Part shown: positions 1 through 63,018 of the stretch, piece after piece | Layout of the letters: each line of letters opens with the position of its first letter | Position numbering within the stretch: position 1 is the first letter of the stretch | DNA from: a virus | Lineage: Duplodnaviria > Caudoviricetes | DNA: 63,018 nucleotides | Virus record (IMG/VR): IMGVR_UViG_3300048838_000780 | Coordinates: 1 to 63,018 of that record | Reading direction: 5' to 3' (one strand) | Translations under genes and position numbers: made by a program | The notes under the pieces: model-generated | What the model was told of the DNA's origin: nothing | Seen by the model: the letters and a program-made list of their open reading frames with translations, nothing else | Database searches by the model: none

Positions 1-127
1 ATTTGGAAAGACGCGACTACTTATTCCCGTAACGACAAAGACCGGATCCCTTCCGTCTTCGAATACCAAAACGGGGGGCTTTGTATTACAGTGGTCCGGG
101 GTCACCGTTTCAACCCGGAAAATTGGG
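1..127 (+). repeat. 127-bp exact direct repeat, copy 1 (copy 2 at 42748-42874)
   Basis: Direct sequence comparison; the length matches a common assembler k-mer. Confidence 0.97.
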
Positions 128-279
128 TCGTACATTGTCACCAATTGGGGATCGACACGGCGGACCTCAAATTGGAGGTTGCAAAAACCACCCCCGAACA
201 AGCACAAGAAGCAGCAATCGAAATGGTACGGACGCGACTTCGTCGCCTTTACGCCTGTTTGCCCAAAGAAATTAAGTAA
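1..279 (+). CDS. 3' part of a hypothetical protein that starts at 42733 across the circular junction
   Basis: ATG 42733 MEMEN continues in frame into IWKDATTYS... at position 1; stop at 279. Confidence 0.8.
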   Translation: MWKDATTYSRNDKDRIPSVFEYQNGGLCITVVRGHRFNPENWVVHCHQLGIDTADLKLEVAKTTPEQAQEAAIEMVRTRLRRLYACLPKEIK

Positions 280-300
280 CCACTAAAAAAACTTTGCTTT

Positions 301-1356
301 ATGTCACATGAAATTGATTTTTCGAAAGGATACCCCGCAATCGTAACAGTCGGGAAACCTGCATGGCACGGATTGGGTAAGACCGTAAACAAGATCGAAC
401 CCCTGGAAGCACTCAAGCAAGCGGGTTTGGATTTTAAGGTATTGTTGGCGCCCAATATCCACGCCTACCCGGTCGATCCGGCGACGGGGGATCCATACTT
501 CCCCTACCTCATTTCGGAAGAATCCTTCTTCACCTTCCGGACGGATACCGGAAAGGTCCTTGGCGACAAATTGGGCAAGTATTATTCCGTTCTTCAAAAC
601 TCCGAAGCAATCGAATTGATAACCCCCCTTTGCGAAATGGGGTTTAAGATCAACGTTGCGGGGGCGCTTCGCCACGGCCGGACGATCTTTCTTACCCTGG
701 AATTGGGGGAATACGTCGTCGGGAACAATGACAAGGTGAAGACTTACCTTGTCTTTACCAATACCCACGATGGAAGCCGGAATATTTACGCCTTTTTTAC
801 CGACGTCCGGGTCGTTTGTGCAAATACGTTGCACTTGGCTTTTGAGAAGGACGCCAACGGCAAAAGGTCCAAGGACGTTGTAAAGGTGGCGAAGACGGAA
901 CAAGCAATCGAATGGGTTTTACTGGCAGAAAAGCACACCACGAAGGCGCAAAAGGTCTTCGATCAAATGGCCAATATCCCCCTTTCCCCCGAACGCTTCT
1001 TCGACTACGTCGGGGCGGTCCTTTTCGACAACGCCGAACGTCGCAAACTTGCGTCCGGGGATCCTTCCTTCCTTTCGACCAGGAAGCGCAACCTTTTGTC
1101 CGACTTCTTCCGGTACGCTCAAGAAGGACCAGGACAAAAAGAGTACGCCGGTACCGTATGGGGCGCCTACAACGCGGTAACGGGTTACCTTGGCAACGTC
1201 AAGAACTACAAGGATCCTTCGACCAGGACCGAATCTATTTGGTTTGGCGAAAGTGCGAAAGTTTCGGAATTGGCCTTCGCCTATGCTTCTTCGCCTGAAA
1301 AAGTCCCGGCATTGTCGAAGTATGTGAAAAAGGACAAAGATTTTTTCCTCAACTAA
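301..1356 (+). CDS. DUF932/DUF945-family phage/plasmid protein
   Basis: PAWHGLG, NTHDGS, RVVCANTL and GTVWGAYNAVT motifs typical of DUF932. Confidence 0.9.
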   Translation: MSHEIDFSKGYPAIVTVGKPAWHGLGKTVNKIEPLEALKQAGLDFKVLLAPNIHAYPVDPATGDPYFPYLISEESFFTFRTDTGKVLGDKLGKYYSVLQNSEAIELITPLCEMGFKINVAGALRHGRTIFLTLELGEYVVGNNDKVKTYLVFTNTHDGSRNIYAFFTDVRVVCANTLHLAFEKDANGKRSKDVVKVAKTEQAIEWVLLAEKHTTKAQKVFDQMANIPLSPERFFDYVGAVLFDNAERRKLASGDPSFLSTRKRNLLSDFFRYAQEGPGQKEYAGTVWGAYNAVTGYLGNVKNYKDPSTRTESIWFGESAKVSELAFAYASSPEKVPALSKYVKKDKDFFLN

Positions 1357-1384
1357 ATAGCTGCAAACTAGGGACTTAGGAACT

Positions 1385-1421
1385 AAGGGACGACCCGGCG
1401 CCGGATCGTCCCTTGTTTTTT
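1385..1421 (+). terminator. Rho-independent terminator
   Basis: AAGGGACGA...TCGTCCCTT stem followed by a T tract. Confidence 0.8.
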
Positions 1422-1480
1422 AGGCATATTGTGTATTATCTTTACTATGCTTATCACACAAATAACAAAGCAAACGTACA

Positions 1481-2176
1481 ATGGAAGCACAAAAAAAGAC
1501 CTCCAACAATACCGTTTCAATGTCGCCGGAACAAGTTCGACAAAGGGTAATTGCCTTCGCAAGAAGGATTGCAAACGGACCAAAAGGCGAAAAGCCTTCC
1601 GAAATTATGCGCAAAGCGCACGTTTCCGGGGTAACCTTTTCGGCGCTTAAACACGCGCAACTATTCGAGCAAAAGGGCGGGAAATTCATTTTTGCCGGTC
1701 CGTTACAAATTGCCTTGGCGGCGAAGCAATTCGAGGAAGCAGCAAGAATAATCCTTGACGCCCGGGAAGTTTACAATTCCTTCCTTGTGGAAGAAAGGAA
1801 GAAGCGGGCAATTGCAACCCCTGGAAGCGAAGCGCCGGTAAGCGTCCAAGGGGTGAAATTAGAACTTCCCTTCCACGGGGGACAAAACGACAAGGATCTG
1901 AAAGGTACGGCGAAGGATCAACCGGTCCCGGAAGTCGACATAGTTTACAATTATTCCAACGGGGAAAGGACCGTCGAAGCGGTCGAAAGAAAGGGGATCC
2001 CCCTTACCTCAACCTATAAAACGAAGCCCGAAGGATACCCGGTCGTCATATCGAAAGACGCCTATTACCACGCAATCGCTTTTTGCATCTCGCAAGGAAG
2101 GGTATTGGCGGACGTCGTCGACGAAGCGGTCTTCTTCTTCTTGGCGGATCACCTTTCGAAAAAAGCCGGTCGATAA
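1481..2176 (+). CDS. Hypothetical protein
   Basis: 231-aa ORF with genome-typical codon usage. Confidence 0.7.
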   Translation: MEAQKKTSNNTVSMSPEQVRQRVIAFARRIANGPKGEKPSEIMRKAHVSGVTFSALKHAQLFEQKGGKFIFAGPLQIALAAKQFEEAARIILDAREVYNSFLVEERKKRAIATPGSEAPVSVQGVKLELPFHGGQNDKDLKGTAKDQPVPEVDIVYNYSNGERTVEAVERKGIPLTSTYKTKPEGYPVVISKDAYYHAIAFCISQGRVLADVVDEAVFFFLADHLSKKAGR

Positions 2177-2226
2177 TCCCAAGGGGGCGCTTTGCCCCTT
2201 TTCATATCACATAAAACGAATCCACA

Positions 2227-2445
2227 ATGGCAAAAGTGCAATTTACCACGGACCGAACTTTCGAAGTCGCCTTCGCAGAACTCAACTGCCAAAGGGCGGA
2301 ACAAAACAAAAAGCCAATATCGAAGAAGGCTTTTATTGGCTACTGTTTCGACTTCTTTTTTTCCCCGGAAGTTCCCCCGGCGGAAGGGGACAAAGCGGAA
2401 GTCTTTTCCTTCTTTATCTCAAAGATCCGAAGCAATGGCAAGTAA
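2227..2445 (+). CDS. Hypothetical protein
   Basis: 72-aa ORF in tight operon spacing. Confidence 0.55.
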   Translation: MAKVQFTTDRTFEVAFAELNCQRAEQNKKPISKKAFIGYCFDFFFSPEVPPAEGDKAEVFSFFISKIRSNGK

Positions 2446-2764
2446 AAACAAACGGCGCTATTTCCGGCCAACGATAACCCTTTGGACGGACCTTTTAACG
2501 GGACTTGGTGCAATTGGCCTATTTTTTGTACTAATCGTCGGGGATTGGTCGGTAATAAAGGCGAATTCCGCTTGGATTATTGGCGCCTATGTTTTTGCCT
2601 TGGCGCTTTTATTCTTCCGGGTCGAATCAAAAAAAAAAGTAACCAATGAAAAACGCAACGCGGTTTATAACCTTCTTGGCGGCCGGTCTTTGCCTTGCCG
2701 TATCCCTTTCCATCGAAGCGGACTTTTATTCCCGTTTCTTGGCTTCGATCCTTGGGGAAGGTAA
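2435..2764 (+). CDS. Small two-TM membrane protein (3' end uncertain because of an A10 tract)
   Basis: MASKNKRR followed by two hydrophobic helices; overlaps the next gene by about 120 nt unless the A-run is one base shorter. Confidence 0.55.
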   Translation: MASKNKRRYFRPTITLWTDLLTGLGAIGLFFVLIVGDWSVIKANSAWIIGAYVFALALLFFRVESKKKVTNEKRNAVYNLLGGRSLPCRIPFHRSGLLFPFLGFDPWGR

Positions 2765-3332
2765 GTACGTTTGGCTTCCGGTCCTTTCGGCCGTAACGGT
2801 CCAAGTTGCACGGTTGGCGACGTCCTGGAATAGCGCTTCTTTCGCGTCCCGGGATATGGTCCAACAAGCAACGGCAAACTTGAGAATTTCCGGAACGATT
2901 GCGATATACGAAACGGTCGAAGTAACCTTGTTTGGTCTTGCATACCTGGAAGGAGGAACGGCCGGGGCCTTCGTTCTTTTCGGATCGTTCTTTGTTTGGG
3001 TATCGTTCGCCTTGGAAATTATCTTGGTCCGTTCCCTCAACCCGAAGACGATACCTTCCGGAACGTCACAAGCGGAACAACCGGCACCGGAAACAGGAAC
3101 GGCGGTACAAACTTCCGGAACGTCACAAGCGGAACGAAGGGAACGTCCCCGACCAGGGGGCGGACCGTCCCGGGATCGTTCCACGAAACACGCAAAGCAA
3201 GATCTTCCTTTGGCAATCCTGGAAGCAAAGGAACGAATTGCAGCCACGGGACAACGGCCGTCCTACCAAGCAATTGCGGACCTTGTCGGTTGTTCCAAGA
3301 CTTCCGTTTCCCGGGTATTATCTGGCAGCTAA
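2646..3332 (+). CDS. Multi-TM membrane protein with C-terminal HTH
   Basis: About four hydrophobic helices, a Pro/Thr linker, then PSYQAIADLVGCSKTSVSRVL helix-turn-helix. Confidence 0.75.
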   Translation: MKNATRFITFLAAGLCLAVSLSIEADFYSRFLASILGEGKYVWLPVLSAVTVQVARLATSWNSASFASRDMVQQATANLRISGTIAIYETVEVTLFGLAYLEGGTAGAFVLFGSFFVWVSFALEIILVRSLNPKTIPSGTSQAEQPAPETGTAVQTSGTSQAERRERPRPGGGPSRDRSTKHAKQDLPLAILEAKERIAATGQRPSYQAIADLVGCSKTSVSRVLSGS

Positions 3333-3343
3333 ACAAAAAAATT

Positions 3344-3898
3344 ATGGTACTCCTATTCACTTTAAAAACGCTTGGTGTAATTGTTCTTTTGATCCTTGCC
3401 GTTCCCTTTGCTTGGATCCTTGCTTGGTTTATTCCGTTCCCGGGAACCGTATCCGGGTACGAATGGTCCCGGCATTTTAAAATTATGGAACAACTCCGAA
3501 ACTTGGACAAACGCGCCCGGGGGCTAAACGTCGGAACGATCCAACCCGAACCAGGAAACGAAGTCGACGAATACTTCGCCAATTGTTCCAAATACGAAAT
3601 GGTCCGGGAATTGTGGCAAATTTCCAAGACCTACCCCGACGCCTACCCCAAGACGGAAAACTATTGGCATGAAATGAGGGAAATTAGGGCAATGGGCTTC
3701 CGGACCGTCGACAAGGGGGACGATACTTTCGTCGGATACCGTGGCGACGATCCGACGGAAACGGTAAGGACTTACAAACCAAAGCAGACCGGCGGCAAAA
3801 TGTCCCGAATCGACCAGGAAATAAACGTCGTCGAATTGGATCCGATACCGTCCGAAGCGGGGACTAAGCCCCCCCCTACCGAAGAAGAACCGTCGTAA
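3344..3898 (+). CDS. Membrane-anchored hypothetical protein
   Basis: ATG 3344 after an A-rich leader; N-terminal TM helix. Confidence 0.65.
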   Translation: MVLLFTLKTLGVIVLLILAVPFAWILAWFIPFPGTVSGYEWSRHFKIMEQLRNLDKRARGLNVGTIQPEPGNEVDEYFANCSKYEMVRELWQISKTYPDAYPKTENYWHEMREIRAMGFRTVDKGDDTFVGYRGDDPTETVRTYKPKQTGGKMSRIDQEINVVELDPIPSEAGTKPPPTEEEPS

Positions 3899-3975
3899 CT
3901 TGTTGAGGGACAATTCCAAAAAAGCCCTACCCCGTCCAACGGAGTAGGGGGGGGGGTAAAAAAACCCCCCTTTTT

Positions 3976-4006
3976 TTTGCTTTGTCTGATATAGTTGTTA
4001 TATTTG
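3976..4006 (+). promoter_or_regulatory. Bacteroidota housekeeping-sigma promoter (-33 TTTG / -7 TAnnTTTG)
   Basis: TTTG 3976-3979, 19-nt spacer, TATATTTG 3999-4006; preceded by a G/C hairpin with T tract (3947-3978). Confidence 0.7.
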
Positions 4007-4067
4007 TATCGTTGGCGGATCCCCCAAGGCAGGGGGCGCCTATTTTGTCACTAAACGACTTCGCAAT

Positions 4068-5387
4068 ATGAAACCAAGAATTTTAAAGCGACTTCCCAAG
4101 GAGGTTACAAGCGTACTTCGCAATCCCGGTCTTTTCCGTCCGGTAAACGTCGTCGGGGAAGATGCGGAATTAGTGGTCTTGAGATACCACGAAACCAGGA
4201 AGCAACGTATTTGGTGGAACGTCCAAACGGGACAACCCATTAACACGGACCAAATATTGCCCCTTCCTTATTCTCCGATTGGCGACGGGACTTATTGGTC
4301 CCTTTGGGTACCCGCCGGGGTCGATATTTATTCGCCAACCCCGAAGACCTTTGGTCCTGTTTCCATCCTGGAAGGGGAAGAAGGCGAAGCGGAAGACGCC
4401 AAACGATACGAAGCAATTTCCGGCCTTCTAAGCAACGACGACCAGGGGGAAGCACAAACCCCCAACGACGCGACGATCGTACAACCTACCCCCGAATCCG
4501 ACGACGACGAAGGCGAATTTTGGGAACAAGTAACCCCGATATACAACGGCTTTGCACCGGCGGAACTTCTTTACCGGTCCGATAAATTCAAGGATCGTTA
4601 TTACTTCCGGCGCCCGGAAGGATCCCCCCCCGTTGGTTACCTTTCAATGACGTCCTTTGTCAAGAAGGCGCTTCCTACTTCCCCTTATTTGCTCAAGTGG
4701 TACCAAACCCACGGCGCCCAAGCGGACGAAATGAGGGACGAACGGTCGGAATACGGGACGATTTTACATATCGTTTGCGTCCGGACCGTCATTAACGGGG
4801 GCGGATCCTTCCGGGAAATACGGGAAACATTCCGGGAAGCTGCAAAAGCGACGGAAGGCGCCAACGTCGAACAATGGGAAGAAGACGGCGTCCGGGACGT
4901 TTTAGCGTTCCTTACCTTCGTAGTCGAAACGGAGGTTGAAATATTGGCGGCGGAATACCCGGTCTATTCCGACAAATACGGTCTTGCGGGTTGTTTGGAC
5001 TTCGTCGTCCGGATCAAATTTGGACGGGTGAAGGTAAACGCAATCGTTGACCTGAAAAGCGGCCGGAAAGGGTTTTACGAATCGCACGAAGCACAATTGC
5101 ACGGATACAAGACCGTTTGGAACGAAGATCCGTACCGGCGGGAAGTATTCCCCGTTACCCATGTGTTTAATTGGCGTCCTTCCGCTTGGCGGGATATTCC
5201 AAAATATGAGTTGAAGAACCAAACGGAAAGCATTTTCGCGGAAACGATCGAACATCGTATGGAATTGGCAAGGTTGGAAGGTTGGGTCGATCCCCCGAAA
5301 TTCCGGCAAGTTATCGACGGCGAATTTACCTTGGAGAACTTCGATTGGAAAAACCATATTACTAACCTTCCAATTTTCGGGGAATGA
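4068..5387 (+). CDS. PD-(D/E)XK (RecB/Cas4-like) recombination exonuclease
   Basis: GTILH, AGCLD...IVDLKSG and QLHGY motifs. Confidence 0.8.
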   Translation: MKPRILKRLPKEVTSVLRNPGLFRPVNVVGEDAELVVLRYHETRKQRIWWNVQTGQPINTDQILPLPYSPIGDGTYWSLWVPAGVDIYSPTPKTFGPVSILEGEEGEAEDAKRYEAISGLLSNDDQGEAQTPNDATIVQPTPESDDDEGEFWEQVTPIYNGFAPAELLYRSDKFKDRYYFRRPEGSPPVGYLSMTSFVKKALPTSPYLLKWYQTHGAQADEMRDERSEYGTILHIVCVRTVINGGGSFREIRETFREAAKATEGANVEQWEEDGVRDVLAFLTFVVETEVEILAAEYPVYSDKYGLAGCLDFVVRIKFGRVKVNAIVDLKSGRKGFYESHEAQLHGYKTVWNEDPYRREVFPVTHVFNWRPSAWRDIPKYELKNQTESIFAETIEHRMELARLEGWVDPPKFRQVIDGEFTLENFDWKNHITNLPIFGE

Positions 5388-5534
5388 TAACAGTAGTTTG
5401 TTTTGCCTGGAAGAATTAAACGGGATCTTTGAGGAATTCGACGTCCTTAGTTGGGATGATCCGACACATGAAACAAAAAAGGAAGAACTTTCCGGCAAGT
5501 GGTTTAAATTATTCAACAATCTAAAAGGGCAACA

Positions 5535-6581
5535 ATGAGGATCAAACGCGACAAGACCAAAACGGCAACCTTCGGGCGCCTTGGTAAAATTAAGGTCGGG
5601 GAACGTCGTTTGGCGGACAATGGGAAGGAATACCCGGCATCGACGGACTTTTTTATCTTTTCGTCCCAAGTCCCCCGGCGGGTACAAAAGATCGAAAACC
5701 TTCTTTTGGGACTTCCTGAAAACAAGGAAGCGGGAAAGATCGTCGTTATCCCTTGCACCTTTGCAAGCGACGACGACGGGGAAGTATGTTCCCAATTCTA
5801 CGAACTACGGAACAAGGCGGGGCAAGTCGTCGCCAAGGGGGACGGATCGACCTTCTACGAATCGGGGTCGGAAGGGTACATCTTGAGGACGCCCGGGGAC
5901 GCTGCAAAGTACATGGAAGACCTCCAAAGGAAGACCCCGGAAGGCGTTTGGCGGGAATGCTTGGTACTTCGGGTCGTCGTCCTTGGCTTCGACGAATTGG
6001 GTACTTGGGAATTTCGGTCCTACGGCGTGGAAACGACGATCCCGTCGATTGTTGAGACGTTTGATAGTATAAAGTCCCTTGCCGGACGGGTACGCGGGAT
6101 CCCGTTTCGACTTGTGGTCGACAAGCAAAAATCGAACCGGTCCGGGGTCAACCGGCAATATCCCGTCGTAAACTTGTTTTGCGACTTTTCCCCGGAAGGA
6201 TTGGACAATATCCGCCTTCTTGGCGCCAACCTAACCGGGATCATTACGGCGGCCAAGTTGGAAGCAGCGACGACCCCGGAACTTCCCCCGGCGCCTTCCC
6301 CGGCATTGGAAGCAGCGACGGCGCCCGGATCTTCGGACCAGGAAGACAAACCCGTCGAAGAATACGTCTTCACCCTGGAAGAAATTACGGATCAATTCTT
6401 GAGCAATTACATTCTTCGTACCCCGTCGGACTTTACGGAAGCGGCAAAAGAGATTGCGGGGTCTTCCTTGTTGAGCAAGGAGGAAAAACAGGCAATCGCA
6501 AAGGAGTTGGGCGCCAAGGCGCAAGAAAAAGGGTACAAATGGGATCCGGAAAAACAGGCATACAATGGCGCGGCAAATTGA
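5535..6581 (+). CDS. Gp3-like (recombination directionality factor-like) protein
   Basis: N-terminal RLGKIKVG...YP..TDFF motif; adjacent to the exonuclease. Confidence 0.7.
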   Translation: MRIKRDKTKTATFGRLGKIKVGERRLADNGKEYPASTDFFIFSSQVPRRVQKIENLLLGLPENKEAGKIVVIPCTFASDDDGEVCSQFYELRNKAGQVVAKGDGSTFYESGSEGYILRTPGDAAKYMEDLQRKTPEGVWRECLVLRVVVLGFDELGTWEFRSYGVETTIPSIVETFDSIKSLAGRVRGIPFRLVVDKQKSNRSGVNRQYPVVNLFCDFSPEGLDNIRLLGANLTGIITAAKLEAATTPELPPAPSPALEAATAPGSSDQEDKPVEEYVFTLEEITDQFLSNYILRTPSDFTEAAKEIAGSSLLSKEEKQAIAKELGAKAQEKGYKWDPEKQAYNGAAN

Positions 6582-6825
6582 CCTTTTCGACCTTATCGAC
6601 CCGTCCGATCCCCAATTCGAACGGTACACTTGCAAAAACCCAATGGTTAGAAAGTATGGGTTTGGACCGGAAGGGACCAAGTGTAAAACGTGCAAATTTC
6701 TTTGTCATAGGGATATGGGGAAGCGGTATTACAAATGTGAGAAGCGGGGACTAAGCCGGTCCGAAACGACGGACCATAGGGTAAACTTCCCCGCTTGCAT
6801 ATTTTACGAAAGCGACGTACCTTAA
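6565..6825 (+). CDS. Small Cys-rich phage protein
   Basis: CKTC...KC...DHR...AC pattern. Confidence 0.65.
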   Translation: MARQIDLFDLIDPSDPQFERYTCKNPMVRKYGFGPEGTKCKTCKFLCHRDMGKRYYKCEKRGLSRSETTDHRVNFPACIFYESDVP

Positions 6826-6854
6826 TCGACCCAATCACTTAAAAAAACTTTGCA

Positions 6855-7787
6855 ATGATAAACTACGATCCCCTTTTACTTGACGAACTAACCGAAGAAG
6901 AATTTTGGTTGGCGCAACAAGTCGCAAGGCATTTAAGCGTAACCGACGGGACGGCCTACCCCTCAACGAAAAGGCTGCAAGAATTGGTAAAGTGGTCCGA
7001 CATTAAGAAAGTACGTCGGGTACGCGACCAATTGGTACAAAAAAGGATCTTCGAAGTCGTCCCCCGTTTCCTTCCCGACGGGCGCCAAACCTCCAACGGG
7101 TTTCGCGTCGTCGGGAAACGAATTGGAATTTACCTTGGCGTCGACCAAGTCCAAGAAATGCGGGTACTTATCGAAGACCTCCAAGGACAAATAAGCGCTT
7201 TACAACAACTTCCGACCCCCGATACAGACCAGGACCAACCCTTGCAAATTGGGGGGGAAGATCCTTCCCCGGTAGGGGGTAAAAAAACTACCCCCCCACG
7301 GGGTAAAAAACATACCCCCCGGGGGGGTAAAGAATTGACCCCCGAACAAGAAATACAATTAACTGGAAATCTAAATAACCTATATTCTATTCCCGAAGGG
7401 TTGAACGACGACAAGTTTTTGGAAGACCTCCAATTGCTTTTAACTCAAAAAAAATGGAAGAAAAAGCCGGTTTCGGCCGTTCAGCTTGCGATAAACAAAC
7501 TTTCCGCCTACCCCGTGGAATTCGCCCGGGAATTGGTACAAAACGCAATCGTTGGAGAATACCAAGGGGTCGTTTTCCCTTCGACCCCGGAAGTCTTCAA
7601 GAAGTGGGCAACCTCTAATAATTTTTCACTAAAAAACAACTTGCACAATGGACAACCAACAACTTTCCAAGGTAACGGCTTCGACCGTCGATTTGCCGAA
7701 TCTTTCAACCGGACAATGGGTAAAATTGGAACAAGATACCAGGAAGACAACGTCGACCTTGGGGATCCCTCCTTCGACCGTTTCTAG
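6855..7787 (+). CDS. Replication initiator (N-terminal wHTH, lambda O-like layout)
   Basis: AYPS..RLQE wHTH and GRQTSN motif; internal iteron repeats. Confidence 0.75.
   Translation: MINYDPLLLDELTEEEFWLAQQVARHLSVTDGTAYPSTKRLQELVKWSDIKKVRRVRDQLVQKRIFEVVPRFLPDGRQTSNGFRVVGKRIGIYLGVDQVQEMRVLIEDLQGQISALQQLPTPDTDQDQPLQIGGEDPSPVGGKKTTPPRGKKHTPRGGKELTPEQEIQLTGNLNNLYSIPEGLNDDKFLEDLQLLLTQKKWKKKPVSAVQLAINKLSAYPVEFARELVQNAIVGEYQGVVFPSTPEVFKKWATSNNFSLKNNLHNGQPTTFQGNGFDRRFAESFNRTMGKIGTRYQEDNVDLGDPSFDRF
7252..7344. repeat. Iteron-like imperfect palindromic repeats, probable origin of A
   Basis: Three GGGGTAAA-N-ACCCCC units plus one degenerate unit, about 23-25 bp apart, inside the initiator gene. Confidence 0.65.
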
Positions 7788-8583
7788 AATGCTTGCGGGT
7801 ATGGCATCGCCAAGCCGGAAGATCCGCAACCTCAACGGTCCGACCGTAAAACATTTCGTCGGATCCATACAAACGGCGGCCGTTTCCTATTGCGGGGCGG
7901 ATCCCGACAGGACAAGCGAAGTCGTTTGGTCCGAATGCTTGGAACAAGCCAAGCGGTTTTTTGCCGACGTAACGGTCGACGAAATCTTGGAAGCCTTCCG
8001 CCTTGCGGCGGCCGGACAATACCCCGACGTTAATTTGGCGGCATATCGGGGGCAAATGACGGCAACAATTTTTTGTGAAGTCCTGGCAGCGTACACAACG
8101 GACCGGAACAAAGTAAAAATAGCGGTCGACAAGGTCTTGGGACAGTGGACGCAAGACAACCTAAAAGACGCGGTCGAAAGAAAGAACGAACTTGCCCGGA
8201 TGCAGGTAGTTAAGGACTTCAAGGAGTTACGCGACAAGGTAGCGGCCGGGAAGACCCCCGTTCCCGACGTCGAAGAAATCCGTTTGTTTTGGTTCGACTT
8301 CTTGAAGGATACCGGGTTGTTGGATCTTCCACGGGAAGTAAAGGTCGTCCTTTGGGACAAGGCATTGGACTTGGTGAAGATCGACCTTTCGAAGCCTTCC
8401 GACCGGTACGAAGCCAATACCTTTCGGGCGCTTTTCAAACAACTTGAGGCGGGGACGATCCCTAATACCGTCCAAGGGAAGCGGGAAGCAAAATACAAGC
8501 GGTTGATAATCCAAAAGGCGCTTTGCCAACCGGTAACCCCTGGAAGCGATAGGACGGACCAAAAAAACTTCTTTTCGGAATGA
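7648..8583 (+). CDS. Hypothetical protein (helicase-loader position)
   Basis: 311-aa ORF directly after the initiator. Confidence 0.65.
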   Translation: MDNQQLSKVTASTVDLPNLSTGQWVKLEQDTRKTTSTLGIPPSTVSRMLAGMASPSRKIRNLNGPTVKHFVGSIQTAAVSYCGADPDRTSEVVWSECLEQAKRFFADVTVDEILEAFRLAAAGQYPDVNLAAYRGQMTATIFCEVLAAYTTDRNKVKIAVDKVLGQWTQDNLKDAVERKNELARMQVVKDFKELRDKVAAGKTPVPDVEEIRLFWFDFLKDTGLLDLPREVKVVLWDKALDLVKIDLSKPSDRYEANTFRALFKQLEAGTIPNTVQGKREAKYKRLIIQKALCQPVTPGSDRTDQKNFFSE

Positions 8584-8972
8584 TACCCCTTTATCGCCCA
8601 CGGTTTCGATACCTCTATTTAATGCAAAAAGGCGACTCCAACGTCGTTAAAATAGGGGTATCGAATACCCCTTGGCTTCGCAAGCATTACATTGGGCAAA
8701 ACGTCCCCAATATCCGGATAATCCGTTGCGTCCGGACCAATAGGGCAAAGTTTTGGGAAGAAAAGTTGCATAATAAGTATGCTTCTTCCCGTTTTGTCCT
8801 TCGGGGCGGCGGATCCGGACGAACGGAATACTTCCGCCTAAATTGGGTCGAATTCGCCTTGGTACTCTACGACTTTTGGTTTATTAAGGTCTTCCCCCTT
8901 TCCCGGTTACTGGAATACGGGGTCGCCTTGTGGTTTGTTTACCTCCTTCTAAAAGATGCGGCCAATGGATAA
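8580..8972 (+). CDS. GIY-YIG superfamily (T5orf172/MUG113-like) protein
   Basis: YLYLM...KIGVS..P..R...E..LH...TEYF motif. Confidence 0.8.
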   Translation: MIPLYRPRFRYLYLMQKGDSNVVKIGVSNTPWLRKHYIGQNVPNIRIIRCVRTNRAKFWEEKLHNKYASSRFVLRGGGSGRTEYFRLNWVEFALVLYDFWFIKVFPLSRLLEYGVALWFVYLLLKDAANG

Positions 8973-9219
8973 TCTTAAATTTGCTTGCCCGGATCTTCCG
9001 GATCTTCCGGAAGACCTGGAATGTAAGCCGGTCGACAATGTCGCAACGGCGCAATTTCGCCGGATCTTCGACGATCGGTACTTCGTTACAATGGTATTCG
9101 AATCGGGGATGGAAGTTTACGGGGTTTTTGACTTGGAAAGCAAGGCGACACAAGACGACGTCGACTTCTACGTCTTCAAAAACGACCTTGGCCAACGACT
9201 TTCTTTTTACCTAAAATGA
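8965..9219 (+). CDS. Hypothetical acidic protein
   Basis: Coupled ORF with a PDL x3 repeat. Confidence 0.55.
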   Translation: MDNLKFACPDLPDLPEDLECKPVDNVATAQFRRIFDDRYFVTMVFESGMEVYGVFDLESKATQDDVDFYVFKNDLGQRLSFYLK

Positions 9220-9518
9220 TAATGACAATGGAAACACAAAAAAACGATTGTTACCAATGCAAGCACCGGCACCAAGTCCCGGGGTCTGCACATTCGATGT
9301 GTAAAGCATTCCCGGACAATGTAGGTATGTTAGTCCTAAACGAAATTGCCCGGGGCGCCTTGCCGACCGTTGAGATAAACGGCGCCGTAAAACTTACTTT
9401 TAACCCCGTCGGGATCGAAGGCGGTTGGTGTTATTGGCCGGTAAACTTCGACCCTTGTTGGATAACTTGCCAGTTATCCCGGGACGACTTTAAAGCGCTT
9501 GGACATGGGAAAGAATAA
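9216..9518 (+). CDS. Small Cys/His-rich phage protein
   Basis: CYQCKH...H..C and GWCYWPVNFDPCW motifs. Confidence 0.65.
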   Translation: MIMTMETQKNDCYQCKHRHQVPGSAHSMCKAFPDNVGMLVLNEIARGALPTVEINGAVKLTFNPVGIEGGWCYWPVNFDPCWITCQLSRDDFKALGHGKE

Positions 9519-9801
9519 ATTTCAAGACTTCCCGTTTAACCCGGCACAAATGGCGCAATATCACCGGCCAATCGTTGCCGTTGAGATCAAACAAGCCGGG
9601 TACAACCTTTTTTCCGTCAAGATCGAACTTGCCGACGGGGAAGTATTTACGGCTGATTTTACCAATGTTATGTACGCGCTTGGAAATGGGTACTTACAGG
9701 CGGAGAACGAAGAAGGCGGCGTAATTATGGAATTTTCGTTGCGGTCTTCAATCCCTGGAAAGATGCAAGAAATTTACAACCAACAAATTAATAACCAATG
9801 A
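9505..9801 (+). CDS. Hypothetical protein
   Basis: Coupled ORF. Confidence 0.55.
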   Translation: MGKNKFQDFPFNPAQMAQYHRPIVAVEIKQAGYNLFSVKIELADGEVFTADFTNVMYALGNGYLQAENEEGGVIMEFSLRSSIPGKMQEIYNQQINNQ

Positions 9802-10040
9802 ACGACGACACGCGCACACTCAAGGCGTTTTTTTCCGGATCCGGCGAACCGACCTTCCCGGACGGATCAAAACTTAACCAGACGGCGCCAAACTGGAAGA
9901 ATTGTAATTGGGTGAAGTACCACGATCCCAAAACGAAGGAGTTAAAAGGTTGGGTCGAAGGTCCCCCGGCCGAAATTGGAAGCCTGGAAGTCGAATACTT
10001 GAAGCGGACGCCAAATTGGAACAAAAACATATTACCATGA
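9798..10040 (+). CDS. Hypothetical protein
   Basis: ATGA-overlap-coupled ORF. Confidence 0.55.
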   Translation: MNDDTRTLKAFFSGSGEPTFPDGSKLNQTAPNWKNCNWVKYHDPKTKELKGWVEGPPAEIGSLEVEYLKRTPNWNKNILP

Positions 10041-10130
10041 AAGAACAAACGAAATGCGGAACTTGCCCCTTCCCCGGGGGGTGTTCTTGGTGCGACGATA
10101 TGGATATTTTGGAAGACAAAAAAATGAAGT

Positions 10131-10475
10131 ATGGCAAGGACAACAATACCGGCGGAAAGGATCGTAAAAACATTGGCGGCGGAATACGGGTTACCGGATC
10201 CGATCCCGGAACACTCCTTCCACCCGACAAGGGGTTGGCGCTTCGACTTTTTCTTCCAAACGACGACCGGACGAAAGGTAGCGCTTGAGGTAGAAGGGGG
10301 CGTCTTCCGCAAAAACGGCGGCGCTCATTCTTCCATATCCGGGATCCTTCGGGATATTGAAAAGTACAATGAAGCGGCCAAAATGGGGATCTTTGTTTAC
10401 CGGGTCTTGCCGAAAGATCTTTATTCCCAACGAACTTTCGTCGATCTAAAAACGATCCTTGGTCTTGCAACTTAG
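10131..10475 (+). CDS. Small PD-(D/E)XK endonuclease (Vsr/DUF559-like)
   Basis: FHPTRGWRFDF...VALEVEGG...RDIEKYN motif. Confidence 0.8.
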   Translation: MARTTIPAERIVKTLAAEYGLPDPIPEHSFHPTRGWRFDFFFQTTTGRKVALEVEGGVFRKNGGAHSSISGILRDIEKYNEAAKMGIFVYRVLPKDLYSQRTFVDLKTILGLAT

Positions 10476-10569
10476 ATTGTTTTGCAGTAACTTCGACGCG
10501 GTGTAAGATTCCATAACAAGGGGCGGGGGGGACGAATTCCCGAAGGGTCCCCCCCTTCAATCTTCCAAA

Positions 10570-10878
10570 ATGAGTAAAGCCAAAGAATTGATTAACGAAC
10601 GGATCCGGGACCTCAAGACCGGCGAAGTCGGGTTGGTCGTTTCTACCAGGACGGACGAAGCGACGGGGGAAGAATTGGTCGGATACGTTACCGTCGACAA
10701 GGAGGGATCCCCGACAATCAATTGGCAGACCGTCGCAAACGTCGTCGTTATCATTGCAAACCTTTGGGAAATTATCTTCCCGATCATTAAGGATGCAATA
10801 AACTTCTTCTTTGGGGATCCTTCGACCTGGAAGGCAAGAAGGGAAGCAAGGAAGGCTATTCGGGACGCAAAAAGGTAA
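10570..10878 (+). CDS. Hypothetical protein with C-terminal hydrophobic helix
   Basis: 102-aa ORF upstream of the amidase. Confidence 0.65.
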   Translation: MSKAKELINERIRDLKTGEVGLVVSTRTDEATGEELVGYVTVDKEGSPTINWQTVANVVVIIANLWEIIFPIIKDAINFFFGDPSTWKARREARKAIRDAKR

Positions 10879-10887
10879 CTTCTTTTC

Positions 10888-11685
10888 ATGGGATACAACT
10901 TGTTAGTAGATCATTTGAAGGGGGTTAAAATGTTAGCCCCCTTCTTTTCTTCCGGCGAAGAAGGCGAATTGCACCCGGAAGCAGAACAGACCCCCGAACC
11001 ATTGGAGGAAGCGGAAGTCCGACCCAACAAGCGTTTTTGGATCCTTGACCCGGGACACGGACCAAGGACCGTCGGCAAGCGGTCCCCGATGCTTCCGGAC
11101 GGGCGGCGGTTTTACGAATACCATTTTACCCGGGAAGTAACCAAAAACCTTATCCGGCTTTTGCAGGACGAAGGCGTTTCCTATGCCGTAACGGTCCCCC
11201 TTGGTGACCGGGACGTCGGGAACGATCTTCCAAGAAGGACCAACTTCGAAAACAATTACCCGGCGGAATACCCCAAGGCTTTTCTTTCGATACACTCCAA
11301 CGCGGGGAAGGTCCCGGATCCGTACAACGATTGGAGCAGCGCAAACGGGATCGAAACTTGGCATTACTTCCGGCCGGGTAACTCCGAACACCACGGAAAG
11401 CAATTTGCCCGGGTATTCCAAAAACACTTGGTCGAAGAATTCCGTTTGAAGGATAGGGGGTTGAAGTTTACCGACGACACGAAGATAAACCCGGAAACAG
11501 GGAAGAAGTACACCCAACTTTGGGTCCTTCGGAAGACCTTTTCCCCGGCGGTCTTGGTCGAAATTGGGTTTTACAACAACCTGGAAGAAGTGCAATTGTT
11601 GTTGGATCCGACGACCCCCGAACGGGCGGCAAAGGCTTTATTTGCCGCAATGGTCGAAATTGAAAACAATATTTCTTTGAGATGA
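10888..11685 (+). CDS. N-acetylmuramoyl-L-alanine amidase (Amidase_3), endolysin
   Basis: LDPGHG, FLSIHSNA and PAVLVEIGF zinc motifs. Confidence 0.92.
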   Translation: MGYNLLVDHLKGVKMLAPFFSSGEEGELHPEAEQTPEPLEEAEVRPNKRFWILDPGHGPRTVGKRSPMLPDGRRFYEYHFTREVTKNLIRLLQDEGVSYAVTVPLGDRDVGNDLPRRTNFENNYPAEYPKAFLSIHSNAGKVPDPYNDWSSANGIETWHYFRPGNSEHHGKQFARVFQKHLVEEFRLKDRGLKFTDDTKINPETGKKYTQLWVLRKTFSPAVLVEIGFYNNLEEVQLLLDPTTPERAAKALFAAMVEIENNISLR

Positions 11686-11933
11686 AAAGACGAAGCATTG
11701 TAGTATTATTTTTCCTTATCTTTGTTGCAGGATCTTGCGTCGATCCTTACGAAGCGACGGCGCCAACCTATTTCGACTTGGTAAACAAGGTCGATTCGTT
11801 GGACCAGGAATTAACCAGGGTTAAACACGCCTTGGAATTGACGCAAGACGCAATAAGGACCGAAAACATTAACAGTTTTACCGTCGATTCGGTAATTTTG
11901 GAAAGGCTTAAATACCTGTATTCCGTCCGCTAA
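11682..11933 (+). CDS. Lipoprotein with coiled coil (spanin candidate)
   Basis: Signal ending in AGSC; follows the endolysin. Confidence 0.55.
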   Translation: MKRRSIVVLFFLIFVAGSCVDPYEATAPTYFDLVNKVDSLDQELTRVKHALELTQDAIRTENINSFTVDSVILERLKYLYSVR

Positions 11934-12007
11934 GAGTAGAAGATATTGCAAGTTTTTTAGTGATAACGGAAGGGGGGCAACCCCCTTTCTTGTTTAACCT
12001 TCCGACT

Positions 12008-12349
12008 ATGAAAAAAGCGCTTTTCTTCCTCATTCCCCTTTTCCTCCTTTCTTGCCACACTTCCCGGGTACCCCTTCCCCCGGAAGGACAAAGCGGGATC
12101 CTTTATTACGACGGCAATTCGAAGTCGTTTTTTTGGATCGACCCTAAAGATTTTATCCAAGATCCTTCCCCGTCTTCTTGGGACGCGCCGAACCCTTGGG
12201 ATTGGGTCCCCGTGGATACAATGACAATTTTTAACGCCAATACCGGCAAGCCCCTTTATTTTTGGTCACACGGGAATTTTTACGAACCGTCCGGGAAGGA
12301 AGCATCGTCCGGCCGTCGTATTTTTGGATCAAAAGACCGGAACAATTGA
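12008..12349 (+). CDS. Lipoprotein
   Basis: MKKALFFLIPLFLLSC lipobox. Confidence 0.65.
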   Translation: MKKALFFLIPLFLLSCHTSRVPLPPEGQSGILYYDGNSKSFFWIDPKDFIQDPSPSSWDAPNPWDWVPVDTMTIFNANTGKPLYFWSHGNFYEPSGKEASSGRRIFGSKDRNN

Positions 12350-13551
12350 GAATAAAGGACCTTTCCACGAACCCGGATAACCCCCGGACCATTACGGCGG
12401 CCGATATTCGGTTGGCGGCAATGTCAATTTTTACCTTCCCGGAAATGCTTCGTTACCGGCCTATTGTGTACGATCCGGTAAAAATGGTCCCCCTTGGCGG
12501 CAATGCAAGGCTTTTAGGGATCCAATGGCTTTACGACCGGCTCAAGAAGCGCAAGGCGGCGGATCTTCCCGAATGTACCGACGAAGAACAGGCGGCGCCG
12601 ATCCTGGAAGCGCTTTTCTTGTCGATCTTCGGACAAGAACGCCAATACAAGGGGGGACCAGAAACCTTAAAGGCTTATTTTGACCTTCGGGCAATTTACT
12701 TTGGAGAATTCCCGGCGGATAGCGTTGTACGCGCCGGTTTTACGGACGAACAAAAGCGGGAATTTATCGCCAAGGATAACGGACATTTTGGCAAACCCGA
12801 CTTCGAAGCGTTGGCCAATGAATACGACTTCTTGGAGTTGAAGGAATGGGGTATTTTTGTCCCCGGTATGGAAGAAGGCGACGAAGAAGTCCCCGGCGAA
12901 GATCCCCCGGCGGTCGACCAGGACGTCGACCAGGACGTCGACCAAACACCTTCCGAAAAATGGGTCCCGGATTGCTTGTTTGAAAGTAACAATGAATTTG
13001 ACATACCGACCCTACGACTTGATTTGCAGGCTTCCCAGGTTTTAAACCCCGTGGCGCCTTGGGGGTATTCCGCAAGGGACGCAAAGAATATTGGGACATA
13101 TCATTTTTACGTCGACGATTATCGTTTTACCGGTCTTTGGGACGATCCAAACAAATTGATAAAAGCCGGGGTCCCCGTCGTTATCGAACCAAATTTGTCT
13201 TTGTACGACAACACGCCAAGGGGATACGGTCTTTTCCTCATTTACAAAAAGCGTTGGATTGCGCGGTATTGGCAATCTTTCGGCGTCCGGGTCTTTGTCG
13301 ACCTCAACGTATCCCATAAATTCGCAAGGGAAAACTTGTTGGGCGTCCCGAAAGGTTGGAATTCGTACGCGACGCGGGGGTATTCCGACCGGTTGCAACT
13401 CCTGGAAGCGGAATACGACTTGGCCAAGGAACATTCCGGGAAGGAAGATCCTTACTTTGTGGTCTACGGCGGCGGGGAAAAAGTCCGGAAATGGGTACGG
13501 GAAAGAAACTTAACTTACATCGAACAAATAATGGCCGAAAAATTCCGATAG
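12346..13551 (+). CDS. ParB-like N-terminal domain fused to DUF4417 (start uncertain; TTG 12346 overlaps the upstream stop)
   Basis: NPDNPRTI...LGGNARL ParB-like motif; HFYVDDYRF...PNLSLY...RYWQ DUF4417-like motif. Confidence 0.75.
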   Translation: MRIKDLSTNPDNPRTITAADIRLAAMSIFTFPEMLRYRPIVYDPVKMVPLGGNARLLGIQWLYDRLKKRKAADLPECTDEEQAAPILEALFLSIFGQERQYKGGPETLKAYFDLRAIYFGEFPADSVVRAGFTDEQKREFIAKDNGHFGKPDFEALANEYDFLELKEWGIFVPGMEEGDEEVPGEDPPAVDQDVDQDVDQTPSEKWVPDCLFESNNEFDIPTLRLDLQASQVLNPVAPWGYSARDAKNIGTYHFYVDDYRFTGLWDDPNKLIKAGVPVVIEPNLSLYDNTPRGYGLFLIYKKRWIARYWQSFGVRVFVDLNVSHKFARENLLGVPKGWNSYATRGYSDRLQLLEAEYDLAKEHSGKEDPYFVVYGGGEKVRKWVRERNLTYIEQIMAEKFR

Positions 13552-13629
13552 GAAGACCAGGGGGGGGAAGACAAAATAGTCGTTGATCGGGACGACAATT
13601 TCTTTTATCTTTACCAAAAATCGGCAAAA

Positions 13630-14259
13630 ATGGGAAAAACGATCGGCGGAACAAGGATTGGAAAAAGGAACATCGACGTAATACCCCAAGGAGGGAAACC
13701 CATTGGAGAATTGGGATCTATTGCGGATATTCCGGACCGTCGGGTAAGGCTGCAAGTCCAAGAAGGTATTTCCAGATTCGAAGCAGTCTACGGAGTGCAA
13801 ACCAGGGAAGTTAAAACGGCGGAAATGGACGGCGTCTACGGGGTGGCATTTATCGGGGGTCCCCGGGAAGGTACCGTCGTTTTGGACCTCAAGTCGCACG
13901 GGAACGCCAAGAAATTGATTGCGGACAAAATGCGGGAATATGCCAACGGCTTTAAGGTCAAGACCAACGCGCCGATGAAGCATACCGTTATACACGAACT
14001 TGGGCATATCACTTGGAACTCACTTAAGGAGAAGCGCGGCGGGAAATGGGAAGCAGCCGGGAAGGAACTTCGCCAATTGTATTCGACCTTCCGAAAAGAA
14101 ACCTTGGCGGGTAAAAACCCGTTTTCCAGTTATGGAACAACGAACATCGACGAATTTTTCGCGGAAGGTATTACCGGGTCGATTATCGGGACGAAGCAGA
14201 CGCAAAGGAACAAATTCGTAAAAGGGATCCGGCGGATCGTCAAGAAGTACAAACTTTAA
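13630..14259 (+). CDS. Zincin metallopeptidase-like protein
   Basis: HELGH (HExxH) plus SSYGTTNIDEFFAE third-ligand motif. Confidence 0.75.
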   Translation: MGKTIGGTRIGKRNIDVIPQGGKPIGELGSIADIPDRRVRLQVQEGISRFEAVYGVQTREVKTAEMDGVYGVAFIGGPREGTVVLDLKSHGNAKKLIADKMREYANGFKVKTNAPMKHTVIHELGHITWNSLKEKRGGKWEAAGKELRQLYSTFRKETLAGKNPFSSYGTTNIDEFFAEGITGSIIGTKQTQRNKFVKGIRRIVKKYKL

Positions 14260-14270
14260 ACCTTCTATAC

Positions 14271-14618
14271 ATGGAAACATTGCAATTGGACAAACAGGCG
14301 GTTGACTATTGCGCCAAACTTTTTCCGCAATATAACCGGCCGGAACTGGAAAGGCGGATCCTGTTAGGGCGCCAAGTCTACAAGGACAAACTTTCCGAAC
14401 CAGGGGTTGAAAACCCTTTAACCCCGGAAGAATTGGGGTTGTTTGGGGTCTTCCAATACTACAAACTTTGGACGGAAGCAACGGACGAAGAACGCGCCGC
14501 AATCCCGGAAGACGTCCAGTTGGAGGAAGGCGCAATCGACCAGGAATTCGAAGAAATGGTCGGACGCCTCAACGCGGGGGAATTCGACCAGGACGAAGAA
14601 GAAGAATTGCCGGACTAA
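14271..14618 (+). CDS. Acidic hypothetical protein
   Basis: 115-aa Glu/Asp-rich ORF. Confidence 0.65.
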   Translation: METLQLDKQAVDYCAKLFPQYNRPELERRILLGRQVYKDKLSEPGVENPLTPEELGLFGVFQYYKLWTEATDEERAAIPEDVQLEEGAIDQEFEEMVGRLNAGEFDQDEEEELPD

Positions 14619-14729
14619 TCCGAATTCTCATAACATTTGGTTTTTTGGGGTGAAGACCGGCGGCGTTGCACGTTTGCCGGTCTTATTTTATTGCGTTTTC
14701 CCGTTCAATCTGTACACTAAAAAAAGACC

Positions 14730-15281
14730 ATGCCAAAGAACAAGACGGATCTAAAGCCGCAAATATTGGAACGGTTGGCAAGGGGTGAAGAATTGGCCGA
14801 AATTTGCGAAGCCTTGGCAATTTCCGTCCGGACGGTCCAAGATTGGAGGAACAAGGACCAGGACTTCGCCTTGCTTTATTCGTCCGTTGCAGATCGACAA
14901 GCGGAAGCCAAGGCGTCTTTTCTCCTTGTCCTGGAAAAGTCCTTGGGGATCGTCCAAACCGCTTGCAAGAAGGCGCAAATTTCCCGGACCACGTTTTACA
15001 CCTGGAAGAAGTCCGACCCCGATTTCGCGGCGGCCGTCGAAGAAGTCCAAAACGTCGCCTTGGACTTTGCGGAAGAAGCGTTGTTTAAGGCAATCCAAGA
15101 AGGGAATATTTCGGGAATTATCTTTTATCTGAAAACAAAAGGCAAGGACCGGGGGTACGTCGAACGCCAAGAAGTCGTCGGATCCCAAGTTAAGCCCCTG
15201 GAAGTTTCGTTAACCCTTTCGGCCAAGGATCTTTCTTCGGACGATCCCGACCCGGAAGAAGAAGGGTCGGACAATGACTAA
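14730..15281 (+). CDS. terS: Terminase small subunit (two HTH motifs)
   Basis: Two HTH repeats and IFYLKTKGKDRGY; directly upstream of TerL. Confidence 0.8.
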   Translation: MPKNKTDLKPQILERLARGEELAEICEALAISVRTVQDWRNKDQDFALLYSSVADRQAEAKASFLLVLEKSLGIVQTACKKAQISRTTFYTWKKSDPDFAAAVEEVQNVALDFAEEALFKAIQEGNISGIIFYLKTKGKDRGYVERQEVVGSQVKPLEVSLTLSAKDLSSDDPDPEEEGSDND

Positions 15282-16503
15282 CCAAGCGGCGCAAGATCCG
15301 GAATTGCATTTCGATACAAAGGTCGTCCGGTCGACGTTGGCGGCGCTTGTTTCCGGGATCCCCCTTCTTATCCACCAAGGGGGGACCTATTCGGGGAAGA
15401 CCTTTGGAATTATGCTTGGCCTTTACCTTTACCTAAAAGAAACTTCCGAAAGTCTTATCGTTTCCGTCGTTTCGTGTACCGTTCCACACTTGAAGCGGGG
15501 GGCGCTTCGGGACTTCGAAACAATTTCGACCCTTATATCCGGTCTTGTGTACTCCAACAAGTCGGACCATACCTTCCGGGTCGGCAATAGCATTATAGAA
15601 TTTTTTTCGGCGGACGATAACGGCAAGGTCCGGGGCGGGAAAAGGGATATTCTTTTCCTCAACGAAGGAAACCTAATTCCCCATGAACGTTACCGGCAAT
15701 TGGCGTTGCGTACCAAAAGGACGGCAATCGTCGATTTTAACCCCGTGGCGCAATTTTGGATCCACGAAGAATATTTGGGGCGCCCGGGAACGGTTTTTAA
15801 GCGCACAACGTACCGGGACAACCCGGCAACCCCGGCCAAGATCATTCGGGAATTGGAAATTTTGAAGGAAACAGACCCGGACTTTTACCGGATCTACGGT
15901 CTTGGGTACACGGGCGCAATAAAAGGACTTGTCTTCCCAAGGACCAGGACGGCGCAAAAATTCCCGGACAAGCCGGATCGTTTCGGGTATGGATTGGACT
16001 TTGGGTATTCTCAAGACGTAACCGCCTTGGTCCAATTGGGGACGTCCCGGGGGGAATTATTCGGAAGGGAATTGCTTTACGAAGTTGGATTAGATAACTT
16101 TGAGTTGCGGGACCGTTTAAAGGAATTGCAGATTTCCCGGAAGGCGACCATTTGGGCGGACGCGGCGGATCCAAAAAGCATTGCCGAACTTCGGAAATTT
16201 GGGTACAATGTACGGGCGGCAAAGAAAGGTCCCGATTCGGTAAAGTTCGGAATTGGGTTGCTGAAAAGATACCCGATAAACCTTACCTTTGATTCGTCCA
16301 ATTGGAGGAAGGAAGCAATAAACTATAAATGGGCGGAAGACAAGGACGGGAACGCGCTTAATACACCGGTCGATCTTTATAACCATTGTTGGGACGCGGC
16401 AAGATATTGGGCAATCGAAAGTTTGCCGGATATTAAGCCACGCGGCGCAAAATACGCAAGGAATGAACTATCTAACCAACCCCCGGGATCCGGTCGAAGC
16501 TAA
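15274..16503 (+). CDS. terL: Terminase large subunit (PBSX-like)
   Basis: QGGTYSGKT Walker A, LFLNE Walker B, DFNP, GLDFGY, ADAADP and NHCWDAARY motifs. Confidence 0.95.
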   Translation: MTNQAAQDPELHFDTKVVRSTLAALVSGIPLLIHQGGTYSGKTFGIMLGLYLYLKETSESLIVSVVSCTVPHLKRGALRDFETISTLISGLVYSNKSDHTFRVGNSIIEFFSADDNGKVRGGKRDILFLNEGNLIPHERYRQLALRTKRTAIVDFNPVAQFWIHEEYLGRPGTVFKRTTYRDNPATPAKIIRELEILKETDPDFYRIYGLGYTGAIKGLVFPRTRTAQKFPDKPDRFGYGLDFGYSQDVTALVQLGTSRGELFGRELLYEVGLDNFELRDRLKELQISRKATIWADAADPKSIAELRKFGYNVRAAKKGPDSVKFGIGLLKRYPINLTFDSSNWRKEAINYKWAEDKDGNALNTPVDLYNHCWDAARYWAIESLPDIKPRGAKYARNELSNQPPGSGRS

Positions 16504-18316
16504 AAAGTTTTTCCGGGACGTTATCGAAAAAGGAAGGCGGCATCGTTTCTACGAAAGGACCTTGGAAGTTGCAACTTTTGCCCGGGATATGATGACCGGC
16601 GAAGGCGAAGGCATGGAAGACCGGGTCCGGGAAATTCGACCCCATGAAACGGAGGAACAAAAGGACCAAAGGGTCCGGATAACGAACCCGTTAACCCCCT
16701 TCGCGCTCAACCAAGTTGTTTCGGTCTTCCGGAAGACCCGACGGGCGGAAGGGATCCGCTTTGTTTGGGAACACCCGGGGAAGGATAAAAAACCGAAGAT
16801 CGAAGCAGCAATAAGCGACTTTTTCGCGTCTTCGGACCTGAAAACTTGGGCCTTTGACGCCTTCGAATACTACACTTTTTGGGATCCAAACGCCTTCTTT
16901 GTCGTCGAAACGATGGAAGACGACGGGGGGATATGGGCGTACCCCTTCGAAGTGAAGTCGGAAGAAGCTATCTTCTACGAACACAAAAACGGGGATCTTC
17001 AATACCTTATCGTCCGGCAAGAAACGGAAGTCGAAACCGACGGCGCCAAGCAAAAACGGAAGGACTTTTACTTGTATTCGGTTGGCTTCGCTTTTCATTA
17101 CAAAGAAGTCGTCGACGGGCAAGACTTGGCGGCCGAAATGGAAGGCGGGTATTCCCTGGAAGATCTGGTCCCCAAGGAAGGGGGGCAACAATTCGTCTTT
17201 AAAGAATACACCTACAAGACAACGACCCTTCCGGTATTCTCCTTCGGAGTATTCCGGGACGGACAAACGAACCGGAACACCTTCGTAACTCCTTACGAAC
17301 CGGCAAGATTTTTATTGGAAGATCTTGTAAAGGACAAGTCGTTGGCGGATCTTTCGTTACTCCTTCACAACTTCCCCCAAAAACTTGTCTACGGTCCCCG
17401 ATGTGAATACGAAAGCAACGAAGGGGATCGTTGCGATATGGGGTACCTTGGCGGGGATCGTTCCCGGAAATGTCCTTCCTGCGAAGGGAAAGGGGTTTTA
17501 GTACATAGTACGGAACAAGACGTAATTTTGTTGGCGCTTCCGGATACCAACGAAGGATTTTTCCCCCTTTCTCAATTGGTCCACTATGCAACGCAAAATG
17601 AATGGTTACCACGTTTCCAAGCGGAAAGGTTGGTACTATTGGTCCAACAAGTTTTTTTGGCCGTCTTTCAAACGGAAGTGTACAACCAAGCACAAATAAG
17701 GACGACGGCAACGGAAAAATTATTGGAGTGGGACAAGGTGTACGACACCTTAGAACCGTACGCAACTGCAATTGCGACGGTCGTTCCCCGGGCGGCGGAA
17801 GTTATTTCGCAATTCTTGGACGCGGCGGAAGGCTTTACGGCGGCAATGTACGTTCCCCGGGACTTCAAAATGAGGGGGGAAGCAGAATTGTTAAACCTTT
17901 TGGCGGCGGCGTCCAATTCCGGGGCAATCCCCGAAGTGAAAGAAGCAATTTCTTTGGACCTGTTAAACCGGTTTTACCGGAACGATCCCGACGAAGTGGA
18001 ACTAATCCGGGCGCTTCGTTCCTTCCTCCCCTGGAAGGACAAGACCTTCGAACAAGCGTACGCAATCGCAATAAACCGGGCGCCAACGGATCCGGACCGG
18101 CTTTTGTGGGAAAACTTCGACCAAATTTCGCAAGCGGTCCGGGACGTCAGCAAGGAACTTTTTCACAAATTCCCCCGAGACAAACAACAAAAAATGATCT
18201 TGGACGAAGTCGAGAAGTACAAAAATAGGATAGTACCGGCGGAACTTCCCCCCGTCTTTGGTCCCGGGGGCGAACCGGGGACCGGCGGCGGCGAACCGGG
18301 CGCCGGTAACCTCTAA
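16463..18316 (+). CDS. Portal protein with inserted Cys zinc-ribbon
   Basis: Position after TerL, 617 aa, TATE motif, C...C...CPSCEGKG insert. Confidence 0.75.
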   Translation: MNYLTNPRDPVEAKKFFRDVIEKGRRHRFYERTLEVATFARDMMTGEGEGMEDRVREIRPHETEEQKDQRVRITNPLTPFALNQVVSVFRKTRRAEGIRFVWEHPGKDKKPKIEAAISDFFASSDLKTWAFDAFEYYTFWDPNAFFVVETMEDDGGIWAYPFEVKSEEAIFYEHKNGDLQYLIVRQETEVETDGAKQKRKDFYLYSVGFAFHYKEVVDGQDLAAEMEGGYSLEDLVPKEGGQQFVFKEYTYKTTTLPVFSFGVFRDGQTNRNTFVTPYEPARFLLEDLVKDKSLADLSLLLHNFPQKLVYGPRCEYESNEGDRCDMGYLGGDRSRKCPSCEGKGVLVHSTEQDVILLALPDTNEGFFPLSQLVHYATQNEWLPRFQAERLVLLVQQVFLAVFQTEVYNQAQIRTTATEKLLEWDKVYDTLEPYATAIATVVPRAAEVISQFLDAAEGFTAAMYVPRDFKMRGEAELLNLLAAASNSGAIPEVKEAISLDLLNRFYRNDPDEVELIRALRSFLPWKDKTFEQAYAIAINRAPTDPDRLLWENFDQISQAVRDVSKELFHKFPRDKQQKMILDEVEKYKNRIVPAELPPVFGPGGEPGTGGGEPGAGNL

Positions 18317-18318
18317 GC

Positions 18319-19209
18319 ATGGGGCAACCAAAAACATACTACGAACAACGACGGGACCGGGTAGTATCCGGGTACTCCAAAGTATTTTCCGGGATCATTG
18401 ACGCAATAAGCGTTTTGGTCCTTGGGGAAGTATTGGGCGCCCTATCTTCTTTCGACTTCGACGAAAAGGGCAATTTTTCTTTTTCGGTTAGTAACCTTAC
18501 AAGATCCCGCCAAGTTGCGATAAGGGTTAGCGGTATTTTCCAGCAACAAAAGAAGCCCCTTGGCGCAAGGTTGATCGACGCGGTAAAGCGTCTTCTTGGC
18601 TTCAATCGGGATTATTTCCAATCCTTCAACGAATTCGAGCCGGAAGACCTGGAAAAGAAGGTCGAACGGTTGGTAATGGGGCGCCTTGGCTACGACGTCG
18701 GGACCGGGAACATTGCGCCGGGATCCTGGTTGGATGACATTTTTAACGGGTCCCAAGTTTCCGGATCTATTGGCCGGGACCTTGCAAACGCCATTGCATC
18801 CAAAATGAGTAGGGCGGAATTTATCCGGCAATTCCGTTTGCAGTTCACACAAGCCGGGTACCCGGCACGGCATTTTAAAACTTTCTCCTTCGACTTCTTC
18901 CAAGTCGTAGACCGGCAAATTAAATTGCTATACGCGGAAGAATTGGGACTAACCTTTGCCCGGTATGCGGGGACGGCGGAAGAAGATACCCGGGATTTTT
19001 GCTTGGAACGCCTAAACTTGGTATATTCATTTGAGGAAATAAAGTCTTGGGCAAAATTGGACTTTCGGGGCAAGTTGAAAATTGGGTATGACCCCTTTAT
19101 CCATTGCGGGGGCTTCAATTGTCGGCATCATTTGGCTTTTCTTGACAAAGAAGCGGTCGAATTGTTGGGGATCGAAACGGACAAATATCATTCAATCGTA
19201 CACAAATGA
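18319..19209 (+). CDS. Minor head (MuF/gp7-like) protein
   Basis: TRDFC...GGFNCRH C-terminal motif after the portal. Confidence 0.75.
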   Translation: MGQPKTYYEQRRDRVVSGYSKVFSGIIDAISVLVLGEVLGALSSFDFDEKGNFSFSVSNLTRSRQVAIRVSGIFQQQKKPLGARLIDAVKRLLGFNRDYFQSFNEFEPEDLEKKVERLVMGRLGYDVGTGNIAPGSWLDDIFNGSQVSGSIGRDLANAIASKMSRAEFIRQFRLQFTQAGYPARHFKTFSFDFFQVVDRQIKLLYAEELGLTFARYAGTAEEDTRDFCLERLNLVYSFEEIKSWAKLDFRGKLKIGYDPFIHCGGFNCRHHLAFLDKEAVELLGIETDKYHSIVHK

Positions 19210-19329
19210 CAAAAATCATTCTCCTATTTAATTGGGAAGTCCCCTTCTTCATTGTTTGCGGACTTCTTATTGCGGCGGCAATCCTTCTTCGCATGGGTAC
19301 CTTTTCCGATTGGGGTAAAAAAAATAAAA

Positions 19330-21204
19330 ATGGGTTGGACCAATAGATACCGTTTTGTCCTGGAAGACGACGACGGAAATACCCGGGATTGCATCCCGTA
19401 CAACAAGGACCTATTAATAACCGGGGACCGGAAAAGTAACCGCTTTAACTGGTCCTATGTTATCGGGGATCCCGTCGTATTCGAAGGGGCGGACTTCGAT
19501 TGGTTGTACACCTTGGAACAAGACTTGGCGCCGGGGGACGCAACCCGTTGCGGAGGATCCGCCTTCCGGATCTACGAAACTTGCGGCGGGGTCGAAACGC
19601 TCAAGTACGAATTTTTTATAAACCTCAACGAAGCGGAATTCTTCCCGGACGATTGTACCGTCGTTTGCAAGTTGCAGCCCGTCGACGCCTTTTCTTGCAT
19701 ATACCGGCATTGGGAAGACGAATTGGACGTCTTGGATCTTGTCGTTACCAAACACAAGGTCCCGGGGCTTGTTGGGTACGTTGAAAGGGTGAATTGCCCG
19801 GAAGAAACTTTCTTGGAGCAAGACCCGGGGGATCTTCCAATATTGGCGGATAACTGTTTACCCGACGCCTTCGCCTGGAAAGTGCTTCAAACGTATTGGG
19901 TGACCTTTGACATTAACGGATTTTATCCATATACTTACGACGGGTACGCGATAACGGCATGGGTACGCGAAAGGGTCGACGATTCGGCAACCGAACCCCC
20001 GGGGGACGGTTGGATCGACTTAGGGGGCGATTCTTGGGTCCGGGAACTTGAATTGTACCCGGCAACGGACTATTTGGACTATTATTTTTCCATTCCCCCG
20101 ACGGATACCATACTAAAGATTATAAAAACCTACAAGATCGTTGGGGCGGATCCCAATATCGTAGAAAAGACCCCGTATTATACAAATCATATTTTGGGTT
20201 GGAATGTAGAAGCAAACGACCCGATCCCTCATTTGGAGTATTCCAATGGAATGCTTTTTGTCGACGTATTGGACGCCTTGGTAAACAATGGTTGCGCCTT
20301 GACCCTAAAAAGTAACTTCTTCCGGATCAACCCGGACGATCCTTTCCCGGCGGCCGAACCATACCCGACGGCGGCGGCCGGTTTCGACAAATTAATGATC
20401 TGGCAGCTATCCGACGTCGCACGTCCGGAAGTTTCCGAAGATGCAACCGACTTAAAAATTACCCTTCGGGACTTCCTGGAAGAATTGAGGAACGTATTTA
20501 ACGTCGATTGGACGATCGAAACGGGGGGGGTCTTCCGGATCGAACATATTTCCTACTTTGTCAACCAAAACGGCGAAGATCTAACCTTGGCGCCTTGGGA
20601 CCAATACACCCGCAAAAAGAACGCTTACCGGTACGATTCTGTAAAGATCCCAAAAGCGGAAACGTTTTCTTTCTCCTTCAAAACGACCCCGTTTTTTAAT
20701 GGTCTTCCGATCATTTATTCGTGGACTTGTGCTTCCTCCGATCTTAAGGACAAGAACTTTGTTGCAAAGCTGACAAGTACGGATCTTGGGTACATTAACC
20801 AAGTTGGGGACAATTCCCCCCTTTCCGGAATGTTTATTGGGGCAATGATCGACGGCGGCGGGTTTGGAATATACGACTACTATTTCGCACGGGAAGACGA
20901 CGGCGCCGGGAATCCACGGAACAACGGACACCTTGCGTTTACGAAGCTGCACCCGAACTATTGGAAATGGGATCGACCCCAAACGTCCGGCCAAATGAAC
21001 GGCACGGCGACGGCCTTTGTCTCAACGTTCCGGATAAAGCGGCAACAAGAAATAACAATCCCGGTCGATTGCGACTTCCTTTCGACTTGGGATCCCAACG
21101 ACTTAGTAAATACCTTCATTGGTTGGGGTGAAATAGACGCCTTCCAAATTAGTTTGGCGAATTGCACCCTTTCAATTGTTGTTATCCACGAACCAAACGT
21201 ATAA
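19330..21204 (+). CDS. Virion structural protein (tail/baseplate-like)
   Basis: Large beta-rich acidic ORF in the structural block. Confidence 0.55.
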   Translation: MGWTNRYRFVLEDDDGNTRDCIPYNKDLLITGDRKSNRFNWSYVIGDPVVFEGADFDWLYTLEQDLAPGDATRCGGSAFRIYETCGGVETLKYEFFINLNEAEFFPDDCTVVCKLQPVDAFSCIYRHWEDELDVLDLVVTKHKVPGLVGYVERVNCPEETFLEQDPGDLPILADNCLPDAFAWKVLQTYWVTFDINGFYPYTYDGYAITAWVRERVDDSATEPPGDGWIDLGGDSWVRELELYPATDYLDYYFSIPPTDTILKIIKTYKIVGADPNIVEKTPYYTNHILGWNVEANDPIPHLEYSNGMLFVDVLDALVNNGCALTLKSNFFRINPDDPFPAAEPYPTAAAGFDKLMIWQLSDVARPEVSEDATDLKITLRDFLEELRNVFNVDWTIETGGVFRIEHISYFVNQNGEDLTLAPWDQYTRKKNAYRYDSVKIPKAETFSFSFKTTPFFNGLPIIYSWTCASSDLKDKNFVAKLTSTDLGYINQVGDNSPLSGMFIGAMIDGGGFGIYDYYFAREDDGAGNPRNNGHLAFTKLHPNYWKWDRPQTSGQMNGTATAFVSTFRIKRQQEITIPVDCDFLSTWDPNDLVNTFIGWGEIDAFQISLANCTLSIVVIHEPNV

Positions 21205-21206
21205 AA

Positions 21207-22382
21207 ATGGCAATCGTCAACCCTGGAAATGCACTTCCCTTTTACGACAATATCTTGGACCAAGTCCGTTACCGGACCGGGGACCAAAACTTCCATATTG
21301 TTGCCGATTGGGAATACTTTATACCCTTCCAAGTCCCGTTACCGGATATTCCAACGACCTTTCGGGTACATATCGTCGGACGCGACATTGGACAAGTAAA
21401 CTACGACGTAACAGGAAACACCGCTTACTATTGCGACGGGGACCGTATGGTAATTGTCTTCGACGGTCAGATCCGGCCGGAACTGGAATGCGGGTACTAT
21501 TACGTCCAAATACAAACCGGTCCGACCTTGGCGGCGGTTAACTACTTTTCCGAAATGGTCTACGTTGAACAACGGAACGACCACGAAAAGTTAAAGTCTT
21601 CAAGCATTACCTACAACGGCACCGACGATGAATTTACCTTCAACTTTGCCGACCAAGTAACCACGGACAAACTAAGCACGGTAAACGAAGTTTACAGCGC
21701 CGGATCTTGGGTTGCAGCCGGGACCGGGACTTCCGTCGTCGTTTCGGGCGCTTCTTCCGTCTTCCCCCTTCCGGACGGAACGGAAGAAAGGTTTATCCGA
21801 CGGACGGTCGACCTTAAAAGCGGGTCGCTACTTCAAACGATCTTCCGGGTACATTGGAACCCGGCCGATAAAGTCGGGACGGTTACCATTGCGCCTTTTT
21901 CCACCAACAACAAACATCACCGAAAGGACCGGTTTTTTTTGACGGCGACAAACGCGGGGGACTTTAACAACGGGGATATTTTTATTTTGTACACCTTGGA
22001 CGGGATCTTGAGTTATACCCAACGGATCGACCTTCCCGGGTACTTGGACTTCCCCCGGGGCGAAACGACCTTGGGGACCATTACCGACGGCAACGGCAAC
22101 AACAAGGTAAAGTCGATCATTGCTAAGGAAAGAAGGGCGGTCCGCTTTGGGAAGATCCCGGACGACCTTTTGTTTTTCTTCCAGTTACTACCAAAGCATG
22201 ACACGGTAACCCTTACCGACGTAAACGGCGGCCGGACCTATACGCTTGCGGAAATGGAAGTAAGGGTCGAACCCGAACCAGGGGGGGACTTTTCCACCGT
22301 CGAACTTTCTTGGCGTTACCTTTCGACGTCCCTTGCCGGTTGCGACGAAACGTTAACCTTCGATGTTTGTACCTTTGAGTAA
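21207..22382 (+). CDS. Virion structural protein
   Basis: Beta-rich ORF in the structural block. Confidence 0.55.
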   Translation: MAIVNPGNALPFYDNILDQVRYRTGDQNFHIVADWEYFIPFQVPLPDIPTTFRVHIVGRDIGQVNYDVTGNTAYYCDGDRMVIVFDGQIRPELECGYYYVQIQTGPTLAAVNYFSEMVYVEQRNDHEKLKSSSITYNGTDDEFTFNFADQVTTDKLSTVNEVYSAGSWVAAGTGTSVVVSGASSVFPLPDGTEERFIRRTVDLKSGSLLQTIFRVHWNPADKVGTVTIAPFSTNNKHHRKDRFFLTATNAGDFNNGDIFILYTLDGILSYTQRIDLPGYLDFPRGETTLGTITDGNGNNKVKSIIAKERRAVRFGKIPDDLLFFFQLLPKHDTVTLTDVNGGRTYTLAEMEVRVEPEPGGDFSTVELSWRYLSTSLAGCDETLTFDVCTFE

Positions 22383-22852
22383 TGGATATAAAAGAGTTAC
22401 ATAAAAGATTGGTCGAAGCAAGGGACGCAATTATCCGGGATCGTCCAAAAGAAACGTTGCGTATCTCTTTAAACCTTTTGGACTTGGTCCGGACCAGGAT
22501 ACAAACGTCCGGGACCAATTCAAAAAACGTCCAATTTACCCCCTATTCGGCTTCGTACGCCAAGCAAAGGGTAAAGGCGGGGTACCAAGCGGGTTACGTC
22601 GATTTTACCCGTACGGGGCGCCTATGGGCGAATATTGCCCCTTTTGTGGTCGACAATACCAGGGAAGTAACGATCGTCGAAATAAGCGCACGAAACCCCG
22701 ATCTGCAAAGCATACTAAACTACCAATCCGTTTTGCCTGGAAAGAAACCCCGGGGGAACATTCTTACCCCAACCGAAAAGGAATTGGCCTTCCTGGAAGC
22801 GGCACACTTGGCAAGGCTTCGTAAACATCTCGAAAAAGTCTTTGAACAATGA
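22382..22852 (+). CDS. Neck/tail-completion-like protein
   Basis: YSASYAKQR...VDFTRTG motif resembling virion morphogenesis proteins. Confidence 0.55.
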   Translation: MDIKELHKRLVEARDAIIRDRPKETLRISLNLLDLVRTRIQTSGTNSKNVQFTPYSASYAKQRVKAGYQAGYVDFTRTGRLWANIAPFVVDNTREVTIVEISARNPDLQSILNYQSVLPGKKPRGNILTPTEKELAFLEAAHLARLRKHLEKVFEQ

Positions 22853-23490
22853 CCTTTACAATTGCGGAAACTCTAAAAAACAAGATCCTTCCCCTTGGTT
22901 TTTGCGAACGCTTCGGAGGAATAGCGGTACCCTTTGAGATATACACGGCGAACAACAAACTTGTAAGGGTCCCGGTAACCTTTGGCGTTGACGGCCAAGC
23001 GTGTTACGAATCGGGAAAGTTGTTCGACCTTTCCCCGAATGATGCTTACCGGTCGGTAATGTTCTTCGAAGATCAAACGGGATCCACGGTCGTAACTCAA
23101 GGGAAGACCCATTTTTCGTTTTCCGGTACCTTCCGCCTTCTTGGTTGGTTGAACTTGGCGAAGTTGGGACACGAAGAAGGCGGGTACTTTACGGATCTTG
23201 TCGTCGGGACGATCGTTAAAACGCTTTTATCGGGGGACCGGTCCACGGTCTTAACTATTGACGACTTCGGGGGTACCCTGGAAGGCGCCGTCGTCCAAGT
23301 CGAAACGGTATCCATACCAAGGAAGGACCGGTCTTTGTTTTCCCGGTACACGGCGGCCGAATGGCAACAAGCCTTCGTCTACCCCTTCGACTTCTTCGCT
23401 ATCGACATACAAGCACGAATTACCGTTGGGCGGAATTGCTTTACGGAAGCAGACGCAACGGATCCAATAACTTGCATAACGATCTACTAA
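22849..23490 (+). CDS. Putative tail terminator/structural protein
   Basis: Position and size. Confidence 0.45.
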   Translation: MTFTIAETLKNKILPLGFCERFGGIAVPFEIYTANNKLVRVPVTFGVDGQACYESGKLFDLSPNDAYRSVMFFEDQTGSTVVTQGKTHFSFSGTFRLLGWLNLAKLGHEEGGYFTDLVVGTIVKTLLSGDRSTVLTIDDFGGTLEGAVVQVETVSIPRKDRSLFSRYTAAEWQQAFVYPFDFFAIDIQARITVGRNCFTEADATDPITCITIY

Positions 23491-23829
23491 ATGGCCTTTG
23501 CAGCACTCTTGGGAATAGCTTTTGGCGCTTGGTCTTCCGTCTTTTGCCTTGCGCTAACCGAACCGGGGCAAGTCTTTTGGTTTGTTGGATCCTTCTTCCT
23601 TTGGTTGGACCGGAAGTTATCCCCGTACATTACTCCGAACCCCGTATATTTGGGGGTAAAGAAGGTCCTTTACCTTTGCCCGAAATGTCAGGCGGGGCAA
23701 TTGTCTTTTTGGCTTTACTTCGTTTGGTGTTACAAATACAACCCTTGGGATCATTTCGTTTGCGTATCCCTTGCGGTATTTGTGGGGTTTATTGTTGAAA
23801 ACTTTTACCAATGGCAACAACGCGCATAA
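23491..23829 (+). CDS. Membrane protein with CxxC (DUF1360-like)
   Basis: TM helices around LCPKCQAGQLSFW. Confidence 0.55.
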   Translation: MAFAALLGIAFGAWSSVFCLALTEPGQVFWFVGSFFLWLDRKLSPYITPNPVYLGVKKVLYLCPKCQAGQLSFWLYFVWCYKYNPWDHFVCVSLAVFVGFIVENFYQWQQRA

Positions 23830-24574
23830 AAAAACTACCAAAGGACGAACTTGGAAGATACCTTCCAACTTTCACCGCTTCCGGGAATAAATACCGGATC
23901 CTTTCCCCGGACGACGGTATCGGGATCGTTCGTTGGTCGATCTTGTCCAAAATGTCTTCCGTCCTTGGATATGGGGCGGACGTCAAGACGCAACTTGCAA
24001 ACCTCCAAAAAGCCCGGGCGATTGTAAACGAAGTCTTTAAAGGTCGGGGGGATATTCTGGAATTGGGGGTACATTTAAAGGCGATGGAAGACGGGATCCG
24101 GACGGATAACGAACGGCGTTTCCATTTCGCCTTTTACACGGCAACGATCTTTATTGTCCGGGAAGACGAAGACTTAACCAAGTTTTCCGACGACTTGGCA
24201 ACGGCCAAGATTGAAGATTGGAATAATGAGGGGTACGACGCGGCGGATTTTTTTTTCTTAGTTTTGAACAAAGCCCCCGACTTCTTAAATCCCTTGCCGT
24301 CTTCTTCCAAGGTAGGAGAAACGAACCCCGGGGAAGGATCTACGGGAAATATAGGGTCGAAGGGGGGCAAATAATCGACATCGAAAGGGAAATGTTAGAC
24401 AACCTGGAAGTTTCGATCGAATATTTGGTAGAGAATACGGGTTTTTCAGAAAGGGACTTGTTGACAATGCACGAAGCACGTTTTATGCGGACCTTAAATA
24501 GAACAATGCAAAAACAGGCGGCGAAAATTGAGGCGGCGAAAAAGGCGGCCGAAAAGCCCCCGAAACCGTACTAA
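23811..24574 (+). CDS. Tail assembly chaperone G (23811-24374) with -1 frameshift extension GT to 24574
   Basis: T9 slippery run at 24248-24256; the -1 frame is open into ORF 24392-24574; directly upstream of the tape measure gene. Confidence 0.75.
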
Positions 24575-24575
24575 A

Positions 24576-27305
24576 ATGGCAGGATTGCAGGACATAGTTT
24601 GGAGGTCGACAATCGACGACGCGGAATTTTTGGCGGCAATGCAACGAATGATCGACGCAAGCGCCAAATTCAACGAAGAAGTTACGGCAACGGGCAAGGC
24701 TTCGGACGAAACATTGTCGAAACTTGGCGACGCGGCCGTATCCATTTCCAACGACTTTAAGGAAATGGAAGGGCGTATGGTCAAGATTAAAAGCGGTTTC
24801 GGGGATATAAAACAGGCGGCGCAAGGGTACTTCGACAAGCTGAAAGAAGGCGCCTTGCGGGTCCGGGACTATGCCAAGTCCCTTCTTGAAAAGAACAAGG
24901 CGACAACCGACGCGGCGGCCGGTACCGGGGAAGCAACGTCCAAACTTGCCAAGTTTGGACAAATTGCATTGGCAACCGGTAAACTCATTGCAAAGGGTTT
25001 GGTTGCAAGCGGTATAGGGATCCTGGTTCTTGCCTTAACCGGTCTTTTTGCCTTCTTAACCAAGACGGAAAAGGGAATGAACTTGGTAAAGCAAGCGACG
25101 GCCGGACTAAGCGCGGTAATAAGCGTCCTGGTCGACCGGGCGGAATTGGTCGGGGCGGCCTTCGGATCCTTCTTTAAAGGCGACTTTAAAAAAGGGTTTC
25201 AACAATTGGGCGAATCTGTAAAGGGGGTTACCAAAGAAATGTACGAAGAAGCACGGGCGGCAATGGAATTGGAACGGGCGTTCCAACGATTAGAGGCGGC
25301 GCAAGTAGACTTCGACCGTCGAAATATTGCACTTCGGGCGAATCTCAACAAAAACCGGGCGGTTGCGGAAGACGAAACAAAGTCCTATCGGGACCGGTTG
25401 GCGGCGCTCCAAGCAAACTTGCAAATAGAAGACGTCCTAAACACGGAAAGGGTCTTGCAAGCGGAAGAAAACTTGCGCCTTGTGGAAGCAGAACAGGCAT
25501 TGCGCACGGATACCCTGGAAAAGACCCGGGCGATCAACGAAGCCAACTTGCAGCTATTGGAGGCGGAAGAAATACGCGACGCGGCAAGAAAGGCAATCCT
25601 TCAAGATATTAAGGCATTGCAAGAAGACCGCCAAAAAGCATTGGAGAAAGAACGGGACCGGGTCGCAAAATTGACGGCCGAATACGAAAAATTGGCCGAT
25701 AAGCTAAAAGACCAAGTCGCCAAGGCGGGGATTGATTCGGCGGACGGGTTGGAAAAACTGGCATTACAACGGGACTTTGCAATCCAACAAACCAAGGAGT
25801 TTGAAGCAGAATTAAGGAAGGCGGCGGCGGCGGCCGGGAAGATCCTTTCCCCGGAACAAGAAGAAGATATAAAGAAGTTGTACCAAGCTATCCAAGACCG
25901 GTACGACGAAGAATACCTAAAAGAAATCGTCCGGCAATTGGAGGAAGGGATAAAGGCGCAAGAAAAGGTCCAACAAGAACGCTTCGATATTGCGGACGAT
26001 ACATACCGGCGGGAAATCGACTTCCTAAACAAGCGAAAGGAAGTCCAATTGGCGGAACTTGACCTAATAACGGAAGGATCCGACGCGGCGTTAACCCTGG
26101 AAGAAGAAAAGGAGAAAAAACGCCTTGAGATACAACGACAAGCCCTAATAGCGGAACTTGCATTGGCCAAAGAACGCTTTGGACCGGATAGCTTGGAAGT
26201 GCAATTATTGGACGCGCAATTAAAGGCAATCGAAGCCGGTATAAAGCGGGTGGAAGGCGGAATAGGTCCCGTCTTATTGCGCCTTAAAACGAAGATCCTG
26301 GAAGCGTTGAACGTTACCGACGCGCAAGCCCAATTTATTGTCGATTCGTTCGCAAGCGTGTTTAACTCCATTACTCAACTTTCGCAATCGAGCTTCGAAA
26401 AGGAGTTAAACCAAAACGAAGCGTTGATCCAATCGTTAAGGGAACGGGTGGAAGATCTGCAATCGGAGTTGGAAAAGGAAGAAGAATACAAACGAAATGG
26501 GTTGGCGAACAATGTTTCCAACCTCCAACAAGCATTAAACCAGGAAACAACGGCGTTAAGCCAAGCAGAACAACAACGTATCGAACTCGAAAGGAAGGCG
26601 GCCAATCAACGCCTTGTCTTCGATTCGATCCAACAAGCGTCCAAGTTGGGTCTTGCGGCGGCCAACGTCATTACGGCCGAAAGTCCAAAGGGTCTTGTTG
26701 GTATTATTACGGCAACGGCGGCGCTTGCCTTGCTGTTTTCGATCTTCGCACAAGCCCAAGCGAACGCGGCCAAATTTGCAACTACAAAGAAGTTGAGGGA
26801 AGGGGGCGAATTGTTGGTCGGTCCTTCACACGAAAGCGGCGGGATCGACATATACTTAGCGGGGGAAAGTCGACCAAGATACAACGCGGAAGGCGGGGAA
26901 ATGGTCGTAAACAAGGAAACGACCCGGCGCCATATCGAATTTTTGCGGGAATTGAACGAAGGGAAGTACGATACCGTAGAATTTGAGCAACTTCTAAAGT
27001 CTTTGTCCCCGAAGAAATACCGGATCGGCAACCTTCGATCTATGGCAAGATCCGCAAAGCGGGATCCCCTTCGATACAAGGTCCCGGAAATTAAACGGAT
27101 CCAATCCCAATTGGAGCAATGGAACGAAGCGAAACACTTTCATAGCTTGGAAGAAACGATCGTCGAAGCGCAAGAACGATCGACGGCGCAAATAATCGAC
27201 TATTTGAAGTCCCGGCCAATAGATACACCCCTGGAAGGCGGGATCCTTCGGGAATATTGGAACGGCACCCAAAAGGTCCGGCAAATAATAGAGAAAGAAA
27301 GTTGA
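24576..27305 (+). CDS. Tape measure protein
   Basis: About 909 aa, Ala/Glu/Lys coiled coil with TM segments and a GPSHESGG motif. Confidence 0.85.
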   Translation: MAGLQDIVWRSTIDDAEFLAAMQRMIDASAKFNEEVTATGKASDETLSKLGDAAVSISNDFKEMEGRMVKIKSGFGDIKQAAQGYFDKLKEGALRVRDYAKSLLEKNKATTDAAAGTGEATSKLAKFGQIALATGKLIAKGLVASGIGILVLALTGLFAFLTKTEKGMNLVKQATAGLSAVISVLVDRAELVGAAFGSFFKGDFKKGFQQLGESVKGVTKEMYEEARAAMELERAFQRLEAAQVDFDRRNIALRANLNKNRAVAEDETKSYRDRLAALQANLQIEDVLNTERVLQAEENLRLVEAEQALRTDTLEKTRAINEANLQLLEAEEIRDAARKAILQDIKALQEDRQKALEKERDRVAKLTAEYEKLADKLKDQVAKAGIDSADGLEKLALQRDFAIQQTKEFEAELRKAAAAAGKILSPEQEEDIKKLYQAIQDRYDEEYLKEIVRQLEEGIKAQEKVQQERFDIADDTYRREIDFLNKRKEVQLAELDLITEGSDAALTLEEEKEKKRLEIQRQALIAELALAKERFGPDSLEVQLLDAQLKAIEAGIKRVEGGIGPVLLRLKTKILEALNVTDAQAQFIVDSFASVFNSITQLSQSSFEKELNQNEALIQSLRERVEDLQSELEKEEEYKRNGLANNVSNLQQALNQETTALSQAEQQRIELERKAANQRLVFDSIQQASKLGLAAANVITAESPKGLVGIITATAALALLFSIFAQAQANAAKFATTKKLREGGELLVGPSHESGGIDIYLAGESRPRYNAEGGEMVVNKETTRRHIEFLRELNEGKYDTVEFEQLLKSLSPKKYRIGNLRSMARSAKRDPLRYKVPEIKRIQSQLEQWNEAKHFHSLEETIVEAQERSTAQIIDYLKSRPIDTPLEGGILREYWNGTQKVRQIIEKES

Positions 27306-27332
27306 AAGTTTCCGGTTAAACGGTTACTTTTG
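27301..27332 (+). promoter_or_regulatory. Bacteroidota-type promoter
   Basis: TTG 27302-27304 and TACTTTTG 27325-27332. Confidence 0.5.
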
Positions 27333-27356
27333 TTTCAACCAAAGGGAAAAGCTGCA

Positions 27357-27656
27357 ATGAACATTACGCAATATTTCGAGAAAGCCAACCCCGGGATAAA
27401 ACGCAAGGTCAAGTCCGGCGTTTTTGTCCCGATAATCCATACCGGCAAGAAGGAAGAAGGATCGACGACGATTCGCCAAAAGGTCGACAACGACGGGGAT
27501 CCTTTGGTCCGCTTCGTCCCGAAAGATCTTTTGGCGACCTATGAGGAATTCGGTTGGAGGAAGGCGGCAATTCCGAAAGCCCCCGTAGCGGATAACCAGG
27601 AAGAACAAGTCCCCGGCGACGAAGACCTCGCAAAGCGGGGACGCAAAAAAGCATAA
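27357..27656 (+). CDS. Hypothetical protein
   Basis: Short ORF before the scaffold gene. Confidence 0.55.
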   Translation: MNITQYFEKANPGIKRKVKSGVFVPIIHTGKKEEGSTTIRQKVDNDGDPLVRFVPKDLLATYEEFGWRKAAIPKAPVADNQEEQVPGDEDLAKRGRKKA

Positions 27657-27657
27657 A

Positions 27658-27861
27658 ATGGATTGGATCCCAACCAACAAGACCACGGGGATAAAATACC
27701 CCCCTGTTTCCGACGACCAAAAACGGCGTATGGAACAAGACCCGCATACTCAAGGCAAATATTCCTTTGAAGCGGTGAAGGCGGCGGCCAAGCCTGTTTC
27801 GGCGGCGCCTACCCCGGCCAAGAAGGAGGAAAGGAAAGACGGACCGGCGGAAGATAAATAG
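27658..27861 (+). CDS. Hypothetical protein
   Basis: 67-aa ORF. Confidence 0.55.
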   Translation: MDWIPTNKTTGIKYPPVSDDQKRRMEQDPHTQGKYSFEAVKAAAKPVSAAPTPAKKEERKDGPAEDK

Positions 27862-28000
27862 ACCACTGACAAGCGGGGGGACATATCAACGGCCTTCCCC
27901 TTTTGGCCGGGTCCCCCCCTTAACGATGTAGGGCAATCCGGACGGCCTACAAGAAAGATCCGGGAACTTGGGCGGCGGCGCCTACAAAAAAACCTTTGCA

Positions 28001-28897
28001 ATGGATAACATTAATCTAAGTCTTGAGCAATTGGGGCGGCTTACCGGAAAGACCCCCGACGAACTGCAAACGTCGCTATTCGTCGACGGTGAAGAAGGAA
28101 AAGTCTTGGCGGAAGATGCGGAAGCCAAATTGTCGACCTTCTTTTCCTCTAAGTTTAAGTCCGTTGGGGACGACTTCCACAAAAAGGGCTTTAAACAGGC
28201 ATGGGAAAAGATAGGCGAAATTACTTCCAAAGATCCCGACTTCGACCCGAAAGGAAGGCAAGGCGAAGAATTGTTGTCCGCTTACATTCAATTTAAAGCA
28301 GAACAGGCGGCCAAACGTGCTTCTACCCTTTCCGAAGAAGACTTGGAGAAAAACCCGCTTGTTTCCTCATTCCTGGAAAAGCGAACCCAAGCACAACGCC
28401 AAAAGGTCGAAGAATTAAAGTCGCAATTTGAACGCGAAAAAGGCGAATTCTTGACGCAAACCAAGCGCACGATTGCGCGGTCGAAGTTGGTCGAAGCGAT
28501 CCCCCCGGGATCCCTTGGCGACGACCAGGACGAAGCGAAAAGAAGACTTGCCGTCTTGTTCGAATTGTTGGACAACCGCTTGGACTTCGTTGTTATCGAA
28601 GGCGGGGAAACAAAGTTGGTCGATCCAAAAACCCACGAACCATTAACGGACGCGGAATTAAACCCGGTCCGTTATTCCGATTGGGTGCAAACGTTCAACC
28701 CGTTTCCCTCACAAACGCAAACCCCGGGGCGGCAAACCCCGGGCGCCAAGACTTCGCAACCTGGAATTTCCGGCGACATTCGGGTAACTTCGAAAGAAGA
28801 CTACGAACGCCAATTGGCAAAAGCCGGGACGCGGCAAGAACGGGCGGCGGTTAACAACGCCTATGCGGACTTCCTTTTAAAGAATTCTCGCAAATAG
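28001..28897 (+). CDS. Capsid scaffolding protein
   Basis: Charged coiled coil with P/G/T-rich linker, immediately before the capsid gene. Confidence 0.7.
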   Translation: MDNINLSLEQLGRLTGKTPDELQTSLFVDGEEGKVLAEDAEAKLSTFFSSKFKSVGDDFHKKGFKQAWEKIGEITSKDPDFDPKGRQGEELLSAYIQFKAEQAAKRASTLSEEDLEKNPLVSSFLEKRTQAQRQKVEELKSQFEREKGEFLTQTKRTIARSKLVEAIPPGSLGDDQDEAKRRLAVLFELLDNRLDFVVIEGGETKLVDPKTHEPLTDAELNPVRYSDWVQTFNPFPSQTQTPGRQTPGAKTSQPGISGDIRVTSKEDYERQLAKAGTRQERAAVNNAYADFLLKNSRK

Positions 28898-28992
28898 GAT
28901 CCTTCTTCCTTTGAGGTAAACAATGTTCCCCCTTATCTGGCAACGGATAGGGGTAAACTTATTTCTTCTTAACCCAAACAAAAAAACGAACT

Positions 28993-30099
28993 ATGGCAGC
29001 CGGTGATTTTAGCGCTTCCGTACGATACAAGGCGCAAGCATTTTTGGAAGATATGTTCGGGGATATGACCCCCGCAATGAACGAATTTCGAACCCCCGCA
29101 AAGACGGTCGAACTTTTAATGTCAAGGCAAACGGCACGGACTACCCCGATAATGAAGGGGACCGTTTGCGTTGGACAGGACATTGTTTGGCTCAAATCCG
29201 GGGTTACTTCCGTGGACTACATCGGGACAACGGCGTCCGGCGCTTCGCTTACTTGCGACCTTGCGGACGGTCAAGAACTGGAAAGCGACGCCAAGACCTA
29301 TGCCGACAACCTTTTCGCCGTGGCAACGGTCGACGTCGACGACGACAAATGCAACAATATGGTAGACTTCGCCCGGGAAAGCGCCTTGGCGTGGAGAAAG
29401 GCAATGACGGATCTAAAGGTCGTCCTAAACACGAACGCAATTTCGTTCTTGGACGCCAATATCCAACAAAACCTTTTTTCCGACGTCGCAAGCGTTGACG
29501 CGGGGGGCGGCGCCTGGGCGGTCGACGGTGACGGGGCAACGATCCTTGTTCCCCAAATCGACCTTAACAACCCGGACACCCTGGCCTATTTGGACGTATT
29601 GGCCCAAAACAACCTACTGGAAGACTTCTTTATCCTTTCCGGTTGGCAAAACTTCTATACGTCCAACTACAATGCAGACTTTAAGCGCCTCAACGACAAC
29701 GAACGCGCTTTGATCGAACAATACCGCGCACACGATGTAAACTTCGACGTCCGGTCCTTGGATCAGACCTTGGGGGCGGCTTCCTCCTTCCTTATCAACC
29801 CGTCGTCTTTCGCCTACTGGAATACCGCTTGGTCGGCCGTGGATCCAATCCAAGTCGACTACGACAAATGGGAATTCCGGTTGGAAGATCCGGTATTGAA
29901 GATCCGGGATAACGGCACCCTTCGCCCGGTTTATTACGAAGTCGTTTACCAAAAGTTGTGCAAGAACCGGGATTCGAAGACCCGCCACCGCTTTACCCAC
30001 CGGTACGAAGTTAAGTACATCGGCGGACGCGACGTTGCACCCGCCGGGGTCCAAAGCGAAACGGGGATCGTCAAGATCCAAGGCGTTGCCGGTCTGTAA
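28993..30099 (+). CDS. Major capsid protein (HK97 fold inferred)
   Basis: 368 aa, follows the scaffold, followed by a strong hairpin. Confidence 0.7.
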   Translation: MAAGDFSASVRYKAQAFLEDMFGDMTPAMNEFRTPAKTVELLMSRQTARTTPIMKGTVCVGQDIVWLKSGVTSVDYIGTTASGASLTCDLADGQELESDAKTYADNLFAVATVDVDDDKCNNMVDFARESALAWRKAMTDLKVVLNTNAISFLDANIQQNLFSDVASVDAGGGAWAVDGDGATILVPQIDLNNPDTLAYLDVLAQNNLLEDFFILSGWQNFYTSNYNADFKRLNDNERALIEQYRAHDVNFDVRSLDQTLGAASSFLINPSSFAYWNTAWSAVDPIQVDYDKWEFRLEDPVLKIRDNGTLRPVYYEVVYQKLCKNRDSKTRHRFTHRYEVKYIGGRDVAPAGVQSETGIVKIQGVAGL

Positions 30100-30118
30100 G
30101 AACCTCCAACAACCCAAG

Positions 30119-30150
30119 AAGATCCGGGGGGGCGGCCCCCCCCGGATCTT
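30119..30150. terminator. GC-rich hairpin after the capsid gene
   Basis: AAGATCCGGGGGG...CCCCCCGGATCTT inverted repeat. Confidence 0.6.
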
Positions 30151-30180
30151 AATTCTTCAACAAAAAAAAACAACAACCCA

Positions 30181-30735
30181 ATGAAACGGCCTTTTTTCAT
30201 TCTGGCATTGTTCGGCGCTCTACTGGCAACCCTTTTTGCCTTCCGGACGACCACCAACAACGACGCGACAACCTCCGAAGAATACGGCATCGTCTACGGC
30301 GAAAGCGGCGCCTTTGCGCCTGTATCCCTGGAAGACCTCAATTCGGCGCTGACGGCTTCGACCAATCCCGTCTACCAAACCGGGGAAACGATCGACACGA
30401 TTGCAAACGCGGCCAACGATACCCTTACTTTCGCGCCCAATCTCATTTCCAAGTGGATCTATAACCATACGGTCGACGTTACGTCCCTATCCGGTACGGT
30501 AAACATTATCGCCATTTTGCAGGAAAACAACGAACGGACCGGCGGTACATGGTACGAAGTGGAACGGGACACCCTGGCAGCAGCCGGACAAATCCGATTG
30601 CATGGGGCGTACAACGCTTCGAAAAATTCCCAAGTTACCGGTTTCGTTAAGGGGCTTCGACAACGCCTTGTCTTGGACGGATCCGGGACGCAATCGTCCC
30701 GGTACATTCACAACGGGACCTATAAAAAAGAATAA
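30181..30735 (+). CDS. Signal-peptide/N-terminal TM beta-rich protein
   Basis: MKRPFFILALFGALLATLFA leader; resembles 52446-52877. Confidence 0.7.
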   Translation: MKRPFFILALFGALLATLFAFRTTTNNDATTSEEYGIVYGESGAFAPVSLEDLNSALTASTNPVYQTGETIDTIANAANDTLTFAPNLISKWIYNHTVDVTSLSGTVNIIAILQENNERTGGTWYEVERDTLAAAGQIRLHGAYNASKNSQVTGFVKGLRQRLVLDGSGTQSSRYIHNGTYKKE

Positions 30736-30816
30736 GTCTTAAGCGTGTTTCCATTGTACAACCCCCCGGGGGCGGTCCCCCGGGGGTCCCCTTACACCCT
30801 CACAATGTAAAGACCT

Positions 30817-31008
30817 ATGAAACGAACTTCTTTTATTGTTGGCATTGCTTCGATACTGTTTTGCATTCTCCTTGTTTCGAAAAGTCCGGATCCCGTTACT
30901 CCTTCAATGACGAAAGCGGAAGAAACGATAAGACACAAAGACGAACGCGGCGCCGTACACGAACACCAAACCGGGCGCAAACAAAAAGTAAATGGATTGC
31001 TTAAGTAA
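30817..31008 (+). CDS. Small membrane protein
   Basis: N-terminal TM helix. Confidence 0.45.
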   Translation: MKRTSFIVGIASILFCILLVSKSPDPVTPSMTKAEETIRHKDERGAVHEHQTGRKQKVNGLLK

Positions 31009-32071
31009 CCTTATTGGGCTAACCGACCGGACTTGTGATTGTTGGGACGATAGCAAGCCGGAAACTTGGGCGGACGTAAACGCTTCGGATAGTGGTCTAT
31101 TTGTAACCGACCCGGAATACGGATACGAAGCATTGGACCGGATCTTTGCGAATGCGGATTGCGGGGACGGGTCGATATGGGACCTTTTGCAACGCTCAAG
31201 GACAAAGGCAATTTCCAACTTTGTTACCGACTTGGGCGCCCAAATACAAAGTCTTTACAAAAACCGGGCGCAATTCGCCGGGACAATCGGACGTCCGAAC
31301 GCTTCAAGGGTCGAACCCCGGGGGCAAGAATATATCGGAATGATCCTTTACCCAAGGTTGCTGCAAGGGGCAAAATTCATTGTAACCCATATCCATATTG
31401 GGACCAACTTTTCCGGGGACGTTGACGTCGTTTTAACCTCCAACAACGGGGACTATTTTACACCCGTTACGACGACAATTACCGGCATCGCCAACCGCTT
31501 TGTAAGGGCGGCGGTCGATACTCCAATCGAACTTCCCTTCTATTCGGCATACCGGGAAGGGGACTTGCGTTATTACGCCTATTATTCGACGGCCGGGGGG
31601 ACAATTCAACCCTTGGGTAACTCCTTCTATTGTTGCGGGGGCAAGTCGAAACATGAAAAATTTTTGAAGGCGGGGGGCTTCGGGGTCGACACCTTAACCG
31701 ACCTTGGAGAAGTTACCGCCAAAGGATCCGGCGCCAACGGTCTTTCCCTGGAAGGGTACTTGTATTGTTCCGGGGTTGATTGGCTGTGTGACCTTGACAC
31801 AATAGGCGGGTATTCCCTAAAAATGGTCGTTGCAAGGGCTATCCAAATGAAGGCGGCGGCGTTGCTCTATTCAATGGATAACGATTCGACCAGGATAAAC
31901 CGTTTTACCGAACCGTCGTCCGGGAACATCGACCGAATGATCCGACTTAACGAATTGTACTTTAATCAAATAGTTTGGATTAGTCAAAACTTGCCAGTTT
32001 CGGCCGTCGATTGCTTACTATGCAACGACACGGCAACCGGGCGGATCCAAAAGAAAGCGTTAATCGTTTAA
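30992..32071 (+). CDS. Structural protein (head-tail adaptor candidate)
   Basis: Cys-rich termini; position after the capsid gene. Confidence 0.5.
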   Translation: MDCLSNLIGLTDRTCDCWDDSKPETWADVNASDSGLFVTDPEYGYEALDRIFANADCGDGSIWDLLQRSRTKAISNFVTDLGAQIQSLYKNRAQFAGTIGRPNASRVEPRGQEYIGMILYPRLLQGAKFIVTHIHIGTNFSGDVDVVLTSNNGDYFTPVTTTITGIANRFVRAAVDTPIELPFYSAYREGDLRYYAYYSTAGGTIQPLGNSFYCCGGKSKHEKFLKAGGFGVDTLTDLGEVTAKGSGANGLSLEGYLYCSGVDWLCDLDTIGGYSLKMVVARAIQMKAAALLYSMDNDSTRINRFTEPSSGNIDRMIRLNELYFNQIVWISQNLPVSAVDCLLCNDTATGRIQKKALIV

Positions 32072-32081
32072 ATCTCAAGCA

Positions 32082-32666
32082 ATGGCACTAATTAACTTCC
32101 TCACTTGCCCGGAAGATTGCGACACCGACGTATTGTTGCCCGCAATTTCGCAAGACCAGGATTGTTCGACTTGGGTCCCGAAAGATTCGCAAGTGTGCGA
32201 CCTGTTTATCGTCCCGACGGGGGCGCCGGATCCTTTTTCTTGGACGGTACCGGCAACCCCGGCGGATGCAACGACGATCGACAACACGGAAGCACTCAAC
32301 GCGGCGCCAAAACGTCTTGTTGGGGAAGGCGGAATAGCGGTCCCGGAAAAGCGGATAATCGAATATCCCAAGAAGAAGTCCAGAATTGCCGACCGTGACT
32401 ACACGCTGCAAATGCGCTTCCGTAACCTAACCGACGAAATGTACGCCTTCCTTCGCCAATTTCAATGCGGTTGGACCAACTTTACGTTTTACTACGCAAC
32501 GGTTGGGGGGCGCCTTTTCGGGAAGCAAAACGCGGGGATCCCGGTACAACGGGTCGACGTCGACTTCCCCTTGGGTGAAGGACGCGACGACAAAGAAGAA
32601 GCAATCTTAACGATCGTTTGGAATGCGGACGGTGACCCCGACCGTTGGCCAAACCCGTTCGCCTAA
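32082..32666 (+). CDS. Putative tail tube protein, paralog 1
   Basis: 194-aa beta-rich ORF, highly similar to the next gene. Confidence 0.55.
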   Translation: MALINFLTCPEDCDTDVLLPAISQDQDCSTWVPKDSQVCDLFIVPTGAPDPFSWTVPATPADATTIDNTEALNAAPKRLVGEGGIAVPEKRIIEYPKKKSRIADRDYTLQMRFRNLTDEMYAFLRQFQCGWTNFTFYYATVGGRLFGKQNAGIPVQRVDVDFPLGEGRDDKEEAILTIVWNADGDPDRWPNPFA

Positions 32667-32684
32667 AAGTAAGATCCTTGGGGT

Positions 32685-33350
32685 ATGGCAATAAATACCT
32701 TCCTTTCTTGTCCGGACGATTGCGACGACGACTTGTTGTTGCCTGGAATTCCACAAGACCAGGATTGTACGAATTGGTACCCCAAGGATTCCCAAGTAGG
32801 CGACTTGTTTTTATTCCCCTCTACGGCGCCCAAGCCTTCCGATTGGACGGATCCTAATACTTGGTCCGGGACGATAAACAACGTGGATACCTCCAACGCG
32901 GCGGGAAAGTGGATCGTTGGCGAAGGCGGGGTCGATGCGGTCCAAATTACCCTCCTTTCCCTTCCCAAGAAGAAAGAACGGGTAACGGGTCGAACGTTCG
33001 TCCTTTCCTTCGAGATCGACCATTTAAGCGGGTCGATGTACGCTTTTCTTCGTGCTTTTCAATGCGGTTGGACCAACTTTACGTTTTTTTACCGGACCGT
33101 CGGGGGGCGCCTTTTCGGGGCGGACGGGGGGATAATTCCAATATCCGTCGACGTCGACTTCCCATTGGACGAAGACCGGGAAGAATTCGAAACGGCGGTC
33201 GTCGGAATAACCTTTGAAGCAGACGCAACCCCGGACCGGGTAGACGGATCCGGCTTAGACGATGTTTTGGCCACGCTCAACCCGTGGATAACACCCGACG
33301 GCGACGAATGGGTAACCCCGGACGGCGACGCCTGGGTATGGTCCCCCTAA
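32685..33350 (+). CDS. Putative tail tube protein, paralog 2
   Basis: Shares CPxDC, PKDSQV, VGEGG, MYAFLRxFQCGWTNFTF and VDVDFPL with paralog 1. Confidence 0.55.
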   Translation: MAINTFLSCPDDCDDDLLLPGIPQDQDCTNWYPKDSQVGDLFLFPSTAPKPSDWTDPNTWSGTINNVDTSNAAGKWIVGEGGVDAVQITLLSLPKKKERVTGRTFVLSFEIDHLSGSMYAFLRAFQCGWTNFTFFYRTVGGRLFGADGGIIPISVDVDFPLDEDREEFETAVVGITFEADATPDRVDGSGLDDVLATLNPWITPDGDEWVTPDGDAWVWSP

Positions 33351-33360
33351 ACAAAATTCA

Positions 33361-36300
33361 ATGAAGAATATTTTTCTATTTGGCTTCCTCCTTCTTGCAA
33401 CCATTTCTTTTGCCCAAGTGCGACCGGATAACTTCCCTTTGCAAACGGCGCCGGATTCGTCGAACTTCGAAGTATATTCCCAAAAGAACGGAATAACAAG
33501 GCGGGCAAACCTTTGGGCGCTCAAGAAGTATTTTGCCCCCTATATTAAGGCAACCCCAATTGCATACGTCCCGGCATCAACCGGTAATACCCTGGATCTT
33601 TCGACTTTCGCACTTACCGGCGGCGATTCGCTGTACTACATCGACGGCGCCGGACGGGCGGCGTTAATTTACGATCCAAATACCTTGCAATCGTTGACCC
33701 TTTCAAACGATACCCTTTACCTATCCGGCGGCGGTGGGGTCTACTTGGGCGGCGGCGGCGCCGGTATTACCGACGGGGACAAAGGCGACATAACGGTATC
33801 GGGATCCGGCACGGTATGGGATATAGACGCGGGGACCGTTGGATCCACGGAGGTAACGGATAACAGTTTGGCGGCCGGGGATCTTTTGGTCGACGTCATA
33901 TCGTCCGTGGACGGGGTAGCGAATGACGGGGGGAACATTGACCTTGTAGCGGGCGCAAATGTGACAATAACCCCGAACGACGGCGCCAATACCATTACCA
34001 TTGCGGCGACGGACACGGATACCCAATTGTCCGAAGAACAAGTCGAAGACTTTGTCGGGGGAATGCTTACGGGTAACACGGAAACAGGGATAACGGTTAC
34101 TTATGAGGATACCGACGGAACAATCGACTTCGTGGCGACGGATCCTTCCTTGAGCAACGAAGGGTCCCTAACCGTCGGGGCGGGGACGTCGACGACGTCG
34201 ACCATTTCTTCCAATACTTCCGGATCTACGGACGTAACTTTGGAAGCGGGGGCAAATATTCTTATTTCGGAAACAGGCAATACCATTACGATTGCGGCGT
34301 CTTCGGGAACTGCAACCGTCGGGGACGGCGACTACGGGGATATTGTGGTATCGGGAACGGGTACGGTATGGGATATAGACGCGGGGACCGTCGGATCCAC
34401 GGAGGTAACGGATAACAGCTTGGCGGCCGGGGATCTTTTGGTCGACGTCGTATCGTCCGTGGACGGGGTAGCAAACGACGGGGGGAACATCGACCTTGTC
34501 GCCGGATCCAATATCACAATAACCCCGGACGACGGCGCCAATACCATTACCATTGCATCGACGGACACGGATACCCAATTGTCCGAAGAACAAGTCGAAG
34601 ACTTCGTCGGGGGGATGCTTACGGGTAACACGGAAACAGGGATAACGGTTACTTATGAGGATACCGACGGAACAATCGACTTCGTGGCGACGGATCCTTC
34701 CTTGAGCAACGAAGGATCCCTAACCGTTGGGGCGGGGACGTCGACGACGTCGACCATTTCTTCGAATACTTCCGGATCCACGGCGGTAACCCTGGAAGCG
34801 GGGACGAATATTACCCTTTCAGAAACGGGCAATACCATTACGATTGCGGCGGCAATTGGGGCGGCCGGGTCCCCTGTTTACGGGGAAGCGTACAACGCAA
34901 CAAGCGACGCCTTGGCAATAACGGCCGGGGTCCCGGTAATTTCGGACGGTATGGTCGCCGGATCGACGAACGGTTTTTCGTATTCGGCCGGACGTCTTAC
35001 ATATTCGGGGGCGTCCGCAATGTTTTTTGTCACCTATTCGGCGGAAATTCATTCGACGGCGACGGGATCCCTTACAAAAGTTTGGATCTACAAAAACGGA
35101 TCTTCCGTTGCGGACACATACCGGGAAGAATACGCGGAAGCTGCAAGCGAGAAAGAAAACATAACGACCGGCGGCCTAATCTCTTTGGATAGTTTGGACT
35201 ACCTGGAAGTTTTTTTCGATGCTTCGGAGAATGCAACGATAACGATTGAAAGCGCCAATATTTCGACAATCCGGGTTGGTAATTCTTCCGGCGGCGACGG
35301 CGTATCCGACGGCGATAAAGGCGACATAACGGTATCGGGATCCGGCACGGTATGGGATATAGACGCGGGGACCGTCGGATCCACGGAGGTAACGGATAAC
35401 AGCTTGGCGGCCGGGGATCTTTTGGTCGACGTCGTATCGTCCTTGGACGGGGTAACCAATGACGGGGGCAATATTGACCTTGTAGCGGGCGCAAATGTGA
35501 CGATAACCCCGAATGACGGCGCCAATACCATTACCATTGCGGCGACGGACACGGATACCCAATTGTCCGAAGAACAAGTCGAAGACTTCGTCGGGGGGAT
35601 GCTTACGGGTAACACGGAAACAGGGATAACGGTTACTTATGAGGATACCGACGGAACAATCGACTTCGTGGCGACGGATCCTTCCTTGAGCAACGAAGGA
35701 TCCCTAACCGTTACGGCGGGGTCCGGTACGACGTCCGTTATTTCCTCCAATACGTCCGGATCCACGGACGTAACATTGTCGGCAAGTACCGGTCTTTCCA
35801 TATCAGAAACAGGCAATACCATTACCCTAACCAATACCGGGGACACGAACGCGGGGGACGACTTGACGACGTCGACAAGTTTTTCCGGCGATGTTTCCGG
35901 ATTATACAGCAACTTGCAACTTGGGGCAAACGTCGTCGGTACGGCGGAAGTAGACGGCACCTTAACGGCGGCGGATCTTGCGGTAAACGTCGTTTCTTCC
36001 GTCGAAAACGTCACCAACGACGGGGGGAACATCGACCTTGCGGCAAGCGGCATTGTAAGCATAACAGGCGACGACGGCGCTAATACTATTACCATTGGCG
36101 TTGCCAAGGTCAAACAAATAAAAGGCGCAACAATCGAAAGTCCTGGAAGCAGCGAAAACATTTCCCTTTTTTACACGGACCATGCGATAACCATTACCAG
36201 GGTATCCGACGTCGTCCGGGGGACAACCCCTTCCGTAACGTATAACATTCGACACGCAACGACCAGGGATAGCGGGTCGCCAAATGATGTTTTTGGATCA

Positions 36301-36450
36301 AATAGGACGGTTACTTCTACTTCCGGCGCAACTACGACGACGTTTAGCGACGCGACGATACCGGCTAACTCTTGGGTCTGGCTTATCACATCTGCAACAT
36401 CCGGAACAATTACGGATATAAATATTACCCTTCAATATGAGGCGGATTAA
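33361..36450 (+). CDS. Repeat-rich fibre/adhesin-like protein with signal peptide
   Basis: MKNIFLFGFLLLATISFA-Q leader; three ~182-aa repeats. Confidence 0.75.
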   Translation: MKNIFLFGFLLLATISFAQVRPDNFPLQTAPDSSNFEVYSQKNGITRRANLWALKKYFAPYIKATPIAYVPASTGNTLDLSTFALTGGDSLYYIDGAGRAALIYDPNTLQSLTLSNDTLYLSGGGGVYLGGGGAGITDGDKGDITVSGSGTVWDIDAGTVGSTEVTDNSLAAGDLLVDVISSVDGVANDGGNIDLVAGANVTITPNDGANTITIAATDTDTQLSEEQVEDFVGGMLTGNTETGITVTYEDTDGTIDFVATDPSLSNEGSLTVGAGTSTTSTISSNTSGSTDVTLEAGANILISETGNTITIAASSGTATVGDGDYGDIVVSGTGTVWDIDAGTVGSTEVTDNSLAAGDLLVDVVSSVDGVANDGGNIDLVAGSNITITPDDGANTITIASTDTDTQLSEEQVEDFVGGMLTGNTETGITVTYEDTDGTIDFVATDPSLSNEGSLTVGAGTSTTSTISSNTSGSTAVTLEAGTNITLSETGNTITIAAAIGAAGSPVYGEAYNATSDALAITAGVPVISDGMVAGSTNGFSYSAGRLTYSGASAMFFVTYSAEIHSTATGSLTKVWIYKNGSSVADTYREEYAEAASEKENITTGGLISLDSLDYLEVFFDASENATITIESANISTIRVGNSSGGDGVSDGDKGDITVSGSGTVWDIDAGTVGSTEVTDNSLAAGDLLVDVVSSLDGVTNDGGNIDLVAGANVTITPNDGANTITIAATDTDTQLSEEQVEDFVGGMLTGNTETGITVTYEDTDGTIDFVATDPSLSNEGSLTVTAGSGTTSVISSNTSGSTDVTLSASTGLSISETGNTITLTNTGDTNAGDDLTTSTSFSGDVSGLYSNLQLGANVVGTAEVDGTLTAADLAVNVVSSVENVTNDGGNIDLAASGIVSITGDDGANTITIGVAKVKQIKGATIESPGSSENISLFYTDHAITITRVSDVVRGTTPSVTYNIRHATTRDSGSPNDVFGSNRTVTSTSGATTTTFSDATIPANSWVWLITSATSGTITDINITLQYEAD

Positions 36451-39003
36451 AGGATATTTAATTGTCGCACTTTTGCCCCTTTTTGGGGTTGGATACGCGC
36501 AAACGGTCGAAGAATTCGTCGGGGACGGGACTTGGTCTAAACCAAGTGGAGTTACCCAAGTAATTGTCGAATGTTGGGGCGGGGGAGGCGCCGGGGGCGG
36601 CGCAACCACGAACGGCACGGGCGGGGGCGGCGGCGCCGGGGGGCAATATGCAAAAAAGACGGTTACTTATAGTTCCGGGGCGGCCTCTATTTCGTACACG
36701 GTAGGCGGCGGCGCCGTGGGTAATACGGGAAATGGAGGGACCGGCGGCGAAACAAGTTGGAATAGCGGCGAAGTCGTAGCAAAGGGCGGCGCCGGGGGCG
36801 TGGCAAACAACGGAAGCGGGGGGACCGGATCAACAAGCGGGGGCGTTGGCGACATTGTTTACGCGGGCGGGTCCGGGGCGGCCGGGGCTACAAGTTCCGG
36901 CGGCGGCGGCGGCGGCGCCGGGTCTACGGGAACCGGGAAGAATGCTTCGGGAACAACGGCGGGCGGCGCAACAAGTGAAAACGGCGGCGCCGGGGGTAAT
37001 GGCAGATCAACAAGCGGGGCCGGTTTAGCCGGAAGTACCTTTGGCGGCGGCGGCGGCGGCGGGAAAAAGACGACGACGACCAATAGGGCGGGCGGCGCCG
37101 GGGCGCAAGGAATGATAAGAATTACCTATACTGTTAACCCAAGAAGGGTTTTTATAATTAACTGACTATGAAAGTATTGTATTTTTTCCCCTTTTTGCTT
37201 CTTCCCTTCTTTTTGAAGGGGCAAACACCAACCGGAAGTGTACAAATACCGTCGGGTACAACGGCGCAACGTCCAACTTCCCCGGGGGTCGGTGAATTCC
37301 GTATTAATACGGATTCGTTAAAAGTCGAATTTTGGTCCGGGTCCGCTTGGGTCCTTTTGGGGGTAGGCGGCGGCGGCGGCGTATCCGACGGGGACAAAGG
37401 GGACATTACCGTATCGTCTTCCGGGACGGCATGGAATATCGACGCGGGGGTCGTCGGATCCACGGAGGTAACGGATAACAGTTTGGCGGCCGGGGATCTT
37501 TTGGTCGACGTCATATCGTCCTTGGACGGGGTAGCAAACGACGGGGGCAATATTGACCTTGTAGCGGGCGCAAATGTGACAATAACCCCGAACGACGGCG
37601 CCAATACCATTACCATTGCGGCGACGGACACGGATACCCAATTGTCCGAAGAACAAGTCGAAGACTTTGTCGGGGGGATGCTTACGGGTAACACGGAAAC
37701 AGGGATAACGGTTACTTATGAGGATACCGACGGAACAATCGACTTCGTGGCGACGGATCCTTCCTTGAGCAATGAAGGGTCCCTAACCGTCGGGGCGGGG
37801 ACGTCGACGACGTCGACCATTTCTTCGAATACGTCCGGATCCACGGCGGTAACCCTGGAAGCGGGGACGAATATTACCCTTTCAGAAACGGGGAATACCA
37901 TTACCATTGCATCGACGGCGGCCGGAATATCCGACGGGGACAAAGGGGACATTACCGTATCGTCTTCCGGGACGGCATGGAATATCGACGCGGGGGTCGT
38001 CGGATCCACGGAGGTAACGGATAACAGTTTGGCGGCCGGGGATCTTTTGGTCGACGTCATATCGTCCTTGGACGGGGTAGCAAACGACGGGGGCAATATT
38101 GACCTTGTAGCGGGCGCAAATGTGACAATAACCCCGAACGACGGCGCCAATACCATTACCATTGCGGCGACGGACACGGATACCCAATTGTCCGAAGAAC
38201 AAGTCGAAGACTTTGTCGGGGGAATGCTTACGGGTAACACGGAAACAGGGATAACGGTTACTTATGAGGATACCGACGGAACAATCGACTTCGTGGCGAC
38301 GGATCCTTCCTTGAGCAATGAAGGGTCCCTAACCGTCGGGGCGGGGACGTCGACGACGTCGACCATTTCTTCGAATACGTCCGGATCCACGGCGGTAACC
38401 CTGGAAGCGGGGACGAATATTACCCTTTCAGAAACGGGGAATACCATTACCATTGCATCGACGGCGGCCGGAATATCCGACGGGGACAAAGGGGACATTA
38501 CCGTATCGTCTTCCGGGACGGCATGGAATATCGACGCGGGGGTCGTCGGATCCACGGAGGTAACGGATAACAGTTTGGCGGCCGGGGATCTTGCCGTCGA
38601 CGTCGTATCGTCCTTGGACGGGGTAGCAAACGACGGGGGCAATATTGACCTTGTAGCGGGCGCAAATGTGACAATAACCCCGAATGACGGCGCCAATACC
38701 ATTACCATTGCGGCGACGGACACGGATACCCAATTGTCCGAAGAACAAGTCGAAGACTTCGTCGGGGGGATGCTTACGGGTAACACGGAAACAGGGATAA
38801 CGGTTACTTATGAGGATACCGACGGAACAATCGACTTCGTGGCGACGGATCCTTCCTTGAGCAATGAAGGGTCCCTAACCGTCGGGGCGGGGACGTCGAC
38901 GACGTCGACCATTTCTTCGAATACGTCCGGATCCACGGCGGTAACCCTGGAAGCGGGGACGAATATTACCCTTTCAGAAACGGGCAATACCATTACCATT
39001 GCG
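33772..39003 (+). repeat. Six highly similar ~546-bp repeats shared by two genes
   Basis: Copies start near 33772, 34324, 35308, 37387, 37933 and 38479 (DGDKGDITVS...SETGNTITI). Confidence 0.93.
36437..37165 (+). CDS. Glycine-rich tail-associated domain protein with signal peptide
   Basis: TWSKPSGVTQVIVECWGGGGAGG...GAQGMIRITY motif; leader ends in GYA-Q. Confidence 0.75.
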   Translation: MRRIKGYLIVALLPLFGVGYAQTVEEFVGDGTWSKPSGVTQVIVECWGGGGAGGGATTNGTGGGGGAGGQYAKKTVTYSSGAASISYTVGGGAVGNTGNGGTGGETSWNSGEVVAKGGAGGVANNGSGGTGSTSGGVGDIVYAGGSGAAGATSSGGGGGGAGSTGTGKNASGTTAGGATSENGGAGGNGRSTSGAGLAGSTFGGGGGGGKKTTTTNRAGGAGAQGMIRITYTVNPRRVFIIN

Positions 39004-40026
39004 GCGGCCGGGGGCGGCGGCGGGTCCCCTTCCGTTATCACTCCTTCGACCATTACGGCACAACAAGACAATTATTCCCCGACGGGTTGGGCGGATGCAA
39101 CTTTTGTCCGTCTTTCCGGCGATATAGATATGGATGCAATTACCGGATTTTCGGCGGAAACTTCCGGGGAAGTAAAGACCCTTGGAAACGTTGGGGACTA
39201 TACGATCTTCATTTCCCCGGAAAATACTTCTTCGACGGCTGCAAATCGCATTTCCTATCCGGAAGATATTTTGTTGGAACCAGGGGAAAGTATGCAAATA
39301 ATCTACGACGGGACTTTAACCCGTTGGGTCCCCTTGTCTTGTCCGTCAAAAGGATTTTCCAATATTCGCCGGTCTTGGTTCGCCAATAAAAGTTCCGGCC
39401 GGGCGGCGGAAGGGATAGCGGACGATATAAATATCCTTTTTGCCTATTCCGGGGGTAGCATTTCTTCGCAAAGTTCGACGGCGACGACCCCCCTTTCCGC
39501 ATGGGCATTGGCAACCGGTACGACGACGACCGGGGATTGTTACGGGTATATGGCTAAAGGGTCTGAAAACATGGGGTACATTGGATCCGCTTATATGTAC
39601 ACGGAATGTCTTTTCCAGCTTGAAGACTTAAGCGACGGGACCAACGGGTACGACCTTTATTTCCGCCTTACGACTTCCCCTTCGTCTACTTCCGTAACGG
39701 CAAACAATAGTCTTGGTATTCGTTATTCCGACGACGTCAATTCTGGAAAACTGGAAGCCTTTACGCGCAATTCGTCCGGGACAGAAACGACCCTGGATCT
39801 TGGGGTAACCGTTGCGGCGGATACTCCTTATCGCCTTGGCGTGTCTATAAACAAAGCGGGGACCTTGGCGACGTTCTTTGTAAACGATAATGTAGTAGGT
39901 CAGATAACGACCAATCTTCCAAGTGGAACGGATCTTGGAACGGCCTTCTTCATTAAGAAGACAGCCGGAACGACTTCCCGGACGGCGTATTTATTCCGAA
40001 TCTTAGGCGTGGCAGTGTTACCATAA
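37168..40026 (+). CDS. Second repeat-rich fibre-like protein with signal peptide
   Basis: Leader ends in LKG-Q; PSGTTAQRP fibre motif; three 182-aa repeats; beta-rich C-terminal domain. Confidence 0.75.
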   Translation: MKVLYFFPFLLLPFFLKGQTPTGSVQIPSGTTAQRPTSPGVGEFRINTDSLKVEFWSGSAWVLLGVGGGGGVSDGDKGDITVSSSGTAWNIDAGVVGSTEVTDNSLAAGDLLVDVISSLDGVANDGGNIDLVAGANVTITPNDGANTITIAATDTDTQLSEEQVEDFVGGMLTGNTETGITVTYEDTDGTIDFVATDPSLSNEGSLTVGAGTSTTSTISSNTSGSTAVTLEAGTNITLSETGNTITIASTAAGISDGDKGDITVSSSGTAWNIDAGVVGSTEVTDNSLAAGDLLVDVISSLDGVANDGGNIDLVAGANVTITPNDGANTITIAATDTDTQLSEEQVEDFVGGMLTGNTETGITVTYEDTDGTIDFVATDPSLSNEGSLTVGAGTSTTSTISSNTSGSTAVTLEAGTNITLSETGNTITIASTAAGISDGDKGDITVSSSGTAWNIDAGVVGSTEVTDNSLAAGDLAVDVVSSLDGVANDGGNIDLVAGANVTITPNDGANTITIAATDTDTQLSEEQVEDFVGGMLTGNTETGITVTYEDTDGTIDFVATDPSLSNEGSLTVGAGTSTTSTISSNTSGSTAVTLEAGTNITLSETGNTITIAAAGGGGGSPSVITPSTITAQQDNYSPTGWADATFVRLSGDIDMDAITGFSAETSGEVKTLGNVGDYTIFISPENTSSTAANRISYPEDILLEPGESMQIIYDGTLTRWVPLSCPSKGFSNIRRSWFANKSSGRAAEGIADDINILFAYSGGSISSQSSTATTPLSAWALATGTTTTGDCYGYMAKGSENMGYIGSAYMYTECLFQLEDLSDGTNGYDLYFRLTTSPSSTSVTANNSLGIRYSDDVNSGKLEAFTRNSSGTETTLDLGVTVAADTPYRLGVSINKAGTLATFFVNDNVVGQITTNLPSGTDLGTAFFIKKTAGTTSRTAYLFRILGVAVLP

Positions 40027-40409
40027 TGATTGCAATTGTTGTCCTTGTCATTTTGTCGGCTATTTGCAGCGCTTTAATGGACGTAGGGAATTTTCACCCG
40101 TCGCAATTACGTTTGCCTTCTTGGTGGAAGCATAATTGGACGGCGAAATACGTTGGCGGGGATCCTGAAAACGGCCGGGTTAAATGGAAGATCGGACCTT
40201 TTGAGGTTGTAAAGCCGGTACAACTTTCCGACGGTTGGCATTTCTCAAAAATGGTCTTCGTCATTGCCAATATTTTGTCCGTTGTTGTTGCTTTAACGGT
40301 TGAAAAAAAGTTAAATTCCGTCATAATTGGGGGCGCTTTTGTTGGTCTTGGCGTCTTGTGGAATACGACTTTTTCACTTTTTTACAACAAAATTTTTCGG
40401 ACGAAATGA
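40026..40409 (+). CDS. Membrane protein with DxWHFSK motif
   Basis: Three TM helices; LSDGWHFSK; resembles 59457-59879. Confidence 0.7.
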   Translation: MIAIVVLVILSAICSALMDVGNFHPSQLRLPSWWKHNWTAKYVGGDPENGRVKWKIGPFEVVKPVQLSDGWHFSKMVFVIANILSVVVALTVEKKLNSVIIGGAFVGLGVLWNTTFSLFYNKIFRTK

Positions 40410-40630
40410 AGAACTTACTACACGGAGGAACGGCCGTCGGAAGCTACTTAATAAGCGGTATCGCCTTTTTGACCCATGCAAGCGAATGGGTCGGGGTCCT
40501 TTCCGGCATTGCCGGGGCTTTTGTTACCGTAACCCTTGGACTTCGCAACTATGCGGAATACCGGGACAAAATGACGGATATTAGAATAAAAGAAGCGCAA
40601 GCCGGGTTAAACAACCTGGAAAAGCATTAA
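40406..40630 (+). CDS. Holin-like small membrane protein
   Basis: Two TM helices and a charged C-terminus. Confidence 0.5.
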   Translation: MKNLLHGGTAVGSYLISGIAFLTHASEWVGVLSGIAGAFVTVTLGLRNYAEYRDKMTDIRIKEAQAGLNNLEKH

Positions 40631-40657
40631 CTTTCGTAAAATTCAAAATTCTTTAAT

Positions 40658-41164
40658 ATGGGAACAATTGTTAAGCTAAACGCGGCTATTGCCGCACTCA
40701 TTACCACGGCGCTAAGTATGGGGTTGGACGCCCTAATCGCGGCCGTTTCCAAGTCCCCGATTGCAAAAGCCGGTTTGGAAAGTGTAAAAAACCGGTTGAT
40801 CCAAACGACTTCCGCACTTGCGGACGCAGACCCGAACGATACCGAACAACTGGAAAAAATCTGGTTGAAGCAATTTGTTGGGGAAGACGTCTACGAAATT
40901 GGGGCGGAACAATTCCAAGCGGGATTGGCGAAGATCCAAAGCGAACGGCTCAAGCGCCTTGCCGCGCATATCGGCCGGTATGGTTTGGAAGTGGTAAAAT
41001 TGGTCACCGACGACGACCCCAACAACGAAGCGCAATTGCGGGAACATTTGGCAAAGTTCTTCGAAGACGCCGAAACGGAAGCGATTATCGTCGAAGACTA
41101 CGTCCGGGCGGGGTTGACGGCGGCGGCGGCCGGGATCCGGAACGGCGGCGACGCCAACGGGTGA
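40658..41164 (+). CDS. Hypothetical protein with internal duplication
   Basis: DADPNDTEQL / DDDPNNEAQL repeat. Confidence 0.65.
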   Translation: MGTIVKLNAAIAALITTALSMGLDALIAAVSKSPIAKAGLESVKNRLIQTTSALADADPNDTEQLEKIWLKQFVGEDVYEIGAEQFQAGLAKIQSERLKRLAAHIGRYGLEVVKLVTDDDPNNEAQLREHLAKFFEDAETEAIIVEDYVRAGLTAAAAGIRNGGDANG

Positions 41165-41209
41165 AGGACCAGGGACGCAACCAATTTACAAACTCCAAAC
41201 TTTTTCGCA

Positions 41210-41638
41210 ATGGCAAACAACCCGTACAACCTACCCGGCGAAGCGCGGCCTAATATGCGGTCGATCAACGTTATCCTTTGTTGTCACTTCCCGACGTTCG
41301 CCCAAAGTTTTACGTTGATCGTACCTTTGGAGACGTCGTATTGGGCAAGGGGCGGCGCCTTCCTTTTACTCCTTTCGATCCTGAAAGCGAAGGAGGCAAA
41401 CCCCAAGTTTCGGGGGTTCTTGGATAGGATCTTAGACCCTACCAGGAAGCAGGAAAACGAATACGCCCAAGCTACCTTCGTACCGGCACGGCGCCCGGGG
41501 ATCCCCCCGGCGGAAGTGCTGCAAATGACTGTTACGGATACCAGGGACGAAGCCTTCCAAAGACTTATCACCGGCGTCAAGGTGGAAGGGGACGACCCCC
41601 GGGATCTTCCCGAACTTCCCCCCGAAGAAGTTGAGTAG
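41210..41638 (+). CDS. Hypothetical protein
   Basis: 142-aa ORF. Confidence 0.6.
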   Translation: MANNPYNLPGEARPNMRSINVILCCHFPTFAQSFTLIVPLETSYWARGGAFLLLLSILKAKEANPKFRGFLDRILDPTRKQENEYAQATFVPARRPGIPPAEVLQMTVTDTRDEAFQRLITGVKVEGDDPRDLPELPPEEVE

Positions 41639-41667
41639 GTGTTTTTGTTTCACATAATGAAGGAGTA

Positions 41668-41705
41668 AGCCCGGTCCGATTTTTTCGGGTCGGGTTTTTT
41701 CTTTT
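41668..41705 (+). terminator. Rho-independent terminator
   Basis: GCCCGGTCCGA...TCGGGTCGGGT stem with T tract. Confidence 0.65.
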
Positions 41706-41742
41706 CCCGGAAAAAAAACTTGCCCTTTTTTTTGGATAAAAA

Positions 41743-41773
41743 TTTGGATAAAAAGAAAATGGTAGTATATTTG
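41743..41773 (+). promoter_or_regulatory. Bacteroidota-type (early) promoter
   Basis: TTTG 41743-41746, 19-nt spacer, TATATTTG 41766-41773. Confidence 0.7.
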
Positions 41774-41811
41774 TTGCTGTTGTTACGCTTATATCACTAA
41801 ACAATCTTGCA

Positions 41812-42300
41812 ATGAACAGCTTAAATCTTGAGCGCTTCCGGAACATCATTCTTGGGGATCCTTCCCCGTCCGCTTTGGATATTCGTACCAAGATCCAAGA
41901 AGTAGCGCAAATTGCCAACCGGCTAAACGACCTTGCATCGGAGGAAGAAAATTGGCGCAAGGCGTCCGCCTTGGGTACCTTGGCCTTGGACCTCCAAAAA
42001 GCCTTGGAAGTTTTTTACCTGGAATACAACGCGGCCGAACTTTGCCGCAAGACCCGGGACCATTTGGTCGAAGTCGGTTGGGAAGGCTTCGTCCAAATGT
42101 TACCCAAGGAATACCTTTCGATTGTGGATGCAATCGACCTCAAGTTTGGATCGGCCGATAACCCCTTCGAAGAATTCGTCTTCGACTTCGATTGGCATTT
42201 GGTCCCCTTGTCCGGATCGGATCCCCGAAAGTGGATCCCTGAAGATTGGGAAACGCTTTGTCGGCATTTTTCGGCAACCTATACAATGATTTTTCGCTAA
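41812..42300 (+). CDS. Hypothetical protein
   Basis: 162-aa ORF after the promoter. Confidence 0.65.
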   Translation: MNSLNLERFRNIILGDPSPSALDIRTKIQEVAQIANRLNDLASEEENWRKASALGTLALDLQKALEVFYLEYNAAELCRKTRDHLVEVGWEGFVQMLPKEYLSIVDAIDLKFGSADNPFEEFVFDFDWHLVPLSGSDPRKWIPEDWETLCRHFSATYTMIFR

Positions 42301-42355
42301 CCAGGGGGGGGACCTTCCCCCCTTCTTCATTCTTTCAACCAAAACTATCTTACCA

Positions 42356-42727
42356 ATGAAACGCGCCTATTTTAAAGGACTTTCGGACCGTTTTGTCGTC
42401 CGGCCAACTTATTTCGTTTCGACGTCGGGTCTTAAGCATATTTGGAAAGGTCTTCCAATCGAAGTCTTGTCCTTCGGCGAAACGGGGTACCCAATCTTCG
42501 ACCCGGAAGCGGTCGTCTTGGTCGAAATGCTTTTGGAAACAATCCAACTTTTTACTACCCCCCCACTACACGGACCGAACCAGGGGATAGAAGACCTTCC
42601 ACAAGCAACGGGGGAAAAGTTCATCCAATTAACCCCGAAGGAATACCAGGAACTAACAACGATCCCCGTTACCTACGCTTTCGAAGTGAAGTTGTGGGAA
42701 TTGCACGAAATTGTTTACGACCTCTAA
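42356..42727 (+). CDS. Hypothetical protein
   Basis: 123-aa ORF. Confidence 0.6.
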   Translation: MKRAYFKGLSDRFVVRPTYFVSTSGLKHIWKGLPIEVLSFGETGYPIFDPEAVVLVEMLLETIQLFTTPPLHGPNQGIEDLPQATGEKFIQLTPKEYQELTTIPVTYAFEVKLWELHEIVYDL

Positions 42728-42747
42728 AAAGTATGGAAATGGAAAAC

Positions 42748-42874
42748 ATTTGGAAAGACGCGACTACTTATTCCCGTAACGACAAAGACCGGATCCCTTC
42801 CGTCTTCGAATACCAAAACGGGGGGCTTTGTATTACAGTGGTCCGGGGTCACCGTTTCAACCCGGAAAATTGGG
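42748..42874 (+). repeat. 127-bp exact direct repeat, copy 2 of 1-127
   Basis: Direct comparison. Confidence 0.97.
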
Positions 42875-43326
42875 GCGTGTGCGTAAACGGTGAATGCGAA
42901 TGCCCGCCACAATGGACCGGGCCCAGCTGCTCCCAGGAGGTGACGCCGGTCAAAATGCGGGTAACGTACATTGCTCTCAACTCCTTCCCTCCTACCGACG
43001 GCAACGGCGCCGGCTGGGATCTGTTCGACGGGCCAGACGTGTACCTCTCTATCTGGAAAGATGGAGTGCAGCTGTACAAATCCAATTGGTACGAAGATCT
43101 TACCATTGGCGCATTTTGGGAAACCAACTTTGAATTTTCCGACCCAACGGCAACCTATAATCTCCGCGTCTACGATTACGACGACGGCATTACCGCGGAT
43201 GACCTCATGGGATGGATTGATTTCACGCCGTACCGCCCAGGGCAGAAGTTTCCCACCTCCTACCCTGTCAGCTGCTCGGGATGTATCGTTTCTTTCGAAT
43301 TTACTGGCGTGTCCTACTTCCATTAA
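42874..43326 (+). CDS. 3' part of an EGF-like domain lipoprotein (5' part at 62793-62891)
   Basis: Joined sequence CEGIICNNG+GVCVNGECECPPQWTGPSC gives a six-Cys EGF pattern. Confidence 0.85.
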   Translation, partial: GVCVNGECECPPQWTGPSCSQEVTPVKMRVTYIALNSFPPTDGNGAGWDLFDGPDVYLSIWKDGVQLYKSNWYEDLTIGAFWETNFEFSDPTATYNLRVYDYDDGITADDLMGWIDFTPYRPGQKFPTSYPVSCSGCIVSFEFTGVSYFH

Positions 43327-44005
43327 AATATCTTCTTCTCCAGCCGGCGGATCTTCTCCGCCGGCTTCTCATGGATGTACTTCATGGTAATTTTCGGATC
43401 GTGGTGGCCTGCCTGTTTCATAAGGTCCAGCAGGCTGATATTTTCGCTCAGATCTGTGAGCCCAGAATCCTTCCAGCTGTAAAAAGAAAGCCCCAGGATA
43501 CTCTTTATTGCCCCAGACCTATAAAGTTGCTCTAAGGCCCGTTTGTGTGCGTGGTAGAAGGCATCTTTTTTGGCTGGAGATCTCCCGACTTTCAGGCCTG
43601 GGCCAAATACAAACCTGTCAGGGGCATATTTCGAAACAATCTGCTCCAGCGCCGGCAAAATGGCATTTGGTACAGTAACAGTGCGGGGTTTTTGCGTTTT
43701 GGTGATCGATCCCGGCAGCCTGATAACCTTCTCCTCTACATCGATGCAATGAACCTGCATTTTCCGGAGCTCATTGGGCCGGATGAAGCAGTAATAAGAC
43801 AGCAGCACTCCGAGGAATAGCCCAGGGTTGTTTTCCGCTATCCAGGCCGCCACCGTCCGGCGCTCTTCGTCGGAGAAGTTACGCCGGCGCTTTTGTGCCG
43901 GCTTTTTCTTTGTCACCTGATCCCAGGGGTTGGCCTGGATGTATTCCCGGGCCTTCAGCTCATTGAAAAGAGCTTTGAGAATAGTCTGGTAATTGTTGCT
44001 GGTGG
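43323..44005 (-). pseudogene. int: Tyrosine integrase lacking its N-terminal part
   Basis: Catalytic IRPNEL, KT, YSWK, GH and Y motifs; the frame extends upstream to ATSNNYQTILKALFNEL...NPW but has no start before GTG 43916. Confidence 0.75.
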
Positions 44006-44236
44006 CTCCTCTACCCTCTCTGGGATGTTCTCCCGCCTCAAAATTTGATACAGTAAATTGTCGATCGATATTCCGGTCATTTGTGCAACCTTGGTAACAA
44101 TCTCCAGCGGTGGAGGTGTTTTGCCCGTTTCGTAGTTGCTCAAAATCACTCTGGTGATTCCAAGTTTGTCTGCAAAGGCCTCCTGGCTCATGCCTTGAGC
44201 TTTGCGGATCAGGTTTAAGTTGTGGGGAAAACTCAT
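43955..44236 (-). CDS. XRE-family HTH repressor
   Basis: NLNLIRKAQGMSQEAFADKLGITRVILSNYETGKTPP. Confidence 0.9.
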   Translation of the reverse strand: MSFPHNLNLIRKAQGMSQEAFADKLGITRVILSNYETGKTPPPLEIVTKVAQMTGISIDNLLYQILRRENIPERVEEPPATITRLFSKLFSMS

Positions 44237-44367
44237 AGGAATGACTGTTTAGTGCTCTCTAAAAAATACCCTGTTCTGGGTATTTTGTACAAAATTTATT
44301 CAAGTGAATAGAATATGTGCATAATGTTATTATTTTTGTGCTAACACAGCACGAAGATAATACAGCC

Positions 44368-44616
44368 ATGACAAAAGAAGCCATCAAACAACTTCCTCAC
44401 GACCTTTCCACCCTGCTGCCCAAAGGCGCCATAAAGGAGATCTCCGAAACCACCGGCCTGGATCGTAACAGCGTCCGGATGATTCTCCTGGGCATTTGGA
44501 GCAATGAGGCGGTTATCCAGGCCGCGCTCTCGATCCTCGACCGCCAAAGAGCTGCTATTGAGGAAACGACAGCCATCCTTTCAAAAAGTAACAATTTCAT
44601 GGGATCTACTTGTTAG
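44368..44616 (+). CDS. Cro-like HTH protein
   Basis: Divergent from the repressor; IKEISETTGLDRNSVRMIL HTH; TATTTTTG -7 box at 44331-44338. Confidence 0.6.
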   Translation: MTKEAIKQLPHDLSTLLPKGAIKEISETTGLDRNSVRMILLGIWSNEAVIQAALSILDRQRAAIEETTAILSKSNNFMGSTC

Positions 44617-44698
44617 TAGCGCAACTGCCCGGGGGCTTTGCCCCTGGGCTTTTTTTCAGCATTCCCCTACCCTTTTTATAATCTTAAACACTTTGCTC

Positions 44699-45283
44699 AT
44701 GCAAAAGAAGAATTTTGTTAACCCTGCCTTCGCCGAGATCTACGACAGCATTACCGGCGTAATGCCTCAGATCACCTTTTACGGTATTATCGGCACCTAC
44801 TTGATCACCGCGGCGCTGAATGTGTTTTTCATCCCGCTGCCCGTCTACCTGTCTTTACCTGCCGCCCTTGCCATCCAGTTTGGCCGCTTTGCAATTGTGT
44901 TCATGGATTTCCTCAATCCCACCGGCCGCCGCTCTCCCTGGCCTGGGCTGATCGCCACCGTGGCCACCGTGGTAGCTATCACGGAGCTGGGGTTTTCGAT
45001 TATGGATCTGGCCTGGACAGGCCCGAAGTTCTGGGCTACATTCCTTTTCGGCTCTATGATGATTTCATTTGGATACCTGCTGGAGGTGAATTTTATCTCC
45101 AAAGGCGCCGAAGCGTTTGGCATGACCGGCCGGCCGGCTACCCAGGGCGCTGCCTCTGCTCCGGCTGAATCTATCCCCTACCCTGCACCCGCAAAGAAGG
45201 CCGCTTTCCAGGAGGAAAGGCCTACCCCTTTGTTCGACCTCGGGGAGCTAATCCCCAGCTCCAACGGAAACGGCAGGCATTAA
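44699..45283 (+). CDS. Four-TM membrane protein (possible -1 frameshift extension to 45438)
   Basis: Four hydrophobic helices; resembles 2646-3332. Confidence 0.7.
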   Translation: MQKKNFVNPAFAEIYDSITGVMPQITFYGIIGTYLITAALNVFFIPLPVYLSLPAALAIQFGRFAIVFMDFLNPTGRRSPWPGLIATVATVVAITELGFSIMDLAWTGPKFWATFLFGSMMISFGYLLEVNFISKGAEAFGMTGRPATQGAASAPAESIPYPAPAKKAAFQEERPTPLFDLGELIPSSNGNGRH

Positions 45284-45444
45284 GCCTCCAATCGGCTCCC
45301 CGATCCTGTGCCCATTGTGGCCGGGATCTGGGGTACCGGACCGATCAGAAACCTAATCTTAAATTCTGCTCCCCAAGGTGTAAAACTGCCTTCTACCGAA
45401 CTGAAAAACAGGCAATAACGGGGAACAGCTTAAAGTAAAAGCAA

Positions 45445-45630
45445 ATGGATTCATTTTTGAATAAAAAGGAAGCCGCTGAATTTTGCAAAGTAAGTGTGGT
45501 CACCTTACATAGGTGGATTGCAGACAACAGTATAAGGTGTATAAAAATCAACGGTAGAGTACTTTTTTTAAAATCTCACTTGATTGAGGATCTACAAAAG
45601 TTTGAAAAAGCACCTAAGCGTGACGAATAA
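45445..45630 (+). CDS. xis: Excisionase-like HTH_17 protein
   Basis: FLNKKEAAEFCKVSVVTLHRW...KINGRVLF. Confidence 0.85.
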   Translation: MDSFLNKKEAAEFCKVSVVTLHRWIADNSIRCIKINGRVLFLKSHLIEDLQKFEKAPKRDE

Positions 45631-45696
45631 CGTATGTTCCTAATTGGGTTTAACGGCTCCCTCAGCGATGGGGGAGCCCTTTAAAAAACTAGATCT

Positions 45697-46044
45697 ATGA
45701 CTATTGAGCAAGCCTTCAAAATAATGGGTATCATATCCGATGCGCAAGAACTGAAAAGACACATGGACAAAATAACCAAACTCCGCCTCCTCTGCCTCAA
45801 ATGGGTTTTCCTGCTGGAAGGATATGGCAACTACGACCAGTACAGCCACCACGCACAAGAAAGTATTGAACGGGTGCTCCGGCTGGACAACAAACACCCA
45901 GACCAATGGAAAGACCAGGAGTGTATTGATTTCATGACCCAAATCATTGAAGATGGAGAACAGAATTGCTTATACATCCCTTCGGAACCAAATGGAAAGC
46001 GTGTTAACGGCCATGTTCCAGGATCTGCAAATGTACAAGGGTAG
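45697..46044 (+). CDS. Hypothetical protein
   Basis: 115-aa ORF. Confidence 0.55.
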   Translation: MTIEQAFKIMGIISDAQELKRHMDKITKLRLLCLKWVFLLEGYGNYDQYSHHAQESIERVLRLDNKHPDQWKDQECIDFMTQIIEDGEQNCLYIPSEPNGKRVNGHVPGSANVQG

Positions 46045-46294
46045 GCCCAACGCAAACGCTGATTACATTGAGAAGCTGGAGCGCCGGATCTCTACGCTGA
46101 TGGCCTTTTACCGCGCCGCCGACGGCGCCATACTGGAAGCTGAAGAGGAGAAGAGCCAGGCCTTTTACAAGGGCCTGAAGAAGGGTAGGGAAGAGGCCCA
46201 GCAACAGCCCCACCGGCTCGATCCGGCAAACCGCGAAGCATACCGAGATTACACCATTTCCCGAGCCCGCAGCAGCTGGCCAGAACTTTTCTAA
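45953..46294 (+). CDS. Hypothetical protein
   Basis: Helical ORF before DUF3987. Confidence 0.55.
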   Translation: MENRIAYTSLRNQMESVLTAMFQDLQMYKGRPNANADYIEKLERRISTLMAFYRAADGAILEAEEEKSQAFYKGLKKGREEAQQQPHRLDPANREAYRDYTISRARSSWPELF

Positions 46295-46304
46295 ATAATC
46301 CCAG

Positions 46305-47747
46305 ATGGTCAAAGATGATTTCTTACGCGAAGTGGAAGCGCTCGCACTGGCGAAGCAACAGCAGGAGGAGCAGGAGACACAGGATATTTCCACCCGTTTC
46401 CAGGCTCTCATGCAAGAGAAAAAGCAGGGTAGCAACCCTTTCCCCACCGATGCGCTACCCAAACGCCTGGGCGATATCGCCAAGGTTTTCAATACCTGCT
46501 ACGGTTTACCGATCGATTATTATGGCCTGGGGATGCTTACCGCGGCATCCATCGCCATTGGCAATGCCTACGTGGTGCGCTACAAATACAACCAGTGTTA
46601 CCCGCCTATGCTTTACAGCGCCATTGTGGGCAACAGCTCGATAGGGAAGACGCCGGCAATTATGCACTGCCTTAGCCCGATCTTCGACCTGGAGGACCAG
46701 TACCGCCACCAGTACGACGGCCAAATGCAGGCCTGGAAACAGGAGTGCTTTGAGCTCCAGGTGAGCGGCATGAAGCGGGAAGACCCGCCCAAGCCGATCC
46801 AGCGAGAGCTCATTATCAACGATGCCACCAGCGAGGCAATCACCATTGCCCTGAGCCACAACCCCAGGGGCCTGCTGCTCTTCCAGGATGAGCTCAACGC
46901 CTGGATAAAAAGTCAGAACCAATACCGGAAGGGTAGCGATGGAGAGTTTTGGCTCTCTGTCTGGAGCAACCAAAGCCGGAAGGTTAGCAGGGTTGGCAAA
47001 GATCCGCTCTATGCCAAAAATCCCTTTGTGTCGGTGATCGGTGGCGTTCAGCCTTCTATTCTCAACGACTTTGCAGGGGAGGGGAGAGCGGAAAATGGAT
47101 ATCTGGCCAGGATTCTCTTTGCCTGGCCCGACGAGATGAAGAAGCCCCACGAAAGCGACAACAGCCCAGATCCGGAAGTTTTCGCCGCGTACCGGGAGAT
47201 CATCAAGCGCCTGCACAACCTGCCGCACAACTTCACTGAGGAGGGTTTTGGCGAAGCCATCCAGATCAGCCTCACCAGCAGGGCCCTGGCTGCTTACAAA
47301 CGCTGGCACCGAGACAACACCGACCAGATCAACGCCGAGGAGAACGACGTTGTAAAATCGATCCTGGGCAAAATGGAGCAATACCTCCTCCGCCTGGCCC
47401 TGATTATTTCCCTGCTCGATCTGGCCATACAAAAGGAAACCTGGACTGAAGAGGAGCTACAAGCCCACGAGATAGGGGAGGACGAAGTGATAAGGGCCAT
47501 GCTGCTGATCGGCTATTTCAAAAAAACCGCCATGCGGGTGATCGGCAGCGTAGAAAGCCCGGTGAAGAAATTGAGCCCTGAAAAGGAGGCCTTTTACGAG
47601 GCCCTACCCGAAGAGTTCAGCACAAAAAGCGCCCTGGAGGCCGGAGAGAAAGCCGACATTTCCGAACGTACCATAAAGAGGATGCTCAATGATTTTACTC
47701 TCTTCCGCCAGCTGGGGAGGGGGAGGTATAGAAAGGTTTATGTGTGA
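46305..47747 (+). CDS. DUF3987 (YfjI-like) P-loop replication protein
   Basis: FPTDALP, IVGNSSIGKTPA, NDATSEA, QDEL, IGGVQP and GYLARILF motifs; C-terminal wHTH. Confidence 0.88.
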   Translation: MVKDDFLREVEALALAKQQQEEQETQDISTRFQALMQEKKQGSNPFPTDALPKRLGDIAKVFNTCYGLPIDYYGLGMLTAASIAIGNAYVVRYKYNQCYPPMLYSAIVGNSSIGKTPAIMHCLSPIFDLEDQYRHQYDGQMQAWKQECFELQVSGMKREDPPKPIQRELIINDATSEAITIALSHNPRGLLLFQDELNAWIKSQNQYRKGSDGEFWLSVWSNQSRKVSRVGKDPLYAKNPFVSVIGGVQPSILNDFAGEGRAENGYLARILFAWPDEMKKPHESDNSPDPEVFAAYREIIKRLHNLPHNFTEEGFGEAIQISLTSRALAAYKRWHRDNTDQINAEENDVVKSILGKMEQYLLRLALIISLLDLAIQKETWTEEELQAHEIGEDEVIRAMLLIGYFKKTAMRVIGSVESPVKKLSPEKEAFYEALPEEFSTKSALEAGEKADISERTIKRMLNDFTLFRQLGRGRYRKVYV

Positions 47748-48007
47748 TAAAACCTAATTGTAAAATGGAAAAAGGTATGAAAACCGAGCCTAAATTTAAG
47801 GTAGGAGATATTTTGAAAATAAAGCCCTCTTATCAAAAACTTAATCCGTATCACACAATTAAGATCAAAAAGGTGTACATCAACTACATGAAAAAAGAAC
47901 AGTATGGATACAAATTTGAATACAAAACATCTTTGGATAATAATTGGAAGTACTGTACCCATAGACCTGAATATAATTTAGCCATAGAGTACGACCATGC
48001 CCATTGA
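47744..48007 (+). CDS. AT-rich hypothetical protein
   Basis: KFKVGDILK phage-type motif. Confidence 0.5.
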   Translation: MIKPNCKMEKGMKTEPKFKVGDILKIKPSYQKLNPYHTIKIKKVYINYMKKEQYGYKFEYKTSLDNNWKYCTHRPEYNLAIEYDHAH

Positions 48008-48317
48008 TTACTCCGAATACCCGCCCAACTGGTTCACCGAGCTCCGGCCGGCAGTGCTCGATAGGGCAGGGCACTGCTGTGAAGGATCTCCAGCATACCC
48101 AGACTGCCGGGTACCCAACCACCAGCCCCACCCGATCACCGGCAGCAAAGTAGTGCTCACCATTGCACACATGGACCGAGACAAAACCAACAACGACCTG
48201 GACAACCTCCGCGCCCTCTGCCAACGCTGCCACCTCCGGCACGACATTGCCCAGCACGTGGAAAACCGCAAGTATGGAAGGAACTGGAAACGGTATCAAT
48301 TGAGTTTAAATTTATAG
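47997..48317 (+). CDS. HNH-like protein
   Basis: VLTIAHMD...NLRALCQRCHLRHD. Confidence 0.85.
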   Translation: MPIDYSEYPPNWFTELRPAVLDRAGHCCEGSPAYPDCRVPNHQPHPITGSKVVLTIAHMDRDKTNNDLDNLRALCQRCHLRHDIAQHVENRKYGRNWKRYQLSLNL

Positions 48318-48319
48318 CC

Positions 48320-48532
48320 ATGCCAATAACCAACATACCGAAGCTGATAAACCCCAATGAGCACGTTACCGAAGCCCAGCAGAAAGCCCGCCTGGAGATC
48401 TGCGCTACCTGCCCGCGGAAGGGTAGGAGATTTGGCCTCGACAAATGCAACGTGTGCAGATGTTTCCTTAATGCCAAAACCTTGCTGAAGTCCGAACGCT
48501 GCCCGCTCGCAAAGTGGGAGAGAATACTCTGA
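48320..48532 (+). CDS. Small Cys-rich protein
   Basis: RLEICATC...CNVCRCFL.AKT...CPLAKW. Confidence 0.7.
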   Translation: MPITNIPKLINPNEHVTEAQQKARLEICATCPRKGRRFGLDKCNVCRCFLNAKTLLKSERCPLAKWERIL

Positions 48533-48692
48533 GAAATTATCTTTGACCTCTTTACAAAAGCCCTCACTGGCCAACCAGTGGGGGTTTTTCTTTTCCGGAA
48601 AGAAGAGGTGAAAAAATTTTCACAATCGACCCTTTGGGCCAAAATTGCAAAACTCGATAACAGTGTGTTGAAGTAAAACGAGGCGATAAAAG

Positions 48693-49047
48693 TTGGCACT
48701 AATGGCACAAAAGGGGGTGTTTATAGGTATAAGAAAGTATATAAAGTATTGATTATTATATTATTAGTATTAGATAGTTAGTATAACAAATAGTGCCAAA
48801 TCGTGCCAAAAAAGGGGCAGTTCGTGCCAAAAATGTTGCAGTTCGTGCCAAAAAAGTGGCAGTTCGTGCCAAACCGATATATGAAGGTTTCTTCATTAGT
48901 GCCAAATTTGGGCAGTTCGTGCCAAAAAGTTTTTTTTCAATGTTTACGCAGGTTTCAGCCGAAATCGTGCCAACTTGTGCCAAATTAAAAAAACGCTGGA
49001 ACACTTATAAACACAGGCCGACCCGCGAGTTAGTGCCAAAGTGCCAA
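48693..49047. repeat. GTGCCAA iteron cluster with AT-rich tract, probable origin of B
   Basis: 11 direct copies (four at an exact 21-bp period: 48803, 48824, 48845, 48866), inverted copies at 48693 and 48703, AT-rich 48720-48790. Confidence 0.8.
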
Positions 49048-49230
49048 CTTTTTTCGCGTCTCCAAAAACGGATGTAGGGGAGGGAAGAGGGTAAAAAGGC
49101 CAAAAATCTTTCACATTCATTGCACAAAAATTGTACATTTGTAATGCGCTAAGGGTAGCTGTCAGGTAGAACCTGTGTAACTATCCAGTAGAAAACAAGT
49201 GGATCCCGCAACAAAACCCATGATCTGCCT

Positions 49231-49467
49231 ATGTGTATGCGGATTTCCAAAAAGCGCCTTGCCATTATCTTCGAGCTATACAGCCGCCGCACTGGCAGGC
49301 ATTACCCCGAACGGCTCCGAAAAGAAGTTTTCACAGATACGGTTTTGCAGGAGATTGGCCTCACGGCAGAAGATTACCGGAGAACCCGCGTGTTCGACGC
49401 TGCCACCACAATGAAGATCATTTCATACTTCTCAATCCCAAAAGATGCTCTCGACAAAAGTGTATAG
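49231..49467 (+). CDS. Hypothetical protein
   Basis: 78-aa ORF. Confidence 0.5.
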   Translation: MCMRISKKRLAIIFELYSRRTGRHYPERLRKEVFTDTVLQEIGLTAEDYRRTRVFDAATTMKIISYFSIPKDALDKSV

Positions 49468-49648
49468 CCTCTGGGCTAGAGATCCCGACGATCCCGGAAA
49501 GGTCGTAGTTACCCGCCAGAAGGAAATAGGAGGGGAGGCAGTAAACTGGACTGTGAACATTCCCGTAGATCCTAAAAAGCCTCTCGACCCAGACAAACCG
49601 CTGAAAGTTCGATTTTTCAACAGAAAAGCAATAAGAGTATGGCAGTAA
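49445..49648 (+). CDS. Hypothetical protein
   Basis: Coupled 67-aa ORF. Confidence 0.45.
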   Translation: MLSTKVYSLWARDPDDPGKVVVTRQKEIGGEAVNWTVNIPVDPKKPLDPDKPLKVRFFNRKAIRVWQ

Positions 49649-49941
49649 AAACAGATCCATGCATTGAGCTGCTGAGGCAGATGTACGCCGCCATTGCCGA
49701 AGCCATTGAGGCCCTCCGCGATCACGATAAGCTCAAAGACACCGCCGAACGGCTCCGGAAGACGGTGAAGATCCAGGAGGAAAAGATTGATGAGCTCAGC
49801 CTCCTGCTCTCCACGCTGAAGCGCCTGACAGAAAAGCGGGTGAAGATCTGCCCGGTATGCAACGGCGCTGGCGCCTATATGCAAAACGGACACCCGGAGG
49901 AGTGCTTAAAGTGCGATGGGGTGGGGGCCATTGAAGCATGA
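49639..49941 (+). CDS. Coiled-coil protein with DnaJ-type zinc finger
   Basis: CPVCNGAG...CLKCDGVG. Confidence 0.7.
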   Translation: MAVKTDPCIELLRQMYAAIAEAIEALRDHDKLKDTAERLRKTVKIQEEKIDELSLLLSTLKRLTEKRVKICPVCNGAGAYMQNGHPEECLKCDGVGAIEA

Positions 49942-50202
49942 AAGTAAAATTCACAAAGCAAGACCGCCTTTTTTTGCTCCCTACAATTATGTTGGAAGTA
50001 TGGAACAAACAGGTTTACTTTTTTTTCCTTCACTTCAGAATTATTATTGAATATGAACGCACTCGTAAACATTGATTGGTACCTGATTGGAGAAATCGCT
50101 TTCTACACTTTTTGCGCCCTGGTGCTCGCCTCGTTTGTTGTGCTGCTGGTAAGAAATCGGAGAAGGTAATTTTGCATTCTGGGATTAAGTGTTTATTGGT
50201 TT

Positions 50203-50236
50203 GAGCTCCTGGACGACCTCCAGGGGCTTTTCTTTT
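50203..50236 (+). terminator. Rho-independent terminator
   Basis: AGCTCCTGGA...TCCAGGGGCT stem with T tract. Confidence 0.65.
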
Positions 50237-50314
50237 ACACCTTATCCCAAACCTCCTACGCAGTAAGACAAAACCGTTTGGAAGTGTGCAACGCCTTGTT
50301 TTACATTGGTGCCC

Positions 50315-50764
50315 ATGAGGACAAACCAGATTCTCAATTACGCCGGCATCGCCGCACTATTCTATGTCATCGCCACCAATCTGGGGGGCTGGCTGACATC
50401 AAAAATTTCCATTGGCTCCATCAAAATGAAGCTGGGCCAAACATCTCCGACAGGGCAGACCCTTACCCTGTTTATTCCCGTCAAAAACTCCGCTCCGGTA
50501 TCTTACCCGCTCGAATCTTTCCAGGGTATGCTCTTTTGGGGCACTAACCCGCTGGCCCAGGTGATCATTAACCAGGAGGTGACAATTGCGGGCAATGGTA
50601 CTACCGAAATTCCAGTAAATGTATTCATACCGTTTGCCAACCTGGGCACCCAGCTGGTAAACATCATATCGGCCGGCGACTGGCTGGCAGGCGCAAAGAT
50701 CAAAGGCCTGCTCCGCGCCGGTGGCGTTAACGTACCTATTGAGCAAACTATCCAACTGCTGTAA
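50315..50764 (+). CDS. Membrane-anchored LEA_2/WHy-like beta-sandwich protein
   Basis: N-terminal TM; VKN..P...L...G pattern; IAGNGTTEIPV. Confidence 0.6.
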   Translation: MRTNQILNYAGIAALFYVIATNLGGWLTSKISIGSIKMKLGQTSPTGQTLTLFIPVKNSAPVSYPLESFQGMLFWGTNPLAQVIINQEVTIAGNGTTEIPVNVFIPFANLGTQLVNIISAGDWLAGAKIKGLLRAGGVNVPIEQTIQLL

Positions 50765-51390
50765 TGGATCTCAAACGCATTGCCGACCGATACATACGGA
50801 AGACCTCCAACAGGGAGGAAACGATCTTTGAAAATGGCGACACCGAAGACATTATTTCTGTGATCCTTCGCGCCGACGGTATGGCCGCACATTTTACGGA
50901 GCAATTCGCGCCGTATCTCCGGGGCCAGACCACGAAGGAAACCGCGGAAAACGTCTGGAACTTCGTAAAAGCTCACATCCGCTACCGAAAGGATAGGGTA
51001 GGGCATGAGCGGGTAAAAAGCCCTGGCAAGCTCTGGGAAGACGGAGAAGGCGACTGTAAAAGTTACAGCGTGTTCATGGCATCGATCTACCGCAACCTGG
51101 GCATTACCTACAAATACCGCTTTGCTCATTACCCAAACGGCCGGCTGGATCGGGATGTAAACCACGTGTTTCCCGTGGTGATCGACCAGCGGGGGCATGA
51201 GATCCCTACCGACGCCGTGGCCGATTACTTCAATTATGAGGAGCCTTATGAATACGCCATAGACTACGATCCAAACACCGGCCAGCAGGCAATAAATGGC
51301 CTTTCTGGCTTTCAGATACCGACCTGGTTTAAATATGCCTTGGCCATTTTGCTGGGTATCGGTATTTGTAAATGGGCAAACGATAAATGA
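50764..51390 (+). CDS. Transglutaminase-like cysteine protease with C-terminal TM
   Basis: GDCKS (Cys), NHVFPV (His) and PTDAV (Asp) triad; WNFVKAHIRY helix. Confidence 0.8.
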   Translation: MDLKRIADRYIRKTSNREETIFENGDTEDIISVILRADGMAAHFTEQFAPYLRGQTTKETAENVWNFVKAHIRYRKDRVGHERVKSPGKLWEDGEGDCKSYSVFMASIYRNLGITYKYRFAHYPNGRLDRDVNHVFPVVIDQRGHEIPTDAVADYFNYEEPYEYAIDYDPNTGQQAINGLSGFQIPTWFKYALAILLGIGICKWANDK

Positions 51391-52436
51391 CAAAAATCAG
51401 CTACATACACGGAATAGGCGCCACCGCTGAAGAGCGCAAGCAAAGAGCCGCTGAAGTTCCCGGGCCGTCTCTGATCGATTACACGAAATGGACGGAGGGA
51501 GAGCTCCAGCTCGTGCTTTTGGCCGAGCAGATCAATATGCTGGCCGCCTACGCTCCGGAAGACAAAGAGCTGCAAAAATCCAAACAGATCCTCCAGGATG
51601 TGCTTTACCGTGGTGTACACCGCGCCGGTGGCCTGCCTGGCGGCATCTTCACCGGCCGCCTGGCTACCGTGCTGGCAGCGATCAGAAACGCCAGGCAACT
51701 GGCACGGCCGGCAGCGGGGGAGATCACCGGCCGCAAAAACGGCATCTCCGGAGGTATCGGAGATCCGATCATACCATACGAAGACTGCCAGGTAGTGGTT
51801 GACGATCCCAACGACCCGCTGGGCGCCTGGACCTACACAGACGCCGCCTGTGTGAAAAGAAACGAGATCAAAAAGATCCTCAACGACAACCTGGAAAACT
51901 CCGCTCACCATATCCTCTACGACTTTGTGGCCAATCCCAACCTCACCCCGCCCATTGTCGCAGTGAAGACGCAAAACCACCGGGCCGCCCGCGCCACCTT
52001 GTCGCAGATCTCCAAACTGAGCTCCACCAGTCTGAAAATGTGGATTCGTAATGGAGTGATCCGGAACAACATTGCCCAGGGCGCCGGCGCCATACAGCCG
52101 GAGGATACCATTGCAACGCTCAAATCTGGCGCAATAGCTGGCATCGGCGAGCCGCTGACGGCCGCCGCCCTGGTGGCGATCATCAAGGCCATTGCTGCCG
52201 CCATTTCTGCAGCCAGCGCCCTGGTATTGCTCCTGAAGCAAAAAGACCCGCAAACCGCCGCACTGTGGAACCAGCTCCAGGGCATTGGTACCGGCGTTTT
52301 CGGACCTGAGCAAAACGACTGGTATACGGGAGCTGGAGGAGGAAACGAAACGCAGCCAGGCACTGCCGGCGATATTGAAAAACTTTTGCCCTATGGCCTG
52401 ATCCTGGCTGGGGCGTATGTACTAATTGAAAATTAA
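51387..52436 (+). CDS. Putative virion membrane protein
   Basis: Ala-rich hydrophobic helix, C-terminal TM, four (I/L)xG(G/I) motifs. Confidence 0.65.
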   Translation: MTKISYIHGIGATAEERKQRAAEVPGPSLIDYTKWTEGELQLVLLAEQINMLAAYAPEDKELQKSKQILQDVLYRGVHRAGGLPGGIFTGRLATVLAAIRNARQLARPAAGEITGRKNGISGGIGDPIIPYEDCQVVVDDPNDPLGAWTYTDAACVKRNEIKKILNDNLENSAHHILYDFVANPNLTPPIVAVKTQNHRAARATLSQISKLSSTSLKMWIRNGVIRNNIAQGAGAIQPEDTIATLKSGAIAGIGEPLTAAALVAIIKAIAAAISAASALVLLLKQKDPQTAALWNQLQGIGTGVFGPEQNDWYTGAGGGNETQPGTAGDIEKLLPYGLILAGAYVLIEN

Positions 52437-52445
52437 TCGATCAAC

Positions 52446-52877
52446 ATGAAAAATCCATTCATCTACTCAATTCTGCTGGCCGTGGTGGTGATCATCGCCA
52501 TGGTATTCCTGCCCAGCGCCAACGTGGAAAAAGCCCGCCCGAATCGCTACGAATCGACCAGCATCGATACGCTGGTAGAAAGCGAAAGCGCCACGTTTAC
52601 CATTCCGGATATTATCCGAAACCAGGTAGCCTATTTTTTTCAGGTGACGGTTGCACAGGACAGCTTTGCAACCGACGCCATTGCCATCGTGAAGGAAAGC
52701 GCATGGGATACGGAAAACCGCTGGAGCAACAAAGACACGCTCACTATCAGCGGAGCGGGCACCTTTGGCATAGAGGGGGTAACAAATGCCGCCAGGCTTA
52801 TGATCGAAATTCAGACCGACACCACCAACCAGCAGGGGCGCTATTGGCTAGCTGGAACGCTGGTGGAAACCTTCTGA
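52446..52877 (+). CDS. Signal-peptide beta-rich protein
   Basis: Hydrophobic leader; resembles 30181-30735. Confidence 0.7.
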   Translation: MKNPFIYSILLAVVVIIAMVFLPSANVEKARPNRYESTSIDTLVESESATFTIPDIIRNQVAYFFQVTVAQDSFATDAIAIVKESAWDTENRWSNKDTLTISGAGTFGIEGVTNAARLMIEIQTDTTNQQGRYWLAGTLVETF

Positions 52878-52879
52878 CG

Positions 52880-53023
52880 ATGAAAAAGCAAAACCGCCGC
52901 CGCCTGAGTTTTCCCGAAGCCACGGCCGTAGTGGCGCCGCTGGCGCCGCCTGCCACGCCGAAGAAGAAAAAAGCCAAGGCCAAGAAGAAGAATTTTATAA
53001 CCAAAACCGATAACAACGCATGA
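52880..53023 (+). CDS. Small basic protein
   Basis: KKKKAKAKKK; ATGA-coupled to the next gene. Confidence 0.5.
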   Translation: MKKQNRRRLSFPEATAVVAPLAPPATPKKKKAKAKKKNFITKTDNNA

Positions 53024-53238
53024 AAGGACAGATCTCCGCGCCTGCCGTCTCCAGGAAGGTTGGCAAGCGCACGTACAAAAGGCTCACTTGCCACACCACC
53101 GTAGCAGCGGCAAAAAAGCGGAAAACCAGCCTCAACAAGGGTGGATACTCCGCAATGGTCGTTGGAAAATGTGTCTACAAAGGCCCGAAGCTGAAGACCG
53201 CAAGAAAGAAAACCGCCCGCCGTCGTCGCAGGGCATAA
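53020..53238 (+). CDS. Small highly basic protein (core/DNA-binding candidate)
   Basis: K/R-rich, ends ARKKTARRRRRA. Confidence 0.6.
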   Translation: MKGQISAPAVSRKVGKRTYKRLTCHTTVAAAKKRKTSLNKGGYSAMVVGKCVYKGPKLKTARKKTARRRRRA

Positions 53239-53266
53239 CCATTTCATCAATCAAAATCATTCAATT

Positions 53267-53638
53267 ATGGCCTGTTCTGTTTGTCAGAAAAGCCGAAAAC
53301 GAATCAACGGTATGAAAAAGACCAATCTCACCAAAACGCTGGGCGACGTGGCAGCGGGCACCGCTGGCCTGGTTGCCGCCCAGATGCTCAACAAAATCTC
53401 CTTCATCGGAGCCAACCCCATGATTGGGGGCGCTGTAAAGATCGTCGGGGGCGCCGTGCTCGCCGGCTCGACCAAAGGCATTATGCAAAAGGTCGCCATG
53501 GGCGTTGCCCTGGGTGGTGGCGTTGACCTGGCCACCAACTTCATCGCGCCGAAGGTCGAAGGCATTGGCTACCTGGGCACCCGTGGCGGATCCACGTCGG
53601 TGGCCAACGTGGCCGGATATGGTCCGATCGTGGACTAA
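53267..53638 (+). CDS. Gly/Ala-rich virion membrane protein
   Basis: Glycine-zipper helices; directly upstream of the capsid candidate. Confidence 0.65.
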   Translation: MACSVCQKSRKRINGMKKTNLTKTLGDVAAGTAGLVAAQMLNKISFIGANPMIGGAVKIVGGAVLAGSTKGIMQKVAMGVALGGGVDLATNFIAPKVEGIGYLGTRGGSTSVANVAGYGPIVD

Positions 53639-53685
53639 CGAAGAATCAACCATTTCTCTAACCCAAACAATAACACATCAAGACA

Positions 53686-54447
53686 ATGAAGAATCTTGAG
53701 CATAAATCCGGATCGATCGTTTACACGCCGGACGTAAACCGCGCCGCGTACAACCGTTTCCTGGCGTTTCTCTCCATGATCAGCCCGGGGGTTGAGTTCA
53801 TCATCACCCCGTTCTACATCCGCCTGGAGCAGGCCCTGAGCGCCACCAAGAGCAAATACACCTTCTCGTTCTACGAGAACCAGGGCTCCGACCGCCAGCA
53901 GGAAATCAAGCTGAACAGAAACGACCTGTTCATGATGACCCATGCCGGCCTTTGCCTGGCCAAACAGGACATTACCGCCGGCGACTACGGCAACTACCTG
54001 CCGCATTCCTTCCCTGATCCGAACTACTTCTCCGGCCTCTCCGGTGGTGTGAATGAGTTTGAATGCCTGAACACCGTGTACAACGGCAAACTCAACTTCC
54101 TCACCAAACCGGTGCAGCGGATCGAGAACCTGAGCACGGTACCGTTCCTGAAGATCCCGCAACAGCAGACGTTCCTCACAGCGGGCAGCCAGCTGAACGA
54201 CGAGCCGGCCGAGTTCCGCCTCAACGACGTGCTGGTAGATCTCCAGCCCAACCTCATCCTCTCCGGCCAGGAAAACCACCAGGTAGAGCTGGAGCTGGGC
54301 GCCGGTACCACCACGCTGATCGCTGGCGGTTTCGACAACAGCGGCAACGCCGTTGACACGTCGAACATCGCCATTTTCTTCGGCGTGGGCTATAAAGCCG
54401 TCAACGCTGCCACCGCCGCCAGCCGGTGGGCCGTCGGTGCGTATTGA
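53686..54447 (+). CDS. Candidate major capsid protein (jelly-roll type inferred)
   Basis: 253 aa, beta-rich and soluble, strongly C/G-ending codons, followed by a terminator; fold not verified. Confidence 0.55.
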   Translation: MKNLEHKSGSIVYTPDVNRAAYNRFLAFLSMISPGVEFIITPFYIRLEQALSATKSKYTFSFYENQGSDRQQEIKLNRNDLFMMTHAGLCLAKQDITAGDYGNYLPHSFPDPNYFSGLSGGVNEFECLNTVYNGKLNFLTKPVQRIENLSTVPFLKIPQQQTFLTAGSQLNDEPAEFRLNDVLVDLQPNLILSGQENHQVELELGAGTTTLIAGGFDNSGNAVDTSNIAIFFGVGYKAVNAATAASRWAVGAY

Positions 54448-54464
54448 TCCATCACTCTCATAAT

Positions 54465-54498
54465 AAAAGCCTGGGGGGGAACACCTCCCCAGCTTTTC
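54465..54498 (+). terminator. Terminator after the capsid candidate
   Basis: AAAAGCCTGGGG...CCCCAGCTTTT. Confidence 0.6.
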
Positions 54499-54513
54499 TA
54501 AAACTGGACGACC

Positions 54514-54984
54514 ATGCAACAAGCATATGCAACACCCGCCCGGCTGGATTCGCTGAAGATCGCCGGCGTGGTTCCCAAGTCTACCAGCATTGAGGTGGTG
54601 ATCCCTAACGCGACTGGTAAATACTACCTGCCCGATTCCGACATTTTGCGCGGCAAAAACATCGTAGGCATTATCTGCCAGGTGCAAACCCAGGTAGGTG
54701 GCGCCGACACCGTTTTTACGCCGTCGGGCCGCACGGTGGTAGACCAGCAGGTTATCAATGACGCCACGCTAACGCTGGAATCTGACAGCCTCCGCGTGCT
54801 GGATGAGCACCCGCTCAACCATTTCGTGATCAACAACACGGGAGACAGGAAATACACCGCCCTGGATGGGATCCGTGGTTTCAACCCCACCAAATCCTAT
54901 ATCCTGATCGGCAACCCCGCCGCGCCGGCTGGTAAGCTGGTGACGGATGAGGCCTTTCTCCTGCACTTTCTCTACACAGACTAA
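54514..54984 (+). CDS. Candidate minor capsid/penton protein
   Basis: 156-aa beta-rich ORF after the capsid candidate. Confidence 0.45.
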   Translation: MQQAYATPARLDSLKIAGVVPKSTSIEVVIPNATGKYYLPDSDILRGKNIVGIICQVQTQVGGADTVFTPSGRTVVDQQVINDATLTLESDSLRVLDEHPLNHFVINNTGDRKYTALDGIRGFNPTKSYILIGNPAAPAGKLVTDEAFLLHFLYTD

Positions 54985-54996
54985 ACCGCTACCAAT

Positions 54997-55743
54997 ATGG
55001 CAATGCCAACCCTTGACGGATTAAAAGAGTGGTTCTTTCTCCAAACCAAAGAAGGGCAGCCCTGTGGCTGGCGCCTCTTCCGCGGATCGAACACCAACAA
55101 AAATTATGATGGTGGATCTGCTGAAAGCGAAAACCCGGAAATAGGCTGGGAAAAGCTCCGCGCCCACCTGGAGGCCGAAGAGTGGGAGCCCGGCGAACAA
55201 GTTACCATCCGTGTATACGGCAATGGTAAACTGAACGGTGGGGGCTCCGATATCATTTACCGGCCGATCTCCAGGCATCAAACGAGGGTAGGCATTGCCG
55301 GTATTGGTGGCGGGATCGGAGGAGATCCCCAGGCTTACATTGCCCAGCAGGTAAGCAAGGAGATAGAGCTCTATGACCTACGCCGGCAGGTGCAGGATCT
55401 GGAGCAGGCATTGAACGAGAAAAGCAGCGTAGTGGACAGGGTGATCAACACCGTGGTGGAACATCCCAACTTTGACCCCAACACTTTGGTAAACGGTATC
55501 GGCGCACTGCTCATGAACCTGATACCCCAGCGGGCCAACGTCGGGGTGCAGGGCTTTGGCCAGCCGACGGCGCCGCACACCGGCGAACACTCTGCCCAGG
55601 CAGACCGCATTGCAGGCGCCCTCAATCGCTTGCAAGCGCACTTCCCGGAGCAACCAATTGAGATCTTATTGGAAAAACTGGCTGATTTCGTGGACAGCAA
55701 CCCCACAGTGGCCAAGAACGTGTTAACCAACCTTTTCAAATGA
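54997..55743 (+). CDS. Putative virion protein with coiled coil
   Basis: Three (I/V)xGxG motifs. Confidence 0.6.
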   Translation: MAMPTLDGLKEWFFLQTKEGQPCGWRLFRGSNTNKNYDGGSAESENPEIGWEKLRAHLEAEEWEPGEQVTIRVYGNGKLNGGGSDIIYRPISRHQTRVGIAGIGGGIGGDPQAYIAQQVSKEIELYDLRRQVQDLEQALNEKSSVVDRVINTVVEHPNFDPNTLVNGIGALLMNLIPQRANVGVQGFGQPTAPHTGEHSAQADRIAGALNRLQAHFPEQPIEILLEKLADFVDSNPTVAKNVLTNLFK

Positions 55744-56060
55744 AACCAGTGGTAGACGGGCACATAGTACAGGAGTTTTCGCTCAAAACGCGCCAGATCA
55801 ACGAACCTGGAAAAATTTCCATCCGTGCCAACAGCGTAACCCTTTGGAATACGGGAACCAATACGGTTATCCTGGATAATGTGTTTGAGATCCCGGCCGG
55901 TGCCTCTTTCCAGTTCGGAGATAACAACCTGCTCAACATGATCGTGCAGGAGTTCAACGTGAAGTTTTCCGGCGCTGGAACGGACAAACTGCAAATAGCT
56001 GAAGTAATTGTAAACGACAGGCGCCTGGCGCACTACGTCGAGCGCCCGACGGCAAAATAA
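55740..56060 (+). CDS. Small beta-sandwich structural protein
   Basis: SVTLWNTGTNTVIL...IPAGASF. Confidence 0.55.
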   Translation: MKPVVDGHIVQEFSLKTRQINEPGKISIRANSVTLWNTGTNTVILDNVFEIPAGASFQFGDNNLLNMIVQEFNVKFSGAGTDKLQIAEVIVNDRRLAHYVERPTAK

Positions 56061-56067
56061 ACCATGT

Positions 56068-56397
56068 ATGAGCTTCATTGGATGCAACCCAGCCGGAGGA
56101 TCTGGAAGCGGTGGCGGTGGCGAAACGCCAACAGCCGACACCCTGACCATTACCAGCGGTGAAAATACCACCGATTTCAACCGCGCAGCTGGGGCCCTCA
56201 AATTTAAGATCACCAACGCAGGCCCGGCAGCCGGCGGCACGGCCGACACCGCCACGGTGAACGGCGCCAACCTGTTTCCCGGCGATAGCCTGGAGTTTGA
56301 GGCGAAGCTCGACCCAGTGAACAATGTTTTCAAGACCCTCCCGGCAATGACAATTGTCACCAACGGGGCAACGCTGTTCTGGTATGAAGAAAGGTAA
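56068..56397 (+). CDS. Small beta-sandwich structural protein
   Basis: FKITNAG...LFPGDSL. Confidence 0.55.
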   Translation: MSFIGCNPAGGSGSGGGGETPTADTLTITSGENTTDFNRAAGALKFKITNAGPAAGGTADTATVNGANLFPGDSLEFEAKLDPVNNVFKTLPAMTIVTNGATLFWYEER

Positions 56398-56953
56398 AGT
56401 GTGGAGTTTTCTCATAGTAATTTCCCTCATCGGACTGAGCCCGGCAATTGGCTGGGCTCAATTCCCTTTCTACGACATCGAGCTGGAGCCGGTATGTGCC
56501 GACAGCGCCGGCGTACAAACCACGCTGTACAGCGCCCAGCTGTACGTTTTGGGCCGGAATGGATTTGATGTTGTGTACCAGTACTATTTCGACCAGGCGG
56601 GCAACAAGGTAACGCCTGGAGGTGGCGTAACGATCTCCCCAGGGGCCTGCTGGGAGCAGGTGACGGAAGACACCGCCCAGGTGCTCACCTTCGAAAGCGC
56701 CTTTTCTGGGGGAGACTACACAATACCAGGCGATACCTACGATTGGGTAAGCATCGTTAACCAGGGGGGCACTACCCACCTGATCACCTTTCCGGCCAGC
56801 GGGGGCACTATGCGCCTGCTGCCCGGAGAGGCCTATTATTTTCGCTCGCACTTCGACGAGTTTTACCGGAAGCGCATGAGAAACCCCACCATTGTGATCA
56901 GCCAGGGGGTGGCAGGATTGAATAACCTAAGAGTATACGCCGAGGCAAAATGA
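56384..56953 (+). CDS. Signal-peptide protein (spike candidate)
   Basis: Leader ends in GWA-Q; VSIVNQG...LLPGEAY resembles the two preceding small genes. Confidence 0.65.
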   Translation: MKKGKVWSFLIVISLIGLSPAIGWAQFPFYDIELEPVCADSAGVQTTLYSAQLYVLGRNGFDVVYQYYFDQAGNKVTPGGGVTISPGACWEQVTEDTAQVLTFESAFSGGDYTIPGDTYDWVSIVNQGGTTHLITFPASGGTMRLLPGEAYYFRSHFDEFYRKRMRNPTIVISQGVAGLNNLRVYAEAK

Positions 56954-58800
56954 AAAGGGTAGCACTATTCATATTTTTGGTTTTTTGGGGGTTCTTTCAG
57001 GCTGGATACGGGCAAGGAAGCGAGACAAGGTATGACGTGGAGTATGCCCGTATCTGCCTGATTGATAGCATCGCGCCGGATACGCTGGTACAGTTCTGGC
57101 GTTTCACCCAGGCGAACAATCCCGGCGCCCTGGCCCTGGATTATACTTTTGACCTGGCCGGGGGCTACACCGTGGCCGGTACCGTCCTCCCCTGCTGCTC
57201 CTGCCTGACGGCTGCCAGCGATACCGCCGGTTTTTCTCCCTGCCAGCCAACCGGTATAGGTTGGGGCTGGAAAATTGCCATTGCTCTGGTGCTTTTGCTC
57301 GCTGCCAGCTGGCTGATAAGTGTATGGGGCCTGCTCGAATTTGGCAGGCGATACCAGAAGGCCGCGAGAATCGCGTATATCCTACTTATATCCATCCTGT
57401 TTTCGTACAGCTCACTCTCAGCGCAATCAGAAACCACCTACGATGTGGAATATCAGTGCATTTGTCTGGTGGATAGCATCGCGCCGGGAAACGTGGTTCA
57501 ATTCTGGCGTTTCACCCAGGCCAACAATCCCGGCGCCCTGGCCCTGGATTATACTTTTGACCTGGCCGGGGGCTACACCGTGGCCGGTACCGTCATGGGC
57601 TGCAATGATTACTACCTGGGGGATAATGTGAATAGTGGAGGGGGTACCGCTGGCACGTTGCCGATCTGGACGGGGGCTAATACGCTGGGGAATAGCAGCC
57701 TTTCGGAAGCGAGCGGTGTGCTTTCTTCGAGCCTTACCGGGGCGCTGAAGCTGCCAGCGGGGACGGATGCACAGGACCCGGTTTGGAGTACTGGGATGTT
57801 GAGGTACAATACTACTACTGCCGGATTACAAGGCTATAATGGTGCAGAAAGATATTTACCATGGTCAGACAATGACAATTTTACTACTGCTTATATTCCG
57901 TACAGTAATGGATCATCACTTACAACTAGTGCCGATTTGGGCTTTTACATTGTTACTGGCAGTAATAGATTAGGTGTTCTTAATGCAAAATTAGGTACTA
58001 CATATGCCGGAACAATTAGAGGCCGATTAGATGTATCTGGGCAGGCTGGCGATCATACATCATATTTTGAATGCACAGGAAGCACTTTTTCTTCATCTAT
58101 TTTTAGTGTTAACACTAACGTAAATGGATGGGGTCCATTTTTCGTACTTCCAGAAAACAGCAATAAACCTAATCTTTTTTTAGGAGAGTCTAACACCATT
58201 CAAAGAACAAGCCAAAAAGAAACAATCAAAATATCAGGAAATAACAGCACAAATAATAATGGTAATTTTTTTGTGGGTGTTAATGGTGGCAAATCAATTT
58301 CATGGGAATATTCTCGATCTATAGGACCATCAGCCCAGCCATCATATAAATTTGAATCTGCACGTATTGTTCCTATATGCACAGCAAATGTATATGGGGA
58401 TATGGAAACAGGTTTAAGGTTTTATAACACTGTGGCCAACACGCTTACATATACTGCTCAGCTAGATAGTGCGGGGTTGATTCTTCCGTTGTACGCACCC
58501 GGAACGCTTACCGGAACGCCCGCCACTACTGCCGCTTTCAATTCTTCGGGGCGTCTTATTCAGGTACCAGAAAAATGGGCCGCCATCTCCACCTCCACCG
58601 ACGCCAGCGGAGACATCGTAGTAGCCCACGGCATGGGCGCCACGCCGACCAGTGTACAGGTAACAGTAACCGGCACCACGCCGTATGTGGTGACAGTCCA
58701 CAGTATAGACGCCACTAATTTTACAGTAAGGTTTTACGATATGACAGGGGCAGCGGTGGCATCCACCGCGGTAACCGCCACCTGGCACGCAAAAACATAA
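56950..58800 (+). CDS. Fibre/spike protein with two signal peptides and a duplicated N-terminal domain
   Basis: See finding; LPAGTDAQDP fibre motif; C-terminal VAHGMGATPTSVQVT domain. Confidence 0.75.
   Translation: MKRVALFIFLVFWGFFQAGYGQGSETRYDVEYARICLIDSIAPDTLVQFWRFTQANNPGALALDYTFDLAGGYTVAGTVLPCCSCLTAASDTAGFSPCQPTGIGWGWKIAIALVLLLAASWLISVWGLLEFGRRYQKAARIAYILLISILFSYSSLSAQSETTYDVEYQCICLVDSIAPGNVVQFWRFTQANNPGALALDYTFDLAGGYTVAGTVMGCNDYYLGDNVNSGGGTAGTLPIWTGANTLGNSSLSEASGVLSSSLTGALKLPAGTDAQDPVWSTGMLRYNTTTAGLQGYNGAERYLPWSDNDNFTTAYIPYSNGSSLTTSADLGFYIVTGSNRLGVLNAKLGTTYAGTIRGRLDVSGQAGDHTSYFECTGSTFSSSIFSVNTNVNGWGPFFVLPENSNKPNLFLGESNTIQRTSQKETIKISGNNSTNNNGNFFVGVNGGKSISWEYSRSIGPSAQPSYKFESARIVPICTANVYGDMETGLRFYNTVANTLTYTAQLDSAGLILPLYAPGTLTGTPATTAAFNSSGRLIQVPEKWAAISTSTDASGDIVVAHGMGATPTSVQVTVTGTTPYVVTVHSIDATNFTVRFYDMTGAAVASTAVTATWHAKT
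57094..57594 (+). repeat. 93-bp direct repeat (57094-57186 and 57502-57594, one mismatch)
   Basis: Both copies encode FWRFTQANNPGALALDYTFDLAGGYTVAGTV. Confidence 0.92.
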
Positions 58801-58806
58801 CCACGC

Positions 58807-59457
58807 ATGAAACAGATATTCCTCTTTTTACTCCTCCTCCCCTTCCTCGCTCCCGCGCAAAGCGATCTGGAAGTTACCGACGTGCTCCAGGAGATCGTCG
58901 AAGATGCTGGCGTGTACTACGTCGTCACCACCACTAAGTTTTCAGCAGGTCCGCCGCAGGTAATACCGCAGAAGATCGGAGGACGCCAGGAAATGCTTAC
59001 CTATGCCCAGACAGCCGCCGTAAACCAGCAGCAGGCCATTGCCGCCGCCAGGCGGGTAGTGGTAGAAGACGCGCCGATAGCCTTCCGGCAATTCCTTGGC
59101 CTGGACACGCTTATCAGGGAGATTACCGGGGGAGATACTACCATATACGACCTCAACGCCGGTAGCTACTTCGCACAGTACGAAGGGCGCTACCGCGTCA
59201 GATCGGCCAGCGGGGTAACGGACTACACCGCCAAGATTATACGCCTGGCCAATGGCCAGCTACGCCTGGAGCGGGAAAGCGACGGGGTAAGATACAGCCT
59301 GCTGGTGCTCAGCCCGAAAAGTTTCCGGCTGGTGAACATACCGATAGGCAGCGTACCGGCTGCCGTGTACGACATGAGCGAGATCAGCCCAATGCCCGAC
59401 GGCAAGCCCAGGTACCGGGATGAAACGCGCATTTTCACCATTGTGAAGCTGGAGTAA
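58807..59457 (+). CDS. Signal-peptide protein
   Basis: MKQIFLFLLLLPFLAPA-Q. Confidence 0.7.
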   Translation: MKQIFLFLLLLPFLAPAQSDLEVTDVLQEIVEDAGVYYVVTTTKFSAGPPQVIPQKIGGRQEMLTYAQTAAVNQQQAIAAARRVVVEDAPIAFRQFLGLDTLIREITGGDTTIYDLNAGSYFAQYEGRYRVRSASGVTDYTAKIIRLANGQLRLERESDGVRYSLLVLSPKSFRLVNIPIGSVPAAVYDMSEISPMPDGKPRYRDETRIFTIVKLE

Positions 59458-59879
59458 TGGCCGCGTACCTGCTCCGCATCCTCGGCAGCCTGGCCGCCAT
59501 GTTTGTGGCGGGCTTCATGAACCAGGCCAACGACATTGCCGGAAATGTGGTATGGTACCGCGAAAGCATATTCCCCCAGCCTGGCGAAAGCGCCGGGGCA
59601 TTCTGGGGCACCCAGGGAGAAACCTGGATCAACAAATGGGCAATCAACGAAGCAGGGGCGCCGCTGGTCGGCACGGAGCGGTTTTTGTTCTCCTCTACCC
59701 TGCTGGTCTGGCTTACAGACCTCTGGCATTTCTCGAAGAGCTGCCAGATACTGGCATTCCAGGCGGCTGTACTGCTGTACCGCCGCCCAGATAAAAAAAT
59801 ACTCTACCTGGCCGATCTGGTCGCGCTGAAAATCGCCTTTTCGGCAGGCTGGTACGCCGGAAACGTACTATTGAGATGA
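59457..59879 (+). CDS. Membrane protein with DxWHFSK motif
   Basis: LTDLWHFSK; resembles 40026-40409. Confidence 0.7.
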   Translation: MAAYLLRILGSLAAMFVAGFMNQANDIAGNVVWYRESIFPQPGESAGAFWGTQGETWINKWAINEAGAPLVGTERFLFSSTLLVWLTDLWHFSKSCQILAFQAAVLLYRRPDKKILYLADLVALKIAFSAGWYAGNVLLR

Positions 59880-60148
59880 CGCAAGACAAAACCGTGAACA
59901 TGAGCCCATGGGCCTGGATACTCGACCTGCTGAAAAAGCAGGGCCTTTCTTTCGTGTTGTTGGGCTTTGCCGTCTGGTATTTTTACGGAGAGGTGAAACG
60001 GCTGGAGGAGAAAGCGGATCTGTGCCAGTCAAAGATTATTACCCTCTACCAGGAGGTGATTATCAGGAATACGCACACGCTGGAGGATGTTACGTGGTAT
60101 TTGGATGAGCTGTACCAAAACAAGGATAGACAGAAAAATAAAAAATGA
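59876..60148 (+). CDS. Holin-like protein
   Basis: One TM plus coiled coil, upstream of the amidase. Confidence 0.55.
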   Translation: MTQDKTVNMSPWAWILDLLKKQGLSFVLLGFAVWYFYGEVKRLEEKADLCQSKIITLYQEVIIRNTHTLEDVTWYLDELYQNKDRQKNKK

Positions 60149-60151
60149 TCT

Positions 60152-60403
60152 ATGCGAAACTTATTGCTTTTTGGAATTGGTGTATTGGTCGGCATGGAGC
60201 TGGCCAAAAGCAGGAAGGCCAGCCAGACGCCGGCCGACAACAGCCCGGCACTGACCGACAACCAGACGCCGACAATGGGGGGCCTGTACCAGTACAACCC
60301 GAGCGGATTGAAAGGAGCAATCCCCTATCAGCCATACGGCGTACGCTGGGGCTCCGGCAATCAATATTTAGACACGACGAAAAAGGCGCAGCTGGCAATA
60401 TGA
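60152..60403 (+). CDS. Small membrane protein
   Basis: N-terminal TM; ATGA overlap with the amidase start. Confidence 0.6.
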   Translation: MRNLLLFGIGVLVGMELAKSRKASQTPADNSPALTDNQTPTMGGLYQYNPSGLKGAIPYQPYGVRWGSGNQYLDTTKKAQLAI

Positions 60404-60951
60404 AGCTGAAGCCCTGGCAATGGATTGGCCTGGGGGGAGGGTTGCTTTTCCTCTGGCAAAAAATGCAAGCCGCTGGTATGGTGAACATCATCGACATAAC
60501 GAAGAAATTGCCCAAAGGATCGGGCTCCTACCCTTCCAGGCCGTTGGAAGCTATCAATATGTTCGTGCTGCACCATAGCGCCACCACCAGCGGAGATCCT
60601 TGGGCCTATGCCAGGTATCACGTGGAAAACAATGGCTGGCCAGGCATTGGCTACCATTTTGTGATCCAGAAAGACGGCACCGTTTACCAGACCAACAAAC
60701 TAACCACCGCCAGTTACCACGCCAGTGGAGTGAACAGCCAAAGCGTGGGCATTTGCCTTACTGGCTTTTACGACAACACCCAGCCGCCACCGGCTCAATA
60801 TAATGCCCTGATCGGGCTATTTCGGCTTCTTCGGGATACGCTCGGCCAAAAACCGATTTACGGACACAATAAGTTTTCTTCCAAATCCTGCCCTGGCTCG
60901 GCTCTCGATGTTGCAGGCATCGAGGCCGAAGCATGGGGCCTAAATGTGTAG
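60400..60951 (+). CDS. N-acetylmuramoyl-L-alanine amidase (Amidase_2/T7 lysozyme type) with N-terminal TM
   Basis: VLHHSA, GWPGIGYHF, SVGICLTG and GH...KSCPG motifs. Confidence 0.92.
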   Translation: MKLKPWQWIGLGGGLLFLWQKMQAAGMVNIIDITKKLPKGSGSYPSRPLEAINMFVLHHSATTSGDPWAYARYHVENNGWPGIGYHFVIQKDGTVYQTNKLTTASYHASGVNSQSVGICLTGFYDNTQPPPAQYNALIGLFRLLRDTLGQKPIYGHNKFSSKSCPGSALDVAGIEAEAWGLNV

Positions 60952-60953
60952 CC

Positions 60954-61544
60954 ATGCCAGGAGGAGTAGTTCTTTCCGGAACACCGGGCCAAATTGCCCA
61001 GGTCGTCATTGTAGGCAGCCAAGCCAGCAGAACCGCCCAGGAATCGGCGCTTATTGCCGCCGCTAACCAGGCATGGTTTGCCCTGCCGGCAGATATGGAC
61101 CTCCCGATCTGGCCAGACGGCGCCGCCGTCGTCGAGGCCGGCGTATTTCCGAAGTCTGCCAACGTCAGGCCCGGCCAGGTGCTCTATGCGCAATACAAAG
61201 ACGGTGGCAATTGGGAGATCCGCGCCCGGCTCGAATGGCCCAGCATGGTGGCTATGAAAGATACCTACCTGGCTGTCCTGCTCAACCAAAACCTCCCGGC
61301 TACCGGCCAGGAGTTTCAACCAGAAGAAGACAAAAAGCTCTCTCTGGGGCTCGGGCTGTTCAATCTGTGGATACCGGATTTCCTCCCAAACCTCCCTCCT
61401 CTCGTCTGGCTGCTCATTGCCCTACTCTCCGGATATGGCGCCTATGAGAAAAAGAAAATCGTGCCACGGGTGGCCCTGGGCGCCGTGGCGTGGATCGCCG
61501 CCGCCAAATTCATCCAGTCTAACCAAAAAAATATCCGCTTATGA
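60954..61544 (+). CDS. Membrane protein
   Basis: Two C-terminal TM helices. Confidence 0.6.
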   Translation: MPGGVVLSGTPGQIAQVVIVGSQASRTAQESALIAAANQAWFALPADMDLPIWPDGAAVVEAGVFPKSANVRPGQVLYAQYKDGGNWEIRARLEWPSMVAMKDTYLAVLLNQNLPATGQEFQPEEDKKLSLGLGLFNLWIPDFLPNLPPLVWLLIALLSGYGAYEKKKIVPRVALGAVAWIAAAKFIQSNQKNIRL

Positions 61545-61939
61545 AAAAGATCCTCGCTCTGTTTTCTCTTCTGCTGATCGCCATTATGGCATTTGCCCAG
61601 CAGGCCGTTGGCGATACCATTGTATTGCCTGATCCCCTTGGGCCCAGCTCTACCCTGCCCGATTTCCTCAACCTTTACAGCCTCCTGGAGGGCGCTGTAA
61701 TCGTCATACTCGGATATCTCCATAACTGGATCCCGGGTTTGAATCTCATACCGGCAAAATGGTTCCGTATTGTGCTTATTGGCGCCGGGGTGGGGGTTAT
61801 TTTCGTAGCCCTGGGATTCGCCAATGGTATCGGCACCGTCTTTGTATTTTTGCAGGCCGTTGGCTTTTATTCCCTTATCCTGAAGCCGGTGGCGCCCAGC
61901 CCTCCCGTACCTCCCAAACCTGAAAAAACCGGCAGATGA
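61541..61939 (+). CDS. Signal-peptide multi-TM protein
   Basis: Leader ends in AFA-Q, then three TM helices. Confidence 0.65.
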   Translation: MKKILALFSLLLIAIMAFAQQAVGDTIVLPDPLGPSSTLPDFLNLYSLLEGAVIVILGYLHNWIPGLNLIPAKWFRIVLIGAGVGVIFVALGFANGIGTVFVFLQAVGFYSLILKPVAPSPPVPPKPEKTGR

Positions 61940-62247
61940 TCAAATTACCCGACAATCCAGGCGCCCGCCGGTGGCTGCAAATCAACTGGCGAATTACTGA
62001 CGCATTCGGCGCAATCGAAAAAGAGGGCAGCCTCAAACTATACACCAGCCGTTGGGCTTTCGGTGAGCCTTACCTGCTGCTGGAGGTGATCCAGGAGCTG
62101 GGAAGAAACCCCAAAGAGTTTCTGGGCAATCGATCACGCCTGAATATTACTTGGTCCACGTTGCCAGTGCCCCACCCTCTTAGCACAACTGAAGAAGGTT
62201 TCCGGGAATGGTTCAAAAAAGAAAGCGCAGATGAAGAAGTCCGATAA
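61936..62247 (+). CDS. Hypothetical protein
   Basis: Coupled ORF. Confidence 0.55.
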   Translation: MIKLPDNPGARRWLQINWRITDAFGAIEKEGSLKLYTSRWAFGEPYLLLEVIQELGRNPKEFLGNRSRLNITWSTLPVPHPLSTTEEGFREWFKKESADEEVR

Positions 62248-62518
62248 CTTGCTCACCATTGGCCTGATCGGCGTGGGGATCTACCTGCTGACCAAACAGC
62301 AGCAGCCCAGGTACAATTACTACCCGCAATACCCGCAGATCCCACCGGCGCCGCCGCCCAATACGGCACAGTGGCAACAATGGGTAAGCCTGGTAGTAAA
62401 TTCCTTTGGCGCCGTGGCAAACCTCTGGGCGCCAGGTGGGCCGTTTTACAATCAACCACTCAACCAAACCCAGGCCATTGAAATAGGCCAGGGTACGGAT
62501 TATTCCGATTACGTATGA
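62231..62518 (+). CDS. Small membrane protein, P/Q/Y-rich
   Basis: N-terminal TM. Confidence 0.6.
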   Translation: MKKSDNLLTIGLIGVGIYLLTKQQQPRYNYYPQYPQIPPAPPPNTAQWQQWVSLVVNSFGAVANLWAPGGPFYNQPLNQTQAIEIGQGTDYSDYV

Positions 62519-62712
62519 TAGGCAAGAAAGTCTATATCCAAGATCTCGACCAGGTGGGCCGCGTCCGGTCAATGGCCGGCGAACAAATTGAAACCGTCGA
62601 AGTACAGACGCCGGACGGGCCCAAACTGGTTAACGTGCTGGAGAAGGGGTACAAGGTGATCAACCTGGTACTGGCTATCCTTCAGCTACTGTTGAAGTTT
62701 TTTGGGAAGTAA
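62515..62712 (+). CDS. Small protein with C-terminal hydrophobic helix
   Basis: Coupled ORF; weakly resembles 10570-10878. Confidence 0.6.
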   Translation: MIGKKVYIQDLDQVGRVRSMAGEQIETVEVQTPDGPKLVNVLEKGYKVINLVLAILQLLLKFFGK

Positions 62713-62792
62713 GGTTTCACAAATAGCGATGAAAAAATCCGGGGCGTTTGCTCCGGCTTTTGTATTTTCGGGAAAACCAAAACCTTTTCCCA

Positions 62793-62891
62793 ATGAAAAA
62801 AATCCTTTTCCTCGCCGGCCTACTGGCGCTGGCATCCTGCCAAAAAGATCCCCAGGAAAAACTCTGTGAGGGCATTATTTGCAACAATGGT
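62793..62891 (+). CDS. 5' part of the EGF-like lipoprotein
   Basis: MKKILFLAGLLALASC lipobox, then QKDPQEKLCEGIICNNG. Confidence 0.85.
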
Positions 62892-63018
62892 GAATACCTT
62901 TCGATTGTGGATGCAATCGACCTCAAGTTTGGATCGGCCGATAACCCCTTCGAAGAATTCGTCTTCGACTTCGATTGGCATTTGGTCCCCTTGTCCGGAT
63001 CGGATCCCCGAAAGTGGA
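62892..63018 (+). repeat. 127-bp exact copy of 42109-42235
   Basis: Direct comparison. Confidence 0.97.

Follow-up and report, generated by a model that had tools for sequence, protein, structure and literature searches.

A transglutaminase-fold enzyme and a glycine motif shared by particle proteins of a temperate virus-like element: a possible maturation protease and its putative sites

We asked whether a transglutaminase-fold enzyme, encoded in the late operon of a virus-like element, could mature the viral particle by cutting neighbouring proteins at a short glycine motif that they share. An earlier note, made from the letters of this DNA, had proposed that a tailless bacterial virus uses the enzyme in this way at adenovirus-like sites. 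Maturation proteolysis by this enzyme at the glycine sites is the best reading that we can offer, and we hold it tentatively.

Element B and its particle proteins

The window (the whole stretch of DNA that was analysed, 63,018 nucleotides) contains a tailed phage (part A) joined within the same contig to a second element, B, which was delimited with the pattern of self-BLAST repeats. By Pfam matches, B encodes an integrase fragment, an XRE-type repressor, a DUF3987 helicase, an HNH protein and an Amidase_2 lysin (coordinates in Table 1). The right and left ends of B lie on one record in wastewater-run contigs that are ∼90–97% alike, and stand-alone contigs related to B are mostly 19–29 kb long. 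Element B appears to be an autonomous, temperate virus infecting Bacteroidota of the Saprospiraceae type.

Table 1. Positions in the window of element B, its late genes and their motif sites
Feature	Position	Strand	Remark
Element B	42879..62891	+	∼20 kb temperate virus-like genome
Late operon of B	50306–62712
152-aa protein	50306..50764	+	Borderline LEA_2 match; opens conserved block
208-aa transglutaminase-fold Cys-His-Asp enzyme	50764..51390	+	PF01841 and C-terminal hydrophobic helix (tail anchor)
Catalytic Cys98 codon (GDCKS)	51055..51057	+	Invariant column, A2; coordinates counted from translation
His134 codon	51163–51165	+	Invariant column, A2
Asp150 codon	51211–51213	+	Invariant column, A2
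INGL, aa 177–180 of enzyme	51292..51303	+	Linker between catalytic domain and anchor helix
349-aa protein	51387..52436	+	Unannotated family; soluble N-terminal part, hydrophobic segments C-terminal
IHGIG, aa 7–11 of 349-aa protein	51405..51419	+	In conserved N-terminal leader MTKISYIHG
ISGG (aa 120–123) then GIG, aa 120–125 of 349-aa protein	51744..51761	+
IAGIG, aa 250–254 of 349-aa protein	52134..52148	+	Immediately ahead of first hydrophobic segment
LQGIG, aa 297–301 of 349-aa protein	52275..52289	+	In conserved block QGIGTGxFGPE, between both hydrophobic segments
72-aa protein	53020..53238	+	33% Lys+Arg; homologue in L001
123-aa Gly-rich hydrophobic protein	53267..53638	+
INGM, aa 13–16 of 123-aa protein	53303–53314	+
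VEGIG, aa 97–101 of 123-aa protein	53555–53569	+
VAGYG, aa 115–119 of 123-aa protein	53609–53623	+
253-aa jelly-roll capsid candidate	53686..54447	+	Model pLDDT 83.9
156-aa protein	54514..54984	+	Syntenic in related loci; nearest Atlas clusters are unnamed viral proteins
248-aa soluble protein	54997..55743	+	Central coiled-coil-like stretch, scaffold-like
IAGIG, aa 100–104 of 248-aa protein	55294–55308	+	Indel-rich linker
VNGIG, aa 165–169 of 248-aa protein	55489–55503	+	Indel-rich linker
VQGFG, aa 184–188 of 248-aa protein	55546–55560	+	Indel-rich linker

That the virus is tailless is plausible: Foldseek matched the 253-aa capsid candidate to nothing but viral capsid proteins in its top 10 (best E 1.7e-4). 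In the VIA comparison its best match was the SPV1 capsid protein 6oj0_T (Z 7.7, rmsd 4.5, 156 aligned), although the tool notes that best matches typically reach a Z of 7–8 even where there is no true kinship; the capsid proteins of P23-77, HHIV-2 and HCIV-1, which are single-jelly-roll, internal-membrane viruses, were lower-ranked matches. SPV1 has a genome of ∼20 kb without a packaging ATPase, and none is encoded by element B either. B differs from SPV1 and its kin in its bacterial host, and its 253-aa protein has no sequence similarity to theirs. We know of no protease in viruses of the SPV1, P23-77, HHIV-2 and HCIV-1 type. The particle of B probably contains a membrane.

Three further late genes belong to this picture. 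The 156-aa protein is a possible second capsid or penton protein, and its weak resemblance to PM2 P2 domains (0.81) serves as a lead only. The Lys/Arg-rich 72-aa protein is a candidate DNA-condensing protein. The match of the 152-aa protein to Pfam LEA_2 (E 2.8e-5, 24.9 bits) falls below the cut-off of 25.4; its gene, whose stop overlaps the start of the enzyme gene, keeps its place in related loci.

The enzyme and its link to the 349-aa membrane protein

The transglutaminase fold and the Cys-His-Asp triad that the earlier note had read into the enzyme were both borne out. The protein matches PF01841 (Transglut_core; E 2.2e-8, 34.8 bits, cut-off 23), and the Pfam families listed for it are PF01841 and PF04473, the BTLCP family not being among them. 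Cys98, His134 and Asp150 are invariant in 28/28 aligned relatives (alignment A2), and this strict invariance means that the enzyme is under selection as a catalyst. In the AlphaFold model (pLDDT 91.8) the C-terminal helix comprises residues 187–207, whereas residues 179–184, in the INGL linker, have a pLDDT of <50; the Gly of INGL is retained in 74% of the relatives. A signal peptide is lacking, and the tail anchor follows the catalytic domain.

Foldseek placed two putative proteases (3kd4 and 3isr) and LapG, a proven protease (4u65, 4fgq, 4fgo), among the fold neighbours, along with PNGase, true transglutaminases, inactive XPC/Rad4 and the cell-wall isopeptidase PeiP, which are not proteases. 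The presence of TG2, TG3, TgpA and bacterial TGase among these neighbours would suit a true transglutaminase or deamidase that stabilises the particle by cross-linking or modifying its proteins, as would the Gln or Asn before Gly at the fourth site of the 349-aa family in most members. We give this reading very little credence: at the sites of the 248-aa protein the residue before Gly is A, N, S, G or Q with no preference, a conserved Gln-Lys pair is not evident, and the studied bacterial members of the transglutaminase superfamily are mostly hydrolases.

The enzyme is linked to the 349-aa protein, for which we found 24 homologues (alignment A1) and no Pfam family match. The motifs co-occur with the enzyme family, a point that the earlier note had proposed to check. 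The enzyme gene lies immediately upstream of the 349-aa gene in 13/13 testable related loci (the 14th, L004, was too short to judge and was left out), and in the window the start of the 349-aa gene overlaps the enzyme stop (ATGA). Moreover, the two proteins are fused in P0023 (539 aa) and in L014 (567 aa), which share only 33% identity with each other; in both fusions the anchor of the enzyme is missing and M-T-x-I-S-Y-I-H-G is retained where the two parts meet. A complex prediction for residues 1–186 of the enzyme and 1–130 of the 349-aa protein scored 0.33 (runs 0.33, 0.11 and 0.41; best control 0.00), with at least 56% of contacts agreeing between runs and a partner pLDDT of at least 51. 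The complex-score mark was reached by 58/80 solved complexes and 2/110 mismatched pairs, and scores of 0.60 or less that passed it came from only 7 of the 80 solved complexes and from both passing mismatches, counts that hold only roughly here because the prediction used alignments made for this analysis. The predicted contact with the N-terminal part of the 349-aa protein lends weak support to maturation by this enzyme.

The glycine motif in the window and in protein families

All the motifs named in the earlier note (IHGIG, ISGG, IAGIG, LQGIG, VEGIG, VAGYG, VNGIG, VQGFG, INGM and INGL) were present in the translated ORFs. In the 349-, 123- and 248-aa ORFs we counted [ILV]xG[ILVFYM]G 8 times, compared to 0.76 expected from whole-protein shuffles (0/300 reached 8) and 0.81–0.93 from local block shuffles of 15, 25 and 40 aa (0/1000 each), so that the motif goes beyond what Gly content would give. 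The late block of B as a whole (22 ORFs, 4046 aa) had 11 against 2.5 expected (0/300), and the counts were 4 against 5.5 in part A (11873 aa) and 1 against 0.26 in the early genes of B. In an unbiased scan, GIG was the most over-represented of the 8000 tripeptides in the late block (12 vs 2.53, Poisson p 1.4e-5; 0.11 after Bonferroni correction).

For the families we counted a wider pattern, [ILVM]xG[ILVMFY][GP], per protein. It was in excess in the 349-aa family (2.29 vs 0.36 expected, n=24), the 248-aa family (1.05 vs 0.16, n=95) and the enzyme family (0.43 vs 0.13, n=28), and depleted in the capsid-like family (0.03 vs 0.17, n=31), where just 1/31 members carries it. Consistent with the earlier note, which had seen no motif in the capsid candidate, neither the 253-aa nor the 156-aa protein contains the five-residue form; the four-residue core, which is low in information, turns up in the 156-aa protein as well. 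Whole-block counts of the five-residue motif were flat in 8/9 related loci, the enrichment being limited to the window and L001 (7 vs 1.2). These flat counts, the marginal tripeptide scan and a motif definition drawn up after the data were seen are what could be said for chance, or for a compositional effect of Gly-rich hydrophobic proteins. That explanation is largely refuted already and retains almost no probability, since none of the 1000 local-composition shuffles reaches the observed count, two families have a ∼6-fold excess while the capsid-like family is depleted, and the motif glycines rank among the best conserved residues of the large, divergent and otherwise unannotated 349-aa and 248-aa families.

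The conservation in homologues is positional. In the 349-aa family, conservation reaches at least 90% at Y6, I7 and G9 (96% at G9), and the leader motif YI[HA]G[IVL] is found in 10/10 genomes. At the second site G123 is retained in 87% of the relatives, although ISGG is missing from P0002, a relative with 84% identity; at the third, which is loosely conserved in divergent genomes, G252 is retained in 78% and G254 in 87%. At the fourth, G301 is invariant (100%), G299 is retained in 87% and the QGIGTGxFGPE block is present in 9/10 genomes. The 123-aa protein has K[IV]xG[MIT] in 8/10 genomes (the Gly is shifted by one residue in L001 and the motif is absent from L008), and its C-terminal sites are conserved as hydrophobic-x-x-Gly or V[AS]G.

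The 248-aa family (100 representatives at E ≤1e-3) has near-invariant columns at W12, F13, G30, G102, G108, G186 and P236, and its two best conserved glycines are the motif residues G186 (90%) and G102 (87%). One logo, [GAS][ILVM][ANSGQ]G[hydrophobic][GP], is common to these two non-homologous sites, and their +2 residues do not covary (Fisher p 1.0 for Gly and 0.43 for Pro; 74/95 sequences usable). The lack of covariation toward one co-evolving specificity pocket could mean that the motif is not read by the transglutaminase-fold protein at all, and that it is a targeting or docking tag for particle loading or a host-protease site. The particle-type proteins do carry the motif in their N-terminal leaders and linkers, and the sites are tied to the enzyme only by gene neighbourhood, fusions and a weak complex score. 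Still, we regard a tag or host-protease site as distinctly unlikely, because the enzyme triad is strictly invariant, each testable locus has the enzyme together with the motif-bearing families, and the linker of the enzyme itself carries the motif.

A possible maturation protease and comparable systems

The glycine motif shared by the three particle proteins looks like a set of putative cutting sites. If maturation proteolysis takes place, the tail-anchored enzyme, encoded near the start of the late operon, would be the particle's maturation protease. It would act on short, exposed stretches whose core reads hydrophobic-x-Gly-hydrophobic-(Gly/Pro), or hydrophobic-x-G-I-G in the window's clade. 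Cuts would remove the N-terminal leaders from the 349-aa and 123-aa membrane proteins and sever juxtamembrane linkers, the enzyme's own among them; the 248-aa scaffold-like protein would be cut at inter-domain linkers and the motif-free jelly-roll capsid protein left intact. We infer the protease activity, the role of the sites as substrates, the bond cut and the timing. As Pro is as common as the final Gly, a cut after the hydrophobic residue would fall at an unfavourable X-Pro bond. Two features of the 349-aa protein count against cleavage: its second and fourth sites are embedded in longer conserved blocks (GIGDPLIPYEDC and QGIGTGxFGPE), which look like structural or functional elements, and the fourth site, between the two hydrophobic segments, may face the opposite side of the membrane.

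The adenovirus protease AVP matures a tailless icosahedral particle: its several substrates are minor, membrane-lytic, core and scaffold proteins, and the major capsid protein is spared (PMC3386624). Were the enzyme of B a protease, both would be virus-encoded cysteine enzymes acting at hydrophobic-x-Gly sites of a tailless particle, and the window sites fit hydrophobic-x-G-x-G. The adenovirus-like consensus of the earlier note survived only in part: hydrophobic-x-Gly-hydrophobic is kept family-wide, but the final Gly is specific to the window's clade and across families is equally often Pro, and Val stands first in 4/9 five-residue sites, outside the (M/I/L) of adenain's (M/I/L)XGX-G and (M/I/L)XGG-X. 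Nor did its assignment of the sites to membrane and core proteins extend to the 72-aa protein, the most basic and core-like of B, which has no motif. The enzymes also differ in fold and family, that of B being Transglut_core, and the host of B is bacterial.

Within its own fold, the enzyme can be compared to LapG, a proven protease of transglutaminase-like fold with a Cys-His-Asp triad, which cleaves LapA site-specifically at two small residues, between Ala108 and Ala109 (PMC3032545). LapG is a fold neighbour (4u65_E, E 1.3e-4; 4fgq, 4fgo) with the same triad, whereas by sequence the two are marginally related (E 0.073 for the profile against 4u65_E), and LapG is a secreted periplasmic protein that regulates an adhesin while the enzyme of B is viral and tail-anchored.

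The main rival to a maturation protease is a virion-borne cell-wall peptidase or amidase that sits in the viral membrane for entry or exit, with the 349-aa protein as its partner in a genome-delivery complex and the glycine islands as hinges, turns or packing motifs. Virion-associated peptidoglycan hydrolases such as PRD1 P7 and phi6 P5 are usual in membrane-containing phages (PMC4468916), and PeiP, a pseudomurein endoisopeptidase that, like PeiW, cuts the cell wall, has the superfamily fold (8z4f, Foldseek rank 25). The enzyme-membrane protein fusions would suit a delivery complex equally well, as would the longer conserved blocks around the second and fourth sites. On balance we think this rival rather unlikely. 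B already encodes an Amidase_2 lysin, the enzyme lacks a signal peptide and has its catalytic domain N-terminal to the anchor, and an enzyme that acts on the cell wall and not on viral proteins leaves unexplained the motif shared by its neighbours, in particular the logo that two non-homologous linkers of the soluble 248-aa protein have in common, at its best conserved residues, and the depletion in the capsid-like family.

The cultured tailless membrane-containing phage SSIP-1 encodes a protein, gp34, that resembles the enzyme of B: its gene lies in the late block, and its Transglut_core domain (E 8.9e-7) is joined by a linker to a hydrophobic tail at the C terminus. It is annotated as a structural protein of the virion, which also fits a cell-wall peptidase. 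It differs in its length (304 aa) and in having just 27% identity over 59 aa to the enzyme of B (pairwise E 2e-9), and SSIP-1 differs from B in its 43.8 kb genome and its AAA-type ATPase, gp40. With the same enzyme architecture in its virion, SSIP-1 is a possible test system for the role of the enzyme. In its late block [ILVM]xG[ILVMFY]G occurs 9 times, compared to 2.9 expected (1/300 shuffles), and in its early block once, compared to 1.2 expected.

The enzyme and its relative in SSIP-1

The 208-aa protein encoded next to the motif-bearing proteins, at the beginning of B's late operon, belongs to the transglutaminase-like superfamily by profile, triad and fold. It matched Pfam PF01841 (Transglut_core) with an E-value of 2.2e-8 (34.8 bits compared to a cut-off of 23), the same family is precomputed on most of its 59 homologues, and the Cys-His-Asp triad that the earlier note had pointed out (C98 in GDCKS, H134 and D150) was invariant in 28/28 relatives down to 35% identity. 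In the structural model (pLDDT 91.8), a linker of low confidence (residues 179-184), which overlaps INGL-SGF, connects a compact domain to a terminal helix (187-207). In Foldseek, the model matched 3kd4, 3isr, PNGase, LapG and TglA with a probability of 1.00; XPC/Rad4, PeiP and TG2 were further fold neighbours, and 3kd4 and 3isr are putative proteases. The profile match, the triad, the model and the fold neighbours together make the transglutaminase-like fold certain; they do not fix the chemistry. LapG, as described in PMC3032545, uses this fold as a site-specific protease that cuts between two small residues. Neither sequence comparison placed the enzyme in BTLCP: against LapG (4u65_E), a profile of the enzyme-family alignment gave an E-value of 0.073, and the Pfam scan at E<=0.1 gave only PF01841 and PF04473. 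None of 50,697 phage records matched the enzyme at E<=0.01 in a tblastn search.

Features of the window and their positions
Feature	Position	Strand	Remark
Part A	1-42747		
Part B	42109-62891		
Repeat at left end	1-131 and 42748-42878		99.2% identical
Repeat at right end	42109-42235 and 62892-63018		100%, 127 bp
Large terminase	15274-16503		belongs to part A, not B
Fibre-like genes	33361-36450 and 37168-40026		part A
32%-Gly protein	36437-37165		part A
197-aa protein	42733-43326		EGF-like Cys-rich motif
31-bp direct repeat	48801-48873		96.8% identical
Late operon of B	50306-62712	plus	tightly packed
Enzyme (208 aa)	50764-51390		
349-aa protein	51387-52436		
72-aa protein	53020-53238		Lys+Arg 33%
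123-aa protein	53267-53638		
253-aa protein	53686-54447		capsid candidate
248-aa protein	54997-55743		
616-aa late protein	56950-58800		
Duplication in 616-aa gene	57052-57186 and 57460-57594		92.6% identical

A similar enzyme is present in the cultured phage SSIP-1. Its gp34, a structural protein by the annotation of the GenBank record, matches Transglut_core (E 8.9e-7), ends in a hydrophobic C-terminal tail and is 27% identical to the window enzyme over 59 aa around the catalytic Cys (pairwise BLASTP E 2e-9). Both proteins combine Transglut_core with a C-terminal hydrophobic anchor, and each comes from the late gene block of a tailless phage.

Glycine motifs in the late proteins

All motifs listed in the earlier note were found in the translated ORFs, and their number exceeds what the Gly content predicts. 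The pattern [ILV]xG[ILVFYM]G occurs 8 times in the 349-, 123- and 248-aa ORFs, compared to 0.76 expected from whole-protein shuffles (0/300 reached 8). Block shuffles that keep the local composition (15-40 residues) raised the expectation to 0.81-0.93, and again 0/1000 each reached 8. Part A contains 4 such sites where 5.5 are expected, and the early genes of B contain 1 (0.26 expected). GIG is the most over-represented of the 8000 tripeptides in the late block of B (12 versus 2.53), which is marginal after correction (0.11). The sites in the three ORFs lie outside the hydrophobic segments: in N-terminal leaders, in linkers, beside membrane segments and in a C-terminal tail. In the late block of SSIP-1, the five-residue motif, here as [ILVM]xG[ILVMFY]G, occurs 9 times (2.9 expected; reached in 1/300 shuffles), with several of these sites in hydrophobic, Gly-rich stretches, while its early block contains 1 (1.2 expected). 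Separately, four late SSIP-1 proteins carry G-[ML]-G 17-36 residues from the N-terminus (ORF36, aa 17-19; gp37, 34-36; ORF52, 18-20; gp53, 31-33), and the linker of gp34 itself has a G-hydrophobic-G site at aa 211-213.

The proposed likeness to the adenovirus consensus held in part. The adenain pattern as written was enriched in the three ORFs (11 sites versus 3.4 expected), but of the nine five-residue sites in the window four begin with V (five with I or L), and the final Gly is a feature of the window's clade, with Pro, Glu, Gln or Thr in its place elsewhere. Counts alone say little about the four-residue core because of its shortness, and ISGG is absent from P0002, an 84%-identical relative.

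Conservation in the homologues, which the earlier note had asked for, was evident at individual positions. In the 349-aa family (24 sequences) the N-terminus MTKISYIHG is kept (Y6, I7 and G9 in at least 90%), as are a GIGDP-LIPYEDC block, a small-x-V/I-x-G element ahead of the first hydrophobic segment, and QGIGTGxFGPE with an invariant G301; two of the sites in this protein are portions of longer conserved blocks. For the 248-aa family we took 100 representatives at 50% clustering, of which the 94 with a length of 200-300 aa were aligned with the window protein. All matches outside this length range were excluded, including P0036 (5212 aa, 12 stretches), a repetitive coiled-coil protein. The best conserved glycines of this family were G186 (90%) and G102 (87%), and a 40-sequence alignment has seven near-invariant columns, three of which are G102, G108 and G186.

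When ten genomes were compared at each site, all ten kept the N-terminal site of the 349-aa protein. K[IV]xG[MIT] at the N-terminus of the 123-aa protein was kept in 8/10 (in L001 the Gly is shifted by one residue and L008 is without the motif), and the third site of the 248-aa protein in 8 of the 9 genomes compared. The 123-aa family also has a conserved Cys pair at its N-terminus (MACSVC, CCSTC, CCAAC; window 53267-53300 and homologues in the related loci L001-L014) and a basic stretch immediately before the K[IV]xGM site. Counted per protein, [ILVM]xG[ILVMFY][GP] was observed 2.29 times in the 349-aa family (0.36 expected), 1.05 times in the 248-aa family (0.16), 0.43 times in the enzyme family (0.13) and 0.03 times in the capsid-like family (0.17), ratios that rest on related sequences and are not independent counts. 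Over whole late blocks, the suggested enrichment of five-residue patterns was seen in L001 (7 versus 1.2 expected) but not in the other 8 of 9 related loci, which were at expectation. Pfam gave nothing consistent on all members of the 349-aa and 248-aa families, a profile of the 349-aa family alignment matched among PDB sequences designed proteins only (E>0.1), and the 349-aa protein was poorly modelled in the ESM Atlas (pLDDT 0.37), with uninformative structural matches.

In the 248-aa family, the sites of G102 and G186 fall within linkers rich in indels and follow a common logo, [GAS][ILVM][ANSGQ]G[hydrophobic][G or P], with no covariation of the +2 residue between the two sites. This logo bears on the main alternative role for the enzyme, that of a virion-borne cell-wall peptidase within a delivery complex. 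Such peptidases have a precedent in membrane phages (PMC4468916) and, with PeiP, in the superfamily itself, yet this role leaves a common logo in a soluble protein unexplained, and we regard it as unlikely.

Linkage of enzyme and motif proteins and the proposed maturation

The co-occurrence of the enzyme with a motif-bearing family, anticipated by the earlier note, was borne out by gene order: in 13/13 loci with sequence upstream of the 349-aa gene, the enzyme gene immediately precedes it, while a fourteenth locus ends too early to tell. The two genes overlap by ATGA in the window, and in P0023 (539 aa) and L014 (567 aa; 9325-11028) they form one protein. The two fusions share only 33% identity; each retains M-T-x-I-S-Y-I-H-G at the junction and has lost the anchor of the enzyme. 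Complex prediction with residues 1-186 of the enzyme and 1-130 of the 349-aa protein gave a weak signal (0.33 compared to 0.00 for the best control); the mark applied was reached by 58/80 solved complexes and 2/110 mismatched pairs, and at scores <=0.60 by just 7/80 solved complexes plus both passing mismatches. For this prediction, which used custom alignments, the runs agreed in at least 56% of contacts and the partner pLDDT was at least 51.

The most economical explanation, which we put forward tentatively and at somewhat less than an even chance, makes the tail-anchored enzyme a maturation protease for hydrophobic-x-Gly-hydrophobic sites. The 349-aa and 123-aa proteins would have their leaders trimmed, juxtamembrane domains, including that of the enzyme, would be freed or remodelled, and the coiled-coil 248-aa protein, which has a scaffold layout, would be taken apart. 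The capsid protein would stay uncut. Several of the observations above fit this poorly: the clade-specific final Gly, the whole-block counts at expectation in 8 of 9 loci, the lack of covariation at +2, the two sites of the 349-aa protein within longer conserved blocks, the missing ISGG of P0002 and the short core. The proposed scheme would work like adenovirus maturation as outlined in PMC3386624. Adenain, however, is a clan CE protease and the window enzyme belongs to PF01841; since the protease family differs, the scheme of B is not a member of the adenovirus system.

Maturation proteases are textbook features of tailed phages, herpesviruses, adenoviruses, poxviruses and ASFV. Our literature search found no published phage maturation protease of the transglutaminase fold; the SSIP-1 paper and all supplements, which lay beyond that search, may bear on this point. 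The words protease and transglutaminase are absent from two surveys of prokaryotic double-jelly-roll viruses (PMC5894146, PMC9502842), and PMC6260650 regards the maturation protease of the adenovirus/polinton branch as acquired in eukaryotes. If the proposed maturation is true, bacterial tailless viruses would have arrived convergently at a solution of their own that uses another protease fold, a new family of site-specific proteases would be gained, and the motif would provide a sequence handle for particle proteins of uncultured viruses. As SSIP-1 is cultured and has the same enzyme architecture in its virion, a direct test is possible.

Capsid candidate and nature of element B

The 253-aa protein is likely the jelly-roll major capsid protein, judging from its predicted structure. 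The model (pLDDT 83.9) is a beta-sandwich with flanking helices, and each of the best ten Foldseek matches in PDB was a jelly-roll capsid protein of a virus (best E 1.7e-4, TM ~0.3), while the BFVD matches were iridovirus and CRESS-virus capsids. In exhaustive structural alignment with VIA the top-ranking structure was 6oj0_T, the capsid protein of SPV1 (Z 7.7, rmsd 4.5, 156 aligned residues), a Z level that is common for models without true relatives according to the tool's own note. Pattern scans of IMG/VR with the protein and its alignment gave no relatives.

Pfam and PHROGs revealed no tail, portal or terminase genes in B, and no terminase or portal families in the large ORFs of the related loci L003, L007 and L008. 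These databases matched almost none of the products of B's late operon; PHROGs gave no family for ten late proteins except one match at E 0.047. An FtsK/HerA-type packaging ATPase was not found in the whole of B at 42879-62891, as no ATPase family occurs among the late proteins and the sole Walker A within its long ORFs sits in the DUF3987 helicase. Together with the basic 72-aa protein and the SPV1-like capsid match, the missing ATPase hints at assembly around condensed DNA rather than pumping. Besides the helicase, B encodes an integrase catalytic domain, an XRE-like repressor, an HNH protein and Amidase_2. In our reading, B is a temperate virus that has no tail, probably contains a membrane and represents a lineage not yet described.

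A broader proposal joins these points: a new ~20-kb jelly-roll lineage of Bacteroidota viruses without a packaging ATPase matures by means of an anchored transglutaminase-fold protease, which would cut scaffold-like proteins, membrane proteins and its own tether at hydrophobic-x-Gly-hydrophobic sites, and the occurrence of enzyme and tag together in the unrelated phage SSIP-1 as well would make this mode widespread and independently evolved among bacterial tailless viruses. We hold this combination to be possible and rather doubtful. If true, glycine-site proteolytic maturation would not be an acquisition peculiar to the eukaryotic adenovirus/polinton branch.

The window is the entire assembly, a single 63,018-bp contig, and in a self-comparison each of its ends recurred internally. 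This repeat pattern is the trace of a figure-eight assembly graph, with a 770-bp segment common to parts A and B. B may sit within A, flanked on each side by a copy of this segment, or the assembler may have joined two separate circles, A (42.7 kb) and B (20.8 kb). Part A, whose products include a large terminase (Terminase_3 and 3C) and Amidase_3 and whose fibre genes are long and repetitive, is therefore a tailed phage.

The right and left ends of B were found on one record in contigs ~90-97% alike from four wastewater runs. In X1 record 1, letters 1-1138 correspond to window 59857-61000, and letters 3042-3212 to 42874-43044, continuing to 47748; judging from their length, the 1,903 intervening letters fit 61001-62891 and leave no space for A or the 770-bp segment. 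B-like elements thus occur as ~20-kb circles or tandems without A. The same four runs did not cover window 41668-42334 and most of the shared segment, which proves nothing by itself. No sequencing run shared more than 0.24 of the window's words, and no RNA dataset was listed for the window. Contigs bearing relatives of B proteins are mostly 19-29 kb. Three relatives come from MAG contigs that carry the labels Saprospiraceae, Bacteroidota and Chlorobiota; the Saprospiraceae one is near the end of a 126-kb contig.

Several further features were observed along the contig. The 197-aa protein straddles the right edge of the shared segment, so its C-terminal part is not the same on path A as on path B. 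In L013, a homologue with 46% identity adjoins the B-like element. The two fibre-like genes of part A, with the 32%-Gly protein between them, consist of ~545-bp repeated modules that are 88-99% identical within and between genes. The 31-bp direct repeat, in the gene-poor stretch that separates the early and late genes of B, could be iterons or an origin. In the 616-aa protein, which may be a spike or receptor-binding protein, a signal-like hydrophobic stretch precedes each copy of the internal duplication. Finally, a 700-aa NACHT-domain protein (E 4.3e-7) is encoded at 5609-7711 of L007, a 36-kb contig, just upstream of a B-like element, and may serve in defence, as a gene of either the host or the element.

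Follow-up and report, generated by a model that had tools for sequence, protein, structure and literature searches.

An in-frame fusion of two late genes with an internal signal peptide in a tailed phage: a candidate polyprotein for host signal peptidase

Introduction

Enveloped eukaryotic viruses characteristically have polyproteins that the host signal peptidase processes, as in flavivirus C-prM-E, hepacivirus core-E1-E2 and bunyavirus Gn-Gc; in bacteria such processing is very rare. To our knowledge, it has not been described for any phage, and the literature searched contained nothing usable as a phage precedent. A cellular case is FbcH of Bradyrhizobium japonicum, the precursor of cytochrome b-c1, in which one signal peptide is internal. 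Phage proteins exported by the Sec pathway include the coat proteins pIII and pVIII of filamentous phages and the signal-anchor-release (SAR) endolysins. We know of no arrangement in which a tailed phage exports a tail-fibre-like protein, and no report of one appeared in the 27 titles and abstracts listed, out of 85 matching papers.

Here we analyse a stretch of 63,018 nt (hereafter, the window), which is the tailed phage record IMGVR_UViG_3300048838_000780. One of its ORFs resembles the flavivirus, hepacivirus and bunyavirus polyproteins in that a predicted stop-transfer transmembrane (TM) helix is followed, in a single reading frame, by an internal signal that would restart translocation and by a predicted Ala-X-Ala-type site for the host signal peptidase; it would likewise give a membrane-anchored product and a downstream ectodomain in a fixed 1:1 ratio. 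It differs from them in its bacterial host, in belonging to a tailed phage without envelope, in having two products only, in the coexistence of an unfused two-gene state in close relatives, and in that its cleavage is predicted. As in FbcH, a bacterial membrane protein is joined to a downstream periplasmic protein via an internal signal, and separate genes exist elsewhere. FbcH, however, is part of a cellular respiratory complex rather than a phage gene product, and lacks paralogous N-terminal domains on both products. With pIII, pVIII and the SAR endolysins, our ORF shares the predicted use of the host Sec pathway and signal peptidase, but those proteins are separate genes with N-terminal signals. 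Substrates of Bacteroidetes signal peptidase I (SPase I) are reported to follow a Q-rule (PMC5837995, PMC10653852), and Q-rule proteins encoded by Porphyromonas gingivalis phages have been described (PMC10367356). Both predicted sites of our ORF, G21/Q22 and A158/Q159 (the slash marks the cut), also expose Gln at +1; unlike in known Q-rule substrates, which have N-terminal signals, one of the two signals is internal.

Results and discussion

The ORF starts with an ATG that overlaps the stop of the upstream gene as ATGA. Its parts are the following:

56950..58800, + strand: fused A-B ORF, 616 aa plus stop, a single open frame without internal stops (ORF list and DNA)
56950..57012, + strand: signal peptide 1 (SP1), residues 1-21, MKRVALFIFLVFWGFFQAGYG, with cleavage predicted at GYG/Q22 (heuristic scan)
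57013..57210, + strand: domain copy 1, residues 22-87 (conserved alignment columns, AlphaFold2 model)
57274..57336, + strand: TM1, residues 109-129, predicted stop-transfer anchor of domain 1 (Kyte-Doolittle, model helix)
57337..57369, + strand: basic loop EFGRRYQKAAR, residues 130-140, predicted to be cytoplasmic; contains the fusion junction GCC GCG AGA (57361-57369)
57370..57423, + strand: internal signal peptide, h and c regions, residues 141-158, IAYILLISILFSYSSLSA, ending in SLSA
57424..57603, + strand: domain copy 2, residues 159-218, N-terminus of the fibre-like product (repeat, alignment)
57604..58797, + strand: fibre-like body, residues 219-616 (phrog_25721, likeness to ORF 37168-40026, PF26696 in relatives, Atlas lead)

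An earlier reading of this DNA from its letters alone (the sequence-only reading) had listed signal, domain, TM segment, basic loop, second signal and domain copy in this order, and all of them are present in the ORF. The span it gave, 56950-57600, lies inside the gene and covers only the N-terminal third, as the gene extends to 58800. G21 and Q22 are nearly invariant (alignment A2), and the 60-aa domain is closed in copy 1 by the Cys cluster LPCCSCLT (80-87). The hydrophobic stretch WKIAIALVLLLAASWLISVWGLL at 107-129 coincides with a Kyte-Doolittle segment (102-130) and with a helix in the AlphaFold2 model (105-134). The predicted SPase I site SLSA/Q159 falls between 57423 and 57424. The layout is not due to chance, because it was also seen in 13 further fused sequences of other origin. 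Judging from these comparisons, the ORF arose naturally when two adjacent late genes of a tailed phage became fused in frame. The phage is probably temperate, and its host is probably a member of the Bacteroidota.

In split relatives, a gene A (signal, domain and TM anchor, about 130 aa) and a gene B (signal, domain and fibre) overlap as ATGA. In one of them (L002), gene A spans 762-1160 (132 aa) and gene B begins at 1157 with MRIAC...ISA/QSE, again with the ATGA overlap; compared with its DNA, the window is 2 nt shorter exactly at this stop/start overlap. Stand-alone A-type proteins (n = 13, 129-146 aa) end with a hydrophobic stretch and a short basic tail in all cases but one (12/13). An A-type protein (P0031) and an unfused fibre (P0003) lie on one 3869-nt contig, and P0033 and P0018 on one of 21623 nt. 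The alignments indicate that two paralogous genes, already separate and coupled in translation, were joined into this ORF by a loss of 2 nt at the ATGA. The sequence-only reading had named a simple gene fusion after duplication as the alternative to a polyprotein. Fusion is also true as history, because the ORF appears to have arisen from two coupled genes via this loss, but it was not a duplication inside one gene. Nor does a stop or frameshift, which that reading had named as evidence against itself, separate the two genes: contigs of three other studies (X1 record 3, X3 record 12 and X8 record 23) span 57361-57369 with 0 gaps.

The sequence-only reading had asked whether homologs are fused or split, and the outcome favours it: both states exist and have repeatedly interchanged. 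On the whole, that reading is partly supported. Among 28 full-length relatives, 13 have two domain copies (fused), seven have one copy behind its own signal (unfused), and eight have no copy. The fused sequences were drawn from JGI, ENA, Logan and NCBI sources, and one of them (L003) is a contig of a Saprospiraceae metagenome-assembled genome, which suggests a Saprospiraceae-like host for a related phage. A tree of 24 B N-termini requires seven changes of the fused/unfused label, at least three of them forced by well-supported branches, a number that may be inflated as the tree region includes the domain under conversion or recombination. One related locus came from a metagenome scan and one from a genome scan, and none was retrieved by tblastn against 50,697 phage records or in scans of IMG/VR viral contigs.

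The linker between the two parts was also compared with that of the closest split relative, P0029. It is a different module and not the frameshifted linker of P0029, because the other two frames of 57220-57480 are unlike it. In one X2 contig and one X8 contig, 57230-57396 (167 nt) is replaced by 160 other letters; compared by length alone, this replacement fits the split frame, and its X8 side is only 30 nt long.

The internal segment 132-158 has the -1/-3/+1 residues of a Q-rule signal peptide. Its n-region is positively charged, with four K/R in the loop of the window and between two (PARK) and four (GKSKRTR) in other fused sequences. The h-region, IAYILLISILFSY, has 13 residues, within the expected length of about 7-15, and is followed by SSLSA; other linker types have h-regions of 9-12 residues and a Pro at about -5 to -7. 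In 13/13 aligned fused rows, A158 and Q159 do not vary. All 14 fused sequences have A at -1, Q at +1, L, V or A at -3 and a K/R-rich loop. They carry four unrelated linker types, yet the n, h and c regions, the site residues and the basic loop are kept. A crude home-made matrix, trained on 35 N-terminal signals of other proteins and with Q fixed at +1, placed the site before the Q159-equivalent as the best internal site in 12 of the 14 and second by 0.1 bit in the other two, with scores (9.1-14.2) that are low compared with those of the training signals (10.5-26.3). By the (-3,-1) rule, Leu at -3, the residue found in the window, is tolerated and not optimal, and cleavage may be inefficient when the internal signal is part of a tight hairpin.

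We consider it likely, with a probability of roughly 0.65, that the host SPase I cuts SLSA/Q159 and splits the fusion into an A-like and a B-like protein. Cleavage is the best reading because the two parts occur as separate genes in relatives, because the states switch, because Ala, Gln and the basic loop are kept in 14/14 fused sequences, and because the junction is real. The split state yields exactly the two products expected from a cut before Q159. As in a polyprotein, a single ORF contains a stop-transfer TM, an internal signal and a downstream ectodomain, and its parts are independent proteins, encoded by separate genes in relatives, with at least three switches of state.

In the biogenesis that we propose, gene A would provide a cleavable signal peptide, the 60-aa beta domain with its Cys residues, and a TM anchor with a short basic tail, and gene B a cleavable signal peptide, the paralogous domain and a tail-fibre-like body. 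SP1 would carry domain 1 across the cytoplasmic membrane and be cut before Q22, and TM1 (109-129) would stop the transfer. The basic loop (130-140) would be kept in the cytoplasm, the internal signal (141-158) would re-initiate translocation of domain 2 and the fibre, and the host enzyme would then cut before Q159. This would give two products in 1:1 amounts, domain 1 on a hairpin anchor and, in the periplasm, a fibre-like protein that begins with Gln; the split genes yield the same two proteins. The fibre would be free in the periplasm. Until lysis, A could dock it on the outer side of the cytoplasmic membrane or help to assemble it there. The anatomy, the alternation of fused and split states, the conserved cleavage motif and the domain matching are seen in the sequences; from them we infer this topology, the cleavage, the A-B partnership and its biological role.

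The fusion could also be real with its internal signal left uncut. After removal of SP1 the whole protein would then stay hairpin-anchored, with domain 1 and domain 2-fibre both in the periplasm. We regard this as unlikely, while giving it some weight: the cleavage is only predicted, with Leu at -3, a site right behind the TM hairpin and low matrix scores, and since A and B seem to be partners anyway, a permanent tether might be tolerated. A mere membrane span, however, gives no reason for A at -1 and Q at +1 in 14/14 sequences with four unrelated linker types, nor for keeping a Pro or a Ser-rich c-region across these types. The two states have switched repeatedly, and in the split one B is certainly not tethered to the A chain, which argues for equivalent products.

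Proteolysis would be unneeded if translation of B started inside the fused ORF, shortly before the second signal. This appears improbable. In the window, no in-frame ATG, GTG or TTG occurs from mid-TM1 (GTG 114, TTG 116) to Q159, the former ATG having been removed by the 2-nt loss. The same stretch is without Met in 11/14 fused sequences, whereas in 3/14 (P0005, P0006 and P0026) the basic loop is closely preceded by a Met that could begin a normal-looking signal peptide, at a distance of a few residues. Lastly, the split and fused states differ by only 2 nt, and the window is a virus record assembled from a metagenome, with 127-nt graph overlaps as its ends, so that one may think of an assembly frameshift or of a decaying gene with a recent inactivating mutation. 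Such an error is highly improbable in view of the 13 further fused sequences, which come from four kinds of source and whose diverged linkers stay in frame and hydrophobic, and of the ungapped contigs from three other studies. For cleavage, our preferred reading, the same two proteins in fused or split form in close relatives offer a natural control, and the claim is therefore testable with one construct.

The two domain copies are repeated at the DNA level, as follows:

57022-57195 vs 57430-57603, + strand: direct repeat, 174 nt, 84% identity, spacing 408 nt (136 aa)
57091..57183, + strand: near-identical tract in copy 1, 93 nt, partner 57499-57591
57499..57591, + strand: near-identical tract in copy 2, 93 nt, partner 57091-57183

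The offset of 136 aa and the 93 bp of near-identical DNA noticed in the sequence-only reading are thereby borne out. The tracts differ at two positions only (2/93), and the codons flanking them at 30/78 positions. By this pattern, the 93-nt tract in the window is a recent gene-conversion tract. In 16 A-B pairs, the variable part of the domain has an identity of 0.81 within the pair of one phage vs 0.53 between pairs, and the own partner ranks first in 13 of the 16, including two ties between near-identical proteins. The match persists despite silent differences in the codons of identical residues (8/22 in L003, 12/26 in L002). Since A and B of one phage stay matched in the variable half of the domain, at positions 32-51, we suggest that their products work together; gene conversion alone could account for the matching. 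A complex prediction for domain 1 (22-100) and domain 2 (159-247) scored 0.12 where the mark was 0.32, which is evidence neither way.

Domain copy 1 is predicted to be a small beta domain. The AlphaFold2 model of the A part has a pLDDT of about 88-96 over residues 31-85, with strands at 32-42, 45-54, 63-66 and 78-81, while a model of residues 1-267 from a 13-row alignment was unusable (mean pLDDT 37.6). Foldseek found no fold match for the A-part model in the PDB at E up to 0.001. In BFVD the best matches were weak (E 0.14-0.16, unnamed viral entries), and in VIA wide the best had a Z of 3.1 and an rmsd of 2.8 over 51 residues, to Tudor/SH3-like small barrels. The domain defines a small family without a name, with 43 representatives among 1.84 billion proteins; in this family it is N-terminal, always preceded by a Q-rule signal peptide, and matched between membrane anchor and fibre.

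The fibre-like body is matched by phrog_25721 at residues 255-300 (E 2.3e-4) and resembles the N-terminus of ORF 37168-40026 (13/38 identities, E 0.014 in that one pairwise comparison). PF26696 (PTL_trimer region) is precomputed on the relatives P0013, P0014, P0019 and P0028, and gave no row on the window protein in Pfam at E up to 0.1. The Atlas feature lead for the body is 0.90. Pfam, PHROGs and NCBIfam scans of the ORF and its neighbours gave nothing above threshold, and when the PDB was searched by sequence with the B part (residues 159-616), only a chance nanobody row came back.

Other roles were considered for these proteins. A type IX secretion (T9SS) cargo was rejected, with no C-terminal sorting domain (Por_Secre_tail / TIGR04183 or TIGR04131) in Pfam and NCBIfam at E up to 0.1. 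A and B are not a spanin pair either: once its signal is cleaved, A is N-out, which is the wrong topology, and B, with 458 aa, is fibre-like and no lipoprotein. A lysogenic-conversion "moron" is disfavoured, because the gene belongs to a continuous series of + strand ORFs, each overlapping or abutting the next, that extends into the lysis genes.

Tailed virions are usually pictured as assembling wholly in the cytoplasm, and the apparent export of a fibre conflicts with this picture. As a tentative and rather doubtful wider picture, this lineage of tailed Bacteroidota phages may send fibre-like proteins via Sec for maturation in the periplasm (disulfides, pyroglutamate N-termini), where a membrane-anchored domain paralogue, from a coupled gene or released from the same polyprotein by host signal peptidase, would dock the fibre until lysis. 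If true, this would mean a periplasmic stage in the making of tailed-phage fibres or a new phage-built envelope fibre, as well as the first phage polyprotein processed by signal peptidase.

Two genes flank the ORF directly:

56384..56953, + strand: upstream gene U, 189 aa from M11 of the listed ORF, signal peptide GWA/Q
58807..59457, + strand: downstream gene, 216 aa, signal peptide APA/Q, no family match

The downstream gene belongs to the same tightly packed operon, which reaches the lysis genes. The endolysin (60145-60951) has an N-terminal hydrophobic segment, and the signal of its L003 counterpart ends VKA/Q. Gln at +1 of a predicted signal site also occurs in this phage's neighbouring or fibre-like ORFs, in at least six of them. 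Gene U is kept upstream of A in L002 and L003, and the N-terminus of its product weakly resembles the domain (hhalign E 0.0014, probability 17.5%), a faint hint that protein U may be a third carrier.

Two genes joined in one frame

The ORF at 56950-58800 (+ strand, 616 aa) contains, in order, all the parts that the sequence-only reading had listed:

N-terminal signal peptide, ending GYG-Q22
first domain copy, ending LPCCSCLT (80-87)
hydrophobic helix of 21-23 residues, about 107-129
loop EFGRRYQKAAR, between this helix and the second signal-like stretch
second signal-like stretch, ending SLSA-Q159
second domain copy, then a long body, 3' of the internal signal-like stretch

A repeat search returned a direct repeat of 174 nt (84% identity, 408-nt spacing) within the ORF, and in the central 93 nt of the two domain copies only 2 positions differ.

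In a collection of 5.8 billion proteins, 28, including the window's own, matched the whole protein. Sorted by motif scan and inspection by eye, 13 of the 28 carry two domain copies per chain (P0001, P0002, P0004, P0005, P0006, P0007, P0009, P0010, which is N-truncated, P0012, P0013, P0014, P0015 and P0026), seven carry a single copy right after their own N-terminal signal (P0003, P0008, P0011, whose signal is cut, P0016, P0018, P0019 and P0025), and eight lack the domain. Searching shorter proteins with residues 1-230 retrieved 13 stand-alone anchor proteins of 129-146 aa, each consisting of signal peptide, domain and CC(S/E)C; 12 of them end in a hydrophobic stretch with a short basic tail, and P0036 ends otherwise. 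Judging by identical longest-contig sizes, a stand-alone anchor and an unfused fibre share a contig twice (P0031 with P0003, P0033 with P0018). In the split locus L002, the anchor gene (762-1160) and the fibre-like gene (from 1157) overlap by 4 nt, ATGA. The junction there reads ACC GCA TGA / ATG AGA ATA versus GCC GCG AGA ATC in the window, which is 2 nt shorter and has thereby lost the anchor stop and the fibre start, bringing both genes into one frame.

A second fused locus, L003, comes from a Saprospiraceae metagenome-assembled genome, on a contig of 26 kb. Its fused form has 893 aa and a different body, and its gene neighbourhood is that of the window as far as the lysis genes. The product of this gene (P0026, 5001-7682) has a very different 700-aa body without a family match, indicating that an N-terminal cassette of anchor, signal and domain is joined to varied C-terminal parts. 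The window junction itself (57361-57369) is spanned gap-free by contigs, that is assemblies and not raw reads, of three other studies:

57141-57617, X1 record 3: 26 other letters, no gap at junction
56955-57411, X3 record 12: 13 other letters, no gap at junction
57200-57487, X8 record 23: 24 other letters, no gap at junction

It is almost certain that an anchor gene and a fibre-like gene are genuinely fused in this ORF.

The domain family is small: a profile search against 1.84 billion representatives retrieved no more than 43 proteins (E up to 0.001). In those inspected, the domain directly follows the signal peptide, while lengths and C-terminal parts vary widely. An AlphaFold2 model of the anchor part (38-row alignment) was confident (mean pLDDT 79.8); in it, residues 2-18 and 105-134 are helical and 32-81 form a small four-stranded beta domain (pLDDT about 88-96). 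No clear structural match to it was found among solved structures and viral predicted structures. The Cys residues of the domain, conserved in copy 1 as C36, C82, C83 and C85, would fit an oxidising, periplasmic location.

Probable processing and possible pairing of the two products

We consider it likely, with a probability of roughly two in three, that signal peptidase I cuts the fusion, giving the same two products as the split genes. Bacteroidetes substrates of this enzyme follow a Q-rule, Gln at +1 (PMC5837995). The fused sequences have four unrelated linker types. Every one retains a hydrophobic TM1 (109-129 in the window), a K/R-rich loop, an h-region that is short and hydrophobic, Ala at -1 and Gln at +1, and a 13-row alignment shows no variation at A158 or Q159. 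The site was scored with a rough log-odds matrix that covers -13 to +2 and has Q fixed at +1. Its small training set comprised 35 distinct N-terminal Q-rule signals, taken from other proteins of the data set and none of them of the fibre-like type. In 12 of the 14 fused proteins the site corresponding to 158/159 outscored every other internal position; in P0005 and P0006 it came second by 0.1 bit. N-terminal signals of unfused fibre-like proteins score in an overlapping range. The values for the internal site (9.1-14.2) are near the bottom of the range spanned by the training signals (10.5-26.3) and hint at cleavage there. Internal initiation could instead produce the fibre-like part, and three of the 14 fused proteins do carry a suitably placed Met. 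It is unlikely as a general route, since only these three have one and the window has no in-frame ATG, GTG or TTG between residue 116 and Q159.

If cleavage yields the same products from both states, frequent switching between them is expected. A maximum-likelihood tree was built from the N-terminal 125 residues of the fibre-like part, with 10 unfused and 14 fused rows, one of the latter being fragment P0042. Mapping the fused/unfused label onto it takes seven changes, at least three of them forced by well-supported branches; this region recombines, so the count is rough. Clustering by label was no greater than after shuffling (162 of 500 shuffles as low), and the nearest relatives of the window's fibre-like part, P0003 and P0008, are unfused. 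A polyprotein processed by signal peptidase is a known principle, which would here have a new setting, a phage and Bacteroidota, and the natural fused and split pairs open the cleavage reading to direct test.

Across 16 pairs of domain copies (13 fused, 3 split), identity in the conserved half of the domain was 0.78 within and 0.75 between pairs, and in the variable half (positions 32-51) 0.81 versus 0.53. The own partner ranked first in 13 pairs, two of these being ties that involve near-identical proteins, second in two and fifth in one. Gene conversion alone could also make copies alike, and the window's near-identical tract is a fresh conversion. Among codons for identical residues, silent differences number 8 of 22 in L003 and 12 of 26 in L002, with the protein-level match kept, and paralogue-specific flank residues persist (copy 2 has an additional Cys at position 7; CCSC versus GC(N/K)DYY). 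As the copies are alike where the family varies, their matching suggests a common partner, or pairing of anchor and fibre-like protein. ATGA coupling or fusion fixes the two at 1:1, and it is plausible that the anchor docks the fibre-like protein or aids its assembly.

Genomic context and export

The window is a tailed phage, with most long ORFs on the + strand:

15274-16503, large terminase
16463-18316, portal
24528-27305, tape measure
43323-43916, - strand, presumably integrase-like, a label read from the sequence
46305-47747, helicase
60145-60951, amidase endolysin

The fused ORF lies in an unbroken + strand run of overlapping or abutting ORFs that extends to genes for small membrane proteins and the endolysin, which makes it a late gene. 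Upstream of it and of the preceding gene (56384-56953) is a conserved trio of small signal-less ORFs (248, 106 and 109 aa; window 54997-56397, L003 3034-4447). Of the three, the short L002 contig has just the last (3-221), truncated by the contig end. The trio had no Pfam or PHROGs match, nor the 248-aa ORF an NCBIfam match.

Among 268 + strand frames of 60 aa or more, a heuristic scan found 16 with signal-like starts, and in eight of these Q is at +1. Those with signal-like starts include:

33361-36450, large fibre ORF of the tail module, Q at +1
36437-37165, Gly-rich ORF, Q at +1
37168-40026, large fibre ORF of the tail module, scan site wrong, likely LKG-Q by eye
56384-56953 (+), upstream gene, Q at +1
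58807-59457, downstream ORF of 216 aa, Q at +1
61541-61939, ORF, Q at +1

All fibre-like and several neighbouring ORFs have a predicted signal-peptide-like start followed by Gln. The two large fibre ORFs share a unit of ~180 aa, repeated several times within each (GDKGDITVS...TDPSLSNEGSLTV...), and inside one of them lies a copy of the jelly-roll-like module found at the end of some relatives of the fused protein. Most domain-less fibre relatives on other contigs also follow the pattern of a signal-like start and Gln; a signal-like N-terminus is present in seven of the eight (P0017, P0021-P0024, P0027, P0028) and absent from P0020. Export of tail-fibre-like proteins is unexpected in a tailed phage, and nothing found here accounts for it; family scans of the fibre-like part found no T9SS sorting domain. 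P. gingivalis phages are reported to encode Q-rule proteins of unknown function (PMC10367356).

The endolysin may be of a signal-anchor-release (SAR-like) type, as a Gly/Ala-rich hydrophobic segment lies ahead of its catalytic domain, and its L003 counterpart (9004-9555) has a plain signal ending VKA-Q; from these two features the endolysin seems to be Sec-exported.

The record, an IMG/VR virus entry of 63,018 nt, is filed as linear, with an estimated completeness of 100% (CheckV). Its ends (1-127 and 62892-63018) are exact 127-nt copies of internal 42748-42874 and 42109-42235, which bracket a 512-nt stretch. They look like assembly-graph k-mer overlaps; probably the genome closes to a circle via a second copy of a 766-nt region, or else this region is common to two paths. 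A small ORF (62793-63017) where the lysis region ends is cut by the contig end and overlaps the end repeat; it has a lipoprotein-type signal (LASC-Q) and is a possible outer-membrane spanin.
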